A stretch of DNA of 64,000 nt, from contig JAXLYB010000002.1 in assembly GCA_046351675.1 (NCBI GenBank), forward strand, positions 192,001-256,000, in the 5' to 3' direction. Below, one piece after another: positions 1 through 64,000 of this stretch. Origin of the DNA: Myxococcaceae bacterium (GTDB lineage: Bacteria > Myxococcota > Myxococcia > Myxococcales > Myxococcaceae). The notes beneath the pieces were generated by a model. That model was not told the DNA's origin, did no database searches, and was given only the letters and a program-made list of their open reading frames with translations. The position numbers and the translations under genes are program-made. Position 1 is the first letter of the stretch, and every line of letters starts with the position of its first letter.

Positions 1-55
1 GACGATGATCTCGATGAGCGAGAGGCCTCGTCTGCTGCGCGTTCGTTTGGTCATG
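1..55 (-). CDS. 5' fragment (18 codons) of a prepilin-type N-terminal cleavage/methylation domain protein; gene continues beyond the window edge
   Basis: Reverse complement of 1-55 reads ATG-MTKRTRSRRGLSLIEIIV. The R-G-(L/F)-S/T-L-I-E-hydrophobic motif is the pilin/pseudopilin leader-peptidase site. Confidence 0.4.
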
Positions 56-85
56 CACGGCGCGCACTGCGAACACCGTGCCCGC

Positions 86-130
86 CTCTCTCCCTCTCCT
101 CTTCAGAGGAGAGGGTCGGGGTGAGGAGAG
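86..130. repeat. REP/MITE-like palindromic element (CCCTCTCC-TCTTCAGA-GGAGAGGG + TCGGGGTGAGGAG), copy 1
   Basis: An 8-bp perfect inverted repeat flanks a short loop and is followed by a G-rich tail. The same module recurs at least 19 more times in the window. Confidence 0.8.
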
Positions 131-161
131 AACCTCTTCCTCGAGCCCGACAAATCGTCAC

Positions 162-656
162 TCAGACCCGCACCGGCAGTGCCTTGAAGTGCACCGGGTC
201 GGTGCTGGCCGGCAGACACACCAACACCACCCGCTCGCCCTTCGCGATGCGCGACATCCACTTCGGGTGAAGCACGACGAACGGATTCTCGACCGTCGTC
301 ACCTCGCGAGGCCCGGCGTTCCCGCGAAAGAACGCCTCCTCGACGCTGAGCGACAACCTCGGCTCAGCCGACACGCGCGTGAGCCCCTCGGTCGCGAGCG
401 CCCACCCGCTCTCGGTCACCTGCCCGACGACGAACAGCATCTTCGGCCGCATGTTGCGCACGAACTCGAAGCCGAACGCGATGGCCACCGCGGTCGACAC
501 GAACATCGCCAGGCACACGAACGCACCGCCCGCGAACACCGACACCGCGCTGATGAACATGCCGATGCCGATCGCCGCGACGACGCGAAAGCCCGCGGCC
601 ATCGCGCGCTTCGCACTCGCCGCCCGGTACAGCTCGTCGACTTCGAGGTCGGTCAC
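162..656 (-). CDS. hypothetical membrane protein (2-3 predicted TM helices)
   Basis: 164-aa ORF with an ATG start, a hydrophobic core AAIGIGMFISAVSVFAGGAFVCLAMFV and high GC3. Confidence 0.5.
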   Translation of the reverse strand: MTDLEVDELYRAASAKRAMAAGFRVVAAIGIGMFISAVSVFAGGAFVCLAMFVSTAVAIAFGFEFVRNMRPKMLFVVGQVTESGWALATEGLTRVSAEPRLSLSVEEAFFRGNAGPREVTTVENPFVVLHPKWMSRIAKGERVVLVCLPASTDPVHFKALPVRV

Positions 657-703
657 GTGAGCCGCGAAAACTACCTCAGTTCACATGGCCTCCTGAACCC
701 AAG

Positions 704-710
704 AAGGAGG
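704..710 (+). promoter_or_regulatory. Shine-Dalgarno AAGGAGG, 5 nt upstream of the ATG at 716
   Basis: aagaaggaggtcgccATG. Confidence 0.5.
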
Positions 711-715
711 TCGCC

Positions 716-2023
716 ATGCAGGTCCGCACGTCACTCTTCGCCGCTCTCGTCGTCGCGCTCTGTTCCACCGCTGCTCTCGCGCAGGACAACCCGGAATGCC
801 TCGGCTCGAAGTGCGGCGCGCCGAAGGAAGAAGGCGGCGGAGGTGGCGGCTCCTGCGTCGCGGGCGTCTGCGTCGGCGGCGGCTGCTCGGTGTGGGTCGC
901 GTACACCGACGACGGCAAGACGCTCGCGTACACCGACGACGCCGACGGTGACGGCAAGAGCGACGACACCGACAACTGCCCGTTCTCGACCAACCGCGAC
1001 CAGCTCGACGGCGACGGCGACGGCGTGGGCGACAGCTGCGACACCTGCCTCGCGGCGAGCAACTTCAACCAGCTCGACACCGACGGCGACGGCCAGGGCG
1101 ACGCCTGCGACGACGACCTCGACGGAGACGGCGTGCTCAACGCCGCCGATCTCTGCAGCGGCATCCCCGACCCGAAGCAGCTCGACACCGACGGCGACCA
1201 TCTCGGCGACGCGTGTGACGCCGACGACGACGGCGACGGCATTCTCGACGCGACCGATCTCTGCCCGCTGTTGCCCAACCCCGGCAACACGCCGCTCGCC
1301 GACCCGCGCTGCAACGCCGACCAGGACTTCGACAACGTCAGCGACACCTTCGACAACTGCCTGAGCTCGGTGAACCCCTCGCAGGCCGACTTCGACAGCG
1401 ACGGCCGCGGCGATGCGTGCGACTTGGACCTCGACAACGACGGCATCTTGAACGGCGCCGACAACTGCCCGGGCGCGCGCAACCGCGGCCAGTGGGACGA
1501 AGACGGCGACGGTCTCGGTGACGCGTGTGACGCGCGCTACTGCGTGGTCATCGACCCCAACAACAAGGACGACTGCCTCGACCCCAACGGCCCGTTCCGC
1601 GTGCACGGCGGCGGCTTCGTCACCCTGAAGGCCGGTGAGCAGTTCCGCCTGCCGCTCTTCGCCAACCGCCAGGGCGCCGCCATCGAGTACGTGTGGACCG
1701 TCACCCAGCGTCCCGGCGGCTCGCGCGCTGCCGTGGTGCACCCGCAGGGCGTCACCACGCACGGCACCCGGTGGATGTACTCGTACGAAGCGGGCCGCGC
1801 GCCGACCTTCACCGCCGACGTCGATGGTGATTACGCGCTGCAGCTCCAGGCGAAGCTGGTGTTCGAAGACCGCGCGTACCCGCGCAACCGTGAGTCGACG
1901 AGCTCGCTGAAGATGAGCGCGCTGGGTCGTGGTGCCAACGTCGGCTGCAGCGCCGCCCCGTTCGGAGCCCTCGCCTTCGCCGCCCTGGGCCTGCTGATCA
2001 GCCGCCGCCGCTCGAAGGTTTGA
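716..2023 (+). CDS. secreted thrombospondin type-3 (TSP3) calcium-binding repeat protein with a MYXO-CTERM sorting tail
   Basis: Signal peptide MQVRTSLFAALVVALCSTAALAQD. At least 8 DxDxDGxGDxCD TSP3 repeats. The C-terminus GCSAAPFGALAFAALGLLISRRRSKV (GC + TM + RRR) is the MYXO-CTERM signature. Confidence 0.85.
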   Translation: MQVRTSLFAALVVALCSTAALAQDNPECLGSKCGAPKEEGGGGGGSCVAGVCVGGGCSVWVAYTDDGKTLAYTDDADGDGKSDDTDNCPFSTNRDQLDGDGDGVGDSCDTCLAASNFNQLDTDGDGQGDACDDDLDGDGVLNAADLCSGIPDPKQLDTDGDHLGDACDADDDGDGILDATDLCPLLPNPGNTPLADPRCNADQDFDNVSDTFDNCLSSVNPSQADFDSDGRGDACDLDLDNDGILNGADNCPGARNRGQWDEDGDGLGDACDARYCVVIDPNNKDDCLDPNGPFRVHGGGFVTLKAGEQFRLPLFANRQGAAIEYVWTVTQRPGGSRAAVVHPQGVTTHGTRWMYSYEAGRAPTFTADVDGDYALQLQAKLVFEDRAYPRNRESTSSLKMSALGRGANVGCSAAPFGALAFAALGLLISRRRSKV

Positions 2024-2163
2024 TCCAGCTCGATGCGCGTCGAGTCGCCGCCACGACGTGAGGGTTGGTCCCCCCACCACCCACACGCTTCGTGGCGGCA
2101 AGCCGTTGAAACCACGTGTGCCGCGCCCATGGCGCACCCCTCGCAACCGTCTGGACCGTCGCC

Positions 2164-2958
2164 ATGGGAACGTTCCGGCAAACCCTCGAGATGTGGGCCT
2201 TTGAACCGCGGAAAAAGCCTCGAGACACCGAGGCTCCCGTGGCTCTTCGCTCCCTGAAGAACGTGGCCTTCCCTGCGACCGACGAGCGCCTCCTCGAGGC
2301 GTTGAAGGCGAAGCGGCCCGGCACCTGGTTGCAGTTCTACGACCAGTTCGCGCCGTACGTCCTCGGGGTGCTGCGCAAGGTGATGGGCCCCGACCGCGAG
2401 CTCGAAGACCTGGTGCAGGACATCTTCGCGCGGGCGCTCGAGGGCATCGAGCGGGTGCGCGAAGCAGACAAGTTGAAGCCGTGGCTGCGCGGGCTGACGG
2501 TCTTCACCGCGCGCGAGACGCTGCGGCGCCGCAAGTGGCGCAGCTGGTTGCCGCTGGGCAACCCCGAGGAAGAAGAAGACGTGATTCCCTTTCCCACCAC
2601 CACCGACGCGCTCGAGGAACGGCTGCTGCTGCGCAAGGTGAAGGCCGTGCTCGACTCGATGAACGTCGACGACCGCCTCGCCTTCACGCTGCGCCACCTC
2701 GAAGGGCTCGAGCTGACCGAGGTGGCGGAGACGCTCAAGATGTCGCTCTCCACGGCCAAGCGCCGCATCTGGCGCGCCGAAGAAGAGTTCCGCCGCGCGT
2801 GCGAGCGTGACCGCGACCTGCGTGCCTGCTTCGAAGAGGAAGACGACGCGCCCGAAGAGTCGCTCACCGCCGAGGTGCAGACCGCGCCCGGGGTCGACCC
2901 GTTCAGCGGCAAGCCTGACACCACCGCGCAAGTGCACGTGCTGGAGGTGCGCCGATGA
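2164..2958 (+). CDS. ECF-family RNA polymerase sigma-70 factor (start uncertain; ORF opens at 2116)
   Basis: Region 2 (LQFYDQFAPYVLGVLRKVMG...DLVQDIFARAL) and region 4 (LTEVAETLKMSLSTAKRRIWRA) are present. Its stop overlaps the next start (ATGA at 2955-2958). Confidence 0.8.
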   Translation: MGTFRQTLEMWAFEPRKKPRDTEAPVALRSLKNVAFPATDERLLEALKAKRPGTWLQFYDQFAPYVLGVLRKVMGPDRELEDLVQDIFARALEGIERVREADKLKPWLRGLTVFTARETLRRRKWRSWLPLGNPEEEEDVIPFPTTTDALEERLLLRKVKAVLDSMNVDDRLAFTLRHLEGLELTEVAETLKMSLSTAKRRIWRAEEEFRRACERDRDLRACFEEEDDAPEESLTAEVQTAPGVDPFSGKPDTTAQVHVLEVRR

Positions 2959-4172
2959 GCGCCCTCGACATGAAGAAGGTGGCCGAGCGCCTCGACCGCG
3001 CGAACGAGTCGCAGCGCAACTCGACGCAGATCCTCAACTCCGCGCGCTCGCGCTTCGCCGAGAAGCTGCACGGCATCGACACGCCGGCGCCCTCGCTCTG
3101 GCGTCGCCTGGTGCCGCCCGTCGCGGTGCTCGCGGTCGCCGCGGCGCTCGCGGTGGTGTTCTGGCCCGAGGCGGTGCTCGGCGTGCAGGTGCGCGGCGAG
3201 ACCGGCCCGGTGGAGTTCGTCGACGCGCGCGGTGGTGAGCGCGTGATGGACTTCTCCGACGGCTCGGAAGTGCGCGTGCGCGAAGACGCCCGCGTGCGGC
3301 TGCTCGGCGTGACGTCGAACGGCGCGCAGGTCGCGCTCGAGCGCGGCTCGGCCCACGTCTCGGTCATTCACAAGCAGAAGACGAAGTGGACCTTCTCGGC
3401 CGGCCCGTACCGCGTGCACGTCATCGGCACCCAGTTCGAGCTCAAGTGGAACCCCGACACCGGCGGCCTCGAGGTCGAGATGGACGAAGGCATCGTCGAG
3501 GTCGACGGCCCGGGCCTGCAGCGGCAGCGCGTCACCTCGCGGCAGAAGCTCGAGGCGTTCGCCGAGCCCGCGCGCGCGTCGCTGTACCTCGAGAACCCGG
3601 CGGGGGACACCGAGACGAACGACAAGGGGCTGACCGCGCGCCGTACGAAACGCCCGGCGACGAAGGACGTGAAGGACGAGCCGGTGAAGGTCGAGAAGGG
3701 CAAGGGCTCGGGCGCGTCGTGGCGTCAGCTCGCCGACCAGGGTGACGTGCAGGGCGCGATGGCCGCGGCCGACGAGGCGGGCTTCACGTGGCTGGCCAAC
3801 TCGATGCCGCGCGGCGACGTGCTGGTGCTCGGCGACGTGGCGCGCAAGGCGAAGGACCCGAAGAAGGCGAACGAGGCGTGGCTCGCGGTGCGCGAGCGCT
3901 TCCCCGGCAGCGTGAGCGCGAGCGAGGCGGCGTTGCGCCTGGGCCACCTGGCCGAAGACAAGCACGACGTCGATGGCGCGGTGCGGTGGTTCGAGCAGGC
4001 AGCGCGCGAGGCGCCGAATGCGCCGACCGCTCCGCAGGCGCTCGGTGATTGGCTCGACGTGCTGGTGGGTGCGGGTCGCAAGGCCGAAGCCCGCGAGGTG
4101 GCGACCGAGTACCTGAAGCGCTTCAAGAACGGGCCTGACGCCGCCGCCGCGCGCGCCGCGCTCGCAGACTAA
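2955..4172 (+). CDS. FecR-family anti-sigma factor / sigma regulator with a C-terminal TPR-like domain
   Basis: Single TM (LVPPVAVLAVAAALAVVFW) followed by a FecR domain (VEFVDARGGERVMDFSDGSEVRVREDARVRL...LERGSAHVSV). Translationally coupled to the upstream ECF sigma. Confidence 0.8.
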   Translation: MSALDMKKVAERLDRANESQRNSTQILNSARSRFAEKLHGIDTPAPSLWRRLVPPVAVLAVAAALAVVFWPEAVLGVQVRGETGPVEFVDARGGERVMDFSDGSEVRVREDARVRLLGVTSNGAQVALERGSAHVSVIHKQKTKWTFSAGPYRVHVIGTQFELKWNPDTGGLEVEMDEGIVEVDGPGLQRQRVTSRQKLEAFAEPARASLYLENPAGDTETNDKGLTARRTKRPATKDVKDEPVKVEKGKGSGASWRQLADQGDVQGAMAAADEAGFTWLANSMPRGDVLVLGDVARKAKDPKKANEAWLAVRERFPGSVSASEAALRLGHLAEDKHDVDGAVRWFEQAAREAPNAPTAPQALGDWLDVLVGAGRKAEAREVATEYLKRFKNGPDAAAARAALAD

Positions 4173-4834
4173 CGATCGCCGCGACCAGGCCGCCGCAACG
4201 ACACGAACTGCTCGTACTGCGCCCCGCTCAACGTCGCGCGCGCGGCCTTGTCGGTCTGACGCTGCGCCGCCATCCAGTCCTTCACGGCATCCGCCGAGCG
4301 CGAGTCGAACACCGCCTGGCGCGCATCGGCCTCGGCCTTGAGCCGCTCGACCATCAGCGAGCGTTGATCAACCGACAGCCCCGCACCGTCGAGGAAGGCG
4401 CTGAGCTTCTCGGCCTGCGCCGCCTGGCCCCGCGCGCGGGCTTCGTCGCGCTTGCGCTGTTCCTCGGCGCGCAGCTCGCGCATCACGTCGGCCACCATCG
4501 CGCGGCCACCGTCGGGGTCGAGCCCGAGCGCGTTGCCCTGGCCGAGCGCGCGCACTTCGTCGCGCAGGCGCGCCACTTCGAGCGCCAGCGTCGGATCGAC
4601 GCCGCCGTCGAGCACCGCCACGCCGCGCCGCTCGAGCAGCGTCACGCGGTCCCACAGGTTGCGGGAGTCGTCTTCGAGCAGCTCCACGCGCTTTCGCAGC
4701 TCGAGCATCTCGTCGAGGTTGACTGAAGGCGGGGCTGGCGGTGGCGCGGGAGGTGCCGGCGGCTCGCGAAGAAGAGCGACGCCCAGTGCCACCAGGGCGA
4801 CGAGCAGGCTCGCGATGGGGAGCAGGCGATTCAC
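4169..4834 (-). CDS. hypothetical membrane-anchored coiled-coil protein (GTG start chosen; ORF-track start 4930 reads through a REP element)
   Basis: N-terminal anchor LLPIASLLVALVALGVALL, a proline-rich spacer and a charged coiled-coil. The 32 codons upstream are REP sequence (LTPTLSPGGEGD). Confidence 0.5.
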   Translation of the reverse strand: MNRLLPIASLLVALVALGVALLREPPAPPAPPPAPPSVNLDEMLELRKRVELLEDDSRNLWDRVTLLERRGVAVLDGGVDPTLALEVARLRDEVRALGQGNALGLDPDGGRAMVADVMRELRAEEQRKRDEARARGQAAQAEKLSAFLDGAGLSVDQRSLMVERLKAEADARQAVFDSRSADAVKDWMAAQRQTDKAARATLSGAQYEQFVSLRRPGRGDR

Positions 4835-4847
4835 GATTGGTCCGCCT

Positions 4848-4886
4848 AGCACACTGTCCCCCTCTCCCCCTGGGGAGAGGGTCGGG
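4848..4886. repeat. REP-like element copy (plus a partial inverted half at 4912-4925)
   Basis: cctctccccctggggagagggtcggggtgagggg. Confidence 0.8.
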
Positions 4887-4953
4887 GTGAGGGGTGAACC
4901 GGATCCGTTGAACTGCGCGACTCCCCTCACCCCAGGCGCTAGAGACCGCGCTC

Positions 4954-6111
4954 ATGAACTCCCTGCGCGCGTCGCTCGCCCTGCTCGCCCTCGTCGCCCT
5001 CGCGTGCGGCGAGCCGCCAGGCACCAACCCCGACAGCGGCATCACCAACGACGCAGGCAACACCCCCGACGACGCGGGCACGACCACCGACGCGGGCACG
5101 ACCACCGACGCGGGCACGACCACCGACGCGGGCACGACCACCGACGCGGGCACGAACGACGCCGGCACCGACGCCGGCACCACCTGCCCGCCCGGCCTCC
5201 GCTGCGTGACGACCTTCCCCTTCACCGACACCGCCGACACCACCGACCCCTCACTCCCCGCCGCGCTCGACCACTATTCCTGCTCGCCGAGCACCAACGA
5301 GACGGGCCGCGAGGTGAAGTGGCGCGTCGAGCTCCCCGTCGCGGGCTTCTTGAGCGCCGCGGTGACCGAGATGAACGGCGTCGACGTCGACGTGCACCTG
5401 CTCTCGGCCCTCGACGCGAACGCCTGCCTCGCGCGCGGCAACTTCCACGCGAAGGCCGACGTCGGCCCCGGCACCTATTACGTGGTCGTCGACACCTTCA
5501 CCTCGGGTGGCGTGCCGCAGGCCGGCGCCTTCACCGTCGACATCGGCTTCACCGTGCCCTCGCAGGGCGCGTGCGCGATGGACACCGGCACGCTCTCGCG
5601 CGTGAACGACATGGGCAACTCGCTCGCCATGCCCGCCACCGGACCGATGGCCGTCGAGGCGCACCTCGTGACGCAAGACGAGCCACCGCCCTACCCCGCG
5701 ACCGCGACCGACGAACTCCTCGCGCACTACGCGTTGTCACAGGCGCGCACCGGCTTCGTGATGCACCGCACGCAGGTCTGGGCCCCGCTCGAGGGCGGCA
5801 CCTTCTACGGCGCGGGCATCGGCAGCCCCACGCTGTTCCCCGTCGAGCACGAGGGTTGGTACGTGAACATGTACTGGACCAGCGCGGCGCGGCCCGCGCG
5901 CGGCACGAAGATGATTCTGCGCACGCCCGGCTCGAGCCGCGCGGTGGTCGTCGCCGCGGGCTACGAGACCGGCCCCGGCGACCTCTCGTTCATCGGCGGC
6001 ACGCCCGAGGAATCGCACTTCTACCTGGGCACCGGCCACGGCAGCGTGCTGCAGCTGGGCATCGCGACTGATCAATCGCTGCCGTTCGGCCCGCGCACCT
6101 GCGCGCCCTGA
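4954..6111 (+). CDS. lipoprotein with (TTTDAG)n low-complexity linker and a pre-peptidase-C-terminal-like beta domain
   Basis: Lipobox LVALAC-G. Five tandem DAGTTT repeats. A Cys-containing beta-rich C-terminal domain. Confidence 0.7.
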   Translation: MNSLRASLALLALVALACGEPPGTNPDSGITNDAGNTPDDAGTTTDAGTTTDAGTTTDAGTTTDAGTNDAGTDAGTTCPPGLRCVTTFPFTDTADTTDPSLPAALDHYSCSPSTNETGREVKWRVELPVAGFLSAAVTEMNGVDVDVHLLSALDANACLARGNFHAKADVGPGTYYVVVDTFTSGGVPQAGAFTVDIGFTVPSQGACAMDTGTLSRVNDMGNSLAMPATGPMAVEAHLVTQDEPPPYPATATDELLAHYALSQARTGFVMHRTQVWAPLEGGTFYGAGIGSPTLFPVEHEGWYVNMYWTSAARPARGTKMILRTPGSSRAVVVAAGYETGPGDLSFIGGTPEESHFYLGTGHGSVLQLGIATDQSLPFGPRTCAP

Positions 6112-6112
6112 C

Positions 6113-7705
6113 TCACTTCTTGAGGAAGTTGCGTTCCCACTCGTTGAGCGAGCGCTCGACCTTCGCGCGCTTGGGCACCGTGTCGGCCGCCGCGGCGTCG
6201 ATGCGGTAGCGCCCGAGGAACTGCAGCGCCGTCGGGTCGAGGTTCTTCTTCTTCTTCGCGCGCGCCTCGAGCTTCGCGATGCGGTCCTTCAGCTGCTTCA
6301 CCGTCGCCGGCGGAGGCGGGTTCTTCTTGTTCGGCACGCGGTCGACCACGTCGTCCACGCCCGCGTCAGCCTCGTCGTCGTCAGCCGTGCCCGCGTCGAC
6401 CACCGCGGCGACCGCGGGGCCCGCATCGAGAACTTCAGCGACCGCCGGAGCTCCCGCGTCGACCACCGCCACCGGCGCCGGGGGCCCCGCATCGACGACC
6501 ACCGCGGGCACGTCGGCCACGGGCGGCACCACGGGCTCGGGTTCCTTCGGGCGCGTCAGCACCCACACCGCCGCCGCCACCACCAGGCCGAGCGCGACCA
6601 CCAGGCCCACGCCGCGGTAGTTGCGCCGCCGCTCGACGACGCTCAGCTCACCGGGCGTGTGCGTCGACACGTCGGGCAGCGACGGCGCGGGCCGCGACGG
6701 CTCGGGCGCGGGCGCCATCTGCTGGAACATCGGCGGCAGGCGCGGGGCCGAGCTGCCGGGCACGAACGCCGCGTGCTCGCGCGAGCTGCGCGGCCGCGGC
6801 GCACCCAGCGCCATCACCACGTCTTCGAGCCCGGCGCGCACCTCGTCGACGGTCTGCGGGCGGCTCTCCGGCGCCTTCGAGAGCATGCGCAGCACGAGCG
6901 CGTCGAGCTCGTCGGGCAGGTCGGGCACCAGCGACTTCGGCGACGGCGGCGCGCTGCTGACGTGCGCGACCATCACGTCCATCGGCGTCGCGCCGATGAA
7001 GGGCATGCGCCCGGTGATGAGCTCGAAGGCCACCACGCCCAGCGCGTAGATGTCGGACCGCGGAGAGATGGCCAGCCCGCGCGCCTGCTCCGGCGCCATG
7101 TAGTCGGGCGTGCCGCTCACCGTGGCCTGGTTGGTCTGCTTGGTGTTGCCGTCGAGCCCCAGCGCGCGCTTGGCGAGCCCGAAGTCGAGCAGCTTCAAGA
7201 AGCGCGTCCCGTCGGCCTGGCGGCAGACGAAGATGTTCGACGGCTTCAGGTCGCGGTGGATGACGTTGGCCCGGTGCGCGGCCGAGAGCGGCGCGCACAT
7301 CTCGAGCAACAGCTCCATCGCGGTGAGCAGCGGCACGCGCCCGCCCTGCTTGTGGAGCCACGCGTCGAGGGGCTCGCCCTCGAGGTACTCCATGATGATG
7401 TACGGGCGGCCGTCGGGCAGCTGGCCCAGCGAGAAGATGTCGATGATGCCGCGGTGGCCGATGGCGTTGACCGACTCGGCCTCGGCGATCAGCCGCTGCA
7501 CCTGGTGCTCGTCACCGGCGACTTCGGGCTTGAGCACCTTGATGGCGACCCGCTTCTTGATGAGCGGGTGCACGCCCCGGTACACGACACCCATCCCCCC
7601 CTCGCCGACGGGCTCGAGAATCTCGTACTCCCCCACGTGCTGACCCAGGAGTGGATCGCGCGTCAGCGGAATCGGCGGGGGAATGGGTGGGGGTTGCTCT
7701 GCCAC
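6113..7705 (-). CDS. serine/threonine protein kinase with a proline-rich linker and C-terminal TM/extracytoplasmic tail
   Basis: Hanks motifs are all present: GEGGMGVVY, AIK, HRDLKPSNIF, DFG and GTPDYMAPE. Confidence 0.9.
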   Translation of the reverse strand: MAEQPPPIPPPIPLTRDPLLGQHVGEYEILEPVGEGGMGVVYRGVHPLIKKRVAIKVLKPEVAGDEHQVQRLIAEAESVNAIGHRGIIDIFSLGQLPDGRPYIIMEYLEGEPLDAWLHKQGGRVPLLTAMELLLEMCAPLSAAHRANVIHRDLKPSNIFVCRQADGTRFLKLLDFGLAKRALGLDGNTKQTNQATVSGTPDYMAPEQARGLAISPRSDIYALGVVAFELITGRMPFIGATPMDVMVAHVSSAPPSPKSLVPDLPDELDALVLRMLSKAPESRPQTVDEVRAGLEDVVMALGAPRPRSSREHAAFVPGSSAPRLPPMFQQMAPAPEPSRPAPSLPDVSTHTPGELSVVERRRNYRGVGLVVALGLVVAAAVWVLTRPKEPEPVVPPVADVPAVVVDAGPPAPVAVVDAGAPAVAEVLDAGPAVAAVVDAGTADDDEADAGVDDVVDRVPNKKNPPPPATVKQLKDRIAKLEARAKKKKNLDPTALQFLGRYRIDAAAADTVPKRAKVERSLNEWERNFLKK

Positions 7706-7783
7706 GGGTGGGACCCCTGCATATTCCCACGATTGGGGCGTGTCGCTGAGTTCTTCCCCGCGCTTTCAGGCCTCGAAATACGC

Positions 7784-8260
7784 CTACTTGATGCGCAGGA
7801 GGATCGAGTCGAACACCGCTTCCTCGATTCGTTCGAGCGCGGGGTCGAGGAGCCCCTTGAAGTCGGCCACCACGCGCGTGCTGGTGCCGGCCTGCTTGAG
7901 CGCGCTGGTGATGACCGCCTGCCCCATCACCGGCTCGACCGAGCGCCCGAGGTTGAGCGTCACGGGCACGGTCGCGCCCTCGGTGAAGCCAGCCTGCATG
8001 ATGGTGATGAACGAGGTGCACGACAGCTCGCGGGTCATCGACTTCTTGCCGTCGACCTCGATGTTGAAGAGCTGCGCCACGCGCACCGCGCGCCGCGGCA
8101 AGACGCCATCGGGCGCCTTCTGGCCCTGCGTTTCCATCAGCGAGCGCGCCAGCTCGTCACGCATCGCCAGGTAGCGCGCCTTCTCGTTGTCGTTGAGCGC
8201 CTTCTTCTTCCACTGGTCGTGCATCACCCTGAACGAGATGAGCCACTTCTCGGCATCCAT
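7784..8260 (-). CDS. hypothetical protein, possibly PilZ-like
   Basis: 158-aa ORF between the kinase and tmk on the same strand. An RRAVR motif resembles the PilZ RxxxR motif, and the second motif (LSCTSF) is degenerate. Confidence 0.45.
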   Translation of the reverse strand: MDAEKWLISFRVMHDQWKKKALNDNEKARYLAMRDELARSLMETQGQKAPDGVLPRRAVRVAQLFNIEVDGKKSMTRELSCTSFITIMQAGFTEGATVPVTLNLGRSVEPVMGQAVITSALKQAGTSTRVVADFKGLLDPALERIEEAVFDSILLRIK

Positions 8261-8328
8261 GGGCGCTCAATCTACTTCGCGCGAGGCGGAACGTCAGGCT
8301 TCCGCCCGCCGTGGAACGGCTACATCCG

Positions 8329-8964
8329 TCAGGCGGGCTCGACACCGAGCGGCGTGCGCTCGCGAATCGCGCTGAGCACCGCGGCGAACACCGTGTCCGG
8401 CGAGCCGCTGCCGTCGATGGTGACCACGTGCGGCTCGCGAATCGAGAGGAACGCGTCGCGCACCTTCGTCAGCGCGTCGAGGGTCTCGAAGAGGTCCTGG
8501 CCTTCACCGCGCGCGGCGATGCGCTGCACGCTGAGCTTCGGCTCGACGTCGACCAGCACCACCACGTGCGGCCGCGGGGCGAACGCGCGGTTGAGCGCGA
8601 GCAGCGCCTTCGGGTCGAGCCCGCGCGCGCCCTGGTACGCGGCGGTCGAGTAGTAGTAGCGGTCGATGACCACCACCGCGCCGCGCTGCAACGCGGGTTT
8701 GATCAACGTGGCGACGTGTTCCTTGCGGTCTTCGACGAACGCGTTCAGCTCGTCCTCGGGCGAGAGCCGCTCGGTGAAGCGCGCCGCGCGAATCTTCTTT
8801 CCCCACGGGCCATCGGTGGGCTCGCGGCTGCGCACCACTTCGTAACCGCGCGCCTCGACCCAGTCGGCGAAGCGGCGCGCCTGCGTCGACTTGCCCGAGC
8901 CGTCGATGCCCTCGAAGGCGATGAGCAAGCCACCCTCGAGCCGTCGCTGCGCTTCTTTCGTCAC
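8329..8964 (-). CDS. tmk: thymidylate kinase (dTMP kinase)
   Basis: P-loop LIAFEGIDGSGKSTQ, DRY motif, and a length of 211 aa. Confidence 0.85.
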   Translation of the reverse strand: MTKEAQRRLEGGLLIAFEGIDGSGKSTQARRFADWVEARGYEVVRSREPTDGPWGKKIRAARFTERLSPEDELNAFVEDRKEHVATLIKPALQRGAVVVIDRYYYSTAAYQGARGLDPKALLALNRAFAPRPHVVVLVDVEPKLSVQRIAARGEGQDLFETLDALTKVRDAFLSIREPHVVTIDGSGSPDTVFAAVLSAIRERTPLGVEPA

Positions 8965-8992
8965 CCCGCCCGATTACCCGTAGGCTGCGGCC

Positions 8993-9520
8993 ATGTCGAA
9001 CGTCGCAAGCGCGCCGTCGCGCGTGGTGAAGGCGGTGCCGCTCGAGCCCGAGGCCTTCCACCCGTTCGGGCGCGTGGTGTCGGCGGGGCTGACCAGCGGC
9101 AACGCGGCGAACCAGGGCACCGCGGTGCGCTTCGACTGGAGCACCGAGCTGATCAGCACCCGCCCCGACGCGAAGCCCAACCTCGCGGTGTTCCGCTCGG
9201 TGGCGCGCGTGCTGCCCCTCGACCTCACGCTGCTCGAGCGGCACCCGTGCTCGACGCAGGTCTTCCTGCCGATGATCGTCTCGCGCTACCTGGTGTGCGT
9301 CGCGCCGACCTCGCCGCGCGATGGCCTGCCGGTGCTCGAGGAACTGCGGGCGTTTCTCTGCGGGCCGGGCCAGGGCATCGCGTACGCGCCGGGCACGTGG
9401 CACCACCCGATGGTCGCGCTCGGGCAGCTCTCGGAGTTCGCGATGCTCGCGTGGGAAGACGGCACGCCGCGCGACTGCGAGGTGCACACCCTCGACGCGC
9501 CCGTGCGCATCATCGCGTGA
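8993..9520 (+). CDS. ureidoglycolate lyase/hydrolase (AllA) family cupin protein
   Basis: 175 aa with an ERHPCSTQVFLPM core typical of the ureidoglycolate hydrolase family. Confidence 0.7.
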   Translation: MSNVASAPSRVVKAVPLEPEAFHPFGRVVSAGLTSGNAANQGTAVRFDWSTELISTRPDAKPNLAVFRSVARVLPLDLTLLERHPCSTQVFLPMIVSRYLVCVAPTSPRDGLPVLEELRAFLCGPGQGIAYAPGTWHHPMVALGQLSEFAMLAWEDGTPRDCEVHTLDAPVRIIA

Positions 9521-10307
9521 GGCTGGGCGGGCCGTAGGGCTGCACCTTCGTCACGGTCAGCGCGGGCAGTGGACCGCCCGCGAGCACCGCGCCCAGCACC
9601 TCCAGCTCCGACTGGTGCGAGGGGCCGACCATCAACATCGCGCGCCCGCCGGTGATGGCCGACTGCACCACGGGCGCCGACTGCACCTCGCCGTCGAGCT
9701 CGATGAGCAAGTGCTGGCCGAGGACCTTCTGCGTGAGCTTCGCGAAGTCGTCGGCGCTCGCCCGGTCGAAGGTGACGTTCAACGCCGGCTGGCCTTCCAC
9801 CACCTCGGCGGCGGTGATGCGCGGGGTGCGGCAGTCCTCGTCGGCGGCCCACGCGACGACGGTGCGGTCGGCTTGCGTTTCCCACGCGATGCCTCCGTCG
9901 GCCCAGGGCTGCAGCACCGCGAGCACCGCGTCTCGGGTCCGGCCCTGCACGCCGCACGACTCGTCGCCCAGCGCGCTGAGCCCATCGCGGCGGCCCAGCT
10001 CGCACCACGCCTTCGCGGTCTGCGTCGCTTCACGGCAGAAGCGCAGCTCGCCGCGGGTGGTCACCAGCTTCTTGATGAGCTCGAGGTCGGCGTCGGCTGC
10101 GACGCGAATCGAGAAGGTGTCGCCGTCTTCGCCGAGCTTCGCCTTGAGCTTCAGGTGCGCGAGGCGACGGTCGAGGGTCGCGCGCACTTCGTCGGTGCGG
10201 CCTTCGGGTTTGCTGATGATCAGCATCACGCCGCGCTCGGGGGGCGTGCGGGAAGGGCAGGCGGTGAGGAGTGAGGCGAAGAGAAGGAGCACCGGCGGGC
10301 GCGGCAT
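9510..10307 (-). CDS. lipoprotein with a SecD/SecF P1-head-like periplasmic domain (ATG at 10307 chosen; ORF-track start 10418 reads through a REP)
   Basis: MPRPPVLLLFASLLTAC lipobox. The C-terminal LIELDGEVQSAPVVQSAITGGRAML resembles the SecD periplasmic motif (LDGxVxSAPVIQxAIxGG). Confidence 0.6.
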   Translation of the reverse strand: MPRPPVLLLFASLLTACPSRTPPERGVMLIISKPEGRTDEVRATLDRRLAHLKLKAKLGEDGDTFSIRVAADADLELIKKLVTTRGELRFCREATQTAKAWCELGRRDGLSALGDESCGVQGRTRDAVLAVLQPWADGGIAWETQADRTVVAWAADEDCRTPRITAAEVVEGQPALNVTFDRASADDFAKLTQKVLGQHLLIELDGEVQSAPVVQSAITGGRAMLMVGPSHQSELEVLGAVLAGGPLPALTVTKVQPYGPPSLTR

Positions 10308-10330
10308 CGGTGTGGAGGCTAGCGCAACAT

Positions 10331-10370
10331 CTCCCTCTCCCCCCGAGGGGGAGAGGGTCGGGGTGAGGGG
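10331..10370. repeat. REP-like element copy
   Basis: ctccctctccccccgagggggagagggtcggggtgagggg. Confidence 0.8.
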
Positions 10371-10432
10371 AAACCCGGCTGCGACCCTTTGCTGGATCTC
10401 CGGCGTCGGTTGAGCCAAACGCTCCGCTCGCC

Positions 10433-11530
10433 GTGGTCCTTCGCACCGTCCTCATCCTCTGCCTCGTCGCTGCCCAGGGCTGCGCCACGCTCGGCGCCCA
10501 GACGCTCCCCGACGTGCAGGCCGCGTACAACGACAGCCTCGCCGTCACGCAGGACACGCAGTTCCTGCTCAACATCGTGCGCGCGCGCTACCGCGACACG
10601 CCCGCCTTCCTCGACGTCGCGAGCCTCACCACGCAGCAGACGATGCTCTCGACCGCCGGCCTCTCGGTCAGCGTGCCGCTGTCGCCGACCGCGGTGCCTC
10701 CCGGCGTGGGCGTGACGCCGGGCGCGACGCTCGGCGGCACGATGTCGGTCACGCCGACCACCACCTTCGCGCCGGTGCGCGGCGACGACTTCGTCAAGCG
10801 CCTGGTGACGCCGGTCTCGCTGCAGACGGTGGCGATGGTCGCGTCGTCGGGCTGGAGCATCGCGCGCGTGCTGCAGCTCACCGTCGACCGGCTCAACCGC
10901 ATCACCAACGCGCCGACCGCCACCGGCCCCACGCCCGACCTCTCGCCCGACGTCTCGCGCTTCATCTCGCTCACCCGGGCGCTGCGCGCGCTGCAGCTCG
11001 AAGAGCAGCTCACCATCGGCGCCACGCGCGACGAGAGCTCCGGAGACCAGGGCTACCTGTCGTTCACCTGCGACCCCGACGCGTCGCCGAACTTCGCCAC
11101 CGTGCGCGACCTGCTCGACCTGCCCGAGCGCACGCTGCGGCTGCGGCTCACCGAAGACCGCACGCGCGTCGACGGAGACACGCTGCGGCTCCACATGCGC
11201 TCGGTGCTCGGCGCCATCTTCTACCTGTCGCAGGGCGTCGAGGTGCCGCCCGAGCACGAGGCGCGCGGGCTGGTGACCATCACCCGCGACGCGCAGGGCA
11301 AGCGCTTCGACTGGCAGACCGTGCTCGACGGCAACTTCCGCGTGCACTTCAGCCGCGAGGAGCCGGCGAACGCCGCGGTGCGCGTGAAGCACCGCGACAC
11401 GTGGTTCTTCATCGCCGACGACGACCTCGAGTCGAAGACGACGTTCATGCTGCTCATTCAGCTGTTCAACATGCAGGCCGGCCGCAACGCGCTGCCCGTG
11501 CCGCTGCTCACCATTCCCGCGGGGCGCTGA
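10433..11530 (+). CDS. hypothetical lipoprotein
   Basis: Signal plus lipobox LILCLVAAQGC, 365 aa, with high GC3 throughout. Confidence 0.65.
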   Translation: MVLRTVLILCLVAAQGCATLGAQTLPDVQAAYNDSLAVTQDTQFLLNIVRARYRDTPAFLDVASLTTQQTMLSTAGLSVSVPLSPTAVPPGVGVTPGATLGGTMSVTPTTTFAPVRGDDFVKRLVTPVSLQTVAMVASSGWSIARVLQLTVDRLNRITNAPTATGPTPDLSPDVSRFISLTRALRALQLEEQLTIGATRDESSGDQGYLSFTCDPDASPNFATVRDLLDLPERTLRLRLTEDRTRVDGDTLRLHMRSVLGAIFYLSQGVEVPPEHEARGLVTITRDAQGKRFDWQTVLDGNFRVHFSREEPANAAVRVKHRDTWFFIADDDLESKTTFMLLIQLFNMQAGRNALPVPLLTIPAGR

Positions 11531-11531
11531 C

Positions 11532-12662
11532 GTGGCGCGAATTCCCATGGGCTCGCGCTACACCGCCACGCTCGAGGCGACGCGCGGGGTGCCGTTCACC
11601 TGCCGCTCGTGCGCCTTCCGCGGCGTCGCGGTGGTGCGCGCGAAGGGGGTGGGCGAGGCGTCGGCTCCGCTCTGGATCGGCACCGGCGCCGCGAAGGACC
11701 GTGCTCGCACGGACGCGGAGAAGGACCTCCGGCGCAAGGCCGAGATCCTCGCGGCGGCCGGCACGTGCCCGAAGTGCAGCAAGGCGTGGCGCGATGACCT
11801 CCACGCCGAGCGTTCCAGCGCGCAGGTGTTCGCCGTGCTCATCGCGATGGGCGGCACCGCGCTCCTCGCGTTCACGGTGCGCCGCTTCGACCCGATGCTC
11901 GGGTTCCTCATCTCGGCGGCGATTGCGGGGCTGCACTACAGCTCGAAGTCGTGGCTCTGGAGCGAGGTCGACCGGCGCGTCAGCGTGGTGACCGAGGCCG
12001 ACGCGCGCAAGTTGCTCGACACCGAAGCGCGCGCCGCTCTCGAGGCGAGCGCCGCCGCGGCAGAGGCAGAGTCGAGGCCGCTCCCGCCGCCCGCGACCAA
12101 CTGCGTGCTCTGCCCGCTGTGGAAGAGCGGCTACCAGGACGTCGTCAGCAAGCCGCTCCACGGCAAGCTCCGGCTGGGCCTGTTGGCCATCGAAGGCGAC
12201 GAGGGCACGTGGATCGAGGCGTCTGACCTGACCATGGAGCCCGAGGTGGCGCTCGAGATTGCGCGCCGTGGGCTCGCGGCGCGGTCGAGCAAGCCGTTGC
12301 GCGAGGTGCAGCCCGGCGTGTGGAAGGCCGAATGGGACGACTGGTTCGCCGCGGCCCGCATCGCCGTGCCCGAGCTCTTCGCGTCGCTGAAGGTCGACGG
12401 CGCGCCCATCGCGTTCACGCCCTCGGAGAACACGCTCTTCATCGCGGGCGAGAACGACCGCGCCGGCCTCGAGCTCGCGACGAAGCTCGCCTGCACGCAC
12501 GCGCGCGAAGTCATCACCGGCAAGACCGTCGCCGGCGCGTTCACCGCGCGCCCGTGGAAGCTCGACGGCGAGCACTTCGCGCCGTGGTACCCGTCGGCCG
12601 ACTCCGAGCCGCTGCTCAAGCAGCTCGAAGAGGTCGTTGGCGACAAGGGCTTCCGCCCCTAG
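11532..12662 (+). CDS. hypothetical membrane protein with N-terminal CxxC...CxxC zinc ribbon
   Basis: CRSC...CPKC, then two TM helices and a soluble C-terminal domain. The start abuts the previous stop. Confidence 0.55.
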   Translation: MARIPMGSRYTATLEATRGVPFTCRSCAFRGVAVVRAKGVGEASAPLWIGTGAAKDRARTDAEKDLRRKAEILAAAGTCPKCSKAWRDDLHAERSSAQVFAVLIAMGGTALLAFTVRRFDPMLGFLISAAIAGLHYSSKSWLWSEVDRRVSVVTEADARKLLDTEARAALEASAAAAEAESRPLPPPATNCVLCPLWKSGYQDVVSKPLHGKLRLGLLAIEGDEGTWIEASDLTMEPEVALEIARRGLAARSSKPLREVQPGVWKAEWDDWFAAARIAVPELFASLKVDGAPIAFTPSENTLFIAGENDRAGLELATKLACTHAREVITGKTVAGAFTARPWKLDGEHFAPWYPSADSEPLLKQLEEVVGDKGFRP

Positions 12663-12663
12663 C

Positions 12664-12704
12664 TCCCTCTCCCTGCGAAGCGGGGAGAGGGCCGGGGTGA
12701 GGGG
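12664..12704. repeat. REP-like element copy
   Basis: ctccctctccctgcgaagcggggagagggccggggtgagggg. Confidence 0.8.
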
Positions 12705-12719
12705 CCGTACACGCGCCGC

Positions 12720-15671
12720 TCAACGCTTGATGACGCCCTCGAGGTCGACCAACCGCACCCCGCGCGGCGACTTCGGAAACGACGGCACGTAATCCGTCGG
12801 CCGGCAGGTGATGACGAGCACCTGCGTCTGCGCCGCCGCCTCGGCCAGCGCATCGCGAAACCACGACAGCCGCGCAGCGTCGGAGTGCACCAGGTGGTCA
12901 TCGAGCACCACCGGCAGCTTGAGCTGCGTCGCCAGCGCGAGCCGCACCACCGTCGCCAGCTGGTCCTTCGTGCCCACCGACAAGAAGTCGAGCGCGTCGT
13001 CGCGCACCTCCTCGCCGACCTGCACGTTGCGCGGAGTCAGCGACTCGTCGAACGAGACGGCGCCGTACCGCCCGCGCGTCAGCTCGGCGAAGGCCTTCGA
13101 GACCGGCCCGCTCAGCGCCCGGCCGAGGTCGGCGCTCACCTCGCGGTCGGCGGCCTTGAGCTCCTCGAGCAGCAGCTTCCACCCGTCGGCGACCTCGGCG
13201 AGCCGCGCTTCCGCCGCGCGCGCACGCTCGAGCGCGAAGGTGGTCTCGCTCACCGCGTCCTCGGCGGCCGCGAGCCCGCCGCGCTCCAGCCCGCCGAGCG
13301 CCGCGCCCAGCGCCTGCGTGTCGCGGTCGACCTCGGCGCGCGCGGCCTTCACCGCGGCCTGCAACCTCGAGAGGTCCACCGGGGGCGCGACCGCCTGGGG
13401 CGCCAGCTGCTCGCGCACCTCGCGCAGCGCGCCCTCGAGCGACGCCACCTCGGCCTGCCCACTGCGCAGGGCCTGATCAGCACGCTCGAGCGCGGCCGAC
13501 GCCTCGCGCAGCGCATCCTTCGCCGCCTTCGCGTCTCCCACCGACGCGCCGCGCGCCGCCGGAGCCGCCGCGCCCTGCAACCGCGCCTGCGTCTGCGCCA
13601 GCTGCTCGTCGAGCGCCTCGAGCGCGCGGGCCAGCGTCGCCTCGTCTTGCGCCACGGCCTTCGCCGCCGGCCCGAGCTCGGTGAGCTGGTGCGTGAGCAG
13701 CGCCGCCTCGCCCTCGAGCTTCGCGACGCGCGCCGACGTCTCGTCGAGCGCCTTCGTCGACGTCTCGTGCTGCGCGCTGGTCGCCGATTCCCAGTTGGGG
13801 CCCAGGTCGTTCCACGCCTTCTCGAGCAACTCGAGCGGGAGGCCGCCGATGCGCGCGCGCCGCTTCTCCACTTCCTCGGCGCTCGGCACGGCGCCCTTCG
13901 GCCCGCCCGCGCGGAGCTGCGCGCGCACGGCCTGCAGCTTCGCGTTGAGCTCGGCGACGGCGGCGAGGCGCGATTCCAGCTCGTCGAGCGTGCGCAGGCC
14001 AACGGCCTCGAGCTGCTTGAGCCCTTCCTGCTTCCACCGGCGCTTCAGGTGGTCGACGTCAGCGCGCTTCTCGGGCGCGCCGGCCATCACCTCGAGGTCG
14101 AACTGGTCGCCGACCTGCACCGTCGCGCGCCGCTCGGCGTCGAGCACCTCTTCCTTGCGCGTCACCTTCTCGCTCGCCGGGCCATCGTCGGTCGTGGTGC
14201 GCAGCCGCAGGTCTGACCGCGGGCGAATGGTGAGCGTGAAGCCACCGCCCAGCGCCGCCTCGGCCAGCTCGAGCTGCTTCTTGAGCGAACGGAGCTCGGT
14301 GACCGCGCGCTCCGACGGCACGGGCAGCGCCTCGAGCTCGGCGGCGAGCCGTTGCTCGGTCGAGCGGTCCGCGTCCCCCCCGCCGGACTTCGAGCCCTCG
14401 CGCGCGTCGCGGGCCGAGCGCCACTGGCCGTACGCGATGATGGCGGTGGTGAGGGCGACCTCCTCGCGCAGCGTCGCGAGCTGCTGGCGCGCGGCGGCGA
14501 GCTGCGGAGCCAGGCGCTGCTGCGCGGCCGACACCTCGGTGACGCGCGCGCGCGCCTTGTTCGCGGCGCGGGCCTGCTCGAGCTTGCCCTCGAGCTGCGC
14601 GCGCTTGAGCTGCTGGCCGGCGAGCATCTCCTGCAGCTCGGCGCGGAGGAGCGCCGCCTTCGCCTCACCCTTCTCCGCGGTGGCGTCACGCGCGGCGCGT
14701 TCGAGCTCGGTCGACTTCGCCGCGGCGACGTCGTGCGCGCGGCGGGCCTGTTCGTGCGCCGCCTGGAGTTGTTGCGCCTTCTCGCGCGCGGCCGCGAGCT
14801 GGCGCTCGAGCGCGGTGCGCTTGCCGACGAGCGCCTGGAGGGCTTCTTGCGCGCGGCGCGCCGCGGCCTGCTGCGTCTCGGCGGCGAGCGCGGCGGCGCC
14901 GGCCTGGTCGAGCTTCGCCCTCGAGCTGGCGAGCACCGACTCGAGCGCGGGGATGCGGGAGGCGAGCTGCGTCAGCTCGGCGAGGCGGTGGCGCTCTTGC
15001 TCGAGCTGCGAGGTGAGCCGTTCGACGTCGGCGGCCGCGCGCGCGAGCGCCGAGCCCTTGCCGCCCTTGCGCTTGCCGGTGGCGGTGAAGGCCCTGGCGA
15101 CCTCCTTCTCGGCGCGGGCGACGAGCTTCGCCACGCGGGCGTCGCGGCCGAGCGAGGCGAGCACCTCCGACAGGCGCGCCTGGCCGCTGTCGTCGCCGTC
15201 TTCGTCGAGGCGGGTGCGCAGCACGGACTCGACGTCGCTCTGCGCCGGGAAGAGCGCCTCGAGGAGAAAGCTCGCCGGGGTGCCGCGGACGGTGGCGGGC
15301 ACGCCGAGCGAGAGGAGCGCCTTGATGCGCTCGTCGGCCTTCTTGCCGCTCGCGGCCGCGCGCCAGTTCGCGCCGTCGCTCGACTGCTCGAGGGCCAGGT
15401 CGCTGCTGGTGAAGGTGCGCGAGACGCGCCACCAGTCATCGCCATCGCGGAAGGTGACGCGCACCCACGGCGCGGCGTCGCGGCCCCACGGCACGAGCGT
15501 CTCGGCGAGGCTCGACGTGCCGGGCAGCACCAGCGCCGAGCGAAGCGCGAAGGCGAGCGTCGACTTGCCGAGGTCGTTCGGCCCGTGGAGCACGTTGAGG
15601 CCGGGCGTGAGCGCGAGGTCGACCTCCCGCACCGCGCGCACGTCCTTCACCTCGAGGCGAACGAAGTGCAC
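12720..15671 (-). CDS. SbcC/Rad50-like AAA family ATPase (GTG at 15671 chosen; ORF-track start 15959 reads through a REP and 63-bp repeats)
   Basis: Walker A LNVLHGPNDLGKSTLAFAL follows VHFVRLEVKDVRAV. A long Ala/Glu/Arg coiled-coil follows. The C-terminus has LPVVLDDHLVHSD (Walker B/D-loop). Confidence 0.8.
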   Translation of the reverse strand: MHFVRLEVKDVRAVREVDLALTPGLNVLHGPNDLGKSTLAFALRSALVLPGTSSLAETLVPWGRDAAPWVRVTFRDGDDWWRVSRTFTSSDLALEQSSDGANWRAAASGKKADERIKALLSLGVPATVRGTPASFLLEALFPAQSDVESVLRTRLDEDGDDSGQARLSEVLASLGRDARVAKLVARAEKEVARAFTATGKRKGGKGSALARAAADVERLTSQLEQERHRLAELTQLASRIPALESVLASSRAKLDQAGAAALAAETQQAAARRAQEALQALVGKRTALERQLAAAREKAQQLQAAHEQARRAHDVAAAKSTELERAARDATAEKGEAKAALLRAELQEMLAGQQLKRAQLEGKLEQARAANKARARVTEVSAAQQRLAPQLAAARQQLATLREEVALTTAIIAYGQWRSARDAREGSKSGGGDADRSTEQRLAAELEALPVPSERAVTELRSLKKQLELAEAALGGGFTLTIRPRSDLRLRTTTDDGPASEKVTRKEEVLDAERRATVQVGDQFDLEVMAGAPEKRADVDHLKRRWKQEGLKQLEAVGLRTLDELESRLAAVAELNAKLQAVRAQLRAGGPKGAVPSAEEVEKRRARIGGLPLELLEKAWNDLGPNWESATSAQHETSTKALDETSARVAKLEGEAALLTHQLTELGPAAKAVAQDEATLARALEALDEQLAQTQARLQGAAAPAARGASVGDAKAAKDALREASAALERADQALRSGQAEVASLEGALREVREQLAPQAVAPPVDLSRLQAAVKAARAEVDRDTQALGAALGGLERGGLAAAEDAVSETTFALERARAAEARLAEVADGWKLLLEELKAADREVSADLGRALSGPVSKAFAELTRGRYGAVSFDESLTPRNVQVGEEVRDDALDFLSVGTKDQLATVVRLALATQLKLPVVLDDHLVHSDAARLSWFRDALAEAAAQTQVLVITCRPTDYVPSFPKSPRGVRLVDLEGVIKR

Positions 15672-15680
15672 CGTCACCCC

Positions 15681-15719
15681 CTCCCCCTCTCCCCGTGGGG
15701 AGAGGGTCGGGGTGAGGGG
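15681..15719. repeat. REP-like element copy in the sbcD-sbcC-like intergenic region
   Basis: ctccccctctccccgtggggagagggtcggggtgagggg. Confidence 0.8.
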
Positions 15720-15857
15720 AGACGCACCACCGAGCAACGGAACGACGCCCGCGCCGCGAAGGGAACTCGTCCGCGCGAGAGGAAACGCACTACCGACCGA
15801 CGGCACGACGCCCCCGCCACGAAGGAAACTCGTTCGCGCGACGGGAGACGCACCCGC
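15719..15857. repeat. 63-bp tandem direct repeat, about 2.2 copies
   Basis: gagacgcaccaccgagcaacggaacgacgcccgcgccgcgaagggaactcgtccgcgcgagag is repeated as gaaacgcactaccgaccgacggcacgacgcccccgccacgaaggaaactcgttcgcgcgacgg, then a partial third unit. Confidence 0.7.
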
Positions 15858-15858
15858 A

Positions 15859-16881
15859 TCACCCCTCCCCCGCCAGCATCGCGAGCGCCCGCCGCGCCGC
15901 CGGCTCATCCCGCTCCGCCAACCGCTTGCCCGCGAGCGCGAGCGCCGCCGGCCCATCACCCGTCTCGAGCCCGCGCACCTCGAGGCTGAGCTGCCTCGTG
16001 TCGAGCTCCATCACCAACGCCTCGTCCTCCTCGAGGTCGTCGAGCTCCTGCTGAAACGCAGCGTGCTCCGAGAGCGCAACGCGCGCATTCACCACCACCC
16101 GCAGCACCCGGCTGCCGAGGTCCTTCCGCTGCCCCAGCTGCCGCAGCGACGCGAGCGACCCCACCATCACCTCTTCCCACCGCAGCACGGCCGACTCGCG
16201 CGGCTCGACGAGCAGCTTGCCCTTCGCCCCGAAGCGCAAGAGCGCGACGCGGCCCTCGCCAGGCGCAAAGTCCATCGGCTCTGGAGTGCCGCTGTGCACC
16301 AGCGCGCGATCGTCCCACGCGAAGCCCTGCGCCGGCTCCCCGCCCAGACACCACGCGTCGAGGCCCGCGGCCGCCAGCGCCTCACGCGAGAGCAAGCGCG
16401 CACGGTGCACCACGCCCACCTGCGGGCCCTCACCTTCCGGCGTGGCCGTGACCTCGCGCACGCCGACGCGCGTGGTGGCGGGGAACAGGTGCAGCGTCAG
16501 CTCGTCGCGCACGCGCACGGTGCGCGGCTCGGTGACGACGTGCACGAACGCCGGCAACGCAGCTCGAAAGTCGGCGTCGGTCCACACCGAGCCCTCGAGC
16601 GCCGGGTCGCGGTCACCGGGCACGAGGAAGACCGGCCGGTCCTTCCACTTCAGCGCACCGAGCCGCTCGAGCACGGCCTGGCGGAGCGCGGGCGCGGGGT
16701 GCGGCGAGTCGAAGAGGTCGCCCACGCAGACCACCGCCGCGGCGTCGACCTCGGCGGCGAGCGCCAGCACGTTCTCGACCGCGGTGAGGCGGGCCGCGTC
16801 GAGACGCGGGGCGGCCTCGGGCGCGAAGCGAGCGAAGGGGCGGCCCAACCGCCAGTCAGACGTGTGCAGGAGCGTGAGCAC
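15859..16881 (-). CDS. SbcD/Mre11-like metallophosphoesterase (nuclease subunit)
   Basis: N-terminal LLHTSDWRLG and GDLFD phosphoesterase motifs. Lies immediately upstream of the SbcC-like gene on the same strand. Confidence 0.8.
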   Translation of the reverse strand: MLTLLHTSDWRLGRPFARFAPEAAPRLDAARLTAVENVLALAAEVDAAAVVCVGDLFDSPHPAPALRQAVLERLGALKWKDRPVFLVPGDRDPALEGSVWTDADFRAALPAFVHVVTEPRTVRVRDELTLHLFPATTRVGVREVTATPEGEGPQVGVVHRARLLSREALAAAGLDAWCLGGEPAQGFAWDDRALVHSGTPEPMDFAPGEGRVALLRFGAKGKLLVEPRESAVLRWEEVMVGSLASLRQLGQRKDLGSRVLRVVVNARVALSEHAAFQQELDDLEEDEALVMELDTRQLSLEVRGLETGDGPAALALAGKRLAERDEPAARRALAMLAGEG

Positions 16882-16979
16882 GGGAAATTCGAAGCCGAAA
16901 GTCGCGCGGAAATTACCCCTGAAACGTCAACGCGCGTTGCAGTTCTCTCACACACGGAGGGTGCGGGCAGGTCGGACAA

Positions 16980-17546
16980 TTGGGCATGGCTCCGGCGCTG
17001 GCTCAGAGGGTGGTGGTGGCGACGCAGGCGTGGTGGCGCCAGGTGCGTCCGCGGCCTGACGCGACGTCGGGCGCGCGCCGGCTGGTCGGCGAGCTGCAAC
17101 AGGGCTCGTCGCTGGGCGAGGCGCTGACCGAGGCGGCTGATCAGCTCGCGCGGGTGGCGGTGAGCGAGGCCGCGAAGAGCTTCGAGGGCGGCGTGCTGGC
17201 CCTCTTCATCGTCGACGTGCGCGACTCGCTGCGGCGGCAGCTCTCGCAGGCGGGCGGGCTGTCGCAGGACGCGGTGATGCGCGGCGCGCTGGAGCTCGCC
17301 TCGCGGCGCGTCGATGAAGACACCTTCGTGCAACACCTGATCAACGCGCTGCTCGAGGCGACCGGCATCTACGTGGAGTCGATGCTGGTCGAGCGCCTCG
17401 ACGAGGCGAAGTGCGAGCGCGCGGTGTCGGCGTTGTTCCAGCGTTCGTTGTGCACCCTGGTGGGGCGCAGTGATGCGGCCCGTCGGCTGGGTCAGCGGCC
17501 GTCGCGGCTCGAGTTCATCGTGCCGTCGCCGTCGGCGCCGCGGTGA
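16980..17546 (+). CDS. hypothetical protein
   Basis: 188-aa ORF with high GC3 and globular composition. No antisense gene overlaps, and it fills an otherwise 700-bp gap. Confidence 0.4.
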   Translation: MGMAPALAQRVVVATQAWWRQVRPRPDATSGARRLVGELQQGSSLGEALTEAADQLARVAVSEAAKSFEGGVLALFIVDVRDSLRRQLSQAGGLSQDAVMRGALELASRRVDEDTFVQHLINALLEATGIYVESMLVERLDEAKCERAVSALFQRSLCTLVGRSDAARRLGQRPSRLEFIVPSPSAPR

Positions 17547-17552
17547 CTCGTC

Positions 17553-17581
17553 TCCCTCTCCCCCCGAGGAGGAGAGGGAGA
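17553..17581. repeat. truncated REP-like element (stem-loop only)
   Basis: ctccctctccccccgaggaggagaggga. Confidence 0.6.
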
Positions 17582-17589
17582 TCAGGGGG

Positions 17590-19965
17590 TCAGTGGGTCC
17601 AGGCGTCCGTCGCCAGGAAACCATCGATGGTCACGATGCCCGGCATCCCCGCCGTCGCGCCCGCACCCGCCCGCACGTCGATGCCCGCCGGCATGGCCAC
17701 CGTCACCGTGCTCGCGCTGTCCTGGCTCTCGATGAACACCCGCCCGCCGTTGCCGCCGAAGCCGGTCTGGAGGTCACCCGCGCCGCCCTTCGCCACCAGC
17801 ACGCCGCCGTTCACCACGTGCGTCGCCGTGAGGCTGAGCTCGCCACCGGGCGCCGGCTGCATCACCGGACCACCGCCCGCGACACCGCCCGTGACGTCGA
17901 GCTTGCCGTTGTTGGTCAGCGCCCCGAGCGCGCCCTGCAGCGAGACCGAGCCGCCCGAGCCACCGCCGAAGGTCACGCCCAACCCGCCGCGCGCGTCGGC
18001 GTCGCCGGTGTTGGTCGCGCCGTGCAGGCCGTACACGTTGATCGACCCGCCCACGCCACCCGTCAGGCCACGCCCACCCGACGCGCGCAGCACGCCGTTG
18101 TTGGTGGTGCGTTCCCACGTGCGCCGCGGAATCCAGACGCCCGACTGCGTCGTCAGGTTCAGCGAGCCGCCGTTCGCGCCGCTGCCGTTCACGCAGTCAC
18201 CGCCGTTGACCGACAGGTCGGCCTGGTTCACCACCGCGCCGCCGGGCAGTTCGGACCGGCTGCCCTGGTAGAAGTGGATGCTGCCGCCGCCGCCGGCCGA
18301 CGTCTGGCCTGCACCGCCGTTCGCCTCGAGGCCCGAGTAGCCGAGCAGGACGATCTCCGCGCCCACGCTGAGCCCCGACTCCGCCATGAACTGCACGCTG
18401 CCGCCGTTGCCGCCCGAGTCGCCCGCGCCCGCCGACGCGTTCACCGACACCGAGCTGATCAGCGAGCCCGCGCTGAGTCCGCCGTTGTACGTGCTCAGCC
18501 CAATCTGCACCACGGCCGTGCCGCCCGTGCCGCCGAACGAGCCGCTGCCGCCCGACACGTTCCACCGGCCGTCGACCACCGTCGCCGTCGTGCGGAGGTT
18601 GACGTAACCGCCGCTGCCGCCGGTGCAGCCGCCCTCGCAGGCGCCGAAGCTGCCGCTCAGGTTGCCGCCCTTCGCCGAGATGGCGACCGAGCTGTAGACC
18701 ATGCCGCCGCGCCCGAAGAGACCGCCCACCGTGTTGTCGAGCCGCACTTCGCCACCGGCACCGCCCGAGCCAGGCGTCACCGCGTCGTTGCCGTTGGCCT
18801 CGATGCTGCCCGCCGCGACCAGGTCGCCGCCGGCGGTGAGCGAGACCAGGCCGCCGCGGAAGCCGTCGTCGCCCGCGCCCGCGTTCGCGCGCACCACGCC
18901 ATTCATGAAGAGGTTGCGCCGCGCGTTGAGCGAGACCGACGCGCCGTTGGTGTTGGTGGTCGGCGTGCAGTCGATGGTGCCCTGGTGCACGAGGTCGCCG
19001 TCGGCGGCGTTCACGGTGAAGCTGATCGGCGCGGTGGCGCGCACGCTCGAGCCCGTCGCGAACACCACGTCGGCGCAGTTGAAGACCGCCGAGCCGTTGG
19101 CGCCGGTGATGACGACCGAGCCCGCGAAGCGGCAGCTGCGGTCGACGCCGACGAACGTGGGCGGCAGGGTCAGCGTGGCGCCCGCCGCGACGGTGAGGCT
19201 GGTCACGGTCGAGGGCGTCATGCCCGCGCCGCGCGCGATCGCGATGCCGCTGCCCGTCAGGTACGGCGTGCCCGCGTCGAGCGCGTCAGGCAGCTGCTCG
19301 AAGGTGAGCGTGGTGTTGCCGGTGATGTTGAGCGGCGTCGCGCCGAGCTCGGCCGCCGGCACCGTGGGCGCGGGGCGCGTCGCGTCGGCGTGCCCGGTGC
19401 GCCACACCTTGAGGTGACCGCCGTTGCTGCCGCGGTTGAAGCCGACCGTCACGCTGCCGCCCGAGCCGCCGTTGCGCAGCGAGCCCGCGCCGCCGTTGGC
19501 CTGCAGCACGTTGGTGCCCGCGTCGCCGCCGGGCGCCACGAGGCTGCCGAGCACCGCGCCGTCGTCGCCGTTGCAGACGATCTGCGTGTCGGTGACCTCG
19601 CTCGCCTCGAGCGCCTGGTTGCCCGCGATGCCGCCGTCGGCGCCGTTGTCGAGGCCGCTGGTGATGACGACGCCGCCGGTCGGGCAGCGCTGATCATCGT
19701 TCGGAATGGGCGCCTGCGTCACGAGCGACACCGCGCCGTTCGAGCCGTTGCCACCGTTCATGCCGTCGCCACCGTTGCTGCCGTTCGAGCCGTTGGTGCC
19801 GTTGGTGCCGTTGCAGATGACCTCCGTGGTCTGATCAGGAGAGATCAACCGCACGCCGCCCGCCGCGCACTCCGAGCCGGGGTCGATCTTCTCGACCGTG
19901 AACTGGTCCTTCCGGCAACCCGCAAACACCACCACCACCGCGACAGCCACGAGGGTCTTGTTCAT
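17590..19965 (-). CDS. large Gly/Asn/Thr-rich secreted lipoprotein, probably beta-helix adhesin-like (ATG at 19965; ORF-track start 20391 is an Arg-rich artefact)
   Basis: MNKTLVAVAVVVVFAGC lipobox, then NGTNGTNGSNGSNGGDGMNGGNGSNG and hundreds of residues of GxxGxxG-type repeats. Confidence 0.7.
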   Translation of the reverse strand: MNKTLVAVAVVVVFAGCRKDQFTVEKIDPGSECAAGGVRLISPDQTTEVICNGTNGTNGSNGSNGGDGMNGGNGSNGAVSLVTQAPIPNDDQRCPTGGVVITSGLDNGADGGIAGNQALEASEVTDTQIVCNGDDGAVLGSLVAPGGDAGTNVLQANGGAGSLRNGGSGGSVTVGFNRGSNGGHLKVWRTGHADATRPAPTVPAAELGATPLNITGNTTLTFEQLPDALDAGTPYLTGSGIAIARGAGMTPSTVTSLTVAAGATLTLPPTFVGVDRSCRFAGSVVITGANGSAVFNCADVVFATGSSVRATAPISFTVNAADGDLVHQGTIDCTPTTNTNGASVSLNARRNLFMNGVVRANAGAGDDGFRGGLVSLTAGGDLVAAGSIEANGNDAVTPGSGGAGGEVRLDNTVGGLFGRGGMVYSSVAISAKGGNLSGSFGACEGGCTGGSGGYVNLRTTATVVDGRWNVSGGSGSFGGTGGTAVVQIGLSTYNGGLSAGSLISSVSVNASAGAGDSGGNGGSVQFMAESGLSVGAEIVLLGYSGLEANGGAGQTSAGGGGSIHFYQGSRSELPGGAVVNQADLSVNGGDCVNGSGANGGSLNLTTQSGVWIPRRTWERTTNNGVLRASGGRGLTGGVGGSINVYGLHGATNTGDADARGGLGVTFGGGSGGSVSLQGALGALTNNGKLDVTGGVAGGGPVMQPAPGGELSLTATHVVNGGVLVAKGGAGDLQTGFGGNGGRVFIESQDSASTVTVAMPAGIDVRAGAGATAGMPGIVTIDGFLATDAWTH

Positions 19966-20060
19966 GGGCGGCGACTTGTCACGGGTGTGGGCCGCCTGTC
20001 CACGCGTCAGGCCGCTGCCGCGCGCGGCGTCGGGCGTCGCATGTTCGGGAGGCCGCCACC

Positions 20061-21221
20061 ATGCAACGCGCCGTTTCGATGGCGCTGGAGCTGTGGCGGT
20101 CGTGTCGCTGCGAGCAGCTGGCCCTGAGGCTCGAGCTCGCGACCGAACCCACCCCTGGCGCCGACATTCCCCACTTCGAAGCGCCGGCGTTCGCGCGCTG
20201 GTGGCTCGAGCGCTGCGCCGCGCGACGCTCGCGTGACGTGCCGCTGCTGGTGCGTTCGCTCGCGCCCGCCGCGTCACCGCTCTTCCTCTCGCAGCTCGAG
20301 GGGCTGGCCCGCTTTCGCGCCGACCCGCGCCTCGCCAACGGCCTGCGCGCCGCGCTCGAGCTGCACGCCGCGATGGACCTCGCCGCGCCACGCTTCCGCC
20401 CCCTGTGGCAGCGGGTCTTCAGCCTGCTCGCCGCGATGGGTGACCCGCGCACGCGCGGCTGGCTGCCGCAGCTGGTCGAGGCGCAGCGCCATTCCACGCC
20501 CGCGCACCGGCGCTGGCTGCAGTGGCAGGTCACGCGCGTCACCGGCGCGCTCCCGCTGTCGGTTCCGCCGAGGGAGCCGGTGCACCTCCCGGCGCCGCCG
20601 CCGCCACTCGCGGTGACGAGCCCCGAGGAGCGGCTGGTGTTGGCAGATCAACTGAGCGCCCGCGGCGATCCCCTCGGGGAATTCCTCGTGCTGCAGGCCG
20701 TCGAGGCCGACGCGCGCCTGGCGCCCGAGCAGTCGGCCCGGGTGCGCGCGCTGGTGCAGACCCACGGCCGGCGGTGGCTCGGCGCGCTGACGGTGGCGCT
20801 GCGGCCCGACGGCCTCCGCTTCGAGCGTGGCGCCGTCGCCGCGGGCACGCTGAGCGGCACGCACGCGCTGCGGCTCCACGGTGACCCGGCGTGGTCAGGC
20901 GTGCGCGAGCTCGACCTGCGCGCGATGCAACACACCGACGACGCCGCGCTGTGGCGCTTCCTCACGCACCCGGTGTTCGCGCGGCTCGAGGCGCTGCGCT
21001 CGGTGCCGCTGTCGTTGGCCGAGCCGCTGCGCCGCGGCCCGGTGCCGTTTCGCCTGCGGGTGCTCGGCTTCCTCGACGCGTTCTCCGCCGCCGAGCGCGT
21101 CAACCTGCTGCACGCCGAGCCGCTCGCGCACCTCGAGGTGGTCGAGTTCGCCGGCGGCTCTGACCGGTGGGAACGGCGCGGCGAGCAGTGGTCGCGGCGC
21201 AAGCACGGGAGCCAGGCATGA
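20061..21221 (+). CDS. hypothetical protein with TIGR02996-like 'repeat-companion' domain
   Basis: PEERLVLADQLSARGDPLGEFLVLQAVE matches the (Y/L)ADWLEERGDPRGEF(I/L)RLQ core of that family. Confidence 0.6.
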   Translation: MQRAVSMALELWRSCRCEQLALRLELATEPTPGADIPHFEAPAFARWWLERCAARRSRDVPLLVRSLAPAASPLFLSQLEGLARFRADPRLANGLRAALELHAAMDLAAPRFRPLWQRVFSLLAAMGDPRTRGWLPQLVEAQRHSTPAHRRWLQWQVTRVTGALPLSVPPREPVHLPAPPPPLAVTSPEERLVLADQLSARGDPLGEFLVLQAVEADARLAPEQSARVRALVQTHGRRWLGALTVALRPDGLRFERGAVAAGTLSGTHALRLHGDPAWSGVRELDLRAMQHTDDAALWRFLTHPVFARLEALRSVPLSLAEPLRRGPVPFRLRVLGFLDAFSAAERVNLLHAEPLAHLEVVEFAGGSDRWERRGEQWSRRKHGSQA

Positions 21222-21308
21222 CCCCGGACATGACCCCCGACATGACACGGGCGTGGCGTCCACGAAGGAGGCCACGCCCGAAGTCGAACCGCTCGGCTGA
21301 TCAGCTGA

Positions 21309-22829
21309 TCAGGAAGGCCACGCCGCGCCGAACGCCTGCGAGCTCAAGCCGCGCGCCTCGAAGATGCTGCGCCACTGGTCGGGCGAGTACGCGTTGGCGA
21401 CGCCCGGGTACTTCTGCGCGAGTTCCTGCGCCCGGGCCGGGGCGACGTTGCCCGCGGGCAGCGCCGCGAAGTCGGCCTCGAACGCCTTGCGGGTGGTGGC
21501 CGGCACGCCCTTCTTGAGCACGGTCTGCACGAAGAAGCCGAACTCCTTGCCGTGCTCGTTCCAGTTCACGGTGCTGTTGGGCTTGCCCGCGAGCGTGTCG
21601 TTCACCGCGCCGAGCGTCGGCTTCCAGAAGTAGTCCGGAACGTCGTCGGTGTAGGTGGTCGGCAGGTTGGTCATCGTCTTGAGCTTCTCGTCGTCGGCCA
21701 TGTACGCGGTGAGCACCTTCCCGTTCGCGTCGCAGACGGCGTACATGTTCCAGCTCTTCGAGCTGCGGCCCGGATCGCCCTCGTGGTCGTCGCTGACCTC
21801 GACGCCGTAGGTGCCGACGATGTTGACCTGCTTGACGCTCGCGCCGCCGGTCACGCCGTCCTTCGTCGCCTGGTCGATGAGCTGCTTGGCGACCTCCGGC
21901 TTGAGCGTGGTGGTGGTGAGGTCGGAGCTGACGAAGGGCTGGTTCCAGACTTCCTTGTGGCCCTTCTTCTTGTCGTTGAACACGTCGGCCACGACGCCGC
22001 CGCCGTTGTTCATCAGGTACTGCTGCGTGCCCTTGAGGAGGTCGACCGCGCTCAGGTTGGAGTCGAAGAGCTGGTTGCCGTCGTTGACGGAGATCTTGTC
22101 AGCGACCGCCATCATCCAGTTGCCGAGGTCGGCGCGCGACATGAACTGGCCGCCCACCCACAGGCCGCGCTCGCCCACCGGGCCGGGCACGTCGACGAGC
22201 TTGTCGATCTCGGTCGACAGCGACGACCAGGTCCACGCGTGGCACTTGCCCCACCAGAAGTCGGCGTCGGGGTTGAAGAAGTCCTTCGAGTTCGCCATCG
22301 CCTCGAAGCCGTCGACGCGCACGCCAAACGCCTTCGCCGCGGCGTCGAGCGCCTGGCCGGGGGAGTTCTTCTGCGCCGCCGCGAGGTCCTCGGGCTTGAT
22401 GACGCTCGACGCGGGCACGCTCGAGCCGTGGCGGTTGCGCAGCGGCCCTTCCTTCGTGGCGTCGTAGCTGCGGGTGTACGCGGGCACGTTCGACTCGCCG
22501 TGCACCTTGCCGTCGCGGCCGAGGAACACCGTGTCGTCTTCGAAGCTCGCCTTGTTGGTGCCGTTGACCGCGCGAATCACCTCGGCGTTGGCCGGGGGCG
22601 TGGGCGGGGTGATGTCACCGAGGCCGAGGAACTTCTCGATCATCGTCTTCGCCGCGGGGTCGAGCTTGTCGGCGTTGCGCGAGAGCATCGCCTTGAGCTC
22701 GGCCTTCTCACCCTTGCTCACGCCGCCGTAATCCTTGGTGGCGTCGAGCATCAGCTTCGCCTCGTCGGCGGTGATCTTGGTGTCGGTGAGGAAGCGCTTC
22801 TCGAGGTTCCGCAGGCTGGTGATGCTCAT
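21309..22829 (-). CDS. lysine-rich hypothetical protein with a possible Cys-His active-site motif (WWGKCHAWTW)
   Basis: 506 aa with no signal peptide. Its K/D/N-rich composition is atypical for this Arg/Ala-rich proteome, but codon usage is native (AAG, GAC). The N-terminal 55 aa resemble those of the protein at 51120-51974. Confidence 0.7.
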   Translation of the reverse strand: MSITSLRNLEKRFLTDTKITADEAKLMLDATKDYGGVSKGEKAELKAMLSRNADKLDPAAKTMIEKFLGLGDITPPTPPANAEVIRAVNGTNKASFEDDTVFLGRDGKVHGESNVPAYTRSYDATKEGPLRNRHGSSVPASSVIKPEDLAAAQKNSPGQALDAAAKAFGVRVDGFEAMANSKDFFNPDADFWWGKCHAWTWSSLSTEIDKLVDVPGPVGERGLWVGGQFMSRADLGNWMMAVADKISVNDGNQLFDSNLSAVDLLKGTQQYLMNNGGGVVADVFNDKKKGHKEVWNQPFVSSDLTTTTLKPEVAKQLIDQATKDGVTGGASVKQVNIVGTYGVEVSDDHEGDPGRSSKSWNMYAVCDANGKVLTAYMADDEKLKTMTNLPTTYTDDVPDYFWKPTLGAVNDTLAGKPNSTVNWNEHGKEFGFFVQTVLKKGVPATTRKAFEADFAALPAGNVAPARAQELAQKYPGVANAYSPDQWRSIFEARGLSSQAFGAAWPS

Positions 22830-22896
22830 CGGTGTCTCCCAGGTTGAAGTGGAGCTTCTGATCAGTGAGGCAATCTGACGCGCTTCCCTAGCGCAG

Positions 22897-24543
22897 TCAT
22901 CGCTTCCCGCCCAGTCCCCGCAGCGCGTTCTGATACCGGCCCTGCGCGGGGTTCAACCGGCTGGCATGCCGGTAGGCCTCGATGGCCTCGTCCCGGCGGC
23001 TGAGCGAGAGCGCGAGGTCGGCACGGAAGGCCCACGCGTCTTCGCACTGCGGGTCGCGCGCGCACGCGTCGGCCAGCGCCTCGAGCGATTTCTCGGCGGC
23101 GAAGTCGGGGTTCAGCCGGAAGCGGGCCAGCGCCAACCACGCCAGGGTGCGGCCGGTCGGCTCGATGTCGGCGGCGTACTCGAAGTGTTCCACCGCGCTC
23201 TTCACCTGGCCCTGCTCGAGCCGCTTCTTGCCCTCGTCGAACTGCGACTTCGCGTCGAGCAGCTCGGTGCGAATCTTGAAGTGCTCCGCGGCGCGCGACG
23301 GGTCAGGCCCACCCTTCTTCTTCGCGAGCGCGTTTTCCCGCCGCTTGCGGTGCAGCGCGTGCTGCTCGGGCTCGACGAGGGCTCCGTAGGCGCGGGCGTA
23401 CGCGAGCAGCAGCTGCTCGGCCCGGTTGCGCGCGTCGGGGTGGTGGAACTTCGCCGGCGAGAGCGCGTTGGCCTTCGCGAGGAAGGCGGTGCTCAGCGAG
23501 GCGATGGGCGTCTCGGGCGTCACCGCGAGGAGGTCGAACGCGTCCTTGCTGCGGTACGCGAGGAACTCGGTCGCCAGCGCCGAGAGCAGCGCCTCGTCGT
23601 CGACCGGTTTGGGCGCGGCGACGGGTGGAGAGGCGGCGGGCGCGGGAATCGGCTCGACCGGGAGCTGCGTGAGCCCCGACGGACTCGAGCGCTTCGGCCG
23701 CGCGTCAGCCACCTTCGCGTCGTCGACCAACTCGAGCACGCACAGCGCGTAGAGCTTGCGGCGCAGGTCGTCGCGCTGGGTGTTCGGCAGCGAGAGCACC
23801 GTCGCCACCGTGGGCCGCTTCTTGAGCGCCTGCACCAGCCGCAGGTCCTTCGCGGGGAGCTTCAGCTCTTCGCTCACGTCGTCGACCAGCAGCGCCAGCA
23901 CCTGGTCGTCGGGCAGCTTGAAGTGCGCGTCGAGCAGCTCCACCGGCAGCTGCGCCGCGCCGAGGTACACCAGCTGCGCGGTGTTCATCTTGATGGGCGT
24001 CAGCACCTCGTCGAGGTCGACCAGCTTCCACTTCGCCTCGACCCAGCGAAACGCGTCGAGCAGGGTGTGCGCGAGGTTCTGCTGCAGCAGCTTGAAGAGC
24101 TCGAAGCTGTTGATCAGCTTCTTCTCGACCACCAGCAACTGGAGCGGCTTGCCCACCGCCGCGCTCTCGGCGTTCAGCGCGTGCAGCTGCTCGTCGGTGA
24201 GCTTGCCCTTCGCGACCAGCGCCTTGCCGAACGTCTCGTGGAGCAGGTTCGACTCGCAGCCCACCGGCACGCCGTTCTCGAAGTGCACCCGCTTCTCGAG
24301 GTTGCGCAGCTTCAGCTCGAGCGTGCACGAGCGTTCCTCGCTCAGCAGCGCGTGGAGGAGCAGCGGCAGCGGCGTCTCGTGCAGCGTTCCACTCTTCGCG
24401 CGAACGACCTCGCGCCGTGGGGTGAACACGGGCCGAAGTGTACCCCCGAAGCGCGGAGAACCAGCGTTCACGCCACGGCCTGCAGCACCCTGTCGCACCC
24501 CACCCATCATTTTGCGCAGTGGGCAAACTTGCACAGTGGGCAC
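22897..24543 (-). CDS. DUF4388 domain protein with C-terminal TPR repeats (start uncertain, possibly at MMGG 24507)
   Basis: The TLHETPLPLLLHALLSEERSCTLELK segment is typical of DUF4388. The C-terminal helical repeats are TPR-like. Confidence 0.65.
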   Translation of the reverse strand: MPTVQVCPLRKMMGGVRQGAAGRGVNAGSPRFGGTLRPVFTPRREVVRAKSGTLHETPLPLLLHALLSEERSCTLELKLRNLEKRVHFENGVPVGCESNLLHETFGKALVAKGKLTDEQLHALNAESAAVGKPLQLLVVEKKLINSFELFKLLQQNLAHTLLDAFRWVEAKWKLVDLDEVLTPIKMNTAQLVYLGAAQLPVELLDAHFKLPDDQVLALLVDDVSEELKLPAKDLRLVQALKKRPTVATVLSLPNTQRDDLRRKLYALCVLELVDDAKVADARPKRSSPSGLTQLPVEPIPAPAASPPVAAPKPVDDEALLSALATEFLAYRSKDAFDLLAVTPETPIASLSTAFLAKANALSPAKFHHPDARNRAEQLLLAYARAYGALVEPEQHALHRKRRENALAKKKGGPDPSRAAEHFKIRTELLDAKSQFDEGKKRLEQGQVKSAVEHFEYAADIEPTGRTLAWLALARFRLNPDFAAEKSLEALADACARDPQCEDAWAFRADLALSLSRRDEAIEAYRHASRLNPAQGRYQNALRGLGGKR

Positions 24544-24564
24544 GTTTCATGGTCTGACCACGCC

Positions 24565-25224
24565 ATGACCCGCCGACCCCCGCCCCGCCCCTCCGCGCCC
24601 CAGCCGGGCTTGCGCGAGCGCAAGAAGCAGTCGCTGCGCGGGGAGCTGAGCCTCGCGGCGCTGCGCCTGGCCAAGCAGCACGGCCTCGAGCGCGTGCGCA
24701 CCGACGACATCGTCGACGCGGTGGGCGTGTCGCGGCGCACCTTCAGCAACTACTTCGCCAACAAGTACGAGGCGCTGGCCGACCGCGGCGTCGAGCGGGC
24801 CCAGCAGTCGGCCGAGGTGCTCCGCAGCCGCCCCCGCGACGAGCCGCTGTGGCCGGCGCTCACCGCGGCCCTCATCGCGCCGTACGAGCAGCTGGTGCTC
24901 AACGATTCCCCCGAGAGCCGCGAGGCGACGCTGCTGGTGTTCGACCACCCCTCGGTGCGCGCCGAGCTGTGGAAGGGTGAGCACGCGGCGCAGCAGGCGC
25001 TCGCTCAGGCCATCGCCGAGCGCACCGGCCTCGACCTGCACAAAGACCTCTACCCGGCCCTCGTCGCCGCGACGGCCGTCACCGCGGTCACCACGGTGCT
25101 CGAGCGCTGGCTGCGGCACAAGCGACCGCCGCCACTGCTCCCCCAGCTTCGCGACGCGCTCGCGCAGCTCGAGCACGGCCTGCCCGAGCCCACCCGCCGC
25201 CGCCACCCGAGGAGGTCCACGTGA
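24565..25224 (+). CDS. TetR/AcrR family transcriptional regulator
   Basis: HTH LERVRTDDIVDAVGVSRRTFSNYFANKYEAL. Only the last 220 codons of the 752-aa track ORF are real. Confidence 0.85.
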   Translation: MTRRPPPRPSAPQPGLRERKKQSLRGELSLAALRLAKQHGLERVRTDDIVDAVGVSRRTFSNYFANKYEALADRGVERAQQSAEVLRSRPRDEPLWPALTAALIAPYEQLVLNDSPESREATLLVFDHPSVRAELWKGEHAAQQALAQAIAERTGLDLHKDLYPALVAATAVTAVTTVLERWLRHKRPPPLLPQLRDALAQLEHGLPEPTRRRHPRRST

Positions 25225-26072
25225 AGCCTGGAACCGAGAGTCAAACCGCGGTGATGGTCGCCGCCGCCCGCGCCGCAGCACACGGCCGCACGAGCGTCGG
25301 CCGCTTCGCCGACCCCACCGTGCTGACGCTGTTGCCCCACGACGCCCGTCAGCGCGTCGAGCAGCTGCGCAGCGGGGCGACGCCGCACGGGCTCCGCGAG
25401 CGGCTGGGGCGCAAGATGCTCGAGGGCCGCGTGAAGATGATGGTGCCGCGCACGGTGGCCATCGACGACGCGATTCGCGCCGCCGCCGCGCCGCAGGTGG
25501 TGATTCTCGGTGCCGGGCTCGACGGTCGCGCGTGGCGCATGCCCGAGCTGGCCGACGCCACCGTCTTCGAGGTCGACCACCCCGACTCGCAGCGCCGCAA
25601 GCAGGAACGGGCCGCGACGCTCACCCCCACCGCGCGCGAGCTGCGCTTCGTGCCCGTCGACTTCACGCGCGACCGGCTCGACACCGCGCTCGCTGCCGCG
25701 GGCCACGACGCCACCCGGCCGACCACCTGGGTCTGGGAAGGCGTGGTGATGTACCTCGAGCGCGCCGACATCGAGGCCACCCTGCGGGTGCTCCGCGAGC
25801 GCTCGGCGCCTGGCAGCCACCTCGTCATCCTCTACACGTCGCCCTCGCTGGTGCGGAAGTTCGCCGGCCTGGTGCTCGGCCTGCTCGGGGAACCGTTTCG
25901 CTCGGCGTTCACCGCCCGGCAGATGCGTGGCTTGCTCCACGGCTTCGGCTTCGAGGTGGCGCACGACGACGACCTCGCGACGCTCGCGCAGCGCCTGGCG
26001 TCCGAGCCGTCGAGCCTCTTCAAAGACGTTCGGCTGGTCACCGCCACCGCCCGGAGGAATGAAGTGGTGTAG
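25221..26072 (+). CDS. class I SAM-dependent methyltransferase (TIGR00027/Ppm1-like O-methyltransferase)
   Basis: GTG start overlaps the TetR stop. The VVILGAGLDGRAW and FEVDHP motifs are present. Confidence 0.8.
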   Translation: MKPGTESQTAVMVAAARAAAHGRTSVGRFADPTVLTLLPHDARQRVEQLRSGATPHGLRERLGRKMLEGRVKMMVPRTVAIDDAIRAAAAPQVVILGAGLDGRAWRMPELADATVFEVDHPDSQRRKQERAATLTPTARELRFVPVDFTRDRLDTALAAAGHDATRPTTWVWEGVVMYLERADIEATLRVLRERSAPGSHLVILYTSPSLVRKFAGLVLGLLGEPFRSAFTARQMRGLLHGFGFEVAHDDDLATLAQRLASEPSSLFKDVRLVTATARRNEVV

Positions 26073-26084
26073 GACTGCCTGCGA

Positions 26085-26964
26085 GATGTTGCTCGACGCC
26101 GCCACCCTGTCCCGCATCGCCGGTCTCAAGCTGCGGGCCCGCGCGGTGGTCGAGGGCGTGCTCTCGGGCCTCCACAAGTCGCCGCACCAGGGCCAGAGCG
26201 TGGAGTTCGCCGAGCACAAGGAATACGCGCCGGGCGACGAGCTCCGTCACCTCGACTGGAAGGCGTTCGGCAAGTTCGACAAGTACTACGTCAAACGCTT
26301 CGAGCACGAGACCAACCTCCGCGCGGTGATGGTGGTCGACACCTCGGGCTCGATGGCGTTCGGCACCACGGGCTTGAGCAAGCTCGACGTCAGCCGCGTG
26401 ATGGCCGCGACGCTGAGCCACCTGCTGGTGCGGCAGCAAGACGCCGCCGGTGTCGCGCTCGTGGCGCAGGGCCGCTTCGCCGAGATTCCCCCGCGCGCGG
26501 CCGCCACCCACCTCGGCGCGGTGCTCGACGCGCTCGAGGGCGCGAAGGCGTCGGGGCCGACCGACCTGAGCGCCGCCGCCGACACGCTCGCCGAGAAGCT
26601 GCCGCGCCGCAGCCTGGTGTGCGTGTTTTCTGACTTCTTCGACGAGCGGGCCGACGCGCTGAAGCGGGTGCTGGCGCTGCGCTCGCGCAAGCACGACGTG
26701 GCGGTGTTCCACCTCGTCGACCCGGCCGAGCTCACCTTCCCGTGGGAAGACCCGACGCTCTTCCTCTCGATGGAAGACGAGCGCCGCGTCGAGGTGAACC
26801 CGCGGGAAATCAAGGAAAGCTACCTCGAGGAGTTCAACAAGTTCCTCGACCAGACCCGCGACGCGTGCCGCGCGGCCGACTGCGACTACCAGCTGGTGCG
26901 CACCGACGAGGCGATTGATCAGGCGCTGCTCAGGTTCCTCGCGCGCCGCGGGGGCCGCCTGTGA
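26085..26964 (+). CDS. DUF58 domain protein (MoxR/BatA-associated); alternative start 26059
   Basis: Canonical DUF58 N-terminus: LLDAATLSRIAGLKLRARAVVEGVLSGLHKSPHQGQSVEFAEHKEYAPGDELRHLDWK. Confidence 0.8.
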
Positions 26965-29051
26965 GCTTCGCGCAGCCGCTGTTCCTGCTCGGCACGCTCG
27001 CCGCGCTGATTCCCCTGCTGGTGCACCTCTTCGACCGGCGCCGCCCGCGCGAGGTGCCGTTCGCCGCGCTCGACTTCGTGTTGCGCAGCCAGCGCCGCAC
27101 CGCCTCGCGCCTGCGCCTGAAGCGGTTGCTCCTCTACATCCTGCGCACGCTGCTCTTGCTCGCGGTGCCCATCGCGCTCGCCCGGCCCTCGTTCGACGCC
27201 TCGGGCACGCTCGACACGCGGAGGGGACTGGCCGCGACCGCCATCGTGCTCGACACCTCGCTCGCGATGCGGTGGTCCGACGGCACGCGGCTGTTCGACG
27301 TCGCGAAGGACGAGGCGAAGGGCGCGCTGCGCGAGCTGAGCGCGGAAGAGCCCGCGACCGTCGTCATCTGCACCCGCACCCCGCAGACCATCGGCCCGCT
27401 GGGCTTCGAGCGCACGCGGTTGATCAGCGCGCTCGACGACGCGAAGCCGCAGTTCGAGAGCGTCGACCTGAACCAGTGCCTCGAGCAGGCCGTGCGCTCA
27501 CTCGACGAGTCGCCGCTCCCCAACCGCCGCCTGGTGCTGGTGAGCGCGCTGACGCAGGGCTCGCTCAAGCTCGAGGCCGCGCCGCCCATCGGCACCAGCA
27601 GCAAGGGCGAGCACTTGAAGCCCGAGGTGGTGGTGCGCGACGTGGCGAAGGGGAAGGACCTGCCCAACCGCGCCATCATCGACGTGCGCGCCGAGGCCGC
27701 CCCGCAGCTCGGGCCCCGCGCGTGGCAGTTCACCTTCACGGTGCGCAACTTCTCCAACGAGGCCGCGCACGACGTCGAGCTGCAGCTCGAGGTGAACGGC
27801 GAGGTGGTGCAGAAGGGCTTCGTCGACGTCGCCGCCGACGGCACGAGCCAGAAGACGCTCGCGTGGCGCTTCGAGAAGGGCGGCGTGGCGACCGTCACCG
27901 GCAAGCTCGAGCCCGACGCGCTGCCCGACGACGACGCGCGCAGCGTGGTGCTCTCGGTGCCGCGGCCCCTCACGGCGCTGGTGGTGAACGGCGCGCCCTC
28001 GGCCCAGAAGTACCGCGACGAGGCCTTCTTCACCGAGGCAGCGCTGAGCGCGAGCGGCTCGCCCGTGCGCGCGGTGGTGCGCGACGCCGACGCCGCGTGG
28101 CGCGAGAAGCTGAGCGACTACGACGTGGTGCTGCTGCTCAACGCCGAGCCGCCGCCGCCCGACACGGTGCGCGCGCTCGCCGACTTCGTGAGCCAGGGCG
28201 GAGGCCTCTTCATCAGCGTCGGTGACCGCGTCGACCCCGACGCGTGGAACCTCGCGATGGCGACCGTGCTGCCGCGCAAGCTGCGCGTGATGAAGACCGC
28301 GGTGGAGCCGAACGCCGTCGACGCCGCCACCCGCGCCGCGCGCCTCTCGCAGGTGTCGTTGAACCACCCGGTGATGGCGCCGTTCCAGGGCCGCGCGCGC
28401 GAAGGTCTGTTGTCGACGCGCTTCTACCGGTACGCGCTCTTCGAGGGCGACGCGTCGGGCGTGGAGACCGAGGTGCTCGGCACGATGGACGACGGCGCGC
28501 CGGTCTTCCTCGCCGCGCGCCAGGGCAAGGGCCGCGTCTTCGTCTACGCCTCGACCGTCGACCGCGACTGGTCCGACCTGCCGATTCGCACCTCGTTCCT
28601 GCCGCTGATGCAGCGCGTGGCGGCGTGGCTCACCGGCACCCTCGACGAGCGCGAAGAGGTGCACGCGCGCGTCGGGGCGGGCGTGGTGCTCGCGCCGGAG
28701 AAGGGGCAGTCGCCGGCGTATGCGCGCGCTCCCTCGGGGCTGGAGGTCGCGCTGACCGCGGTGCCGCAGACGTCGCAGTTCAGCGGTGGGCCGCTGCCCG
28801 AGCCCGGCGCGTACACCGTGGTCGACGCGCGCGGCGTGGCGCTGCCCAACCTCGGGTTCGCCGCGGCCATCGACCCGGGCGCGAGCAACCTCGCGCGGCA
28901 CCCGGTCGACTCGTTGAGCGCCTGGCTGGGCGAAGACTCGGTGCGCGTCGCGGGCGGCGCGGGGGCCGAGCGCACCACCCCGCTGTGGACGTGGCTCATC
29001 ACGCTCGCGGTCATCGCCTTCTTCCTCGAAGGCGTGCTGTTGCGGCGCTGA
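26961..29051 (+). CDS. BatA domain-containing membrane protein (N-terminal double-TM BatA domain, large periplasmic region)
   Basis: N-terminus MSFAQPLFLLGTLAALIPLLVHLFDRRRPREVPFAALDFV. ATGA overlap with DUF58. Length 696 aa. Confidence 0.85.
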   Translation: MSFAQPLFLLGTLAALIPLLVHLFDRRRPREVPFAALDFVLRSQRRTASRLRLKRLLLYILRTLLLLAVPIALARPSFDASGTLDTRRGLAATAIVLDTSLAMRWSDGTRLFDVAKDEAKGALRELSAEEPATVVICTRTPQTIGPLGFERTRLISALDDAKPQFESVDLNQCLEQAVRSLDESPLPNRRLVLVSALTQGSLKLEAAPPIGTSSKGEHLKPEVVVRDVAKGKDLPNRAIIDVRAEAAPQLGPRAWQFTFTVRNFSNEAAHDVELQLEVNGEVVQKGFVDVAADGTSQKTLAWRFEKGGVATVTGKLEPDALPDDDARSVVLSVPRPLTALVVNGAPSAQKYRDEAFFTEAALSASGSPVRAVVRDADAAWREKLSDYDVVLLLNAEPPPPDTVRALADFVSQGGGLFISVGDRVDPDAWNLAMATVLPRKLRVMKTAVEPNAVDAATRAARLSQVSLNHPVMAPFQGRAREGLLSTRFYRYALFEGDASGVETEVLGTMDDGAPVFLAARQGKGRVFVYASTVDRDWSDLPIRTSFLPLMQRVAAWLTGTLDEREEVHARVGAGVVLAPEKGQSPAYARAPSGLEVALTAVPQTSQFSGGPLPEPGAYTVVDARGVALPNLGFAAAIDPGASNLARHPVDSLSAWLGEDSVRVAGGAGAERTTPLWTWLITLAVIAFFLEGVLLRR

Positions 29052-29103
29052 GTTGAGGGAGAATCACGGTCGTGCCGAAGAGTCCTTTCAGACGAGCGCA
29101 CCG

Positions 29104-30189
29104 ATGAGTCTCGAGCGCCCCAGGGTGCTGGTGGTCGACGACGACGAGATCATTCGCCGTCTGGTGAAGGTCACGCTCGCGCAGAAGTACGAGGTCTTCG
29201 AGGCGCCCGACGCGCCCACCGCCATCGAGCTGGTCGGCCAGCACGACATCGAGGTGGTGGTCATCGACGTGATGATGCCCGGCATGACCGGCATGGAAGC
29301 GGTGCCGAAGCTGCGGGAACGCGCGAAGAACCCCATCTACGTGCTGTTGCTCACCGCGCTCCACGACCAGCAGAGCCGCAACCAGGGGCTCGAGGCCGGG
29401 GCCGATGACTACCTGGCCAAGCCGATGGACCGCAAAGAGCTCGTCTTGCGCGTGCAGAACTTCGTGCGCCTCGGCCGGCAGGAACGGCTCATTCGTCAGC
29501 AGCTCGAGTCACTGAGCCAGCTGCAGGCGCTCAAGGACGACCTCACGGCGCTGCTGGTGCACGACCTGCGCAACCCGCTCACCGCGGTGTCGAGCGCGTT
29601 CCAGTTGATGGAGAGCTCGATTCCCGAGAGCGAGCGCGAGCTCTTCAACCTCGGGAAGAACGCGCTCAAGCGGGTGATGGAAGGCGTCAGCGACCTGCTC
29701 AAGGTGCGCATGCTCGAGAAGGGCGAGCTGCAGCTCGAGCGCTCGACGTTCGAGCCGAAGGAGCTCGCCGAGGAAGTGGTGCAGACCCTCAAGGCCGCGG
29801 CGCTCGACGGGAAGATCGACGTGGCGGTGGTGTCCCCGCCGGGCGTCACGTTGAACGCCGACGCGAAGCTGCTCAAGCGCGCGCTCGAGAACCTGTTGAT
29901 CAACGCGTTCCGCCACACGCGCGGGAAGGTCGACGTCATCATCGAGCCCACCGCCGACGCGGTGCTGGTGTCGGTCGCCGACCGGGGACCCGGGGTGCCT
30001 GACTTCTTGAAGGGCGAGCTGTTCGACATGTTCGGCTCGCTCAAGCTCAAGGAGAGCGGCGGTCGGCGCGGGCATGGGCTGGGGCTGTACCTGGTGCGGC
30101 TCGTGGCGCGAGCACACGGCGGCGATGTGGTGGTGAAAGACCGTGAAAGCGGCGGCGCCGTCTTCCAGCTCAGCTTCCCGAAGTCGTAG
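29104..30189 (+). CDS. hybrid response regulator-histidine kinase (REC + HisKA + HATPase_c)
   Basis: REC domain residues VLVVDDDE and VIDVMMPGMTG, H-box LVHDLRNPL, and G-boxes DRGPGV and GHGLGLYL. The ATG at 29104 was preferred over a TTG at 29053. Confidence 0.85.
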   Translation: MSLERPRVLVVDDDEIIRRLVKVTLAQKYEVFEAPDAPTAIELVGQHDIEVVVIDVMMPGMTGMEAVPKLRERAKNPIYVLLLTALHDQQSRNQGLEAGADDYLAKPMDRKELVLRVQNFVRLGRQERLIRQQLESLSQLQALKDDLTALLVHDLRNPLTAVSSAFQLMESSIPESERELFNLGKNALKRVMEGVSDLLKVRMLEKGELQLERSTFEPKELAEEVVQTLKAAALDGKIDVAVVSPPGVTLNADAKLLKRALENLLINAFRHTRGKVDVIIEPTADAVLVSVADRGPGVPDFLKGELFDMFGSLKLKESGGRRGHGLGLYLVRLVARAHGGDVVVKDRESGGAVFQLSFPKS

Positions 30190-30208
30190 CGCCCTCTCCT
30201 CTTCAGAG

Positions 30209-31658
30209 CTGACGATCCAACACAACTTGTGAATCGCGCGCGGGCATGATCTCGCTCGCAAATGCACGCACTTCCTCCGATTCACGACGAGTTCCGAGAC
30301 TGCGAGTTTCCCGACCTTCGTCTTCTCGACCGAGTCGTGAGGATTGCGAGACAGCTCGAGGTGGACCCGAAGGCGAGCCTGCCCGAGTCGTTTCGAAACC
30401 CGTCGCAGCTCGAAGGCACGTACCGGTTCTTCGGTAACGAGCGCATTGACCTGGGCACCGTCGTCGCCGGCCACGTGAGCAACACGGTCCGACGCGTCGA
30501 TGTCGCGAAGCGCGCGCTGGCCATTCACGACACGACATCGTTCGTCTTCGACGGAGAGCGAGACGGACTCGGAATCGTCGACCGCTCGCAGCAAGGCTTC
30601 TATGCCCACGCGTGTCTCGCTGTTTCCGCGGATGGTGTGCGGCAACCTCTTGGATTGCTCGCGCTCGACACGTGGATGCGCACGAAGAAGAAGGGCAAGC
30701 GCACGACGGAAGCGCGACGCAACGAGAAGGAGCTCGAGTCCGACCGTTGGTTGGAGCAGTCGCTTGCCGTCGAAGAGCTCGTGTCGAACTCGACGGTGCT
30801 CATCCACGTCGAGGACCGCGAGGGCGATATCTACGAGAGCCTCGCGACGCGGGCGCAGCGAGGGATGCACTTCATCGTTCGCGCGTCGTCAAACCGAGTT
30901 GTGAAACTCGAAGGCGGCGGCACACAGAACGTCCTCGAATCCGCTCGCACGCTTCCGTTGCGCTCGAAGCGAGAGGTCGACCTCTCGGAGCGTCACAATC
31001 CGTTCGCGCACCTCCCAAAGACTTCGCATGGCAATCGCCAGGCGCGCACGACGCAGGTTGAGATTCGCTCCGGCGAGCTGACGCTGCGACGGCCGCAGAG
31101 AGCTCTCCGGTCGTCTGACTTGCCCAAAGAGCTTCGCCTCAACGTGGTGCACGTCGGCGAGGTCGATGCGCCTCCAGGCGAGAAGGCGGTCGAGTGGCTC
31201 CTCTTCACGACCGAGCCCGTCGATTCAGCGACCGATGCTGAGCAAGTCGTCGACTTCTACCGAACGCGATGGCTCATCGAGGAATACTTCAAAGCGCTCA
31301 AGACGGGCTGCAAGTACGAAGACAAAAGGCTCGAGAGCGGCCCCGCGCTCCTCAACGCGCTCGGTGTTTTTGCCATCGTCGCGTGGCGGCTTCTCGTCCT
31401 GCGCTTCATCGACCGAACGGCGGACGACAGCCCAGCCGAGTCCGTCGCGACAGACGCCGAAATCGCAGTGCTCGTCGCGAAGAAGCGCCTGAAGCCGAAC
31501 GCTACAGCGCGCGAATTCACCACCGCACTCGCTCGCTACGGCGGTCACCTGCCGCAGAACGGACCACCCGGCTTACTCATCCTCTGGCGAGCGCTCCGTG
31601 CACTGCAGCAAGTCGCGGAAGGCTGGTCCTTGGCTCAGGAAATGTGATCAATCCTCAG
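30209..31658 (+). mobile_element. IS4-family (IS50/Tn5-like) insertion sequence, about 1450 bp, with 10-bp direct target duplication CTCTTCAGAG
   Basis: Left end CTGACGATCCAACACAACTTGT resembles the Tn5 outside end CTGACTCTTATACACAAGT. The reverse complement of the right end (CTGAGGATTGATCACATT) pairs with the left end at 12 of 18 positions. Flanks 30199-30208 and 31659-31668 are identical. GC content is lower than that of the flanking DNA. Confidence 0.8.
30262..31647 (+). CDS. IS4 family transposase (Tn5 Tnp-like DDE)
   Basis: 461 aa. C-terminal YRTRWLIEEYFKALKTGCKYEDKRL is the IS4/Tn5 YREK signature region. The N-terminus resembles the Tn5 Tnp DNA-binding region. Confidence 0.9.
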   Translation: MHALPPIHDEFRDCEFPDLRLLDRVVRIARQLEVDPKASLPESFRNPSQLEGTYRFFGNERIDLGTVVAGHVSNTVRRVDVAKRALAIHDTTSFVFDGERDGLGIVDRSQQGFYAHACLAVSADGVRQPLGLLALDTWMRTKKKGKRTTEARRNEKELESDRWLEQSLAVEELVSNSTVLIHVEDREGDIYESLATRAQRGMHFIVRASSNRVVKLEGGGTQNVLESARTLPLRSKREVDLSERHNPFAHLPKTSHGNRQARTTQVEIRSGELTLRRPQRALRSSDLPKELRLNVVHVGEVDAPPGEKAVEWLLFTTEPVDSATDAEQVVDFYRTRWLIEEYFKALKTGCKYEDKRLESGPALLNALGVFAIVAWRLLVLRFIDRTADDSPAESVATDAEIAVLVAKKRLKPNATAREFTTALARYGGHLPQNGPPGLLILWRALRALQQVAEGWSLAQEM

Positions 31659-31713
31659 CTCTTCAGAGGAGAGGGTCGGGGTGAGGAGAGAAGCGTCGGG
31701 CGTTGGAGTCGCC

Positions 31714-34700
31714 TCAGCGCTTGAACAGCCCCTTCAGCGTCGCCCAGAACCCACCCGCGCGCTTCTCGAGCTCTTCACCGCGCTCCTTGTTCACCGCGGC
31801 CGCCTTCTCAGCCGTGATGCCGAGCTTCTGCGCCGCCTCTTCGCTCGTGTAGCGCGTGGCCAACGTCGCCCGCACCACCGAGCGCGTCTTGAACTCCCGC
31901 GCCTCGACGCGCAGCACGCACTCGGCGTCGAGCGACAGCGTCACCGCCACCTGCACCGCGCCCGCGGGCCCCTTCGGCAACCCGGTGATCAACACCGAGC
32001 CGAGGAACTCGTTGCCCGCCACGTTCGAGTCCTCGCCCTGGTACACGAGCACCTCGAGCTCGGTCTCCCCGTCCTTCTGGGTCGAGAGGCCGAACGACTT
32101 CGTGACGGGCAGCGCGGTGTTGCGCTCGATGAGCCGGTGGAACACGCCGCCCGGCCGACCGACGCCCACCGTCATCGGCACCACGTCGATGAGCACCAGC
32201 GGCGAGACCTTGTCGAGGGTGCCGCTGTACAGCGCGGCGCCGAGCGCGACGGCCTCGTCGGCGTTGACCGACGCGTGCGCGGGCTTCTTGAAGACCGCCT
32301 TCAACTTCTCGCGCACCAGCGGCATGCGGCTCTGCCCGCCGACGAGGATGATGTCGTCGACCTGCGCGGGCTTGAGGCGCGCGTCGAGCAGCACGTCCTG
32401 CACGGCCTGGATGGTGCGGTCGACCAGCTCGCCACACGCGGCCTCGAGCTCGGCGCGCGTGACGGTGGTGCGCAGGTCGAGCGGCTGGCCGCCGTCCATC
32501 TCCAGCATCGGCAGGTGCACGTCGAAGCTGGTGCGCTCGGACAGGGCCATCTTCGCCTTCTCGGCGACCTCGTTGATGCGCGAGAGCGCGATGCGGTCGC
32601 CGCCGAACGGGCGCTTGTGCCACGAGGTGTAGCGATCGAGCAGGAGCTTCACGACCTGCGCGTCGAAGTCGACGCCGCCGAGGAACACGTCGCCCCCCGT
32701 CGCGAGCACCTCGAAGACGTTCTTGTCGAGCTTGAGGAGCGTGGCGTCGAAGGTGCCGCCGCCGAGGTCGTAGACGAGCACGGTCTTCGTCAGGTCGCGG
32801 CCCATGCCGAACGCGAGCGCGGCGGCGGTGGGCTCGTTCAGCACGCGCTCGACCTTGAGGCCGGCCATCGCGCCCGCGCGCCGCACCGCCTCGCGCTGCG
32901 CCTCGGAGTAGTACGCCGGGCACGTCACCACCGCGCGCGTGACGGGCGTGCCCAGTGATTGCTCGGCGAAGTCGCGGCATTCCTTGAGCACCAGCGCCTG
33001 CACCTCGTCGAGCGAGAGCACCTTGCCGCCCAGCTTCACGGCAGCGCGGCGATCGGGGCCGGCGACGATGGAGAAGTGCGCGCGTTCCTTCACCTGCTGC
33101 ACGGTGGCGTTGTCGAAGTCGCGGCCCACGAGGCGCTTGGCGCCGGTGATGGACTGCGTCGGGTTGAGCACCATCTGCTGCTTCGCGCGGTGGCCGATGA
33201 GGAGGCGGCCCTGCGTGGTGAGCGCGACCACCGAGGGAATCGTGTTGTAGCCATCGCGCGAGACGACGATGTGCGGGCGGCCCTTGTTGAGCACCGCGAC
33301 CGCGGAGTTCGTCGTGCCGAGGTCGATGCCGATGAGCGCGCCGGTGGCGTCGCCGCCGACCTTCACGTCCTTGAGGTACACCGGGCCGGCCGGCACGGGC
33401 GCCGTCTCGAGCGCGGGCGGCGGACCTTCGAGCTTCGGAGCGAGGACTGGCGCGGAGGGCGCGAGCGCCGGCGGAGGCGCGGCGGGGACCGCTTCGAGCT
33501 GCTCGAGGTCGACGTCGAAGCCCGACGGCCCCGAGGAGAAGGGAATGTCTTCGGCCGGCGCGGTGGTGTCGGACAGCAGTGAGTCGAGGTCGAGCTCGAT
33601 GTCGCGTGACGGGTCGGTGTCGGCGGTCGCGTCCGAGAAGATGTCGGACGGGTCGACGTCGAGGGGCGCCTCTTCCTCGGCAGCCACCGCGGGAGGCGGA
33701 GGCGGCGCTGCGGCGGTGAAGAAGGAGCTGAAGTCGGCGGGCTCGTCGGCGTCGGGCGCGGGCGGAGCCTCGGTCGCGGGCACGACCCCGTACGCGGCGG
33801 TGCGCGGACTCTCTGGCACGGGTGCGGCCGGCGCGGGCACGACTCCGTACGCGGCGGTGCGCGAGCCGTCAGCCGGTGCACTCGTGGGAGCGGGGGCAGG
33901 TGCAACTCCAGCCGTCGCTGCGCGCGGGCCAGCGGCCTGACCAGCCTGCGTCGCGGGCGCAACGCCAGGCGGAGCCGCGGGGCTCACAGGCGGAACTTCA
34001 GGCGTCGCGGCGCGCGGGACAGCGGGTGCCGAAGCAACTCCAGGCGCGAGAGCCGTGGCGGGCGGCGCGGCCGCAACGCCAGGCGTTGGCGCTGGAGCCG
34101 CTGGTGCTGCAGGCGCAACTCCGGCACTCGCGGCGCGCGAGGCAGCCGATGTTGCGGGCGCAACTCCAGGCGTCGCAGCGCGTGGGGCCGATGTCGCGGC
34201 AGGAACTCCAGGCGTCGCAGCACCCGAGGTCGCAGGCGCAACTCCCGGCGTCGCGGTGCGCGGGGCCGATGTCGCGGCAGGAACTCCAAGCGTTGCAGCA
34301 CCCGGGGTCGCAGGCGCAACTCCCGGCGTCGCAGCGCGCGGGGCCGATGTCGCGGGAGGAACTCCAGGCGTCGCAGCACCTGGGGTCGCAGGCGCAACTC
34401 CCGGCGTCGCAGCGCGCGGGGCCGATGTCGCGGAAGGAACTCCAGACGTCGGAGCACCTTGTGTCGCAGGCGGAACTCCGGTCGCCGCAGCGCGCGGGGC
34501 CGATGTCGCGGCAGGAACTCCAGGCGTCGCAGCACCTGGGGTCGCAGGCGCAACTCCCGGCGTCGCAGCGCGCGGGGCCGATGTCGCGGCAGGAACTCCA
34601 GACGTCGGAGCACCTTGTGTCGCAGGCGGAACTCCGGTCGCAGAGGCTGAGGGAGGAACTGCAGGCGTTGGAGCACCCGCGGTCGGCGCAACTCCCGACG

Positions 34701-35508
34701 TCGCAGCAGCACGCGGGGCCGCTGTCGCGGGAGGAACTCTAGGCGTCGGAGCGCCCGCCGTCGCAGCGCGCGGGGCCGAGGTCGCGGCAGGAGCTCCAGG
34801 CGACGGAGCACCGCCGGTCCCAGGCGCAGGCTGAGCGGTCGCGGGCACGACGCCGTAGGCCGCGGTGCGCGGACCGGCGGCTGGAACTGCGGGAGGCGCA
34901 GCGGTCGCAGGCACGACGCCATAGGTCGCGGTGCGCGGAGGAATGACCCCCGACGTCTCCGCGGTGAAGAGGGACCCGACGTCTTCCTGATCAGGCCGCT
35001 CCGGCTCAGCGCGCGGAGGAATCACCCCCGACGTCTCCGCCGTGAAGAGCGAGCCCACGTCTTCCTGCGCCGGCCGCGGCGGCGGCACGATGCCCGACGT
35101 CGCCGAGGTGAAGAGCGAGTCGAGCTCCACGGCCGGAGGCGCGCTGGGCGGAGGAGGAGGCGCTGGAGGCCGCGCCGCCGGCTTCCCGAGCATGCGATCG
35201 ACCAGCTCGCGTGACGCGGGGTCGAGCGTGACGAACTGCAGCCCCATGCCCGCGGGCCCGCCGGGATCATTCTCCCCGCGCACCCACCGCACGATGGCCG
35301 TGCCCTGCAGCACGCGCTGCCCCGAGGCGATCTCCACCTTGAAGTTCAGCTCGGTGCCGACGGGCTTCGGCTCCCGCGTGCGAATGAACATGCCGCCGTC
35401 GGACAAGTTGGTCGCGTACTTCGACGCGAACTCGTCGAGGCCCTTGTGGGCCAGCTTCACCAACAGCCCGACCTGTTTGCGAACGTTCGAGCGGTGGTCG
35501 TTCGACAC
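31714..35508 (-). CDS. PilZ domain-Hsp70 (DnaK-like) fusion protein with a long Pro/Ala/Thr-rich repetitive linker
   Basis: N-terminal PilZ motifs RSNVR (RxxxR) and DGGMFI (DxSxGG). About 550 aa of low-complexity repeats follow. A complete Hsp70 NBD (IGIDLGTTNS, DLGGGTFD) and substrate-binding domain complete the protein. Confidence 0.85.
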   Translation of the reverse strand: MSNDHRSNVRKQVGLLVKLAHKGLDEFASKYATNLSDGGMFIRTREPKPVGTELNFKVEIASGQRVLQGTAIVRWVRGENDPGGPAGMGLQFVTLDPASRELVDRMLGKPAARPPAPPPPPSAPPAVELDSLFTSATSGIVPPPRPAQEDVGSLFTAETSGVIPPRAEPERPDQEDVGSLFTAETSGVIPPRTATYGVVPATAAPPAVPAAGPRTAAYGVVPATAQPAPGTGGAPSPGAPAATSAPRAATAGAPTPRVPPATAAPRAAATSGVAPTAGAPTPAVPPSASATGVPPATQGAPTSGVPAATSAPRAATPGVAPATPGAATPGVPAATSAPRAAATGVPPATQGAPTSGVPSATSAPRAATPGVAPATPGAATPGVPPATSAPRAATPGVAPATPGAATLGVPAATSAPRTATPGVAPATSGAATPGVPAATSAPRAATPGVAPATSAASRAASAGVAPAAPAAPAPTPGVAAAPPATALAPGVASAPAVPRAATPEVPPVSPAAPPGVAPATQAGQAAGPRAATAGVAPAPAPTSAPADGSRTAAYGVVPAPAAPVPESPRTAAYGVVPATEAPPAPDADEPADFSSFFTAAAPPPPPAVAAEEEAPLDVDPSDIFSDATADTDPSRDIELDLDSLLSDTTAPAEDIPFSSGPSGFDVDLEQLEAVPAAPPPALAPSAPVLAPKLEGPPPALETAPVPAGPVYLKDVKVGGDATGALIGIDLGTTNSAVAVLNKGRPHIVVSRDGYNTIPSVVALTTQGRLLIGHRAKQQMVLNPTQSITGAKRLVGRDFDNATVQQVKERAHFSIVAGPDRRAAVKLGGKVLSLDEVQALVLKECRDFAEQSLGTPVTRAVVTCPAYYSEAQREAVRRAGAMAGLKVERVLNEPTAAALAFGMGRDLTKTVLVYDLGGGTFDATLLKLDKNVFEVLATGGDVFLGGVDFDAQVVKLLLDRYTSWHKRPFGGDRIALSRINEVAEKAKMALSERTSFDVHLPMLEMDGGQPLDLRTTVTRAELEAACGELVDRTIQAVQDVLLDARLKPAQVDDIILVGGQSRMPLVREKLKAVFKKPAHASVNADEAVALGAALYSGTLDKVSPLVLIDVVPMTVGVGRPGGVFHRLIERNTALPVTKSFGLSTQKDGETELEVLVYQGEDSNVAGNEFLGSVLITGLPKGPAGAVQVAVTLSLDAECVLRVEAREFKTRSVVRATLATRYTSEEAAQKLGITAEKAAAVNKERGEELEKRAGGFWATLKGLFKR
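34060..34800. repeat. 78-bp (26-codon) tandem repeat array, about 9 copies, inside the PilZ-Hsp70 linker
   Basis: Unit ggcaggaactccaggcgtcgcagcacccgaggtcgcaggcgcaactcccggcgtcgcggtgcgcggggccgatgtcgc encodes ATSAPRAATPGVAPATPGAATPGVPA on the minus strand. Confidence 0.8.
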
Positions 35509-35526
35509 TGCGGCTCCCGGGGCTGA

Positions 35527-36540
35527 TCAGCTCATCGCGCCGATGATGGCGTTGGTGAACTCCACGGTGTTGTTCTTGCCGCCGAGATCACCGGTGCGCA
35601 CCTTGCCCTCGGCGTACACCTTCATCACCGCCTTCTCGATGCGCTGCGCGTGCGCGTCGAGGTTGAGCCACTCGAGCATCATCACGGTCGACATCAGCAG
35701 CGCCGTCGGGTTCGCCAACCCCTTGCCCGCGATGTCGGGCGCCGTGCCGTGCACCGCTTCGAAGACCGCGCACGAGGCGCCGATGTTCGCGCCCGGCACC
35801 ACGCCCAGCCCGCCGACCAGGCCCGAGCAGAGGTCCGAGATGATGTCGCCGTAGAGGTTTTCCATCACCATCACGTCGAACTTCTCGGGGCTCTTCACCA
35901 GCTGCATGCACAGCGCGTCGACGATGACCTCGCTGGTCTCGATCTGCGGGAAGTCGCGCGCCACCTTGCGGAAGCAGTCGAGGAACAGGCCGTCGGACAG
36001 CTTCATGATGTTCGCCTTGTGAACGGCGCTCACCTTCTTGCGGCCCTTCTTCACGGCGTACTCGAAGGCGAAGCGGCAGATGCGGGTGCTCGCCTTCTCG
36101 GTGATGATCTTCAGCGACTCCACGACGCCCGGCACCACGATGTGCTCGATGCCCGCGTAGAGGTCTTCGGTGTTCTCACGCACCACCACGAGGTCGACGT
36201 TCTCGTAGCGCGTCTTCACGCCCGGCACCGACTTGATGGGCCGCAGCGACGCGTAGAGGTCGAGCCGCTTGCGCAGCGCCACGTTCGCCGACTGCTGGCC
36301 GCCGCCGATGCCCGTCGCCGTCGGGCCCTTCAGCCCACAGCCGTTGCGCATGATGGCCTCGACCGTCTCGTTCGGCAGGTTGGTGCCGTAGCGGTTGGCG
36401 ATCTCCGAGCCCGCGTCCTTGTACTCGAACTCCAGCGGCGCCTTCGACGCTTCGAGAATCTTGCGGCACGCGTCCATCACCTCGGGGCCGATGCCGTCGC
36501 CGTTCAGCAGCGTCACCTTGCGAATCGTCTGAGCGCTCAT
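35527..36540 (-). CDS. NAD-dependent isocitrate dehydrogenase (IDH3-like, beta-decarboxylating dehydrogenase family)
   Basis: 337 aa with LLNGDGIGPEV, ENTEDLYAGIEH and NLYGDIISDLCSGLVGGLG motifs. Lies 18 bp upstream of the PilZ-Hsp70 gene on the same strand. Confidence 0.8.
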   Translation of the reverse strand: MSAQTIRKVTLLNGDGIGPEVMDACRKILEASKAPLEFEYKDAGSEIANRYGTNLPNETVEAIMRNGCGLKGPTATGIGGGQQSANVALRKRLDLYASLRPIKSVPGVKTRYENVDLVVVRENTEDLYAGIEHIVVPGVVESLKIITEKASTRICRFAFEYAVKKGRKKVSAVHKANIMKLSDGLFLDCFRKVARDFPQIETSEVIVDALCMQLVKSPEKFDVMVMENLYGDIISDLCSGLVGGLGVVPGANIGASCAVFEAVHGTAPDIAGKGLANPTALLMSTVMMLEWLNLDAHAQRIEKAVMKVYAEGKVRTGDLGGKNNTVEFTNAIIGAMS

Positions 36541-36580
36541 GGGCGCGCAGTATGCACCGAGTTCCGCGACGCGCTTCAGC

Positions 36581-37249
36581 TCAGTTGCACATCGAGTACT
36601 CGCGGCCGTCGGCGTTGATGATGGGGTAGCCGTTGCTGTTGCGCGTGATGGTCAGCGGCACCGGCGAGAGCACCGGGTTCTCGGGCGAGCTCAAGTACAG
36701 CTGGCCACCCTTCACCGCCCACTGGCCGCCGTTGGTGCGGTTGCCCGTCGCCTGCGCCACCGTGCCCGTGTACGCGTTGTTCGAATAGATGTCGGACTCG
36801 CTGAAGTCCTGCCAGGTGCCGTTCGCGTTGAAGTGCACCTTCTGGGTGTAGCTGTTGCCGTTCGAGTAGCGCAGCCAGCACCAGTTCGACGAGAGCAGCA
36901 GGCGGCTGAGCTGATCATTTCCCGCGGGCGTGGCCTTCGGCGCGACCGGTGGCGCCACGGTCTCGGCGGCCGGCTTGTTCTTCTTGCCGCCCGCGCGCGT
37001 GAGCTGCACCGGCATGCCGCCGAGGTTCACCACCAGCACGTCGCCGTTGACCTGGTACGGCAGGCGGTCGGCCTCTCCGTCGGGGTCGGTCAACGTCAGC
37101 GTCGAGCCGTCGCTCTTCCACTTGAGCGGGTCGCCTTCCATCGAGCCGGTGCCGTTGGCGTTGAGGGTGAGGAAGGGCTCGCCGTTCATCTGCCACGAGC
37201 CGACGAGCGGGTTGGGCGCTGCTGCCACCACGAGGAGCGCGAGGAGCAT
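36581..37249 (-). CDS. secreted hypothetical protein (start at MLLALL; ORF opens 37273)
   Basis: Signal peptide MLLALLVVAAAPN. Asn/Gly/Ser-rich beta-type composition. Confidence 0.5.
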   Translation of the reverse strand: MLLALLVVAAAPNPLVGSWQMNGEPFLTLNANGTGSMEGDPLKWKSDGSTLTLTDPDGEADRLPYQVNGDVLVVNLGGMPVQLTRAGGKKNKPAAETVAPPVAPKATPAGNDQLSRLLLSSNWCWLRYSNGNSYTQKVHFNANGTWQDFSESDIYSNNAYTGTVAQATGNRTNGGQWAVKGGQLYLSSPENPVLSPVPLTITRNSNGYPIINADGREYSMCN

Positions 37250-37294
37250 GGCCCCAAGTGTAGGGCAGGACACGGTTTGCTAGCGTGCGCCGCG

Positions 37295-38527
37295 ATGCAG
37301 CTGGACCGCATTCGGCAGAAGGTGTGGGCGGGTGAACGCCTCAACGACCAGGAGCTCGACGAGCTCCAGCGCGCCGCCCAACGCGAAGGTGGTCCCACGC
37401 TGCGCACCACCGTGGCCCAGGCGCTGATCAACGCCGACGCCGTGGTGCAGGCGCTGCCGATTCTCGAGGCCGTGCGCCGCGACTTCCCGCGCGACGTGCA
37501 GGCCCACCTCGCGCTCGGCCGCGCGCTCTGTTCCCTCGAGAAGTGGAACGAGGCCGTCGCGCCGCTCGAGCAGGCGCTCGCGCTGCAGCCCGGCGACCCC
37601 GAGCCGATGAAGGCGCTCGCCGTCGTCGCGCTGCGCCGCGGGGAGTTCGCCCGCGCGCGCTCGCTGCTCGACGCGGTGCTCGCCGACGACCCGCTCGACG
37701 ACGAGGCGCGCGTGCTGCTGGCCGAGCTCGAAGAAGACACGCCGCCCGCCACGGTGCCGACGCTCGACGACTTCTCCCGCGCGCTCATCGAGCGGCTGCG
37801 CGCGCAGAGCACGCCGCACGTGGTCGCCAAGGGACAGCTCACGATTCGGCTCGGCCGGGGCGCGGTGGCGCGCTTCGACCTGCGCGGGCTCTTCGAAGAG
37901 GCGATGCAGGTCGGCCGCGGCGTCGACGAGGCGGTGACGCTGGTGGCGCGCGACCTCGCCGAGCGCACGCTGGGGTTGCCGCCGGGCAAGGTGCCGCTGT
38001 TGGCGCGCGTGCTGCCGGTGCTGCGCGACGCGCAGTTCCTCGAGCGCGGCGAGGGCAGCGTGCACCGCGAAGGTCCCGCGTCGCTGCTCATCTTCTATGC
38101 GCTCGATGATCCCGAGGCGGTGCTCTACGTGCCCGAGGGCCTGGTGCGCGCGCTGAGCATCAGCGCCGAGGAGCTCGACGAAGCCGCGTGGAAGAACCTC
38201 GAGACGCGCGGCGCCGAGGTGCGCTCGCTCGAGCTCGAGCAGGGCGCGCTGCGGCTGTCGAACTCGGTGACGGGGCTGTGGGCGCTCGCGCACGGTGATG
38301 GCCACGACGCGGCGCGGCTGCTGACGCGCTCGCACCAGCAGAAGATGGTCGAGGCCGCGGGCGACGGGCCGCTGCGCGTGTACCTGGGGCTGCGCGAGCT
38401 GGTGTTGTTCTGCCGCGAGTCAGACGACGCGAACGTGGCGAAGCTCGACGGGCTCGAAGCCGCGCGCGAGGGCATCAGCGGTGCGTGGCGCCTGCACGAA
38501 GGCAAACTGACCTCAGTCCCCGAATAA
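37295..38527 (+). CDS. TPR repeat protein (only the 3' 410 codons of the 662-aa track ORF)
   Basis: MQLDRIRQKVWAGERL... followed by LALGRALCSLEKWNEAVAPLEQALALQP-type TPR units. Confidence 0.6.
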   Translation: MQLDRIRQKVWAGERLNDQELDELQRAAQREGGPTLRTTVAQALINADAVVQALPILEAVRRDFPRDVQAHLALGRALCSLEKWNEAVAPLEQALALQPGDPEPMKALAVVALRRGEFARARSLLDAVLADDPLDDEARVLLAELEEDTPPATVPTLDDFSRALIERLRAQSTPHVVAKGQLTIRLGRGAVARFDLRGLFEEAMQVGRGVDEAVTLVARDLAERTLGLPPGKVPLLARVLPVLRDAQFLERGEGSVHREGPASLLIFYALDDPEAVLYVPEGLVRALSISAEELDEAAWKNLETRGAEVRSLELEQGALRLSNSVTGLWALAHGDGHDAARLLTRSHQQKMVEAAGDGPLRVYLGLRELVLFCRESDDANVAKLDGLEAAREGISGAWRLHEGKLTSVPE

Positions 38528-38529
38528 AA

Positions 38530-38571
38530 CTCCCTCTCCCTGCAAAGCGGGGAGAGGGTCGGGGTGAGGGG
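38530..38571. repeat. REP-like element copy
   Basis: ctccctctccctgcaaagcggggagagggtcggggtgagggg. Confidence 0.8.
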
Positions 38572-38586
38572 CCAACCATCACTCCT

Positions 38587-40170
38587 TCACTCAACGACCC
38601 CGCCCCGCGCCGTCACCAACGCCCGAAGCTCCTCGAGCTGCGCCCCCTTCACATTCCGCCCCGGCCGAGCGACCAACTTCCGCCCCGCCGGCACCACCCC
38701 GAGCACCTCGCGCACGGTGACGAGCACCCGCTCAATCCACCCCGGATTCGGCGGCACCTCGAGTTCGAGCGCCACCTCGTTCGCCGTCACCCGCACCTCG
38801 AGCCCCCAGTCCTTCGGCTCGTAGTGCAGCACGAACACCGCCACCTCGGGCACCCCGGTCGCGAGCGCCCGCGGGATGAGCGACGGCCCGCCCTCGCGCG
38901 CCCACAAGCCGACGCCGAACACCAACCGCAACGAGCGCAGCCCCCGCACCACGGGGAGCGCGAGCACCTCGCTGAGCAGGTGCGGGTACGCCACGCCCGA
39001 CAGCACCTCGAGCTTCGTGAAGCGCGGCAGCTGAGCCAGCGCGTCGTCATCGAGCCGCACGCCCTTCACGCTGCGCAGCCCGGGATGCCGCCCCGCCAAT
39101 TGCGTAAAGGTGCAGCTCGGATCCTCGAGGGAGGTCAGCGACTTCATGACCGGGTGCATGGTGATCTCGTAGCCGCCGCGGCCGGCGAGCTGCTCCACCG
39201 TCGCCCAGTGGGGATCTCCCGCGACCTTCTCGAGCTCGAGCTGCAGTGACTTCGCGTTGCCCTGCTTCAGCTCGACGCGCGAGAGGAAGCCGCGCGAGAA
39301 CTCCGCGTCCTTGATCACCCCCGCCAGCGGACCCACCCACTCCGCGAGGTGCGCGCTGATCAGCTCCTTCACGCGCTTCTTCTGCGCCGGGGTCGCCGTG
39401 CCCGCACGCTCGGCCTCCTGCAGCGTCATCAACTCCCCGCGCGGGTCTCCCGCCTCGAGGAGCGCATCCATCAACACCCGCCGCGCCGCCTCATCGAGCG
39501 GGTTCTGCAGCACCGCGTCGATCAACCGCGTGGTCGACTTCGCCTCGTGCGCGGAGCGCTCCTTCGCCGCCGCCGAGCTGACCACGCCCTTCGCGGCCGC
39601 GACCTTCGCCAGCACCTCGGCGCTCAACGTGACCGAAGGCAGCTCGAGTCCCTTCGCGAGCCGCTCGTAGTGCCCCTTCAAGAACGCCTGCCACGGCACG
39701 CTGTCCTTCCACGTGGCGCTGGTCGCGGTGAGCGACTCCCACGCGGCCACGTCACGCAGGTGCCCCGCGAGCGCGACCAGCTGCGTCCAGAACGGCCGCG
39801 CGCCGGTGCTGGTGAACGGAGGATTCGCGTAGGTGTGCGCGACGAAGCGGTCGAGGCGCGGGTCGGGCGCGAACTTCACGAGCGCCGTCACCCGGTCGCG
39901 CAGCACGGTCGCCGAGCCGCCCGCCATCGCCGCGAGCAACGCCGAGAGGTCTCCCGGTCGCTTCTTCGCCGCCACGTCGTCCCACGTCTTCGCGTCGACC
40001 TTCGTGCCCACCGTCTCGCCCAGCGCGACGAGTGCATCGGCCAGCTCGCGATGCGGGGCCTGCCGCCACGCGTCCAGCAACGCCGCCACCGCGTCCGCCG
40101 GCTTGCCTGCCTGCTGGGCCTTCTCCGCCGCCGCCACCAGCGCCTCGACGCTCTTCGCCGCTTTCGCCAT
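38587..40170 (-). CDS. hypothetical protein with TIGR02996-like 'repeat-companion' domain (paralog of 20061-21221)
   Basis: AARRVLMDALLEAGDPRGELMTLQEAE. Length 527 aa. Confidence 0.6.
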   Translation of the reverse strand: MAKAAKSVEALVAAAEKAQQAGKPADAVAALLDAWRQAPHRELADALVALGETVGTKVDAKTWDDVAAKKRPGDLSALLAAMAGGSATVLRDRVTALVKFAPDPRLDRFVAHTYANPPFTSTGARPFWTQLVALAGHLRDVAAWESLTATSATWKDSVPWQAFLKGHYERLAKGLELPSVTLSAEVLAKVAAAKGVVSSAAAKERSAHEAKSTTRLIDAVLQNPLDEAARRVLMDALLEAGDPRGELMTLQEAERAGTATPAQKKRVKELISAHLAEWVGPLAGVIKDAEFSRGFLSRVELKQGNAKSLQLELEKVAGDPHWATVEQLAGRGGYEITMHPVMKSLTSLEDPSCTFTQLAGRHPGLRSVKGVRLDDDALAQLPRFTKLEVLSGVAYPHLLSEVLALPVVRGLRSLRLVFGVGLWAREGGPSLIPRALATGVPEVAVFVLHYEPKDWGLEVRVTANEVALELEVPPNPGWIERVLVTVREVLGVVPAGRKLVARPGRNVKGAQLEELRALVTARGGVVE

Positions 40171-40268
40171 GGTGCGGTTCTACCGTTCGCGAAGACCCCG
40201 AATTCACTCAAAGTGCACTGCTCGACTTCCCACTTTTCGAGGCTCGGCCGTCATCGAGGGCGAATCGT

Positions 40269-40781
40269 GTGAACGACCATGGAACGCTCTCGACCTGGTA
40301 CGAGAAATACGGCGCGCTCGTGCATCGCCGCTGCCGCACGCTCATGGGCAACGACGCCGACGCGAACGACGCGCTCCAGGAGACGTTCTTGCGCGCGCAC
40401 CGCACCCGAAAGGACGACGTGATGCAGCCGCTGCCCTGGCTCTACGCCATCGCCACGCGCATCTGCTTCGACGCGCTCGAGTCGAGCAAGCGGCGACGGC
40501 CGACCGATGACTCGGTGCTCACGCGCCTCAAGGAATTCGTCGGGCTGGCCGAGGCGCGCCATGCGTCGGTGGAAGACAAGCTCTGCATGGGCTCGGCGTT
40601 GGTGACGCTCGAGGCGACGACGCGCGAGATGGCGTTGCTCCACTGGGTCGACGGCATGACGCAGGAAGAGGTGGCGCAGCAGACGGGGTATTCGCGGAAG
40701 ACGGTCGGCGTGAAGTTGCGTGAGGCCGAGGTGAAGTTGCGCGGGCTGTATGGCGCCGAGCTGACGGAGGTGTCGACGTGA
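40269..40781 (+). CDS. ECF-family sigma-70 factor (GTG start; 170 aa)
   Basis: Region 2 (YEKYGALVHRRCRTLMGNDADANDALQETFLRAH) and region 4 (MTQEEVAQQTGYSRKTVGVKLREAEVKLR) are present. Confidence 0.8.
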   Translation: MNDHGTLSTWYEKYGALVHRRCRTLMGNDADANDALQETFLRAHRTRKDDVMQPLPWLYAIATRICFDALESSKRRRPTDDSVLTRLKEFVGLAEARHASVEDKLCMGSALVTLEATTREMALLHWVDGMTQEEVAQQTGYSRKTVGVKLREAEVKLRGLYGAELTEVST

Positions 40782-40792
40782 AGACCCAGAAA

Positions 40793-40833
40793 CTCCCTCT
40801 CCCCTCGAGAGGGGAGAGGGTCGGGGTGAGGGG
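40793..40833. repeat. REP-like element copy (direct orientation)
   Basis: ctccctctcccctcgagaggggagagggtcggggtgagggg. Confidence 0.8.
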
Positions 40834-40875
40834 CGCGCCGCAGCAAACAATGTTTTCGCGGAAGACGGTGTCGAC

Positions 40876-41634
40876 ATGAGCGCTGAAGGCCCCTCACCCC
40901 AGCCCTCTCCCCTCTCGAGGGGAGAGGGAGAGCTTGCCCCGACCCGCCGCGAAGGCTGCCCCGCGCGCGTCACGCTCGAGAGCGCCTCAGCCGGAGACTG
41001 GGCCGATGGAATCCGCGCCCACGTCGACGCCTGCCCGCACTGCCGCGAACAACTCCAGGCGCTCGAAGCCCACCGCGCCGCCTTCCTCGCCGCGCGCCCG
41101 ACCGAGCGATTCCTCGGTCAACTCGACGCCCGCGCGCAGAAGAAGCCCGCCCGGCGCGCCTGGCTCCCCGCACTCGGCCTCGTCGCCACCGCCGCCGTCG
41201 CGCTCTTCGTCCTCCTGCCGCGCAACCCGGATCCTACCGGTGTGAACTTCAAGGGCCTCTCGAGCATCGCGCTCAAGCGTGGCGACCGCGTCGAGACTGC
41301 CGCCTCGTCCACGAAGCTCGCCCCCGGCGACGCCCTGCGCTTCTCGGTGCACGCCCCACGCGACGGCTTCGCAGTGGTGCTCGAGCGCGACGGCGCCGGC
41401 AAGGTGACCATCGTCGCGCCCTTCGCCGCGACCGCGCCGCTGGCGGTGAGCGTGGGCACGACCGACCTCCCCGACTCCGCGGTGCTCGACGACGTGCGCG
41501 GCGCCGACACCTTCTTCACCGTCTTCTCCGAGCAGCCCTTCGAGCTGAAGCCACTCGTCGACGCGCTCGAGCGCGGAGAATCACCGCGCTGCCCCGGCTG
41601 CACCGTGGAGGTGTCGAGCTTCGACAAGCCGTGA
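40876..41634 (+). CDS. zf-HC2 (ChrR/RsrA-like) anti-sigma factor with one TM helix
   Basis: HVDACPHCREQL zinc-finger motif, and TM WLPALGLVATAAVALFVLL. The first 20 codons are REP-derived (SPQPSPLSRGEGE). Confidence 0.7.
   Translation: MSAEGPSPQPSPLSRGEGELAPTRREGCPARVTLESASAGDWADGIRAHVDACPHCREQLQALEAHRAAFLAARPTERFLGQLDARAQKKPARRAWLPALGLVATAAVALFVLLPRNPDPTGVNFKGLSSIALKRGDRVETAASSTKLAPGDALRFSVHAPRDGFAVVLERDGAGKVTIVAPFAATAPLAVSVGTTDLPDSAVLDDVRGADTFFTVFSEQPFELKPLVDALERGESPRCPGCTVEVSSFDKP
40890..40928. repeat. REP-like element copy (inverted orientation), overlapping the 5' end of the anti-sigma ORF
   Basis: cccctcaccccagccctctcccctctcgaggggagaggg. Confidence 0.8.
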
Positions 41635-43202
41635 TGCGCGCCTTCATCCTCCGTCTCGCCGTGGCGCTCATCCTCTCGTGGGGAGCGACGAGCTTTGCGG
41701 GCGAGGCGCCGGTGCGGCTGCTGCTCGCGTTCGGCAGCGACCTGGGCGACCCCGACGAGGCGCCGCTCTCGCACGCCGAGGAAGACGCCCAGCGCCTGCG
41801 CGACCTCTTCACCGAGCTGGGCAGCGTGGAGTCCTCGCGCGCCCTCGTGCTCCGCCGCGCCGCCGCCGACAAGGTGCGCGAGCGCTTCGCCGAGCTGCAG
41901 GGCCGCGTCGCCGAGCTGAAGGCCGCGGGCAAGCGCGTCGAGCTGGTGGTCTTCGCCTCGGCGCACGGCAAGGGCGGCGCATTGCACCTCGCCGGCACAC
42001 GCCTCGAGTTGGACGAATTGCGCGAGCTCGCCCGCCGCTGCGGCGCCGACCTCACCATCACCATCGTCGACGCGTGCGAGGCCGGCCTCTCGCGCGCGAA
42101 GGGCTCGCAGAAGGGCCCCGCGTACCAGCTCACGGTGACGCCGCCGTCGGTGAAGGGCGAGGTCTTCATCGCGTCGTCGGGCGCGAGCGAGGCCGCGCAG
42201 GAATGGGAAGCGCTCTCGGGCTCGCTCTTCACGCACCACCTGATCAGCGGCCTGCGCGGAGACGCCGACGGCGACGGCGACGGCACCGTCACCCTGATGG
42301 AAAGCTACGCGTACGCCGAGCACCGCACGGTGGCCAACAGCCTCGACCGCGGCCAGCACCCGGAGTTCGCCGTGAAGCTCGAGGGCGCCAGCGACGTGGT
42401 GCTCACCCGCCTCGACCAGGGCCGCGCGAAGGTGGTGCTCGACGAGAACCTCGAGGGCCGCTTCGTGCTCGTCTCGCAGCCGCGGCCCGACGTGGTGACC
42501 GAGGTGAGCAAGGTGCGCGGCAAGCCGCTGACGCTCGCCGTGCCCGCGGGCCGCTACGTGCTGCGGCAGGCGCGCGGCTTCTCGGTGGCGATGCAAGACG
42601 TCGAGCTCCCGTACGGAGGCACCTCGCGCGTCGACGGCAAGCGCTTCGTCACGCGCGACTACGCCGAGGTCGCGCTGAAGGGCGGCGCGCTGGAGTTCCA
42701 CCCGCAAGCCATCCAGCTCGGCGCCGCGCTCTCACTGCCGCCCGAAGACGGCACGCCCGCACGCTGGGAAATGCAGGGCGCGTGGCGGTACACGGCCGGC
42801 CGCGCGTGGCTCCTCGTCGGCGGCGGGTGGGGTACCGCGCGCTTTCGCGGCGTCGGGCTGACGACTCGCGACAACCGTTTTGCCGTGCGAGTGCAGGGCG
42901 GCGGCCGCTTCTGGCTCGGGCCGTTGAGCTTGATGCCCGGGCTGGAGCTCGAAGGCTCCGTGCTGAGGCAGGATTCCGAGCGCGACCAGGAGGCGGAGAT
43001 TCTCCGCAGCTATCCCCCGCTGCCGATTCGCGTGACGGCGGGTCTCGGGGTCGGTCCCGTGGTGCGCGGTGAGCTCCCGCTGCCCGGGCCGCTGTTCGCC
43101 ACGCTCTCCGCCGGGGCCTCGCTGCGTTGGCTGCCGCTGGTCGACGCGCCGGCCTTCTCCTTCGGGGCCCATGCGGACGTGGGGCTGGGGGTGCGCTTTT
43201 GA
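41631..43202 (+). CDS. secreted caspase-like (clan CD peptidase C14/C13-like) domain protein with a C-terminal outer-membrane beta-barrel-like domain
   Basis: Signal peptide MMRAFILRLAVALILSWGATSFA. His motif VVFASAHGKGG and Cys motif TIVDACEAG (compare caspase QACxG and legumain EACESG). The C-terminus has alternating beta strands and ends in Phe (GLGVRF). ATGA overlap with the anti-sigma. Confidence 0.65.
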   Translation: MMRAFILRLAVALILSWGATSFAGEAPVRLLLAFGSDLGDPDEAPLSHAEEDAQRLRDLFTELGSVESSRALVLRRAAADKVRERFAELQGRVAELKAAGKRVELVVFASAHGKGGALHLAGTRLELDELRELARRCGADLTITIVDACEAGLSRAKGSQKGPAYQLTVTPPSVKGEVFIASSGASEAAQEWEALSGSLFTHHLISGLRGDADGDGDGTVTLMESYAYAEHRTVANSLDRGQHPEFAVKLEGASDVVLTRLDQGRAKVVLDENLEGRFVLVSQPRPDVVTEVSKVRGKPLTLAVPAGRYVLRQARGFSVAMQDVELPYGGTSRVDGKRFVTRDYAEVALKGGALEFHPQAIQLGAALSLPPEDGTPARWEMQGAWRYTAGRAWLLVGGGWGTARFRGVGLTTRDNRFAVRVQGGGRFWLGPLSLMPGLELEGSVLRQDSERDQEAEILRSYPPLPIRVTAGLGVGPVVRGELPLPGPLFATLSAGASLRWLPLVDAPAFSFGAHADVGLGVRF

Positions 43203-43264
43203 CTTCCCACAATTTTCGAGTCGGCCGTCTTGAGGGCGCAGCGCACCTTCACTCACTCTCGAGG

Positions 43265-45082
43265 ATGACCGACATGACGTTCCGCAAAGCACTCTTGACC
43301 GCCGCGATGACCGTGCTCGCGGCCTGCCAGCAACCCGGTGGTACGGGCCCGAAGTACCAGGGCGAGCCGCTCTTCACCGTGAAGGGCCAGATGGCCCTCA
43401 CCAACGGAGGCACCGCGCCCTCGGGCCCGATTCGCCTCGCCGTCGCGTGGTACCCCGACTCGTCGTCGAACAGCGCCCCGCGCGCGATGGTCACGCAGGA
43501 CGTGCAGTACCAGGGCACCTTCCCGCTCAACTATTCGTTCTCGTTCTTCGGCGTGCCTCCGGCCGCGGCGCTGAGCGACTACACGAACGCGGGCGCGACG
43601 ACGCGCGCGGCCTTCGGCGTGTTGATGGCGTACGAAGACGTGAACGGCAACGGCCAGCTCGACACCATCGCCGCGGGTGGCAGCCCGGTCGACCACGTGC
43701 TCGGCACCTCGCTGGGTGACCGCTTCAACGGCGACGACACGACGGATCAGATCTACGTCGCGTACGTCGACGGCCAGCCGCCCAGCGACTGGGTCGGCTA
43801 CGGCCCGGGCTTCCAGCTGTGGAAGTCGGGCACCATCGTGCCGGTCAGCACCAGCGTGCCGATTCCGCTGCACCAGACCAACGAGCTCGACTTCTTCGTC
43901 TGCGAGGAGTTCATCAAGAGCTCGGGCTACGGCTACGACCTGCCGTGCCACATCGCGCCGACCGACGGCGTGCGCGTCATCGGCAACGTCTACCGCCTCG
44001 ACGGCGTGGGCTACGCCGGCCTGCGCATCACCGACGGCACCAACGCGCTCAGCAACATGACGGTCGAGGTGAACGGCGCGCCGGTGGCGTTCGACGCCGC
44101 GTCGGGCCTCTACTCCGCGTACGGCACGATTCCCGTCAACGCGCCCGGCCGCAACGTGGTCCGCGTGACGCCACCCGGCCAGCCCGCGCGCGTGTTCGAG
44201 ATGGATGCCCCGGCTGACTTCGCGCTCCAGGCGCCGAGCGATGGCCTGCACCTGCTCGCCGGCTCGCCGCTGAACGTGGGCTGGACCCGCGCCGCCGGCG
44301 CGAGCTTCTACAACGTGGGCGCCAACCGCGTGACGCCGCCCTTCGCGTCGACCAACGTCGAGCTCGTCTACGACCGCGGCCAGGCGCAGCTCGGCACGCA
44401 GCTGAGCGGCTTCACCGACGACGACTACTACCAGCTGCAGGTGGTCGCCTTCGCGCCCAACTACCTGGCGCGTGGCCGCGGCGGCTCGATGGTGAACACC
44501 TCGGCGATTCGCCAGGCCTACGTCGACGTCATCGCGGCGAACGCCGGGCTGCGCGTCGAGGGCACCGTCACGCACTACACGTTCATGGGCCAGTCGTCGG
44601 GCAGCGCGTGGGTGCAGGCGTTCGACGGCATCACCTCGCTGCAGCAGGCCACCGTGACGCTCAACGGCGACGCGCTGACGTGGGACGCGACGTACCAGAT
44701 GTTCGGCCTCGACACGGCCAACGTGCAGCCGGGCGCGTCGTCGACGTTCTCGCTGTCGACCTCGAGCCGCAGCGCGGTGAGCGTGCAGGTCGCGCTGCCC
44801 GGTGACTTCACGGTCGACCCGCTGCCGGCCTCGCAGTCGAAGAGCGCGCCGCTGTCGCTCACGTGGTCGGCGTCGTCGGGCGCGACCTCGTACCGGGTGT
44901 GGGCGGTCGACGCGCAGGGCCAGCAGCTGTTCTTCGACAACGTGGCGGGCACGTCGGCGCAGATTCCCGCGCTGAACGTCGAGGGTGACGTGTACGTGAG
45001 CGTCGCGGCGTACCTCCAGGGCGCTGATCGTCACCTCGCGGGCGCGGTGCAGAAGACCAACGCGGTGACGCTGACGCCGTGA
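43265..45082 (+). CDS. hypothetical lipoprotein (605 aa)
   Basis: MTDMTFRKALLTAAMTVLAAC lipobox, then a beta-rich composition. Confidence 0.7.
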   Translation: MTDMTFRKALLTAAMTVLAACQQPGGTGPKYQGEPLFTVKGQMALTNGGTAPSGPIRLAVAWYPDSSSNSAPRAMVTQDVQYQGTFPLNYSFSFFGVPPAAALSDYTNAGATTRAAFGVLMAYEDVNGNGQLDTIAAGGSPVDHVLGTSLGDRFNGDDTTDQIYVAYVDGQPPSDWVGYGPGFQLWKSGTIVPVSTSVPIPLHQTNELDFFVCEEFIKSSGYGYDLPCHIAPTDGVRVIGNVYRLDGVGYAGLRITDGTNALSNMTVEVNGAPVAFDAASGLYSAYGTIPVNAPGRNVVRVTPPGQPARVFEMDAPADFALQAPSDGLHLLAGSPLNVGWTRAAGASFYNVGANRVTPPFASTNVELVYDRGQAQLGTQLSGFTDDDYYQLQVVAFAPNYLARGRGGSMVNTSAIRQAYVDVIAANAGLRVEGTVTHYTFMGQSSGSAWVQAFDGITSLQQATVTLNGDALTWDATYQMFGLDTANVQPGASSTFSLSTSSRSAVSVQVALPGDFTVDPLPASQSKSAPLSLTWSASSGATSYRVWAVDAQGQQLFFDNVAGTSAQIPALNVEGDVYVSVAAYLQGADRHLAGAVQKTNAVTLTP

Positions 45083-45121
45083 GCTTCAGTTTCGTGAAGT
45101 GATTGGGGCGAGGGAGAGAGC

Positions 45122-45889
45122 GTGCGAGGGTGTCTCATGCCCCGCGCGCTCGTCTTCCTCGCTCTCGTCGTTGGTGCCGGTTGCAGCCCCGTCTCGCGCT
45201 CGCTGCGTCCCGATGGACTCGAGCTCGTGACGCTGACCCACGACAACACCAACGCGGTGTTGGTGAAGAAGGGCGACGCGGCGTTCCTGTTCGACAGCGG
45301 CTACGAGAAGAACGCTGATCAGCTCGAGGCCGACCTGCGCGCGCTGCCGTTCGACCCGAAGCAGTTGAAGGCCATCATCTTGAGCCACGGGCACGCGGAC
45401 CACGCGGGCGCGGCGCACGTCTTCCACCAGAAGTTCGGCACGCCGGTGGTGCTCGGGTCGGGCGACGAGGCGATGTACGGGAAGGGGTTCAACGAGCCGC
45501 TGTGTCCGACGGGGTTCATCGCGCGGTCGCGGCTCGATACGGATCAGCAAGCGACGTTCGGAGGTTCGGTGGCCGACGTGCTGGTGAGCGAAGACGTCGA
45601 CCTCGAGCCGCTCACCGGAATTCCGGGGAAGGTGCTGCACGTGCCGGGTCACACGAAGGGCTCGCTGGTGGTGTCCGTCGGCGACGTCTTGCTGGTGGGA
45701 GACCTGCTGCGCGGCGACATCGTGGGGTTCGGCGCCGAGACGCACTTCTTCATGTGCGACCTCGAGGAGAACCGCCGCAACATCGCCGCGCTGTTGCGTG
45801 CGCACCCGAAGGCCCAGGTCGTCGTCGTTGGGCACTTCGGGCCGGTCACGCCGCTGGCGGTGCGCCAGCACTTCGAGATCAACGACTGA
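45122..45889 (+). CDS. MBL-fold metallo-hydrolase lipoprotein
   Basis: LSHGHADHAG zinc-binding motif, VPGHTKGS, and lipobox LVVGAGC. Confidence 0.8.
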   Translation: MRGCLMPRALVFLALVVGAGCSPVSRSLRPDGLELVTLTHDNTNAVLVKKGDAAFLFDSGYEKNADQLEADLRALPFDPKQLKAIILSHGHADHAGAAHVFHQKFGTPVVLGSGDEAMYGKGFNEPLCPTGFIARSRLDTDQQATFGGSVADVLVSEDVDLEPLTGIPGKVLHVPGHTKGSLVVSVGDVLLVGDLLRGDIVGFGAETHFFMCDLEENRRNIAALLRAHPKAQVVVVGHFGPVTPLAVRQHFEIND

Positions 45890-45901
45890 CGCAGAGACGG
45901 A

Positions 45902-46318
45902 TCAGACCGTCATCCCGCACAGCAGACATTCCTTCGCACCGACCGGAATCTCGGCGGCGCACACCTGACACCGCTGGCCAACCGCACGAGGCGCGTCGAT
46001 CACCGTCGGCGCCTCGTGGTGATCGAGCGCCACCTTCGGCGCCTCCACCGGACCGCCGCCGCACGCGTCGACCCACCGCGCGAGCTCGGCCTCGGCAGGC
46101 AGCGGCACACCCAACCCGCCCGGCGCGAACGTGAAGCGCATGCGGCCTTCGCTGATCAGCTCGACCGACAGCCGCAGCGGGCCCTGCAAGTTGACGAAGT
46201 GGTACTCGTGGTCGGCGCGCGACGAGACCGACCAGCCGTTCGCCACGAGCCAGTCCTCCGCGCGGTGCAGCGCGCGCAGCCCCGAACCGGCGCGCTCGAA
46301 CTTCAGCTCCCTGGTCAT
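45902..46318 (-). CDS. hypothetical protein with C-terminal zinc ribbon (CQVC...CLLC)
   Basis: 138 aa. Its ATG overlaps the stop of the upstream cytochrome-like gene (ATGA). Confidence 0.5.
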   Translation of the reverse strand: MTRELKFERAGSGLRALHRAEDWLVANGWSVSSRADHEYHFVNLQGPLRLSVELISEGRMRFTFAPGGLGVPLPAEAELARWVDACGGGPVEAPKVALDHHEAPTVIDAPRAVGQRCQVCAAEIPVGAKECLLCGMTV

Positions 46319-47697
46319 CGCAAAGCCTCGAGCACGCGCGTCTTCTCCTCGTCCGTCAGCACGCCCGCGAAGGGCGGCGGCATCACCAGCACATCTTCGG
46401 GCGGGCGCTGCACGCGGTCGAGCGCAAGTGCACGTTCCTCGGCGGTGAGGGCTCCCAGTCGCGTCACGTCGAAGCGGGCGCGCGTGAGCGCCTGGTTGCG
46501 CGCGGGCTGGTGGCACTGGCCGCACGATTCCATCAGCAGCGCGGCGCCGGTCGCGCCGGCCGAGGGACGCACCTGGGTGGCGCGCTCGACCTCCTCGGTC
46601 ATCAGGTGGCGCACGTCGGGCACGTCGGTGCGCGGGCCGCTGATCAACGCCTGCTTGAACTTCGCGGCGAGCGCCGACTGCGCGGTCGTGTCGGTCACAC
46701 GCAGCTCCTTCCACGGCACGGGGATGAACTGACCCGCGCGCGCCCCGGCGACCAGCGCGTCGTACGTCGGGCTCGCGCCGGTCGATTGCAGCTCGAGGTT
46801 GATGACGAAGCCGGGGAACTCGTTGGGCTGCGTCGCGGAGTCTTCCTGCGCGAGCAACTGGCTCAGCACGGCCGGGTCGCTCGACTGCCGAATGAGGCCC
46901 GCGGGAATCGCGCCGTAGCGCTCGGTGTCGACGTGCGCCGAGAAATAATCGTCGACCAACTGGCCGCCGCTCACCGTCTCGCTCGCCGGCGCGAGGAAGT
47001 GCGTCCACGGGAAGCGGAGTTCCTGCATGCGGAGCAACCGCGGCGTGCCCGGCCCTTGTGGTTGGTGGCAGCGGAGGCAGTCGAGCGCGGTGTTCTCGAG
47101 GTCGACGTCTTCGTAGAGCTCGACGGCCTTCCAGTTGCGCTCGGTGTCTTCGGTCAGCGTGTCGGCCGCGGTGCAGGTGGCCGTGAGGTCGCACGCGCGC
47201 GTGAAGGCGAGCACGAAGAAGCGCAGGGCCTGGGTCGTCTCGTCGCGCGTCGCGAGCTCGACGATGGGCTCTCCGCGCGTGAAGCCCGCGGCGACGAAGC
47301 GACGGCGTGCGTACGGCTCGCGTGGGACGCCGTCGAAGACGAGGGCGCGGGGGTTGAGTGGGTTGACGCTGCGGATGCCGAGCGCGGTGGAGTGCGCGGT
47401 CAGCGCCACCGTCACGCCGGTCTCGCCCGGGACGAGGCCGAGCGCGCGGTAGACGGCGAGGAGTCCGTCGGGGACGGGGCGCGGGTCCTGGCAGAACCAG
47501 CGCGTGACGCGGTCGTCGTTGCCGCGTGCGCAGAGCGTGTCGCGCGAGGGCGGCGGGAGGAAGCGGCGGAGTTCGCTCGGGGTCGCGATGCCGACCGGTG
47601 GAGCGCCCGCGTCGAGTACGACCTGATCAACCGCGCAGGCATTGATCAGCACCACGCAGAGCGCGAGTCCGGCGCGATGGAAGTGACGACGTTCCAC
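46315..47697 (-). CDS. putative di-haem c-type cytochrome lipoprotein (GTG at 47697; ORF-track start 47790 reads through a REP)
   Basis: Two CxxCH motifs (CLRCH, CGQCH) and lipobox LCVVLINAC. Confidence 0.55.
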   Translation of the reverse strand: MERRHFHRAGLALCVVLINACAVDQVVLDAGAPPVGIATPSELRRFLPPPSRDTLCARGNDDRVTRWFCQDPRPVPDGLLAVYRALGLVPGETGVTVALTAHSTALGIRSVNPLNPRALVFDGVPREPYARRRFVAAGFTRGEPIVELATRDETTQALRFFVLAFTRACDLTATCTAADTLTEDTERNWKAVELYEDVDLENTALDCLRCHQPQGPGTPRLLRMQELRFPWTHFLAPASETVSGGQLVDDYFSAHVDTERYGAIPAGLIRQSSDPAVLSQLLAQEDSATQPNEFPGFVINLELQSTGASPTYDALVAGARAGQFIPVPWKELRVTDTTAQSALAAKFKQALISGPRTDVPDVRHLMTEEVERATQVRPSAGATGAALLMESCGQCHQPARNQALTRARFDVTRLGALTAEERALALDRVQRPPEDVLVMPPPFAGVLTDEEKTRVLEALR

Positions 47698-47718
47698 GCG
47701 ATGAGCATAGCGTCCCTG

Positions 47719-47757
47719 TCTCCCTCTCCTCTTCAGAGGAGAGGGTCGGGGTGAGGA
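47719..47757. repeat. REP-like element copy (direct)
   Basis: tctccctctcctcttcagaggagagggtcggggtgagga. Confidence 0.8.
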
Positions 47758-47780
47758 GTAACCCTCGAGCGTTTCTGCGT

Positions 47781-47818
47781 CTCCCCTCACCCCAACCCTC
47801 TCCCCAGCGGGGAGAGGG
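47781..47818. repeat. REP-like element copy (inverted)
   Basis: tcccctcaccccaaccctctccccagcggggagaggg. Confidence 0.8.
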
Positions 47819-49535
47819 GGCCACGACCAGGGCGCTCGATGATCACGTCATCCACCACCAGCGCATCCACCGGGTGCGACAAGAAGAACGCCAGCGCATC
47901 GGCCTCCGTCGCGACGATGGGCTCGCCCTGCCCATTGAGCGACGTGTTGAGCAGCACCGGCACGCTCGTCTCCCGCGCAACCCGCGCGAGCAGCGCCCCG
48001 ACCAGCGAGTCCTCCCGCACCGTCTGCAGCCGCGCCGTACCATCCACGTGCGTCACCGCCTCGAGCTTCGCCCGCGCCTCGCCCTTCACCTCAGCCACCG
48101 TGGTCATGAACGGCCCAAGCCGCGGCGCGAAGGGCCCGAAGAAGTCCGCGGCCCGCGCCTCCGCCACCATCGGCGCGAAGGGCCGAAACGGCTCGCGGCG
48201 CTTCACGACGCGATTGAGGCGCTCCTTCACCGCGACCGGCGTCGGCAACGAGAGCAGGCTGCGCTGCCCCAGCGCACGCGGCCCCCACTCGAAGCGGCCC
48301 TGTACCCACGCGAGCACCTGCCCCTGCATCAGGCGCTCCGCCGTCGCCTCGACCACGTTCTCGACGCGCTGCACGCGCAACCCGAGCCCCTTCGCCACCT
48401 CGCTCGCCACCGAGCCCTGCACGCCCGTGCCCCACGCCGCGTGCGCGAAGCCCGTGCGCGCCTCGCCCTTCTGCGCCGCCGCGAGCAACGCCGCGCCGAG
48501 CGCCCCGCCGGCGTCACCGGCCGCTGGCTGCACCCACAAGTCGGAGAAGCCCGCCTCGCGGAAGAGCCGCGCGTTGGCGACCGCGTTCAGCGCCACGCCG
48601 CCCGCGAGGCAGAGCGCGTCAGCCCCGGTGAGCACCTTCGCGCGCTTCGCCAGCGCCAGCAGCGCGTCTTCGAGCACCGCCTGCAACGTGGCGGCGATGT
48701 CGGCGCCGCGCTGATCAGCCTCCGGCACCGCGCCGCCCTCGAGCGACCACGGCGTGCCCGGCATCCGTCGCGGCCCCAGCAGCGCCTCGAGCTTCGAGGA
48801 GAACCCGACCTCGGTGTTGGTGTGCGCGTCGAAGTACTCGAGCCCGAGCGTGAACTGCCCGTCGCCCCGCACCTGGAGCAGTCGCTCGAACTCCGCGCGG
48901 AACTTCGGCGTGCCGAACGCCGCCAGGCCCATCACCTTGTACTCGCCCTCGTTCACCTCGAAGCCGAGGTACGCGGTGAGCGCCGAGTAGAGCAGGCCGA
49001 GCGAGTGCGGGAAGCCGATGCGCTCCTTGCACTCGAGCGTGCGGCCCTCGCCGAGCCACAGCGCGGTGCTCGTGTCTTCGCCTACTGCGTCGACGGTGAG
49101 GATCGCCGCGCGCTCGAACGGTGACGTGAAGAAGGCGCTCGCGGCGTGGGAGGCGTGGTGCTCGCCGTGCGAGATGCGCGCGCGGTCGATGCCGAGCCCC
49201 GAGCTCAGCGCGTCGAGCACCCACACCTTGCCGCCCAGCTGAGAGGCGAGCGCGCGGGGGAATTGCCGCAGCGACCGGGGGAAGGTGCGCAGCATCGACA
49301 GCAGGACTCGTTCGAGCTTCCCGTACGGGTTCTCGTAGAAGACGACCTGGTCGACTGCGCCGGGCTCGAGCTTGCCGACCGCGAGGCATGCGCGTGCTGC
49401 GCGCAGTGGCAACGAGGCGTCGTTCTTGATGCGCGAGAAGCGCTCTTCCTGCATCGCGGCGACGAGTTGGCCGTCGACGAGGAGGGCCGCGGCTGCGTCG
49501 TGGTAGTTCGCGCTGATGCCGAGGATGACGCTCAT
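47787..49535 (-). CDS. carbamoyltransferase (NodU/CmcH family)
   Basis: MSVILGISANYHDAAAALL... and HGEHHASHAASAFF. Length 582 aa. The 3' end runs into a REP (ERPGRGPLSPLGRGLG). Confidence 0.85.
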   Translation of the reverse strand: MSVILGISANYHDAAAALLVDGQLVAAMQEERFSRIKNDASLPLRAARACLAVGKLEPGAVDQVVFYENPYGKLERVLLSMLRTFPRSLRQFPRALASQLGGKVWVLDALSSGLGIDRARISHGEHHASHAASAFFTSPFERAAILTVDAVGEDTSTALWLGEGRTLECKERIGFPHSLGLLYSALTAYLGFEVNEGEYKVMGLAAFGTPKFRAEFERLLQVRGDGQFTLGLEYFDAHTNTEVGFSSKLEALLGPRRMPGTPWSLEGGAVPEADQRGADIAATLQAVLEDALLALAKRAKVLTGADALCLAGGVALNAVANARLFREAGFSDLWVQPAAGDAGGALGAALLAAAQKGEARTGFAHAAWGTGVQGSVASEVAKGLGLRVQRVENVVEATAERLMQGQVLAWVQGRFEWGPRALGQRSLLSLPTPVAVKERLNRVVKRREPFRPFAPMVAEARAADFFGPFAPRLGPFMTTVAEVKGEARAKLEAVTHVDGTARLQTVREDSLVGALLARVARETSVPVLLNTSLNGQGEPIVATEADALAFFLSHPVDALVVDDVIIERPGRGPLSPLGRGLG

Positions 49536-49559
49536 GGGCGTCGCACCCGGGCCGGCCAC

Positions 49560-49780
49560 CGCGAAGGTCGCCGCGAGTGAGCCGGCGGGAGCGAGACGTC
49601 GTTCTTGATGCGCAAGAAGCGCTCTTCCTGCATCGCCGCGTCCAAGTCGTTCGCGCTCCCGAGGATGACGGCCGCGCTTGAAGGGTTACCCCTCACCCCG
49701 ACCCTCTCCCCCGCGGGGGAGAGGGAGCCTGCTTCCCCGACCGGTGCTGCGTCGTCGCTCTTTTTGATGACGCTCATGCC
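49560..49780 (-). pseudogene. degenerate partial duplicate of the carbamoyltransferase 5' end, interrupted by an inverted REP copy (49689-49727)
   Basis: 49584-49676 matches 49422-49535 (tcgttcttgatgcgc[a/g]agaagcgctcttcctgcatcgc...gaggatgacg). 49766-49778 repeats gatgacgctcat. Confidence 0.5.
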
Positions 49781-50421
49781 CGCGGCGCGCGCGCCTTCTC
49801 GACCAGCGCGAGCGGGAAGAGCAGCAGGTACACCACCGACATCAACCCGGTGAACACCAGGCCGCTCAGGGCCGCGCCCGCGCGCAGCCAGCCGCGCTTG
49901 AGCTCCCACGCGCGCGCGAGGCCCAGCGAACCGCCCAGCGTCTTCGTCAGCTCGAGCGAGTACGACTCGTGGCGCTCTTCGTCTTTCGACACCGCGTCGA
50001 GCAGCGCCTTCGTCTTCGTGTCGGCGCGCGCCGTTCCCTCCAGCGCGGCGAGCTCGTCACGGAAGAGCTGCATCTGCGCGCGGCCACGCCGTTCCCCGAG
50101 GTGCACGAAGCTGATGAAGCGCGCCTCGCCGAGCGACGTGAAGAGGTGCTCGAAGTCGCTGGTGTAGAGCGCGGGGTCGGCCGCGCGCGAGGGGTCCAGC
50201 TCCAGCGCGCGCAGGGTGAACATCTTCGCGTGGCGCGCTTCGTCGACGGCGTGCGCGACGTACTGCGCCTTGCGCGCCGGGTCGGCGGTGCCGTTCGCCG
50301 CTTCCATCATGTCGAAGAAGCTCGAGCGCTCGGCCTTGGCGAACTCCAGCAGCATGCGCGCGGTGGCGCGCGGGCTCCGCCACCGGAAGGGCCGCATCAG
50401 GCGCGCGAGGAGGAGCCGCAT
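49774..50421 (-). CDS. ferritin-like (di-iron) domain protein with C-terminal TM helix
   Basis: E-x-x-H style pairs (DEARHAKMF, KDEERHESYS) and TM tail LSGLVFTGLMSVVYLLLFPLALV. Confidence 0.5.
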   Translation of the reverse strand: MRLLLARLMRPFRWRSPRATARMLLEFAKAERSSFFDMMEAANGTADPARKAQYVAHAVDEARHAKMFTLRALELDPSRAADPALYTSDFEHLFTSLGEARFISFVHLGERRGRAQMQLFRDELAALEGTARADTKTKALLDAVSKDEERHESYSLELTKTLGGSLGLARAWELKRGWLRAGAALSGLVFTGLMSVVYLLLFPLALVEKARAPRA

Positions 50422-50443
50422 CAGCGGCCCAGCATACGCCCTC

Positions 50444-51022
50444 TCACCAGCCGCGACGCCACTCGCGCGGCACCGCCTCGCGGGTCGCCTGGTGGTCGAG
50501 CTGGTCGAGGTCGGCCTCGGCGTCCTTCAGCTCGTTGCGCTTGAGGGCGAGCTGCTGCATCGCCTGCTCGTACGCCGGGTTCGGGTTGCAGACCGCGCGC
50601 GTGGGCGCCGCCGTGCCGGTGCCCGTCGTCGTCACCACCGCCGCGGGCAAGCACGTCTGCATGGTGGGCACCGTGGCCTCGAGCGCGGAGATGTTCTGCT
50701 TGAGGCTGGTGATGCGGCGCGTGGCGTCGATGAAGCGGTTGCGCCAGGTGCGCTCGAGCGCGTACGGGTCAGCCGGGGCAGGCGCCGCGGGAACCGGCGC
50801 TGGAGCCGCCGCGGGCGCGCTCTTCTCGTCGACCACCGCCTTCTTCGGCGCGACCGGCGCGACGGCCATCTGCTCGGTGCCCACCTTCGCCTTCTTCGGC
50901 ACCTGCGACGGGTCGTCGGTGTAGTGCATGCCGTCCTTGTCTTCCCAGGAGTAGACGGTCTGGGCGAACGCGGGGCTGGCGACGAGCAACAGGCTGGCGA
51001 GGGCGAAGAGGGAGCGGCGCAT
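50444..51022 (-). CDS. DUF4124 domain-containing secreted protein
   Basis: Signal MRRSLFALASLLLVASPAFAQ + TVYSWEDKDGMHYTDDP (DUF4124 signature). Confidence 0.7.
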   Translation of the reverse strand: MRRSLFALASLLLVASPAFAQTVYSWEDKDGMHYTDDPSQVPKKAKVGTEQMAVAPVAPKKAVVDEKSAPAAAPAPVPAAPAPADPYALERTWRNRFIDATRRITSLKQNISALEATVPTMQTCLPAAVVTTTGTGTAAPTRAVCNPNPAYEQAMQQLALKRNELKDAEADLDQLDHQATREAVPREWRRGW

Positions 51023-51119
51023 GTGGCCTCCAGGTGCTGCTCGGGTGAGGTGAACGGGCCCTCGACGGCCCGCCCACCACGAAATTCACGACACGAAATT
51101 CATCTTCGCGCGGAACCCC

Positions 51120-51974
51120 TCACGTCTCGACGGCGCCGATGAGGATGCCGGCGACCTTCCCGTCGGAGGTGCGACCCAGCACCATGCGCCCGTACAGGCC
51201 CTGATCAGACGCGACCCCACCGTGGTCGTCCTTCGGGCCGATGTTGATCACCTGCAAGTCCGTGAGGTTGTCCTTCATCAGCGTGGTGATGCCCTTCCAC
51301 GCCGCGCTCGACTTCGGGTCCTCGTCGTCGGCCAGGCCGTTGATGAAGCTCGTGGCGTCACGCGGCGAATACGTCTCGCCCGCGAAGTCGGCGGGGAAGT
51401 TGCCGTCGTCCTTGAACAGGTTCTTCAAGGGGCCGGCGAAGGCCGTCATCGCGTTGGGGCCGTTCAGGTGGCTGGCCGCCGCGATGTCGCCGGTGACGAA
51501 CACCGGGCTGTAGTCGCTCTCGGACACGTAGTTCGCGTCCTTCGCGAGCTTGTTGATGGCGGTGCCGAGCTCCTTGCTGCCCAGCTTGCCGCCGCCGTCG
51601 ACGTCGCTGCCACCCGCGGCCTTGAGCGCCTTCGCGAGCGCCACCGCGTTCTTGCCGGTGAGCGACATGCGCGAAATCTCGTCCTTCGAGAGCCCGTTCT
51701 GGTTCAGGTCGTACTTCGCGACCATGTGCTCCTTCGCGTACGCGACCGCCTTGTTCACGTCTTTCGCGGTCACCTGCGCGCCGGCCTTGAAGTCACGGCG
51801 GTCGATGAACTTGAAGAAGATGTCGGCGAGCGCGCGCTGTTCCTTCGGCAACGCGTTGAGCGCGGCCTTCATCTCGGCGCGGCTGGTGCGGCCGTCGGTG
51901 CCACCGGCGGTGATGATGGACTTCGCGGCGAGGGCGAGCGCGGCGTTGACGTCGGCTTTGGCGATGCGGGGCAT
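51120..51974 (-). CDS. lysine-rich hypothetical protein with a canonical EF-hand loop
   Basis: YDLNQNGLSKDEI fits DxNxNGxIxxxE. The N-terminal 55 aa are similar to those of the protein at 21309-22829. No signal peptide. Confidence 0.7.
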   Translation of the reverse strand: MPRIAKADVNAALALAAKSIITAGGTDGRTSRAEMKAALNALPKEQRALADIFFKFIDRRDFKAGAQVTAKDVNKAVAYAKEHMVAKYDLNQNGLSKDEISRMSLTGKNAVALAKALKAAGGSDVDGGGKLGSKELGTAINKLAKDANYVSESDYSPVFVTGDIAAASHLNGPNAMTAFAGPLKNLFKDDGNFPADFAGETYSPRDATSFINGLADDEDPKSSAAWKGITTLMKDNLTDLQVINIGPKDDHGGVASDQGLYGRMVLGRTSDGKVAGILIGAVET

Positions 51975-52058
51975 GGGTCACCTTCGAAACGGCGAGGGAA
52001 GAAACGCCGCGACGAAAGTGCCCGCCTCGCTCGGGGTCAACCCCGAAACCGAAAACCT

Positions 52059-55000
52059 TCAGCGAATGGTGACGACCACGCGGTAGGCGAACTGCGAGTT
52101 GGCGCCGCTGGTCGAGAAGCCCTTCACCTGCACGTACCAGGTCACGCTCGTGGTGCCGGTGTTCTTCACGCCGGTGTGGAGCGGGCTGGTGCCGGTGCCA
52201 TCGACGAGCGAGCAGTTGCCGCGGCCGTCGTCGTCGCTGGTGGCCAGCGACGTGCCGGTGGGCCCGAGAATCGAGATGACGCTGTCGACGCCGAGGCTCT
52301 CGCAGGTCTCGGTGTTGCCCTCGATGATTTCAGCGCGCACCGCCTTGCCGGCCGGCACGGTGATGGCCCACACGTCGACGTCGGTCGCCAACGAGTGGTC
52401 GCCGCCGCCGAAGCCCTCGGGGAAGGTGAGCAGGCGCGTCTCGGCGGTGGCGGTGGTGTCGTTGACGCCCGAGATGCCGACGCCCTCGGTCTCGGTGCCG
52501 CGCGGCGCCTCGATGGCCGCCTCGAGGAAGTAGCGGGTGAGGGTCGCGTCGTTCCCGCTCTCCTCGACCTGGATGTAATAGGTGCCGACCGGCAGCAGGG
52601 TGACGATGGCGCTGCAGCTCGAGATGCCCGAGGTGGTGTCGGTGAGCATCGCCATGCCGTTGCTGGTGAGCAGGCGCAGCGTGGTGGTGCCGGTCTGGCA
52701 ATCGCCCGCCGAGGTGAAGGTCTCGAAGCGCATCACCGTCGCCGCGGCCACCGACACGCGGAACACGTCGACGTCGCCCACCGTGCCGATGGCGCCGCGG
52801 AGCATCGTGGTGCCGGTGATCTGCACCGTCGAGCTGTCGGCCTGCTGGCGCGTGTTGTTCGGCTCGATCTCATCGACGGCGTTGATGCGGCACATGTTGT
52901 TGCAGCCGTCGGTGTTGATCATGTTGCCGTCGTCGCATTCCTCGACCGCCGGCGTGAGGATGCCGTCGCCGCACACGATGGGCGTGAAGCGCACCTCGAG
53001 GCCGTAGCCGGTGATGAGGTCGGTGTCGCCGTAGTCCATCACCTGCACGTAGACCGTCGCGCCCGGAGCCAGCGAGAGGCTCGCCGTCGAGCAGCGATCG
53101 AGCGAGCCGTTGCGGTCGTCGTTCGACACCAGCACCGCGCGCGTCGCGTCGTACACCGTCATGCCGGTGTCGATGCTCGTGCCGCACGCCACGCCCTGGC
53201 CGTAGCCACTCGCGCGGTTCCACGTGTCGAGCTGCAGCGTCTGCGGCACCGCGGTGTCGTTGGTGATGGCGAACACGTCTTCGTCGCCGGCGGGCGAGAT
53301 GGCCGCGAGCACCCCCTGCGTGCCGTTCGACGCGCGCACCGCGCCGTTGGCGTTGGCGCGGGTGATGGCGCTCGCGTCGACGTCGTTGCCCACGATGCCG
53401 CTGCCGCCGGTCGAGGGCGTGCCGTCTTCGTTCGGCTCGGTCTCGGTGGGCTCGGTGCGGCAGCCCGCGCTGCACCCGTCGAGGCTGCGGGTGTTGGCGT
53501 CGTCACACTGCTCGTTGCCGTCGATGAACCCGTCGCCGCAGGTCTGGGTGCGCATCACGCACATCGAGGGCATGGTGCCGGTGCAGCTCCAGCCGACCTC
53601 CACGGTGCAGGTCGCCGAGCAGCCGTCGCCCGGCGTGGTGTTGCCCTGGTCGCAGCCCTCGGTGCTCGCCTTCACGCCGTCGCCGCAGGTGGTGGTGCAC
53701 GTCGAGGGCATGCCGGTGCAGGTGAAGCCGGTCTCCACGGTGCAGGTCGCCGAGCAGCCGTCGCCCGGCGTGGTGTTGCCCTGGTCGCAGGTCTCGCCGT
53801 TCAAGATGCGCCCGTCGCCGCAGATGCCGCGGCACACCGAGGGGTTGGTGCCGGTGCACGCGTAGCCGCTCTCGATGGTGCAGGTCGCCGAGCAGCCGTC
53901 GTTGTTCGCCAGGTTGCCGTCGTCGCACGCCTCGGTCGCGGCCTTCGCGCCGTCGCCGCAGCGAATGGTGCACATCGAGGGCGCGCCGGTGCACGAGTAG
54001 CCCGCCTCGACCTGGCACGTCGCGGAGCAGCCGTCGTTGGGCAACAGGTTGCCGTCGTCGCAGGTCTCGCGCGCGCCGGTCAGGCCGTCGCCACACACCG
54101 CGGTGCACACCGACGGAGAGCCGGTGCACGTCGAGCCCGCCTCGACCACGCACGCGCTCGAGCAGCCGTCGCCGTTGGCGGTGTTGCCGTCGTCGCACGC
54201 CTCGTTGCCCTGTTTCGTCCCGTCACCGCAGTTGCCGCTGCACACCGAGGGCATGCCGCTGCACGCGTAGCCCGCCTCGATGGCGCAGGTGGTGGAGCAG
54301 CCGTCGCCCGCCGCCACGTTGCCGTCGTCGCAGCGCTCGGCGCCGCTGATCAACCCGTCGCCGCAGCGCGTGACGCAGCGCGAGGGCACGCCCGCGCACT
54401 GGTAGCCGGTCTCGACGGTGCACGTCGCCGAGCAGCCGTCGCCCGCGGTGGTCCCCATGTCGTCGCAGCCCTCGGCCCCCACGGGAATGCCGTCGCCGCA
54501 CGTGGTGGTGCAGGTCGAGGGCGTGCCGGTGCAGGAGAAGCCGAGCTCCTTGAGGCAGTTGGCCGAGCAGCCGTCACCGGCGGTGCGGTTGCCGTCGTCG
54601 CAGTCTTCCGACGGGTTCTGCATGCCGTCGCCGCACGAGCTGGTGCACTGGCTGGGCATCATGGTGCACGCGTAGCCGGGCTCGACGCGGCAGCCCGCGG
54701 AGCAGCCATCGCCGCCCATCGCGTTGCCGTCGTCACAGGTCTCGGTGCCGGCGACCACGCCGTTGCCGCAGCGGGTGACGGTGCAGTTGGTGTCGCAGCC
54801 GTCGCCGTTGGTGGCGTTGCCGTCGTCGCACGCCTCGGTGCCGGTCTTCACGCCGTTGCCGCAGCCGGTGGGCCGGCAGGTGCCGCCCGCGCCGTCGTCG
54901 CAGCCGTCGTCGTTGGTGTGGTTGCCGTCGTCGCACGCCTCGCCCATCTGCTGCACGCCGTCGCCGCACGCGCCCGCGGCGCAGCGGTTCATCGCGCACA

Positions 55001-55409
55001 GGCCGCTCTGGCAGTCGGCAGGCACCTGGCAGCCTCCGTTGGTGGCGCACTGGCGGGTGGGCGCGCAGCTGCCGCCGCAGTCGACGCCGGTCTCGTCGCC
55101 GTTGCGCATGCCGTCGGTGCACGAGCCCGCCGCGACGCTGCAGGTGTGGGTGCCGAGGTTGCAGACGTTGGGCGCGCAGTCGAGGTTCGACAGGCACTGC
55201 ACGCACGCGCCCTGGCCGTCACAGGTGCCGGTGTTGCACCGCGTGCCCAGCGAGGTCGGCACGTGCCGCGCGACGCCGCTGCTGCTGCACACGTCGTCGG
55301 TGCACGGGTTGCCGTCGTCGAGCGCGTCGCAGGTCGGCTTGCCGCACGAAGAAGCGAGGGCGAGGCCGAGCGCGAGGCTCGCAGCGAGAGAAGCGCGGGA
55401 GCTGATCAT
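52059..55409 (-). CDS. giant lipoprotein built from 'myxococcus cysteine-rich repeat' units plus C-terminal pre-peptidase (PPC)-like beta domains (ATG at 55409)
   Basis: Lipobox LALASSCG. More than 15 CGDGxxxxxExCDDGNxxxGDGCSxxC units. The C-terminal 450 aa are beta-rich PPC-like domains. Confidence 0.8.
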   Translation of the reverse strand: MISSRASLAASLALGLALASSCGKPTCDALDDGNPCTDDVCSSSGVARHVPTSLGTRCNTGTCDGQGACVQCLSNLDCAPNVCNLGTHTCSVAAGSCTDGMRNGDETGVDCGGSCAPTRQCATNGGCQVPADCQSGLCAMNRCAAGACGDGVQQMGEACDDGNHTNDDGCDDGAGGTCRPTGCGNGVKTGTEACDDGNATNGDGCDTNCTVTRCGNGVVAGTETCDDGNAMGGDGCSAGCRVEPGYACTMMPSQCTSSCGDGMQNPSEDCDDGNRTAGDGCSANCLKELGFSCTGTPSTCTTTCGDGIPVGAEGCDDMGTTAGDGCSATCTVETGYQCAGVPSRCVTRCGDGLISGAERCDDGNVAAGDGCSTTCAIEAGYACSGMPSVCSGNCGDGTKQGNEACDDGNTANGDGCSSACVVEAGSTCTGSPSVCTAVCGDGLTGARETCDDGNLLPNDGCSATCQVEAGYSCTGAPSMCTIRCGDGAKAATEACDDGNLANNDGCSATCTIESGYACTGTNPSVCRGICGDGRILNGETCDQGNTTPGDGCSATCTVETGFTCTGMPSTCTTTCGDGVKASTEGCDQGNTTPGDGCSATCTVEVGWSCTGTMPSMCVMRTQTCGDGFIDGNEQCDDANTRSLDGCSAGCRTEPTETEPNEDGTPSTGGSGIVGNDVDASAITRANANGAVRASNGTQGVLAAISPAGDEDVFAITNDTAVPQTLQLDTWNRASGYGQGVACGTSIDTGMTVYDATRAVLVSNDDRNGSLDRCSTASLSLAPGATVYVQVMDYGDTDLITGYGLEVRFTPIVCGDGILTPAVEECDDGNMINTDGCNNMCRINAVDEIEPNNTRQQADSSTVQITGTTMLRGAIGTVGDVDVFRVSVAAATVMRFETFTSAGDCQTGTTTLRLLTSNGMAMLTDTTSGISSCSAIVTLLPVGTYYIQVEESGNDATLTRYFLEAAIEAPRGTETEGVGISGVNDTTATAETRLLTFPEGFGGGDHSLATDVDVWAITVPAGKAVRAEIIEGNTETCESLGVDSVISILGPTGTSLATSDDDGRGNCSLVDGTGTSPLHTGVKNTGTTSVTWYVQVKGFSTSGANSQFAYRVVVTIR

Positions 55410-55558
55410 TTCGGGCGCAGGCTCTACCCCGGGGGGCGGCGGCCGGTCCACCGGGGGACCGCTCGTGCTTCCACCCTCTTCGGGCTTGGCCGGGCGCGCG
55501 CCTCGTGCCATGTCCGCCCCACTTCGCCGTTCGCTCGCGTCACCGAGGGGAAATCCAC

Positions 55559-56389
55559 ATGCCGACCCGCCTGCCGTATGCCTCGACCGTCGCGCTGTTC
55601 GCCGCGCTCGCCTTCGCGTCCTTCACGGGCTGCCAGGAAGACATGACCGCCGAGAAGGCCCGGTGGGACGGCATGCAGAAGGAATGGGCGACCAAGCTCG
55701 AGGCGACGAAGAAGGGCCACGCCGAGCTCGCCGAGAAGCTCAAGGCCGTCGCCGCGCCCGAGGGTGAAGGAGAGCTGGTGGCCGCGCGCAACGCGCTCAA
55801 CGAGCAGCTGACCGCCGGCGAGAAGGCCATCACCGAGGCCGAGAAGGCCGTGGGCGAGGCGAAGGCCAACATCGAGGGCCTCATCGCCAAGGGCAAGAAG
55901 GTGCCGGTCGAGGTGGCGCTGGGCAACGTGAAGAACTCCGTCGACGGCCACGTGATGCGCGCCTCGTCGCTGGTGAACGCCGGCAACGAGCAGCTCGAAC
56001 AGCTCGACCGCAAGATGCAGACCCTGAAGGCCGAGGGTGAAGCGGCGAAGTCGCGCACCAGCGCGTGGGCCGGCGAGGTGAAGAAGAAGGGCGGCATGCT
56101 CGCCATCGACGACATCGTCTTCCAGGGCGAGGGCCTCGTGGCCGACAAGTCGCGCGTCGCGCTGACCAGCCTGGTGGCGACGCTCAAGACGTGCGCCGAG
56201 GTGCGGGTCGAGGTCGCGGTGACGGCGGTGAGCGACGTGGCCGACCTGGGCAGCAAGCGCGCCGAGGCGCTCAAGGGCTACCTGACGGGCAAGGGCGTCG
56301 ACGCGGCGGTGCTCGCGAAGGTGTCGGGCACGTCGGCGAAGGAAGGCGACGAGAAGGTCGCGGTCAACATCACCACGCCCTGCAAGTGA
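55559..56389 (+). CDS. OmpA-family lipoprotein with a coiled-coil spacer
   Basis: Lipobox FASFTGC. C-terminal OmpA-like block GEGLVADKSRVALTSLVATLKTC...KRAEALKGYL. Confidence 0.7.
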   Translation: MPTRLPYASTVALFAALAFASFTGCQEDMTAEKARWDGMQKEWATKLEATKKGHAELAEKLKAVAAPEGEGELVAARNALNEQLTAGEKAITEAEKAVGEAKANIEGLIAKGKKVPVEVALGNVKNSVDGHVMRASSLVNAGNEQLEQLDRKMQTLKAEGEAAKSRTSAWAGEVKKKGGMLAIDDIVFQGEGLVADKSRVALTSLVATLKTCAEVRVEVAVTAVSDVADLGSKRAEALKGYLTGKGVDAAVLAKVSGTSAKEGDEKVAVNITTPCK

Positions 56390-56398
56390 GCCGCGCCG

Positions 56399-57031
56399 TC
56401 AGGGCTTGCGTCGAATGACGATGCCCTGCGAGTAGCGGAACACGCCCCACGCGACGCACGCCATCGACGCCACGCCGCCCAGGCGCACCGCGTAGAAGGC
56501 GAGGTCGTCGTTGATCTTCACCATCTCGGTGACGGTCATCATCGTGCCCAGGCCCAGCGCGAGCAGAATCGCCGCGCCAAAGCCCATCCAGTACAGGCCG
56601 ACGACGTGTGACGGGCCGGTGAGCCCGATGTCCGACAGGCTGAACACCGACGGCGAGAGCGTGTTGGTGCCGGCGGTCAGCTGCGCGCTCGGCAGCTCGG
56701 CGGGCATCGCGCCCATCACCGAGTTGACCAGCACCTTCGCCGACTCGTCGTCGTGGCCCTGGGCCTTGAGGCGCGTGATGGCGTCTTCGCGCGAGACGCC
56801 CTCGGTCTTCCACTTCGTGACCTGGTCGTAGGCGGTGCCCGACGCAGCGGCTGCGGGCTCGCTCGGAGAAGGCGAGGCAGAAGGGGGCGCGTCAGCAGTC
56901 GCAGTGCTCGTCGCGGTGGGAGCGGCTCCGCCCTCGGGCGCGGGCTTGTCCTTCCACCACGGGGAGTCCGGCGGGGAATCGCTCACGAGGCAACGCTGCG
57001 GGACCTGCCGGCCACTGTCAATGATCGCCAT
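56399..57031 (-). CDS. hypothetical membrane protein (the only sensible 3' part of a 717-aa antisense-rich ORF)
   Basis: The C-terminal 70 aa contain two TM helices (HVVGLYWMGFGAAILLALGLGTMM; LGGVASMACVAWGVF). Divergent from the PrsW gene. Confidence 0.45.
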   Translation of the reverse strand: MAIIDSGRQVPQRCLVSDSPPDSPWWKDKPAPEGGAAPTATSTATADAPPSASPSPSEPAAAASGTAYDQVTKWKTEGVSREDAITRLKAQGHDDESAKVLVNSVMGAMPAELPSAQLTAGTNTLSPSVFSLSDIGLTGPSHVVGLYWMGFGAAILLALGLGTMMTVTEMVKINDDLAFYAVRLGGVASMACVAWGVFRYSQGIVIRRKP

Positions 57032-57070
57032 CGCCCCGGTCGCGGCGGGTACACTCCCGGGCGCCCCGCC

Positions 57071-57835
57071 ATGATCTACCTGCTCGCCTTTTCCGGCGTC
57101 GTTCCCGCGGTGGTGTTGATGGCGGTGATGGCGCGCTTCGACAGCAAGCGCCCCGAGCCCAAGAAGCAGCTCTACCTCGCGACGCTCTTCGGCGGGCTCT
57201 CGACCATTCCCGTCATCTTCCTGCAGGTGGCGCTCGAGAAGCTGAACCCCGGCGGCGTGAGCGGCGCGCTGTACACCGCGTTCGGCGTCGCGGCGCTCAC
57301 CGAGGAGACCGCCAAGGCGCTCGTCGTCTACTTCGTGGTGTGGAAGAGCGCGGCCTTCGACGAGCGGCTCGACGGCATCGTGTACGCCACGCGCGCGGGC
57401 CTGGGCTTCGCGCTGGTCGAGAACGTCGGCTACCTGATGGGCGCCGAGAGCCTGCAGGGCTTCATCGGCATCTTCATCGTGCGCGCCATTCTCGCGGTGC
57501 CCGGCCACGCCATCTACGCGGGCTTCATGGGCTACTGGGCCGCGCGGAAGAAGTTCGACCAGACCGGCCCGGGGCTGCTCGGCGGGCTGGGCATCGCCAT
57601 CTTCCTGCACGGCGCGTACGACGCGGCGCTCTTCCTCATCGGCGTGCTCGGCAAGCAGGGCGGGCTCGCGGCGCTGTTGATTCTGCCGCTCCTCGCGGTG
57701 CCGCTGGTGGTGGTCATCGGCGGGTTCCGTCGGCTCAAGCGCCACGCCGAGGAAGCCCTGCGCCTCGACGACGTCTCGCACGCGCCGCGCCCCGAGCCGC
57801 GGCTGCCGTTTGGCATGGGCTTCGTCTTGCGGTGA
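57071..57835 (+). CDS. PrsW-family intramembrane metalloprotease
   Basis: EETAKAL (EExxK) and FLHGAYDAALF (FxxxHxxxD) motifs within 6-7 TM helices. Confidence 0.8.
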   Translation: MIYLLAFSGVVPAVVLMAVMARFDSKRPEPKKQLYLATLFGGLSTIPVIFLQVALEKLNPGGVSGALYTAFGVAALTEETAKALVVYFVVWKSAAFDERLDGIVYATRAGLGFALVENVGYLMGAESLQGFIGIFIVRAILAVPGHAIYAGFMGYWAARKKFDQTGPGLLGGLGIAIFLHGAYDAALFLIGVLGKQGGLAALLILPLLAVPLVVVIGGFRRLKRHAEEALRLDDVSHAPRPEPRLPFGMGFVLR

Positions 57836-57841
57836 GGGTCG

Positions 57842-59164
57842 ATGGCGACGCGCTTCTCCTTCGAGCTGGCGAAGGTGGCCGAGAAGTTCTCGGTGAAGCT
57901 CGACGCGCGCGGCCTGATTCCCCTCGACGACGCGCGGCGCTGGCTCGCACAGACCACCGCGTACGTGCGCGAGAGCGCTGATCAGACCTGGGCCGCGCTG
58001 CTCTCGCTCGAGTCGGCCGAGGAGTTCGTCCGCGCGGCGTCGGCGCTCGAATGGAAGTTCCCCATGCTGCGCGGGTGGGACAACGAAGACGCGGTGCGCC
58101 GCTACGGCGAGGGCGCGCTGCCGTGGCTCGAGACGCTGCTCGACCGCATCAAGGGGCGCGTGGGCGCGATTCCCGCGCTGCCGTTCAACTTCGTGGGCTC
58201 GCACCTCCTGGCGCTCGGGGGCGACGCGGCGGGCGCTGCGCTGCGCGTGAAGCTGTCGAGCGACGCCGACCCCGATGGGCTGGGCTTCGTCGTCGACTGG
58301 CTCAAGCGGCAGAAGGCCGACGGGTGGGCGGGGCTGGTGCGCCTGGCCGAGAGCGGCAACCCCGAGGCGAAGCGCGCGCTCGACGTGCTCGAGAAGCGCG
58401 ACCCGAAGGGCGTGGCGCGGGTGCTCAAGCAGGTGGGCGTGGCGGTCGCGAAGAAGAAGAAGGCCGAGCTGACGGTGGCGGGCGTGCTGCACGTGCTCGA
58501 CGCGGCCGCCGCGGCGCCGATGGGCGCGCGCATTCCGTGGCCGTCGCTGCACCCGACGTCAGGGCACTTCGAGCCGCACGCGTGGCGGGTGGTGACGGTG
58601 CGCCAGGAGAAAGGCGACCACTGGGGCGTGCTCATCGAGGTGGTGCAGGGCGACCTGCTCGACCCGAAGGTGAAGTGGCCGGCGGTGGTGCAGCGCTACA
58701 CGTACGGCTCGAAGGTGCAGTCGGGCGGGCGGTACGTGCTCGACGCGAAGCGGTTGAAGGTGAACCGGCGCACGAAGGTGACCGAGGAGCTCATCGAGAC
58801 GCTCGACTTGCGCGCCGGGCAGTCGGTGACCGGCGCGGTGGAGTCGTGGAAGGACGTGCTGCTGATTCGCCATGCGCTCGCGAGGGACCCTGGCGTGTTC
58901 TTCGCGCCCGCGGAGAAGGCGGCGAAGGTGCTCAAGGTGCCGAAGGGGAAGGTCGTGTCCGTCGTGACGAAGTGGGAGCACGTCGATGGCACGGCGCTCG
59001 GGAAGGACGAGCACGCGCGGTTGCCGTCGAGCTCGGTGGCGTGGAAGAGCCTCGCCGAGGCGTTGGTCGCGAGGGACGCGTCGAAGTTCCAGGCGGGGGC
59101 GGTGAACACCGAGTGGCGCTCGTTGCTCCCTCTCCCTGCGACGGCGGGGAGAGGGTCGGGGTGA
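57842..59164 (+). CDS. hypothetical protein
   Basis: 440 aa, Lys/Ala-rich centre. The last 15 codons are REP-encoded (LPLPATAGRGSG). Confidence 0.6.
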   Translation: MATRFSFELAKVAEKFSVKLDARGLIPLDDARRWLAQTTAYVRESADQTWAALLSLESAEEFVRAASALEWKFPMLRGWDNEDAVRRYGEGALPWLETLLDRIKGRVGAIPALPFNFVGSHLLALGGDAAGAALRVKLSSDADPDGLGFVVDWLKRQKADGWAGLVRLAESGNPEAKRALDVLEKRDPKGVARVLKQVGVAVAKKKKAELTVAGVLHVLDAAAAAPMGARIPWPSLHPTSGHFEPHAWRVVTVRQEKGDHWGVLIEVVQGDLLDPKVKWPAVVQRYTYGSKVQSGGRYVLDAKRLKVNRRTKVTEELIETLDLRAGQSVTGAVESWKDVLLIRHALARDPGVFFAPAEKAAKVLKVPKGKVVSVVTKWEHVDGTALGKDEHARLPSSSVAWKSLAEALVARDASKFQAGAVNTEWRSLLPLPATAGRGSG

Positions 59165-59399
59165 GGGGCTGGAATTGCCACCTGCGCCCGACGCTTCTCT
59201 CCTCACCCCAACCCTCTCCTCTGAAGAGGAGAGGGAGCAAGTCGAAGTTCCAGGCGGGGGCGGTGAACACCGAGTGGCGCTCGCTGCTCCCTCTCCCTGC
59301 GACCGCGGGGAGAGGGTCGGGGTGAGGGGCTGAAATTGCCACCTGCGCCCGACGCTTCTCTCCTCACCCCAACCCTCTCCTCTGAAGAGGAGAGGGAGC
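59078..59399. repeat. 161-bp tandem duplication (2 copies), each containing one direct and one inverted REP element plus the last 85 bp of the upstream CDS
   Basis: gtcgaagttccaggcgggggcggtgaacaccgagtggcgctcg...gaagaggagagggagcaa occurs at 59080 and 59241 with 3 mismatches. Confidence 0.85.
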
Positions 59400-59401
59400 A
59401 A

Positions 59402-62400
59402 TCAGTTCGACGGCGCCGCCTGCCCGTTCGCGCCAGCGTTCCCCGGCGACGAGCCACCCGCACCCGCCGTGCCGTTGTTCATCGTGACCGAGGTCAGCAC
59501 CGGCGCCGAGTTCACCTTGTAGAGCGCGTACGACCACCCGCCCTGCCCGCCGCCACCGTGCCCACCGCGCCCGCCGGCGCCACCATTGCCGCCGCGGCCG
59601 CCACCACCGACCTCGCTGGTGCACGCCGTACCGCCACCCGCGCCCGAGCCCGGTGAGCCGCCGCCACCACCCGGCCCGCCCTGCCCGCCGTTGCCGCCCG
59701 CGCCCGAGGTGAGAATCACCGTCTCGAGCCGCAGCCCGTTCGACCCGATGAGGAACAGCGCGAACGACGACCCGCCCGGCGAGCCACCGCGCGCCAGCGT
59801 GCCGTGACACCCGCCACCGCCACCACCACCGCCGCCGTTGCCGCCGCCGTCGTCGACGCACAGGCCGCCCTGGCCACCGCCGCCGCCACCACCGCCACCG
59901 CCGTTGCCGTCAGCTCCGTCGGTGCCATCCGCGCCCGGCGCGCACTCGAGGTACGGGCCGACCAGCTGCGCGTTGTTGCCACCCGCACCATCGGTGCCGG
60001 GGTTGCCCGCCGCGCCAGGCGCACCATCACCACCCGCGCCGGCCGTACACCCGCCGCTCAAGCACAGCGTCGAGTTCGCGCTGCACTGCGGGCCTGCGCT
60101 GCCGCCGCTGGCCACGACTCCGGCGAAGCCACCCTGCCCCGCGTTGCTGCCCTCGGCGCCACCGTTGCCGCCCGCGCCGCCGTTCCGCGCGCAGACCGAG
60201 AAGCCTCCCGGCCCGCCCGCGCCCGCCGCGCTGTCGCACGAGCCGTTGCCGCCCGGGCTCCCGTCACCCGCCGGCGCGCCCGCCGTGCCGCTCGCGCCCG
60301 CGGTGCCATTCGCGCCCGCGCCCGCCGTCACGTTCACCTGGTGCAGCAGCAGGTTGGTGCAGTTCACGCAATGCAGGCCGATGGAGCTCGCGCCCGCGCC
60401 CGTCGCGTTGCCCGAGCGAATCGCGAGATACGCCACCGTGGTGTTCACGTTGATGGCGTTGCCCGTCACCGCGATGACCTTGCCGCTGACCGTGGTGTCG
60501 TTCTGGATGGTCACCGGGTACAGCGAGGTGTTGCGCGTCCAGTTCGCGACCTGCGAGTAGCCGCCGTAGACCGAGACTCCGGGGCGCAGCGAGACCGTCT
60601 CGAGGTAGACGCCCGTCGAGACGTACACGTGCGGCTTCGCGAGGCTCGCCGCGTTGATGCCCGCCTGCACGGTGCGCTTGGGCGCCAGCTTGGTGCCGGG
60701 GTTCGCGTCGGCGCCGAGCTGCGAGACGAAGATGGCGCGCGACTCGTCGCCGTCGATGCCGTCGCAGTTCGCGTCGACCACCGCGTCATCGGGGTCATCG
60801 ACGCCGCTGGGCGTGCAGAGGAACTCGCAGCCGTTCGACGACAGGCCGTCGAAGTCGATGAAGCCGGGCAGACACGAGAAGCCGCAGGTGTTGAGCGCGC
60901 AGTACCGCGCGGCGTTGGGCCGGTTGGGGCACACCGTCGAGCAGTTGCCGCACGCGTTCACGTTGCTGTCGATGTTGGTCTCGCAGCCGTCGGGGCTCTG
61001 GCCGTTGCAGTTGCTCCAGCCCGCGTTGCAGGCGCCGAGCTGGCAGGTCGACGTGACGCAGGTGGCGGCCGCGTGCGCGTAGGTGCACACGTTGCCGCAG
61101 CCGCCGCAGTTGTTGGGGTTGTTCGAGGTGTTCACCTCGCAGCCGTCGACGAACTGCAGGTTGCAGTCGACCGTGCTGGCCACGCAGGTGTTCACGAAGC
61201 ACGCGCCGCCGGTGCAGCGGGCGCCGGTGACGTTGGGCGCGCTGCAGACGCGGCCGCACGAGCCGCAGTTGTTCACGTCGGTCGCGAGGTTGTAGCCCTC
61301 GTCGATCAACCCATCGCAGTCGTTGTCGAGCAGGTCACAGGTCTCGACGCCGCCGTTGGTGATGGCGCACGCGTACTCGCAGCCGTCGAGCGGCGAGCCG
61401 TTGATGTTCCAGAAGTTGGGCTGGCACGCGCCGATGCCGCAGAAGCCGTTCAAGCACACGCCGCTCGCGTGGGCCGGCGCGCAGGGGGCGTTGCACGCGC
61501 CGCAGTTGGCGAGGTCGGAGTTGGTGTTGATTTCACACCCGTCGCCCACCGTGCCGTTGCAGTTCGCGTAGCCGGAGTTGCACGTCACGATGCCGCAGGT
61601 GCCCGTGGTGCAGCGGGGCGTCGCGTTGGGCGGGTTGCAGGGCTGGGCGCAGCCGCCGCAGTTCTGCAGGTCGCTGTCGGTGCTCACCTCGCACCCGTCG
61701 GCGTACTGGCCGTTGCAGTTGGCGTGGCCCTGGACGCAGGAGTTGATGCGGCACATCGAGCTCCCGCAGCCGGTGATGGCGAAGGGCGCAGTGCACACCG
61801 TGGTGCACGAGCCGCAGTGGTCGGGGTCGCTGGTGAGGTCGAAGTCTTCGTCGACGCGGTTGTCGCAGTCGTTGTCGATGCGGTCGCACTGCTCGACGCC
61901 GTTGTTGGTGAGCACGCACGCGTACTCGCAGCCGTTGGCGCGCTGGCCGTCGACGTCCCACCAGTTGGGTTGGCAGGTGTACTGGCAGCCGCCGTTCACG
62001 CAGCTGTTGTTGGCGTTCGCCGCGTTGCAGGTGACGTTGCAGCCGCCGCAGTTGCTCAGCGAGGTGTTGGTGTTCACCTCGCAGCCATCGGGCACGAGGG
62101 TGTTGCAGTTCGCGAAGCCCGGGTCGCACGTGCCGACGCGGCACGAGCCGACCACGCACGCCGGGGTGGCGTTGGGCGTCACGCACGCGCGGCCGCACTG
62201 GCCGCAGTGGTTCGGGTCGCTGGCCACCTGCACCTCGCACCCGTCGGCGTACTGCTGGTTGCAGTTGGCGCGGCCCATGGCGCAGACCGCGATGCCGCAC
62301 GTGCCCGCGACGCAGGCGTAGGAGCTGACCGAGCCGCCCGGCACCGAGCACACCAGGCCGCACTGGCCGCAGTTGTTGGGGTCGCTCGGCAGGTTCCAGT

Positions 62401-63232
62401 CTTCGTCGATCTGGCCGTCGCAGTCGTTGTCGATGCCGTCACACACCTCGGCGGTGACCTGCACGTTGTCGTCGATGCCGCCGTTGCAGTCGTCGTCCTT
62501 GCCGTTGCAGACCTCGGTGGTGGGCTGGCCGGGCACGCACGCCTGCGGCACGCCGTTGATGCACGACGCGGTGGTGCGCTTGCACTCGCCCACGCCGCAG
62601 TGCGCGTCGCCGAGGTCTTCGTCGGTCATGCCGTCGCAGTCGTCGTCTTGCCCGTTGCACGTCTCACCCGCCGGCACCTTCGCCGAGCAGGTGGTGAAGC
62701 CGACCGGCGGCTCGCAGACCTTCACGCCGAGGCAGCGGCCCGCGTCGGTGTCGTTCTCGCAGGGCACCTGCTGGCCGGCGTTGGCGGCGACGCAGTCGCA
62801 GGTGCCGGACGTCGGCGCGCACTGGTGGTCGGCGGTGCAGGTGTACGTCGGCGGGCAGGTGCCGTCGAAGCTGCAGTCGCGCCCGCAGACCTTCGTGCCG
62901 CCCACGGTGATGCAGCGGTCAGCCGCGCGCGGACAGTCGGCGTCGGAATCGCACGGCTTGCAGAGGCCCGCGCGCTCGGGGACGCAGGCGTAGCGGTTGC
63001 CGGGCAGCGTGGTGCACACGTCGGACCCGCGGCAGCCCTGGGTGCACGGGCGCAGGCAGACCTTCGGCGCGCCTTCGACCGAGTCGCACAGCCCTGTCTC
63101 GCAGCGCTCGTCTTCCTGGCAGGGCTGCAGCTCGGCGATGGGCGTCTCGATGGCCGCGCGGCGCTGGCAGTTGCACGACGACAGCGCGCTGATCAACGCC
63201 AGCAGCGCGGCGACTCTCGAAGTGGATTTCAT
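59402..63232 (-). CDS. giant Cys-rich / Gly-rich secreted lipoprotein (ATG at 63232; ORF-track start 63463 is artefactual)
   Basis: MKSTSRVAALLALISALSSC lipobox. About 25 repeats of NCGxCGxxCxxxxAxxxCxxGxC-type Cys modules. A C-terminal GGAGGNGG poly-Gly region similar to that of the protein at 17590-19965. Confidence 0.75.
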   Translation of the reverse strand: MKSTSRVAALLALISALSSCNCQRRAAIETPIAELQPCQEDERCETGLCDSVEGAPKVCLRPCTQGCRGSDVCTTLPGNRYACVPERAGLCKPCDSDADCPRAADRCITVGGTKVCGRDCSFDGTCPPTYTCTADHQCAPTSGTCDCVAANAGQQVPCENDTDAGRCLGVKVCEPPVGFTTCSAKVPAGETCNGQDDDCDGMTDEDLGDAHCGVGECKRTTASCINGVPQACVPGQPTTEVCNGKDDDCNGGIDDNVQVTAEVCDGIDNDCDGQIDEDWNLPSDPNNCGQCGLVCSVPGGSVSSYACVAGTCGIAVCAMGRANCNQQYADGCEVQVASDPNHCGQCGRACVTPNATPACVVGSCRVGTCDPGFANCNTLVPDGCEVNTNTSLSNCGGCNVTCNAANANNSCVNGGCQYTCQPNWWDVDGQRANGCEYACVLTNNGVEQCDRIDNDCDNRVDEDFDLTSDPDHCGSCTTVCTAPFAITGCGSSMCRINSCVQGHANCNGQYADGCEVSTDSDLQNCGGCAQPCNPPNATPRCTTGTCGIVTCNSGYANCNGTVGDGCEINTNSDLANCGACNAPCAPAHASGVCLNGFCGIGACQPNFWNINGSPLDGCEYACAITNGGVETCDLLDNDCDGLIDEGYNLATDVNNCGSCGRVCSAPNVTGARCTGGACFVNTCVASTVDCNLQFVDGCEVNTSNNPNNCGGCGNVCTYAHAAATCVTSTCQLGACNAGWSNCNGQSPDGCETNIDSNVNACGNCSTVCPNRPNAARYCALNTCGFSCLPGFIDFDGLSSNGCEFLCTPSGVDDPDDAVVDANCDGIDGDESRAIFVSQLGADANPGTKLAPKRTVQAGINAASLAKPHVYVSTGVYLETVSLRPGVSVYGGYSQVANWTRNTSLYPVTIQNDTTVSGKVIAVTGNAINVNTTVAYLAIRSGNATGAGASSIGLHCVNCTNLLLHQVNVTAGAGANGTAGASGTAGAPAGDGSPGGNGSCDSAAGAGGPGGFSVCARNGGAGGNGGAEGSNAGQGGFAGVVASGGSAGPQCSANSTLCLSGGCTAGAGGDGAPGAAGNPGTDGAGGNNAQLVGPYLECAPGADGTDGADGNGGGGGGGGGGQGGLCVDDGGGNGGGGGGGGGCHGTLARGGSPGGSSFALFLIGSNGLRLETVILTSGAGGNGGQGGPGGGGGSPGSGAGGGTACTSEVGGGGRGGNGGAGGRGGHGGGGQGGWSYALYKVNSAPVLTSVTMNNGTAGAGGSSPGNAGANGQAAPSN

Positions 63233-63281
63233 GGTCAGGGGCGGGGAACCCACCCAGCAGAACCATGACCACCCGGTTTGG

Positions 63282-63737
63282 TCAACGGAGCGGCTGCGAC
63301 TTTTCCGACGGCACGGCCTGCACCGAGACTTCCATGCCGCCGGCCGCCAGCGCGTGGAGCGCGTCGGTGTCGGACTGGTCGAGGAAGACCGAGCGGGAGA
63401 TGGCCTCGCGGCCCGGGCCGGAGTGCACGTTGCCCAGGTTGAGCGGCACCGCGGGCAGGCCACGCGCGCGCGCGGCGACGGCGCTCTTCACGTCGCGGAA
63501 CAACAGCAGGGTGCGCACGCCATCACCGGCGAGCGCCGCGAAGTCGGTCCCGCCGACGGTCGAGAGCACCACCTCGATGTCGGGGGGCACGGCGAGGCCG
63601 TACGCCATCCTGGTCATCGGGTCGGCGGCAGCGGCGTCATCGGCGACCACCACGCGGCGCACGGCGAGATGCGGGAGCCAGGCCTCGACCACCTGGCCAT
63701 GGATGAGGCGACTGTCGATGCGGGTCCAGGCAATCAC
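63282..63737 (-). CDS. PTS system mannose/fructose/sorbose-family EIIB component
   Basis: IAWTRIDSRLIHGQVVEAW is the EIIB(Man) phospho-His motif. GTG start. Confidence 0.8.
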   Translation of the reverse strand: MIAWTRIDSRLIHGQVVEAWLPHLAVRRVVVADDAAAADPMTRMAYGLAVPPDIEVVLSTVGGTDFAALAGDGVRTLLLFRDVKSAVAARARGLPAVPLNLGNVHSGPGREAISRSVFLDQSDTDALHALAAGGMEVSVQAVPSEKSQPLR

Positions 63738-63774
63738 GACTCACTCCCACTGCTGCGCGACCGCCGGCGGCTTT

Positions 63775-64000
63775 TCACGACCGTGGCGGCGACGTCAACT
63801 GCGACTCGACCAGGCTCTTCACGATGATGACCCGTGAGACACCGAAGGTCTGCAGAACGGTTCGCAGCTGCGCCTCGGCCGACCGGGCAGCCTGCTCGGA
63901 AAGAGAGGCGTCGCGCTCGGCGTCGGCCTGGAGCCGGGCCCGCGCAAACACGAGGAAATCGCCGGTCTGGGCGGCGTCGAGGGAGCTGTGGAGGAAGCGC
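63775..64000 (-). CDS. 3' end of an upstream gene, possibly PTS EIIA(Man)-like; partial at window edge
   Basis: Minus-strand frame reads ...FLVFARARLQADAERDASLSEQAARSAEAQLRTVLQTFGVSRVIIVKSLVESQLTSPPRS-stop at 63775-63777. Co-oriented with the IIB gene. Confidence 0.3.
   Translation of the reverse strand, partial: RFLHSSLDAAQTGDFLVFARARLQADAERDASLSEQAARSAEAQLRTVLQTFGVSRVIIVKSLVESQLTSPPRS

Follow-up and report, generated by a model that had tools for sequence, protein, structure and literature searches.

A probable CsdK2-like PilZ-Hsp70 protein encoded beside an isocitrate dehydrogenase gene in a Myxococcaceae bacterium

We consider it likely that the gene at 31714..35508 (-) of the window (the 64,000-nucleotide stretch of Myxococcaceae DNA analyzed here) encodes a single-chain member of the myxobacterial PilZ-DnaK family (CsdK1/CsdK2), placed on the CsdK2 side: a specialised Hsp70 that carries a c-di-GMP-type PilZ domain on a flexible linker and lies next to an isocitrate dehydrogenase (IDH) gene by accident. 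The CsdK2-like PilZ-linker-Hsp70 layout is supported by an uninterrupted open reading frame, by Pfam and NCBIfam matches and by 100 full-length relatives. The gene comprises 1264 codons with a GTG start and a stop codon at 31714-31716, and a GGGAG Shine-Dalgarno-like motif is found 5 nt before the GTG, inside the 18-bp gap that follows the IDH gene. Both domains proposed in the initial annotation score above cutoff in a Pfam profile search: PilZ (PF07238) at residues 5-107 with 42.2 bits (cutoff 22.5) and HSP70 (PF00012) at residues 726-1250 with 504.1 bits (cutoff 20.6).

Proteins of this type are known from Myxococcus xanthus, which has two PilZ-DnaK proteins, CsdK1 (MXAN_3778) and CsdK2 (MXAN_6605) (Seidel et al. 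2023, PMC10313047). Acting redundantly as chaperones, the two keep the PilZ protein CdbS stable under heat stress or upon depletion of CdbA, and CdbS binds the DnaK core of the CsdK proteins; heat stress increases CsdK and in turn CdbS, resulting in chromosome disorganisation and cell death (PMC10313047). In 2021 the full set of 24 M. xanthus PilZ genes, MXAN_3778 and MXAN_6605 among them, was deleted, and single deletions left motility and development unaffected (PMC8316039). The PilZ domain of CsdK1 lacks RxxxR, and an R38A motif mutation had no effect on the interaction between CdbS and CsdK2 (PMC10313047). We counted the lack of effect of R38A and the lack of a motility or developmental phenotype in single deletions against our preferred reading. 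The statement in the initial annotation that the fusion is functionally uncharacterised does not hold, given the deletion of both genes in 2021 (PMC8316039) and the demonstration of a chaperone role in 2023 (PMC10313047). Because CsdK1 and CsdK2 were described and partly characterised in 2021-2023, the window gene is a member of an already known family and not a new discovery.

The Hsp70 nucleotide-binding domain spans residues 723-1103 (32200..33342, (-)), as delimited by alignment to DnaK and by a model with pLDDT ~90 in this region. The alignment with E. coli DnaK starts at DnaK residue 2, and DnaK D8, K70, E171, D194, T199 and D201 are kept as D729, K791, E892, D914, T919 and D921 (alignment to 2kho); across 134 relatives the catalytic and phosphate-binding residues of the ATPase are nearly invariant. 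The nucleotide-binding domain is followed at 31759..32199 (-) by an interdomain linker, VLIDVVP (residues 1105-1111), which aligns to DnaK LLLDVTP, by SBD-beta (to ~1217), whose strands are modelled at high pLDDT, and by a truncated lid (residues 1222-1250); these assignments come from alignment to DnaK 389-536, the model and a fold match. The Hsp70 model as a whole has a pLDDT of 89.6 and a pTM of 0.87, with a TM of 0.86 to ATP-state DnaK (4b9q). Within the substrate arch and pocket, three positions are changed relative to DnaK (M404 to P1119, A429 to Q1144 and V436 to L1151). A complete helical lid (helices A-E) and a C-terminal tail of the DnaK kind are absent: the match ends at Pfam position 531 of 599, or DnaK residue ~536 of 638, which leaves 14 residues to the end of the protein. 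Past SBD-beta, the only helices in the AlphaFold model are two short lid helices (1222-1228 and 1233-1250) and a terminal helix (1254-1262). Thus, of the "complete DnaK-like ATPase and substrate-binding region" in the initial annotation, the ATPase residues are indeed intact, while the substrate-binding region is incomplete. The protein also misses the cutoffs of both DnaK equivalog models (526.8 vs 648 for NF001413 and 522.1 vs 822.55 for TIGR02350, NCBIfam), and the window Hsp70 is one of many paralogues, not the housekeeping DnaK. Since it is eukaryotic cytosolic Hsp70, and not bacterial DnaK, that carries an EEVD tail, the lack of one in the window protein is uninformative.

The last residues form a conserved basic amphipathic tail (…RAGGFWATLKGLFKR; 31717..31758, (-)), identified from the relatives and by a test of hydrophobic moment and charge. 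A tail of the G-[GR]-F-W-x-x-L-K type ends 121 of the 134 relatives and 122 pass the hydrophobic moment and charge test. The AlphaFold model predicts the tail helix at low confidence (pLDDT 53-68).

To place the protein within the family, CsdK2 and CsdK1 representatives were identified through the peptides encoded by the primers in S1 Table of PMC10313047. The CsdK2 primers encode DQGR(R38A)TTDR, GLNREL and a C-terminal KKALGRK, and each of the three occurs in two Myxococcus relatives (P0026/P0027); KKALGRK is also the C-terminus of a 1142-aa representative (P0144). For CsdK1 the primers encode (M)TESNQA and a C-terminal KGLFGRA, matching P0150 (MTDSNQA…, …KGLFGRA), which starts MTDSNQAAVGLVVKL, has no Arg there and is without RxxxR. 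With the CsdK2 representative the window protein shares 62.1% identity, with the CsdK1 representative 50.4%, and a clade of the window protein and CsdK2 excludes CsdK1 in 100 of 100 bootstraps (neighbor-joining tree, 543 columns). The CsdK1-type trait, a PilZ domain without RxxxR, is not found in the window protein, which has RxxxR; it combines a full-motif PilZ domain, a long linker and an Hsp70 core in one polypeptide, as CsdK2-type proteins do. Within the clade, the window protein and three relatives (P0001, P0015 and P0020) form a sub-branch sister to that of M. xanthus-type CsdK2 and its orthologues from Archangium gephyra and Melittangium. Because identity is 62% across the two sub-branches vs 76-96% within the CsdK2 sub-branch, the window protein may be, instead of a strict CsdK2 orthologue, a close paralogue that serves another client.

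The strongest rival takes this further: the protein would be a third, distinct PilZ-DnaK paralogue on a branch sister to CsdK2, serving a client that is not CdbS and possibly associated with the membrane. We regard this as possible but doubtful. It draws on the separate sub-branch at 62%, when CsdK2 orthologues from different genera share 76-78% identity, on the arch and pocket residues unlike those of DnaK, and on the size of the radiation, in which a TIGR02266-type PilZ domain occurs in 54 of the 141 nearest 50%-cluster representatives. It also draws on synteny with the csdK2 loci, which is poor, at best weak: a BatA/DUF58 operon occurs no more than 10 kb away in the window, in M. landrumensis and in A. 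gephyra, yet on the opposite side of the gene, and the locus of the closest relative lacks it. We likewise counted weak synteny and the sister position at 62% identity against our own assignment. However, no genome was seen with both sub-branch types in a non-exhaustive look, and the window protein has its PilZ N-terminus, motif spacing, acidic linker motif and C-terminal tail in common with CsdK2 orthologues. The MAG lineages concerned may also just be more divergent.

The PilZ domain (residues 5-107; 35188..35496, (-)) belongs to the TIGR02266 type, a myxobacterial PilZ-type paralogous domain (93.4 bits, cutoff 68.7, NCBIfam); the assignment draws on this match, PF07238, an AlphaFold2 model and fold matches. 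The c-di-GMP motif of PilZ domains is bipartite, RxxxR followed ~20-30 residues on by (D/N)xSxxG. Both halves, which the initial annotation had called intact, are found in the sequence 23 residues apart, as R6-S-N-V-R10 (35479..35493, (-)) and N34-L-S-D-G-G39 (35392..35409, (-)), the second beginning with N and not with D as originally given. Among 44 relatives R10, N34, S36, G38 and G39 never vary, R6 is at least 90% conserved, and RxxxR is present at the matching position in 79 of the 86 relatives whose N-terminus is long enough. The model (pLDDT 78.9) shows the six-stranded beta-barrel of the PilZ fold with a C-terminal helix, and it places RxxxR on a flexible N-terminal arm, as seen in apo PilZ domains that bind c-di-GMP. 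From this anatomy, binding of c-di-GMP by the domain is most likely.

A Foldseek search of the PDB with the PilZ model gives PilZ proteins for all top matches, with the c-di-GMP binders MotI, PA4608, MrkH and Alg44 lower down the list. The nearest solved folds are Xanthomonas adaptors that do not bind c-di-GMP, and this too we counted against our preferred reading. They lead to an alternative in which the window PilZ domain, like that of Xanthomonas XAC1133 or of CsdK1, is a c-di-GMP-independent protein-protein adaptor that only tethers the chaperone to a partner. This alternative, to which the best structural matches (7lkm, 4fou, 3dsg and 3cnr) point and with which the redundancy of CsdK1 with CsdK2 despite its missing RxxxR agrees, seems to us unlikely. 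The Xanthomonas adaptors (type II PilZ proteins) are without c-di-GMP motifs, whereas the strong conservation of both motif halves here is hard to explain without ligand binding, and the flexible RxxxR arm of the model resembles that of binding domains in the apo state.

With the domain read as a c-di-GMP-type PilZ, a "potential c-di-GMP-controlled chaperone", as first proposed, is plausible from the sequence, and the authors of the M. xanthus work take a like view of CsdK2 (PMC10313047). Extrapolating from the M. xanthus work, the protein would act as an ATP-using Hsp70 with a specialised and not a housekeeping role, its J-domain and GrpE partners presumably encoded elsewhere, and it may hold or fold a small set of clients, which in M. 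xanthus is the PilZ protein CdbS. Genes for CdbS, CdbA, DnaJ or GrpE were not found among the 29 window ORFs put to Pfam, 14 of which had no match at all. Because the PilZ domain is tethered by a flexible linker of ~600 residues, its anatomy suggests that signal-dependent targeting, recruitment of a partner or autoinhibition would be a more probable role for it than rigid allosteric switching of the ATPase.

The gene upstream, at 35527..36540 (-), encodes a 337-aa NAD-dependent IDH (TIGR00175, 453 bits, cutoff 432.4, NCBIfam), and NCBI gives the identical protein the name isocitrate dehydrogenase (NAD(+)). We treat it as a neighbour and not as part of the system. The coordinates agree with the initial annotation that the PilZ-Hsp70 gene starts 18 bp past the IDH stop on the same strand, and since no promoter-like or terminator-like site was found between the two genes, they are likely co-transcribed in this genome. 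The arrangement could suggest that the PilZ-Hsp70 protein is a dedicated chaperone or regulator of TCA-cycle flux, co-transcribed with NAD-IDH, but this is very improbable. A tblastn search with IDH found no homologue near the PilZ-Hsp70 genes of relatives at 9 related loci taken with up to 10 kb of flank (L001-L010), so that the implied unit of the two genes is not conserved there; the upstream neighbours vary from genome to genome (an unknown 279-aa protein, VWA_CoxE, an unknown 469-aa protein, and an unknown 389-aa protein on the opposite strand). On the other side, an IS element (30192..31675, (+)) with an IS4/Tn5-like transposase at 30262-31647 (Pfam Tnp_DNA_bind and DDE_Tnp_1) ends 39 bp from the PilZ-Hsp70 stop codon, consistent with local rearrangement. 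It has 33-nt terminal inverted repeats and a local GC of 0.64 vs ~0.71 elsewhere. The IDH adjacency is probably incidental, a local accident of genome arrangement.

The linker (residues 108-722; 33343..35187, (-)), delimited by composition, codon-position GC and motif positions, is of low complexity and rich in Ala (27%), Pro (22%) and Thr (10%). The repetitive Pro/Ala/Thr-rich linker noted at the outset is thus borne out, at ~615 aa where 550 residues had been given. It contains the short motifs SLFTxxTSG[IV][IV]PP (three times) and TA[AT]YGVVPA (four times), the acidic ELDLDSLL at residues 638-645, which belongs to a D[IV]xLDxL[LIV] type present in 72 of 100 relatives, and a 78-bp (26-codon) tandem repeat of 6.1 copies at 91% identity (34157..34635, (-); Tandem Repeats Finder). 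At about 615-618 aa it is the longest of the family, in which the linkers of the 100 relatives span 93-618 aa with a median of 232, and it is fast-evolving and probably disordered. All repeat periods reported by Tandem Repeats Finder (21, 36, 57, 78 and 234) are divisible by 3, so copy-number errors are unable to break the reading frame. No in-frame stop lies between the PilZ domain and the Hsp70 end, so any translated PilZ domain must read through.

In the public annotation of the same MAG, the gene is cut to a 701-aa "Hsp70 family protein" (MFO0595059.1, residues 564-1264) and the PilZ domain is missed. The PilZ segment differs from its nearest relatives by 25-26 synonymous and 5-7 non-synonymous codon changes and is under purifying selection. 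Its GC3 is normal at 0.94, and the N-terminus of the window protein lines up with those of its orthologues. The same architecture is common to the 100 full-length relatives, which come from independent assemblies, complete genomes included. That separate PilZ and Hsp70 genes were fused by a frameshift or repeat mis-assembly, the true product being the 701-aa Hsp70, is extremely improbable: it could account for the NCBI call, for the atypical GC3 of 0.46-0.68 in the repeat core of the linker vs 0.9-1.0 in the domains and for one other MAG in which a PilZ part (P0292, 246 aa) and an Hsp70 part (P0050, 556 aa) are called separately, apparently on one 18,685-bp contig, but against it stand the open frame, the selection on the PilZ segment, the relatives with their linkers of varied length, the repeat periods in multiples of 3 and CsdK2 itself, an experimentally handled 1146-aa protein of identical layout. 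Given the relatives and the selection on the PilZ segment, the fusion is not an assembly artefact, and the frameshift or assembly join against which the initial annotation had cautioned can be set aside.

Compared with known systems, the Hsp70 part shares ~39% identity with E. coli DnaK (2kho, 4b9q), has the ATPase catalytic residues, the hydrophobic interdomain linker and the SBD-beta sandwich, and superposes as a model on the ATP-state structure. It differs in a lid that ends at about DnaK residue 550, in the replacement of arch residues M404/A429 by P/Q and in the added N-terminal PilZ domain and linker. The nearest solved fold to the PilZ model is the Xanthomonas FimX-PilB adaptor XAC1133/XC1028 (Foldseek E 5e-5, TM ~0.6), at only 17-24% identity; the adaptor lacks c-di-GMP motifs and binds no ligand, whereas the window domain keeps both. 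The C-terminal membrane-targeting sequence of MinD is KGFLKRLFGG (PMC5471200), also a short basic amphipathic C-terminus with a G-F-(hydrophobic)-x-x-L-(K/R)-x-L-F pattern, where the window protein reads GGFWATLKGLFKR and related Hsp70s carry KRGFFARLFGKGK and ERKGFFGKLFGARR; the resemblance is one of sequence pattern only, between unrelated host proteins and with a low-confidence tail model. CsdK1 (MXAN_3778) has the same PilZ-linker-Hsp70 layout, truncated lid and KGLFGRA-type C-terminal tail, but it is without the RxxxR of the window protein, shares ~50% identity with it and falls outside the window/CsdK2 clade. From CsdK2 (MXAN_6605), the window protein, known from sequence alone, differs in its place on a sister sub-branch outside the CsdK2 orthologue group, in its genomic neighbourhood and in an unrelated, longer linker of Ala/Pro/Thr 26-mer repeats where Myxococcus has acidic FEFDLDFSEA-type repeats. 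Yet CsdK2, at 1146 aa, is the closest in design: both have an N-terminal PilZ domain with complete RxxxR and NxSxxG, a long low-complexity linker and a constant ~540-aa Hsp70 part of nucleotide-binding domain, interdomain linker and substrate-binding domain that ends in a basic amphipathic tail, and the window protein is 62% identical over the Hsp70 part and 56-65% over PilZ to the CsdK2-type proteins of Myxococcus and A. gephyra.

A single unbroken reading frame of 1264 codons occupies 31714-35508 on the minus strand of the window, which has a G+C content of ~71%. The frame opens with a GTG start, and a GGGAG motif lies 5 nt ahead of it. It encodes an N-terminal PilZ domain (residues 5-107; Pfam PF07238, 42.2 bits; NCBIfam TIGR02266, 93.4 against a cutoff of 68.7) and an HSP70 domain (residues 726-1250; Pfam PF00012, 504 bits). 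All features described in the initial annotation, which had placed the two domains in one ORF, are present. TIGR02266 is a PilZ-type paralogous domain originally defined in Myxococcus xanthus (NCBIfam). Between the two domains lies a linker of ~615 residues (27% Ala, 22% Pro, 10% Thr) that contains six copies of a 26-residue unit with 91% DNA identity (34157-34635). This Ala/Pro/Thr 26-mer array is bracketed in the linker flanks (33775-35118) by two further repeats: there are three copies of SLFTxxTSG[IV][IV]PP (residues 131-191) and four of TA[AT]YGVVPA (residues 193-223 and 551-578).

In the NCBI annotation of the same metagenome-assembled genome (MAG), an internal GTG was taken as the start, giving a 701-aa "Hsp70 family protein" (MFO0595059.1) that corresponds to residues 564-1264. 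A search of the protein collection for an annotated N-terminal protein of this MAG returned none covering the PilZ part; the neighboring isocitrate dehydrogenase is MFO0595061.1, and the accession between the two is presumably MFO0595060.1. GC3 falls to 0.46-0.68 in the repeat core of the linker (residues ~200-550), compared with 0.9-1.0 in both domains. The truncated public annotation therefore likely arose because the gene caller did not read the repeat core, with its atypical codon usage, as coding.

Four observations argue that the long reading is correct. No stop codon interrupts the frame from the PilZ domain through to the end of Hsp70. GC3 of the PilZ segment is normal (0.94), and comparison with the two closest relatives shows 25-26 synonymous and only 5-7 non-synonymous codon changes, indicating that the segment is translated and under purifying selection. 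The periods of all tandem repeats in the linker are multiples of three, so that errors in repeat number cannot shift the reading frame. Finally, PilZ, linker and Hsp70 form one polypeptide in 100 full-length relatives, which were drawn from many independent assemblies, closed genomes of Myxococcus and Archangium among them; their linkers range from 93 to 618 aa (median 232 aa), the window protein's being the longest. A frameshift or assembly join between two genes, raised with the original observation, is rejected on the continuous frame, the selection on the PilZ segment and the 100 fused relatives. The fusion is real and, by the cluster representatives described below, widespread in Myxococcota.

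The linker also affects how such genes are found. A first homologue search with the full-length protein was flooded by low-complexity linker words, scoring only 41 proteins and missing the identical Hsp70 part; it was rerun with only the Hsp70 part as query. Separate calls for the PilZ part (P0292, 246 aa) and the Hsp70 part (P0050, 556 aa) occur in another MAG, apparently on one 18,685-bp contig, which reflects either a true split or a frameshift within the repetitive linker. Since gene callers can cut these genes at the repeat-rich linker, censuses of PilZ-Hsp70 fusions based on automatic annotation will undercount them.

The fusion had been thought functionally uncharacterized, which does not hold: it belongs to a family that is already described, named and partly characterized. 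M. xanthus encodes 15 DnaK paralogues, two of which have PilZ at the N-terminus, namely CsdK1 (MXAN_3778) and CsdK2 (MXAN_6605) (Seidel, Skotnicka, Glatter and Søgaard-Andersen, PLoS Genet 2023; PMC10313047). Both were recovered in a pull-down with the PilZ protein CdbS, which binds CsdK2 at the DnaK core and not at the PilZ domain, an R38A mutation of the motif being without effect (PMC10313047). The two proteins redundantly raise CdbS after CdbA depletion or at 37 °C, and raised CdbS leads to chromosome disorganization and cell death (PMC10313047). In an earlier systematic study, all 24 M. xanthus PilZ genes were deleted, both csdK genes included, and DnaK or DnaJ domains were noted in four PilZ proteins (PMC8316039). 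Our literature search found no later papers mentioning CsdK2, and searches for TIGR02266, and for PilZ with Hsp70 beyond the work of Seidel et al., returned nothing relevant. The observation of the fusion in the initial annotation is confirmed, and its interpretation is partly supported.

We identified CsdK1 and CsdK2 among the homologues indirectly, from peptides encoded by the published primers (primer table of PMC10313047) and from representatives of 50%-identity clusters. Three peptides are encoded by the CsdK2 primers: DQGR(A)TTDR, where R38A was introduced, GLNREL, and the C-terminal KKALGRK (PMC10313047); all three are present in the Myxococcus relatives P0026 and P0027. The 1142-aa representative P0144 has the wild-type MDQGRRTTDRK segment and the KKALGRK C-terminus, and its 32-residue N-terminal extension puts the motif arginine at position 38. 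For CsdK1, the primer-encoded peptides are (M)TESNQA and, at the C-terminus, KGLFGRA (PMC10313047). The representative P0150 begins with MTDSNQAAVGLVVKL, ends in WLKGLFGRA and is devoid of RxxxR. In an alignment of 543 Hsp70 columns, the window protein shares 62.1% identity with the CsdK2 representative and 50.4% with that of CsdK1. Neighbor-joining placed CsdK1 outside the smallest clade that contains both the window protein and CsdK2 in 100 of 100 bootstraps. Because it groups with CsdK2 and leaves CsdK1 outside, the window protein is CsdK2-like. It clusters with three MAG proteins (76-85% identity) in a sub-branch that is sister to CsdK2 of Myxococcus together with the Archangium gephyra and Melittangium orthologues, the latter two being 76-78% identical to M. 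xanthus-type CsdK2. By its place in the tree, it would be either a close paralogue of CsdK2 or, in a lineage that has diverged, its strict orthologue. The A. gephyra homologue P0036 (35% identity, no RxxxR) was considered as a CsdK1 type and rejected; the CsdK1 peptide tags are missing from it, and in the tree it falls outside both CsdK clades.

Of the nearest 50%-identity representatives, 141 were examined; 54 of them have this type of PilZ domain, which in 11 of the 54 is C-terminal, following the Hsp70 part. These reversed fusions (P0213, P0219, P0230, P0232, P0242, P0256, P0269, P0270, P0280, P0284 and P0291) are ~890-1030 aa long and have a basic KKPARLK-like stretch ahead of the PilZ domain; the reversed order is not mentioned in the CsdK paper (PMC10313047). 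A Corallococcus exiguus protein of 751 aa, P0131, has a CsdK2-clade Hsp70 part (62% identity) and the KKALGRK C-terminus, and carries a zinc ribbon (PF13717) and GYF_2 (PF14237) at its N-terminus instead of PilZ. This arrangement points to N-terminal domain swapping in the CsdK2 clade, or to a different gene call.

Both halves of the c-di-GMP motif, R6-S-N-V-R10 and N34-L-S-D-G-G39, are intact in the PilZ domain, as had been noted. R10, N34, S36, G38 and G39 are invariant among the 44 relatives on which an AlphaFold2 model was built, and R6 is conserved in at least 90% of them; RxxxR is in the expected position in 79 of the 86 relatives with a sufficiently long N-terminus. The model is a β-barrel with a C-terminal helix (pLDDT 79), the RxxxR lying on an N-terminal arm of low confidence. 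No PDB chain matched the domain significantly at the sequence level. A fold search returned PilZ proteins as the closest PDB folds, with Xanthomonas PilZ adaptors on top and MotI, PA4608, MrkH and Alg44 lower in the list. The Xanthomonas adaptors do not bind c-di-GMP, and the other four are ligand-binding PilZ domains.

The Hsp70 part is ~39% identical to residues 2-536 of E. coli DnaK, and its length is nearly constant in the family (538-541 aa). The initial annotation had called its ATPase and substrate-binding regions complete. This is correct for the ATPase, where D8, K70, E171, D194, T199 and D201 of DnaK are kept as D729, K791, E892, D914, T919 and D921, but not for the substrate-binding region. 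The protein ends ~14 residues beyond the position aligned to DnaK 536, which leaves a lid of only two short helices (1222-1228 and 1233-1250). The hydrophobic interdomain linker is retained (VLIDVVP for LLLDVTP of DnaK), and the model of the Hsp70 part (pLDDT 89.6, pTM 0.87) superposes on ATP-state DnaK (4b9q) with a TM-score of 0.86. An EEVD tail is indeed lacking, as first reported, but this is uninformative, since no bacterial Hsp70, to our knowledge, would be expected to have one.

The PilZ-Hsp70 gene begins 18 bp past the stop codon of a 337-aa ORF (35527-36540, minus strand) that scores above the NCBIfam equivalog cutoff for NAD-isocitrate dehydrogenase (453 against 432.4), in agreement with the initial annotation. 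With a gap of only 18 bp, the two genes are likely co-transcribed in this genome. A tblastn search of nine related loci, with up to 10 kb of flank, found no isocitrate dehydrogenase homologue, and the genes directly upstream of the orthologues differ: a 279-aa, a 469-aa and an opposite-strand 389-aa protein, all three with no Pfam match, and a VWA_CoxE protein. The adjacency is therefore peculiar to this genome and offers no clue to function, and functional coupling with isocitrate dehydrogenase is rejected.

On the other side, an IS4/Tn5-type insertion sequence (30192-31675; Tnp_DNA_bind and DDE_Tnp_1 transposase at 30262-31647, plus strand) converges on the PilZ-Hsp70 gene, its end lying 39 bp from that gene's stop codon. 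The element has 33-nt terminal inverted repeats of 82% complementarity and a local GC of 0.64 versus ~0.71. Our scan around the PilZ-Hsp70 gene was uninformative, with no promoter-like sites and fewer terminator-like sites than expected by chance. A DUF58-BatA pair (VWA, aerotolerance-type; 25927-29051), followed by a hybrid response-regulator/histidine-kinase gene (29053-30189), lies 3-6 kb from the gene. DUF58-BatA is also found near csdK2 in M. landrumensis and A. gephyra. Because it lies to the opposite side of the gene in the window, and is absent at the locus of the closest relative, synteny is of little help. In M. landrumensis and A. gephyra, the operon adjoining the csdK2 orthologues comprises BatA/DUF58 and MoxR in a different arrangement; in the window, a leucine carboxyl methyltransferase gene (25221-26072) stands where MoxR would be. 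None of the other 27 window ORFs submitted had a Pfam match to a J-protein, GrpE, GGDEF/EAL or a further PilZ domain, and 14 of the 27 matched no family. The ORF at 41631-43202 (plus strand), ~6 kb away, encodes a 523-aa protein that weakly matches the caspase domain (Peptidase_C14, E 1e-5); its proximity to a relative of M. xanthus chaperones implicated in regulated cell death is probably a coincidence. The window further encodes a 1150-aa protein with ten DUF4215 repeats and a PPC domain (52059-55511, minus strand), a 1079-aa protein with weak SMC_N/AAA_23 matches (12720-15959, minus strand) and other large ORFs, e.g., 59402-63463 (1353 aa).

In sum, one continuous fused gene encodes a PilZ domain whose ligand motif is conserved and an Hsp70 whose ATPase and allosteric linker are intact but whose lid is minimal. 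By analogy with M. xanthus, the window protein would be a specialized Hsp70 paralogue whose DnaK core holds or folds particular clients; in M. xanthus the client is CdbS, within a heat-stress and regulated-cell-death circuit. The window protein may well be a c-di-GMP-responsive chaperone. Rigid allosteric coupling of PilZ to the ATPase is unlikely because hundreds of fast-evolving, probably disordered residues intervene. The domain arrangement makes it more plausible that PilZ would act as a c-di-GMP-dependent targeting, recruiting or autoinhibitory module. The main alternative is that PilZ is a ligand-independent adaptor, which is favored by the redundancy of CsdK2 with the motif-less CsdK1 and by the R38A result in M. 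xanthus CsdK2; however, the strong conservation of both c-di-GMP motif halves argues against it.

The linker cannot be aligned across genera, and an acidic motif, [DE][IVL]x[LIV]Dx[LIVM][LIVMA], occurs in the linkers of 72 of the 100 relatives. It reads ELDLDSLL in the window protein (33574-33597, residues 638-645) and DIPLDELI in Myxococcus CsdK2 orthologues, a pattern of conservation that suggests a short linear interaction motif.

The protein ends in a basic amphipathic tail (31717-31758, residues 1251-1264), the last 13 residues being GGFWATLKGLFKR. Of 134 relatives, 121-122 conserve the segment; the tail helix has low confidence in the model. Many relatives, with or without PilZ, carry tails such as KRGFFARLFGKGK, ERKGFFGKLFGARR and GFWSWFKGLFGRSG. 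Tails of the GGFWATLKGLFKR/KRGFFARLFGKGK kind were noted in the homologues P0150, P0153, P0159, P0164 and P0167 and also in related Hsp70s that have no PilZ domain. Tails were scored by hydrophobic moment and charge, an earlier regular expression having been too strict and having missed MinD itself. They were found in 36 of 75 lid-truncated versus 13 of 57 long representatives, an only moderate enrichment, and we regard a tail like the MinD membrane-targeting sequence as a lead and not a finding. We consider it doubtful that the family consists of c-di-GMP-gated, membrane-associated, lid-less Hsp70s, in which the tail would dock on the inner membrane and PilZ, on a long entropic tether with conserved short acidic or aromatic motifs such as ELDLDSLL, would bind c-di-GMP and so recruit or release clients or partners, or fill the chaperone's own substrate site as a pseudo-substrate. 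Membrane association of CsdK1 and CsdK2 could have been masked by the tags placed at their C-termini to date.

The value of these results is mostly corrective, in that the fusion type of CsdK1 and CsdK2 is known and should not be reported as new. The remaining interest is what PilZ does and whether c-di-GMP binding to it affects the chaperone at all, an acknowledged question in the literature, for which the window offers the truncated lid, the tail and the acidic motif inside a hypervariable linker as leads; the published CsdK work makes no mention of the lid, the tail, or the disordered linker and its motifs. Compared with DnaK, the window protein scores under the NCBIfam DnaK equivalog cutoffs and is changed in the substrate arch and pocket (M404 to P1119, A429 to Q1144 and V436 to L1151), and its C-terminal tail, like those of its relatives, resembles KGFLKRLFGG, the membrane-targeting sequence of E. 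coli MinD (PMC5471200).

Follow-up and report, generated by a model that had tools for sequence, protein, structure and literature searches.

Genes and conserved order at the locus

The region between 40227 and 45889 of the window (the whole 64,000-nucleotide stretch that was analysed) carries five consecutive genes, two promoter-like motifs and one inverted repeat pair, arranged as follows.

40227-40252, + strand: P1, ECF-type promoter-like motif (TTCCCACTTTTCGAGGCTCGGCCGTC), 17 nt 5' of the sigma start codon
40269-40781, + strand: ECF (group 4) sigma-70 factor, 170 aa, GTG start (Pfam and TIGR02937 matches)
40793-40930, no strand assigned: inverted REP pair, arms 40793-40834 and 40889-40930
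40876-41634, + strand: anti-sigma factor, 252 aa (motifs read from sequence; DUF4384 profile)
41631-43202, + strand: outer-membrane-anchored caspase-like protease, 523 aa (PF00656, AF2, Foldseek)
43204-43229, + strand: P2, ECF-type promoter-like motif (TTCCCACAATTTTCGAGTCGGCCGTC), inside the 62 nt that separate the protease and lipoprotein genes
43265-45082, + strand: lipoprotein, 605 aa (602 aa from ATG 43274), lipobox LAAC
45122-45889: MBL hydrolase (PF00753, E=2.5e-24)

The ECF sigma factor, membrane anti-sigma factor, caspase-like protease and lipoprotein make up a four-gene envelope signalling cassette that is conserved in myxobacteria, and we know of no published work on any member of the cassette family. 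We establish here its gene content, folds, catalytic-residue conservation, synteny and promoter-like motif. Nearly all of the 77 loci found via the protease show the order sigma, anti-sigma, caspase, and distant anti-sigma homologues (28-38% identity), used as an independent starting point, led to the same order with 4-nt gene overlaps in all three evaluable loci. The order of sigma factor, DUF4384 anti-sigma factor and caspase-barrel protein recurs across Myxococcota, and in Fibrobacterota the sigma and caspase-barrel genes are also neighbours. By profile search, nearly all of L001-L047 have a lipoprotein homologue adjoining the protease gene, the exceptions being L016 and L042, whose contigs end before the gene; the same search detected none in more distant loci (Anaeromyxobacter-type, Fibrobacterota). 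An earlier note on this DNA had described a five-gene cluster. Four of those genes keep their order, but the MBL gene is present in 0 of 78 related loci, and the conserved unit is therefore four genes rather than five; the MBL gene is an unrelated neighbour outside the cassette. Its description as an MBL-fold lipoprotein holds for the fold, but the lipobox (VGAGC) is non-canonical.

Sigma factor, promoter-like motifs and gene junctions

The sigma gene matches Sigma70_r2 (E=1.9e-12), r4_2 (E=2.3e-6) and TIGR02937 (E=5.4e-20), in agreement with its earlier identification as an ECF sigma factor, and the GTG start codon is consistent with orthologues. Both the sigma gene and the lipoprotein gene are preceded by a motif of the pattern TTCCCA-N14-17-CGTC/CGGTC, and the P1 region and positions 43201-43229 form a 29-nt direct repeat. 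The pattern occurs three times in the 64-kb window against 0.62 expected. The promoter-like motif anticipated upstream of 40269 is found as P1. Of 40 orthologous loci, 26 carry it 5' of their sigma gene, and at 20 orthologous positions it lies 5' of lipoprotein homologues (background 0.018 per kb in both cases). In L028, L032 and L044 the motif is still with the lipoprotein gene despite a displacement of about 1.5 kb, and in the L005-L015/L039 clade it lies 5' of a gene ahead of sigma, encoding a lipoprotein of about 920 aa with 10 Big_2 repeats. Dedicated ECF control of the protease, as the earlier note had suggested, is supported by the conserved synteny and the conserved motif; from the two motif copies, the sigma factor would drive expression of the operon that encodes it and of the lipoprotein gene.

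In relatives, the sigma stop codon overlaps the anti-sigma start (ACATGA or GCGTGA). Here the two genes are 94 nt apart, and the junction is, on the evidence of the sequence, split by the REP pair. The arms are 42 nt each, opposite in orientation and 95% complementary, and as RNA the pair would form one hairpin (-115 kcal/mol, z=-10.6); in the window the REP family numbers 17 copies, where 0.15 would be expected. The gene junction itself is duplicated, with GGTGTCGAC(G/A)TGA at 40769-40781 and 40866-40878. The second arm lies in frame within the N-terminal tail of the anti-sigma factor and encodes GPSPQPSPLSRGEGE, which orthologues lack, so that the proposed contribution of two opposite REP copies to the spacer and to the anti-sigma N-terminus is borne out. 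Translational coupling had been claimed for all three genes from sigma to peptidase. The anti-sigma and protease genes do overlap, but the sigma and anti-sigma genes are not coupled in this genome because of the 94-nt spacing. The overlap is also not the ATGA reported at 41631: the sequence reads GTGATG, with the anti-sigma stop TGA at 41632-34 and the protease start at either GTG 41631 or ATG 41634.

The anti-sigma factor and the lipoprotein

The anti-sigma factor has the following parts.

41020-41043, + strand: H49xxxC53xxC56 (HVDACPHC), cytoplasmic, with Cys28
41161-41217, + strand: single membrane helix, about aa 96-114
41251-41256, + strand: conserved K126-G127, after the membrane helix
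41317-41520, + strand: periplasmic DUF4384 domain, about aa 148-215 (profile matches)

Its assignment as a zf-HC2 anti-sigma factor is backed by the HxxxCxxC motif and the one membrane helix, but the Pfam zf-HC2 match is below threshold (E=0.073). DUF4384 is likewise below the Pfam cut-off in the window protein (E=6.7e-4), and is matched in 21 of 24 anti-sigma orthologues (best 1e-10). A further pair, C239xxC242, lies near the C-terminus. The juxtamembrane lysine is conserved in at least 90% of sequences and the glycine in all, and K-G is common to this segment and to a loop of the protease. DUF4384 is tied to caspases elsewhere, either in cis, as a fusion to the caspase domain in 23 of 473 cyanobacterial orthocaspases (PMC8283722), or as a C-terminal domain in a subset of Csx30 proteins, which are cleaved by the caspase-like Craspase and also bind an ECF-type RpoE (bioRxiv 10.1101/2022.08.17.504292); this association favours the anti-sigma factor as a target of site-1 cleavage by the protease.

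The lipobox LAAC of the lipoprotein is canonical, in keeping with the earlier description of a 605-aa lipoprotein after the protease, and ATG 43274 has better Shine-Dalgarno spacing than the start at 43265. The N-terminal domain of the lipoprotein, aa 34-230, contains a DVNGNGQLD loop and the conserved residues Cys210 and Cys225; four Ig/FN3-like sandwiches come after it (AF2 model, pLDDT 90). Fold comparison returned generic FN3/Ig/MG-domain matches only, which give no functional clue, and a Pfam search of the protein found no match.

A caspase-fold protease anchored by an outer membrane barrel

The protease is organized as follows.

aa 1-23: signal peptide
aa 28-260: caspase domain
41964-41966, + strand: catalytic His112 (SAHG)
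42075-42077, + strand: catalytic Cys149 (DACEAG)
aa 151-174: disordered loop with conserved R-x-K157-G158
42267-42302, + strand: EF-hand-like loop D213-E224
42426-42659, + strand: beta-sandwich (aa 266-343), between caspase domain and barrel
42705-43199, + strand: 8-stranded barrel (aa 359-523), C-terminal residue Phe

Peptidase_C14 (PF00656) scores 25.7 bits against a cut-off of 21.4, and Foldseek with the AF2 model (pLDDT 92) retrieves caspases, legumain and metacaspase at about E=1e-7. His112, Cys149 and Asp147 are invariant in 85 diverse homologues. Asp147 corresponds to the acidic residue that metacaspases have two positions ahead of their catalytic Cys (D-x-C). The signal peptide, clan-CD fold and His/Cys dyad named in the earlier note are all confirmed. 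For the C-terminal 165 aa, Foldseek finds NspA, OmpA, Ail and OmpX (E=1e-7 to 1e-5), and the distant relative P0087 has a Pfam OMP_b-brl match (7.7e-8). The barrel and its terminal Phe were therefore correctly recognized, but the barrel spans about 165 rather than 190 residues, and a sandwich domain intervenes. Dyad conservation, the clan-CD fold and the C-terminal barrel, on which the earlier note had staked its reading, all held. Most of about 80 related loci encode caspase, sandwich and barrel, whereas a dozen distant ones give no profile match to the barrel, and some of these none to the sandwich either; nearly all complete protease genes among these loci end in F, L, W, Y, M or I. Among 1.84 billion proteins, the sandwich-plus-barrel module yields no more than 91 cluster representatives, and in full-length matches it is nearly always C-terminal to an N-terminal domain of about 260 aa.

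To our knowledge, all solved 8-stranded OmpA/OmpX-type barrels have both ends in the periplasm, and such a barrel is too narrow for export of a passenger domain. Strand and loop lengths in the AF2 model agree with standard topology, with long loops (9, 3, 15 and 8 residues) on the face away from the N-terminus and short turns (2, 6 and 4 residues) on the N-terminal face. Given this barrel class, its narrow bore and a linker of only about 15 residues before it, the caspase domain most likely points into the periplasm, where the DUF4384 domain of the anti-sigma factor also lies, and is not on the cell surface where the earlier note had placed it.

A proposed site-1 protease and its alternatives

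We tentatively propose, with somewhat less than even confidence, that the cassette is self-regulated and that site-1 cleavage of the anti-sigma factor, the first step towards freeing sigma, is the work of the outer-membrane-tethered protease. The single-pass anti-sigma factor would hold the ECF sigma factor at the inner membrane, with the zinc-type HxxxCxxC domain in the cytoplasm and DUF4384 in the periplasm. The cysteine protease would be exported by its signal peptide and anchored in the outer membrane by the barrel, so that its catalytic domain, with the EF-hand-like calcium loop, and its beta-sandwich would hang into the periplasm. On an envelope signal, the tethered protease would recognise DUF4384 and cut the periplasmic part of the anti-sigma factor, a candidate site being the juxtamembrane Lys126-Gly127, which resembles the R-x-K-G in the protease loop after Cys149; release of sigma would then be completed by an RseP-type intramembrane protease together with cytoplasmic proteases. 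The multi-Ig lipoprotein would be a fourth partner, possibly a sensor, modulator or co-substrate. The periplasmic topology, the protease-substrate pairing, the cleavage site and the signal are what we infer in this scheme. The anti-sigma K-G may instead simply open the first DUF4384 strand. With a span of roughly 8-10 nm, a protease anchored in the outer membrane may fall short of a site that lies 10 residues from the inner membrane, except in a perturbed envelope or before its insertion.

Co-transcription fits the protease as an output of sigma equally well. On balance unlikely, but to be taken seriously, is an arrangement in which the anti-sigma factor senses through DUF4384 and the freed sigma factor boosts a periplasmic, outer-membrane-tethered protease whose task is to process or break down envelope proteins; examples would be the co-regulated multi-Ig lipoprotein and, in one clade, the Big_2 lipoprotein. 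The protease gene lies within the autoregulated operon, the lipoprotein gene has its own motif copy and a homologue adjoins the protease in nearly all of L001-L047; with the Big_2 protein of the L005-L015/L039 clade also behind a motif, the regulon thus offers many candidate substrates in the envelope. This arrangement leaves unexplained why the 4-nt overlap of anti-sigma and protease genes is kept in every lineage, including very distant ones in which no lipoprotein was detected, and why the sensor should be DUF4384, a domain otherwise fused to caspases.

Signalling could also proceed without proteolysis in the style of FecA-FecR-FecI, the caspase and sandwich domains contacting DUF4384 and the protease activity serving self-maturation or being dispensable. 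The geometry matches cell-surface signalling, in that an outer membrane barrel with a periplasmic N-terminal extension is combined with an ECF sigma factor and its single-pass anti-sigma factor, but we regard this as improbable: the invariance of His112, Cys149 and Asp147 argues that catalysis is under selection, we know of no ligand channel or TonB box in an 8-stranded barrel, and domain profile searches found no FecR or TonB-dependent receptor domain. A surface-exposed, ECF-controlled protease acting extracellularly or in cell-fate or anti-phage decisions seems to us very improbable. Myxobacteria are predators, caspase-fold proteases work in bacterial defence systems and the outer membrane is where this protease is anchored; an 8-stranded barrel with both ends periplasmic and so short a linker, however, cannot export a folded 320-aa passenger. 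PADLOC defence models gave no match for the sigma factor, anti-sigma factor, protease or lipoprotein, and the related loci inspected had no defence or CRISPR genes in the conserved neighbourhood. The defence or cell-fate module suggested earlier is accordingly not supported; the MBL gene gave the single, weak match (Avs1a, E=6.9e-4).

Relation to known systems

The earlier note knew of no characterised equivalent, which is right for the family itself, but couplings of caspase folds to ECF sigma factors are known. Nearest among these are M. xanthus DdvA/DdvS and Craspase-Csx30-RpoE. DdvS is likewise a myxobacterial ECF sigma factor paired with a single-pass anti-sigma factor, DdvA, whose sigma-binding domain is cytoplasmic and of zinc type (Cys/His) (PMC11506125). 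DdvA carries a periplasmic caspase-fold (TPR-CHAT) His-Cys module, for which in-trans autoproteolysis, a caspase-like site-1 cut near the membrane, has been proposed to precede RseP cleavage (PMC11506125). There the protease is fused to the anti-sigma factor, dimeric and without part of the active site, and DdvS controls a CBASS/CRISPR defence island (PMC11506125). The cassette instead has a separate C14-type protease with an outer membrane barrel anchor and EF-hand-like loop, the periplasmic domain of its anti-sigma factor is a small DUF4384, and its only predicted targets are the cassette and lipoprotein genes.

In type III-E CRISPR, the caspase-fold protease Csx29 (TPR-CHAT) cleaves Csx30, which binds Csx31 and an ECF-type RpoE (bioRxiv 10.1101/2022.08.17.504292), and some Csx30 C-termini are DUF4384, as is the periplasmic part of the cassette anti-sigma factor. 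Craspase is cytoplasmic, RNA-guided and linked to Cas7-11, whereas the cassette locus is without cas genes, its protease is exported and membrane-anchored, and sigma binding falls to a classical HxxxCxxC membrane anti-sigma factor. Orthocaspases and metacaspases (Peptidase_C14) share the His-Cys dyad and the association with DUF4384, but the cyanobacterial orthocaspases with DUF4384 carry it in cis, and the proteins are mostly cytoplasmic (PMC8283722, PMC7475262). In the cassette it resides on the partner anti-sigma factor, and the protease has a signal peptide, sandwich domain and outer membrane barrel.

FecA-FecR-FecI also places an outer membrane barrel with an N-terminal periplasmic extension beside an anti-sigma/ECF sigma pair. 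FecA is a TonB-dependent transporter whose barrel has 22 strands and which carries a small signalling domain, whereas the cassette barrel has 8 strands, its extension is a protease and there is no FecR domain. The E. coli sigmaE-RseA-RseB-DegS system, which works by regulated intramembrane proteolysis, combines the same four parts: its ECF sigma factor is paired with a single-pass anti-sigma factor, and a site-1 protease and a modulator act in the periplasm. DegS is an inner-membrane serine protease with a PDZ domain, whereas the cassette protease is a clan CD cysteine protease anchored in the outer membrane, and the cassette proteins have no homology to RseA or RseB. By analogy with the sigmaE system, it is possible that the cassette is linked to the status of outer membrane proteins.

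Conserved gene order of the cassette

Five plus-strand genes are indeed found where the earlier note had placed a cluster running from an ECF sigma factor to an MBL hydrolase, in a region of ~70% G+C:

40269-40781, plus strand: sigma factor, 170 aa, ECF; Sigma70_r2 at aa 11-75 and Sigma70_r4_2 at aa 106-157, both above cut-off
40876-41634, plus strand: anti-sigma factor, 252 aa; Cys28, H49-x3-C53-x2-C56, one hydrophobic helix at ~aa 96-114 and a C-terminal domain of ~135 aa
41631-43202, plus strand: protease, 523 aa; PF00656 Peptidase_C14, 25.7 bits against a cut-off of 21.4
43265/43274-45082, plus strand: lipoprotein; lipobox LAAC, no Pfam match
45122-45889, plus strand: MBL-fold protein; PF00753, E=2.5e-24, 86.8 bits

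One genome per species was scanned for related loci, giving 77, and in almost all of these tblastn with the window proteins recovered the order sigma, anti-sigma, protease, with representatives in Archangium, Pyxidicoccus, Myxococcus, Vitiosangium, Anaeromyxobacter and the Polyangiales. Sigma and protease genes were also seen in Fibrobacterota loci, where the gene between them was examined in a single locus (L055). The lipoprotein gene lies directly 3' of the protease gene in loci L002-L041, and a lipoprotein profile places a homologue next to the protease gene in nearly every locus from L001 to L047, the contigs of L016 and L042 stopping earlier; in L045-L047 the homologue is upstream of the sigma gene. 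A second, non-circular search started from distant anti-sigma homologues (28-38% identity) on four contigs. One of these stops after the anti-sigma gene, and in all three of the evaluable contigs the sigma, anti-sigma and Peptidase_C14 genes follow one another with 4-nt overlaps. At the level of gene order, these comparisons show the linkage of the cassette genes to be tight and ancient.

The Fibrobacterota locus L055, from a metagenome-assembled genome, carries a lipoprotein-like gene, the sigma and anti-sigma genes and a protease with barrel, in that order, between positions 3031 and 7590. Its anti-sigma factor has neither the HxxxCxxC motif nor a Pfam DUF4384 match, and its lipoprotein matches that of the window in a pairwise comparison at E=0.017, over the DxNGNxxLD loop only, having been missed by the profile search.

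Of the five-gene order whose conservation the earlier note had suggested checking, the sigma, anti-sigma, protease and lipoprotein genes are kept but not the MBL gene, a homologue of which is present in 0 of 78 related loci, and which we consequently dropped from the cassette. Its MBL fold is well founded; its putative lipobox, VGAGC, is non-canonical. The same lack of conservation among the related loci applies to the 527-aa gene upstream and to the genes downstream. A possible role of the cluster in defence found no support, since PADLOC gave no defence-model match for any of the four cassette genes; its one weak match, to Avs1a (E=6.9e-4), fell on the neighbouring MBL gene, and the cassette was set aside as a defence system.

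Neighbouring genes not conserved with the cassette
37289-38527, plus strand: TPR protein
38587-40170, minus strand: 527-aa protein with a weak TIGR02996 match
45902-46450, minus strand: small protein with a C-terminal zinc ribbon
46315-47790, minus strand: 491-aa protein with weak CXXCH and cytochrome c matches
47787-49559, minus strand: carbamoyltransferase with Carbam_trans_N and Carbam_trans_C

An ECF sigma factor and a DUF4384 anti-sigma factor

By its domain matches and its length of 170 aa, the first protein is an ECF (group 4) sigma-70 factor, and it scores 71.7 bits against TIGR02937 (cut-off 42.9). In the anti-sigma factor, Cys28 and the H49-x3-C53-x2-C56 motif are kept in myxobacterial orthologues; the match to Pfam zf-HC2 reaches 13.6 bits (E=0.073), under the cut-off of 22.2, and zinc and sigma binding are predicted properties. 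The C-terminal domain of the window protein gives a weak match to DUF4384 (PF14326) of 20 bits (E=6.7e-4; cut-off 27). Among 24 orthologous periplasmic domains, 21 match DUF4384 at E<=0.01, the best at 1e-10, and several of the orthologues are named by NCBI as DUF4384 proteins. On these profile matches the periplasmic domain of the anti-sigma factor is assigned to DUF4384. Ten residues past the membrane helix, a K-G pair is conserved in the anti-sigma factors.

Two features near the C-terminus of the anti-sigma factor are conserved in Myxococcaceae and Archangiaceae orthologues: a C-x-G-C pair, C239-x2-C242 (41590-41601), ~10 residues before the end, and a terminal [FL]-x-K-x-P. The C-x-G-C pair is absent from more distant orthologues. 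It could form a periplasmic disulfide or a metal site.

The caspase domain of the protease

The window peptidase is 100% identical to a protein from a Myxococcaceae metagenome-assembled genome. An alignment of 85 homologues, with identity down to 25%, served both for the analysis of conservation and as input to AlphaFold2, which returned a model with a pLDDT of 92 and a pTM of 0.78, made up of the following parts:

signal-peptide helix
aa 28-260: alpha/beta domain
aa 266-343: beta-sandwich
aa 359-522: eight long antiparallel strands, with Phe523 as the last residue

Searched against the PDB with Foldseek, the N-terminal domain matches caspases 1, 3, 7 and 8, legumain and metacaspase 9 (probability 1.0, E=6e-8 to 3e-6). 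Together with the Peptidase_C14 match, the model thus assigns this domain to the caspase-haemoglobinase (clan CD) fold, as the earlier note had proposed. The catalytic dyad, His112 and then Cys149, is present after strands 3 and 4 as clan CD requires, and both residues are invariant across the 85 sequences, as are Asp147, Glu191, Asp213, Glu224 and Gln242. From Asp147 and the conserved K-G motifs, our guess is that the protease prefers a basic P1 residue. Caspases undergo maturation cuts in the loop directly past the catalytic Cys, and the sole disordered stretch of the model, aa 151-174, lies directly past Cys149 and contains a conserved [RK]-x-K157-G158.

Residues 213-224 (DGDGDGTVTLME; window positions 42267-42302) are flanked by two helices in the caspase domain. 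At positions 1, 3, 5, 6, 8 and 12 the stretch DGDGDGTVTLME agrees with a canonical EF-hand loop; its key positions Asp213, Gly218 and Glu224 show little or no variation, and a relative gives a weak EF-hand_5 match at the same place. This EF-hand-type loop suggests that the protease may be under calcium control.

Predicted outer-membrane barrel and probable topology

The C-terminal part of the protease matches NspA (1p4t, 2.5e-7), OmpA, Ail and OmpX in Foldseek, with probability 1.0 and E up to 1e-5, and a distant relative, P0087, matches the Pfam family OMP_b-brl (PF13505) at E=7.7e-8. Profiles of the three domains detect all three in most of ~80 related loci, the barrel match missing in a dozen distant ones, and in nearly all complete protease genes the last residue is F, L, W, Y, M or I. 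In the model, the C-terminus is a closed eight-stranded barrel of the OmpA/OmpX/NspA/Ail type. Fold, dyad and barrel, the three features on which the earlier note had staked its account of the protein, thus all hold up.

The same does not apply to the surface exposure that had been proposed for the caspase domain. In the solved structures of OmpA, OmpX, NspA and Ail, both barrel ends are periplasmic and the lumen is closed. On one face of the barrel model the loops are long (9, 3, 15 and 8 residues); on the other, where the N-terminus lies, the turns are short (2, 6 and 4 residues), and the linker between barrel and sandwich is ~15 residues long. Given the barrel class, the loop and turn lengths and the short linker, we infer a periplasmic position for the caspase and sandwich domains, suspended from a predicted outer-membrane anchor. 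A periplasmic caspase domain would share its compartment with the anti-sigma DUF4384 domain.

The sandwich-plus-barrel module is rare, with 91 cluster representatives among 1.84 billion proteins, and its full-length matches nearly always occupy ~residues 260-520 of a ~520-aa protein. A relationship of the sandwich (aa 262-350) to DUF4384 was ruled out (hhalign probability 0.65%). P0135 (964 aa, from a Logan contig) appears to be a protease-lipoprotein fusion in which the last third of the barrel is missing; we set it aside as probably a frameshift or an assembly artefact. We found no prior description in the literature of a caspase domain with an OmpA/OmpX-like barrel as its outer-membrane anchor.

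A shared promoter-like motif

The earlier note had proposed a search for ECF-type promoter motifs ahead of the sigma and protease genes. Just 5' of the sigma gene, positions 40224-40252 form one copy of a 29-nt direct repeat, the other copy of which (43201-43229) lies between the protease and lipoprotein genes; directly upstream of 41631, no copy was found. For the core of the repeat, TTCCCA-N14-17-CGTC, the window has three matches where 0.62 would be expected; the third (42747-42770, minus strand, inside the protease gene) was taken as chance. Within 40000-46200, no sigma-70-type promoters were found, and the two terminator-like sites seen there are not above chance for intrinsic terminators.

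In the related loci we searched for TTCCCA-N14-17-[CG][CGA]GT[CT] up to 300 nt upstream of genes, a pattern with a background of 0.018 per kb. Of 40 orthologous loci, 26 have it ahead of the sigma gene; it also precedes lipoprotein homologues in 20 cases, and in L028, L032 and L044 it travels with a lipoprotein gene displaced by ~1.5 kb. Judged from sequence, the motif is distributed as would be expected of an ECF promoter under autoregulation, with a small regulon.

In one Myxococcaceae clade (L005, L007-L011, L013-L015 and L039) the motif is found ~2.9 kb upstream of the sigma gene, where it stands ahead of an extra gene for a lipoprotein of ~920 aa with 10 Big_2 repeats; this gene stops shortly before the sigma gene (L008, 1957-4803). 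In L029-L031, L035 and L038, at ~4500-4770, a minus-strand TTCCCA...GTC lies back-to-back with, or up to ~70 nt upstream of, the plus-strand copy ahead of the sigma gene, an example being GTGGGAACCCGACTTCCCA in L030 and L031. The minus-strand copy could serve the upstream gene as a divergent promoter.

REP elements at the sigma/anti-sigma junction

A REP-like family with the core GAGAGGGNNGGGGTGAGGGG has 17 copies in the 64 kb against 0.15 expected, spanning 109-59379 (for example 4875, 10351, 12685, 15700, 38552, 47739/47783, 49689, 59149/59199 and 59310/59360), and its copies often form inverted pairs in intergenic spacers. The pair described earlier at the sigma/anti-sigma spacer is real and belongs to this family, with 42-nt arms, the second of which is in frame in the N-terminal tail of the anti-sigma factor. 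The stop codon of the sigma gene overlaps the anti-sigma start in relatives, as ACATGA or GCGTGA. The window has two copies of the junction GGTGTCGAC(G/A)TGA, at 40769-40781 and 40866-40878, one on each side of the first REP, and a stretch within the sigma gene, 40675-40705, is repeated with 84% identity at 40839-40869. The duplicated junction and this repeat look like the footprint of an insertion that parted genes overlapping in relatives. With the duplication and the REPs in place, the sole surviving overlap in the window is that of the anti-sigma and protease genes (GTGATG, 41631-41636), so that the translational coupling proposed for all three genes stands for this pair and has been lost between sigma and anti-sigma. 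As RNA, the REP pair (40775-40945) can form one hairpin of -115 kcal/mol (z=-10.6), with the start codon of the anti-sigma gene (40876) inside it; this hairpin could alter the ratio of sigma to anti-sigma factor in this organism.

How the protease may act on the anti-sigma factor

Sequence comparison and modelling together establish a sigma/anti-sigma pair, an exported protein with a predicted caspase fold, a conserved dyad and a predicted outer-membrane barrel, and a shared promoter-like motif. In the reading that we favor, the protease would make the site-1 cut in the periplasmic part of the anti-sigma factor, and intramembrane and then cytoplasmic proteolysis would release the sigma factor. 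This reading draws on the 4-nt overlap of the anti-sigma and protease genes, which we regard as universal, and on the juxtamembrane K-G of the anti-sigma factor, which echoes the K-G of the maturation loop in the protease. It draws also on the sensor domain, as DUF4384 is elsewhere fused to caspase domains, being carried by 23 of 473 cyanobacterial orthocaspases (PMC8283722). DUF4384 is found in a Craspase substrate as well: some C-terminal domains of Csx30, which binds an ECF-type RpoE and is cut by the caspase-like Craspase, belong to this family (bioRxiv 10.1101/2022.08.17.504292). A myxobacterial precedent is DdvA, whose periplasmic caspase-fold domain is proposed to cut an anti-sigma linker ahead of RseP (PMC11506125).

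However, co-transcription is equally compatible with an effector role for the protease, and the outer-membrane anchor may hold the enzyme too distant from the juxtamembrane site. This distance suggests a further reading, in which only stress brings the enzyme to its substrate and the system senses envelope spacing or barrel assembly. The protease-barrel fusion would then be a trans-envelope ruler, or a self-reporting sensor of outer-membrane protein assembly that triggers the sigma factor on failure. A properly inserted barrel would keep the caspase domain off the inner membrane and the anti-sigma factor out of its reach; should barrel assembly, outer-membrane integrity, periplasmic spacing or calcium supply fail, the protease would reach the anti-sigma factor and cut it at the conserved juxtamembrane Lys-Gly, and the sigma factor would fire. 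Such a system would be a cysteine-protease counterpart of sigmaE/DegS, but built on another principle, the separation of enzyme and substrate across the periplasm. We consider this version improbable.

The cassette plausibly works like the DdvA, Craspase, FecARI or RseA/DegS systems, by analogy, yet it falls outside all four families. DdvA has a caspase-fold (TPR-CHAT) and an anti-sigma domain on one polypeptide, whereas the cassette protease is a separate gene product, a Peptidase_C14 with no TPR or CHAT match, and the anti-sigma factor has just 252 aa. The Type III-E Craspase module (Csx29/Csx30/Csx31/RpoE) has a TPR-CHAT protease and is linked to Cas7-11 and a CRISPR array; no cas genes were found among the called neighbors of the related loci, and the cassette genes have no PADLOC defence match. 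FecA/FecR/FecI relies on a 22-stranded TonB-dependent receptor with an N-terminal signalling domain and on a FecR-type anti-sigma factor, in contrast to a barrel of 8 strands here, and the cassette proteins have no TonB_dep_Rec, STN or FecR Pfam matches. The main text of an ECF classification paper mentions neither caspases nor DUF4384 (PMC7826278). In the literature on outer-membrane or periplasmic caspases tied to ECF sigma factors, we found no study of the caspase-barrel cassette family.

Implications

Regulated proteolysis of anti-sigma factors is a central theme in bacterial envelope signalling, and to our knowledge the periplasmic site-1 proteases described so far are serine proteases or metalloproteases. 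Caspase-fold proteases are recent in this field, with Craspase-Csx30-RpoE in 2022 (bioRxiv 10.1101/2022.08.17.504292) and DdvA in 2024 (PMC11506125), and for both systems cleavage, or what follows from it, remains in part a hypothesis. The cassette offers a simple genetic system for a caspase-fold cleavage step, in which protease, candidate substrate, sigma factor and read-out promoter are separate and small, and it is kept in the cultivable myxobacteria Archangium, Pyxidicoccus, Myxococcus, Vitiosangium and Anaeromyxobacter. If the protease does cut the anti-sigma factor, a first function could be given to DUF4384, that of a handle or a substrate on which caspase-like proteases act. The cassette would also document a caspase domain on an OmpA/OmpX-like outer-membrane barrel as a protein architecture.
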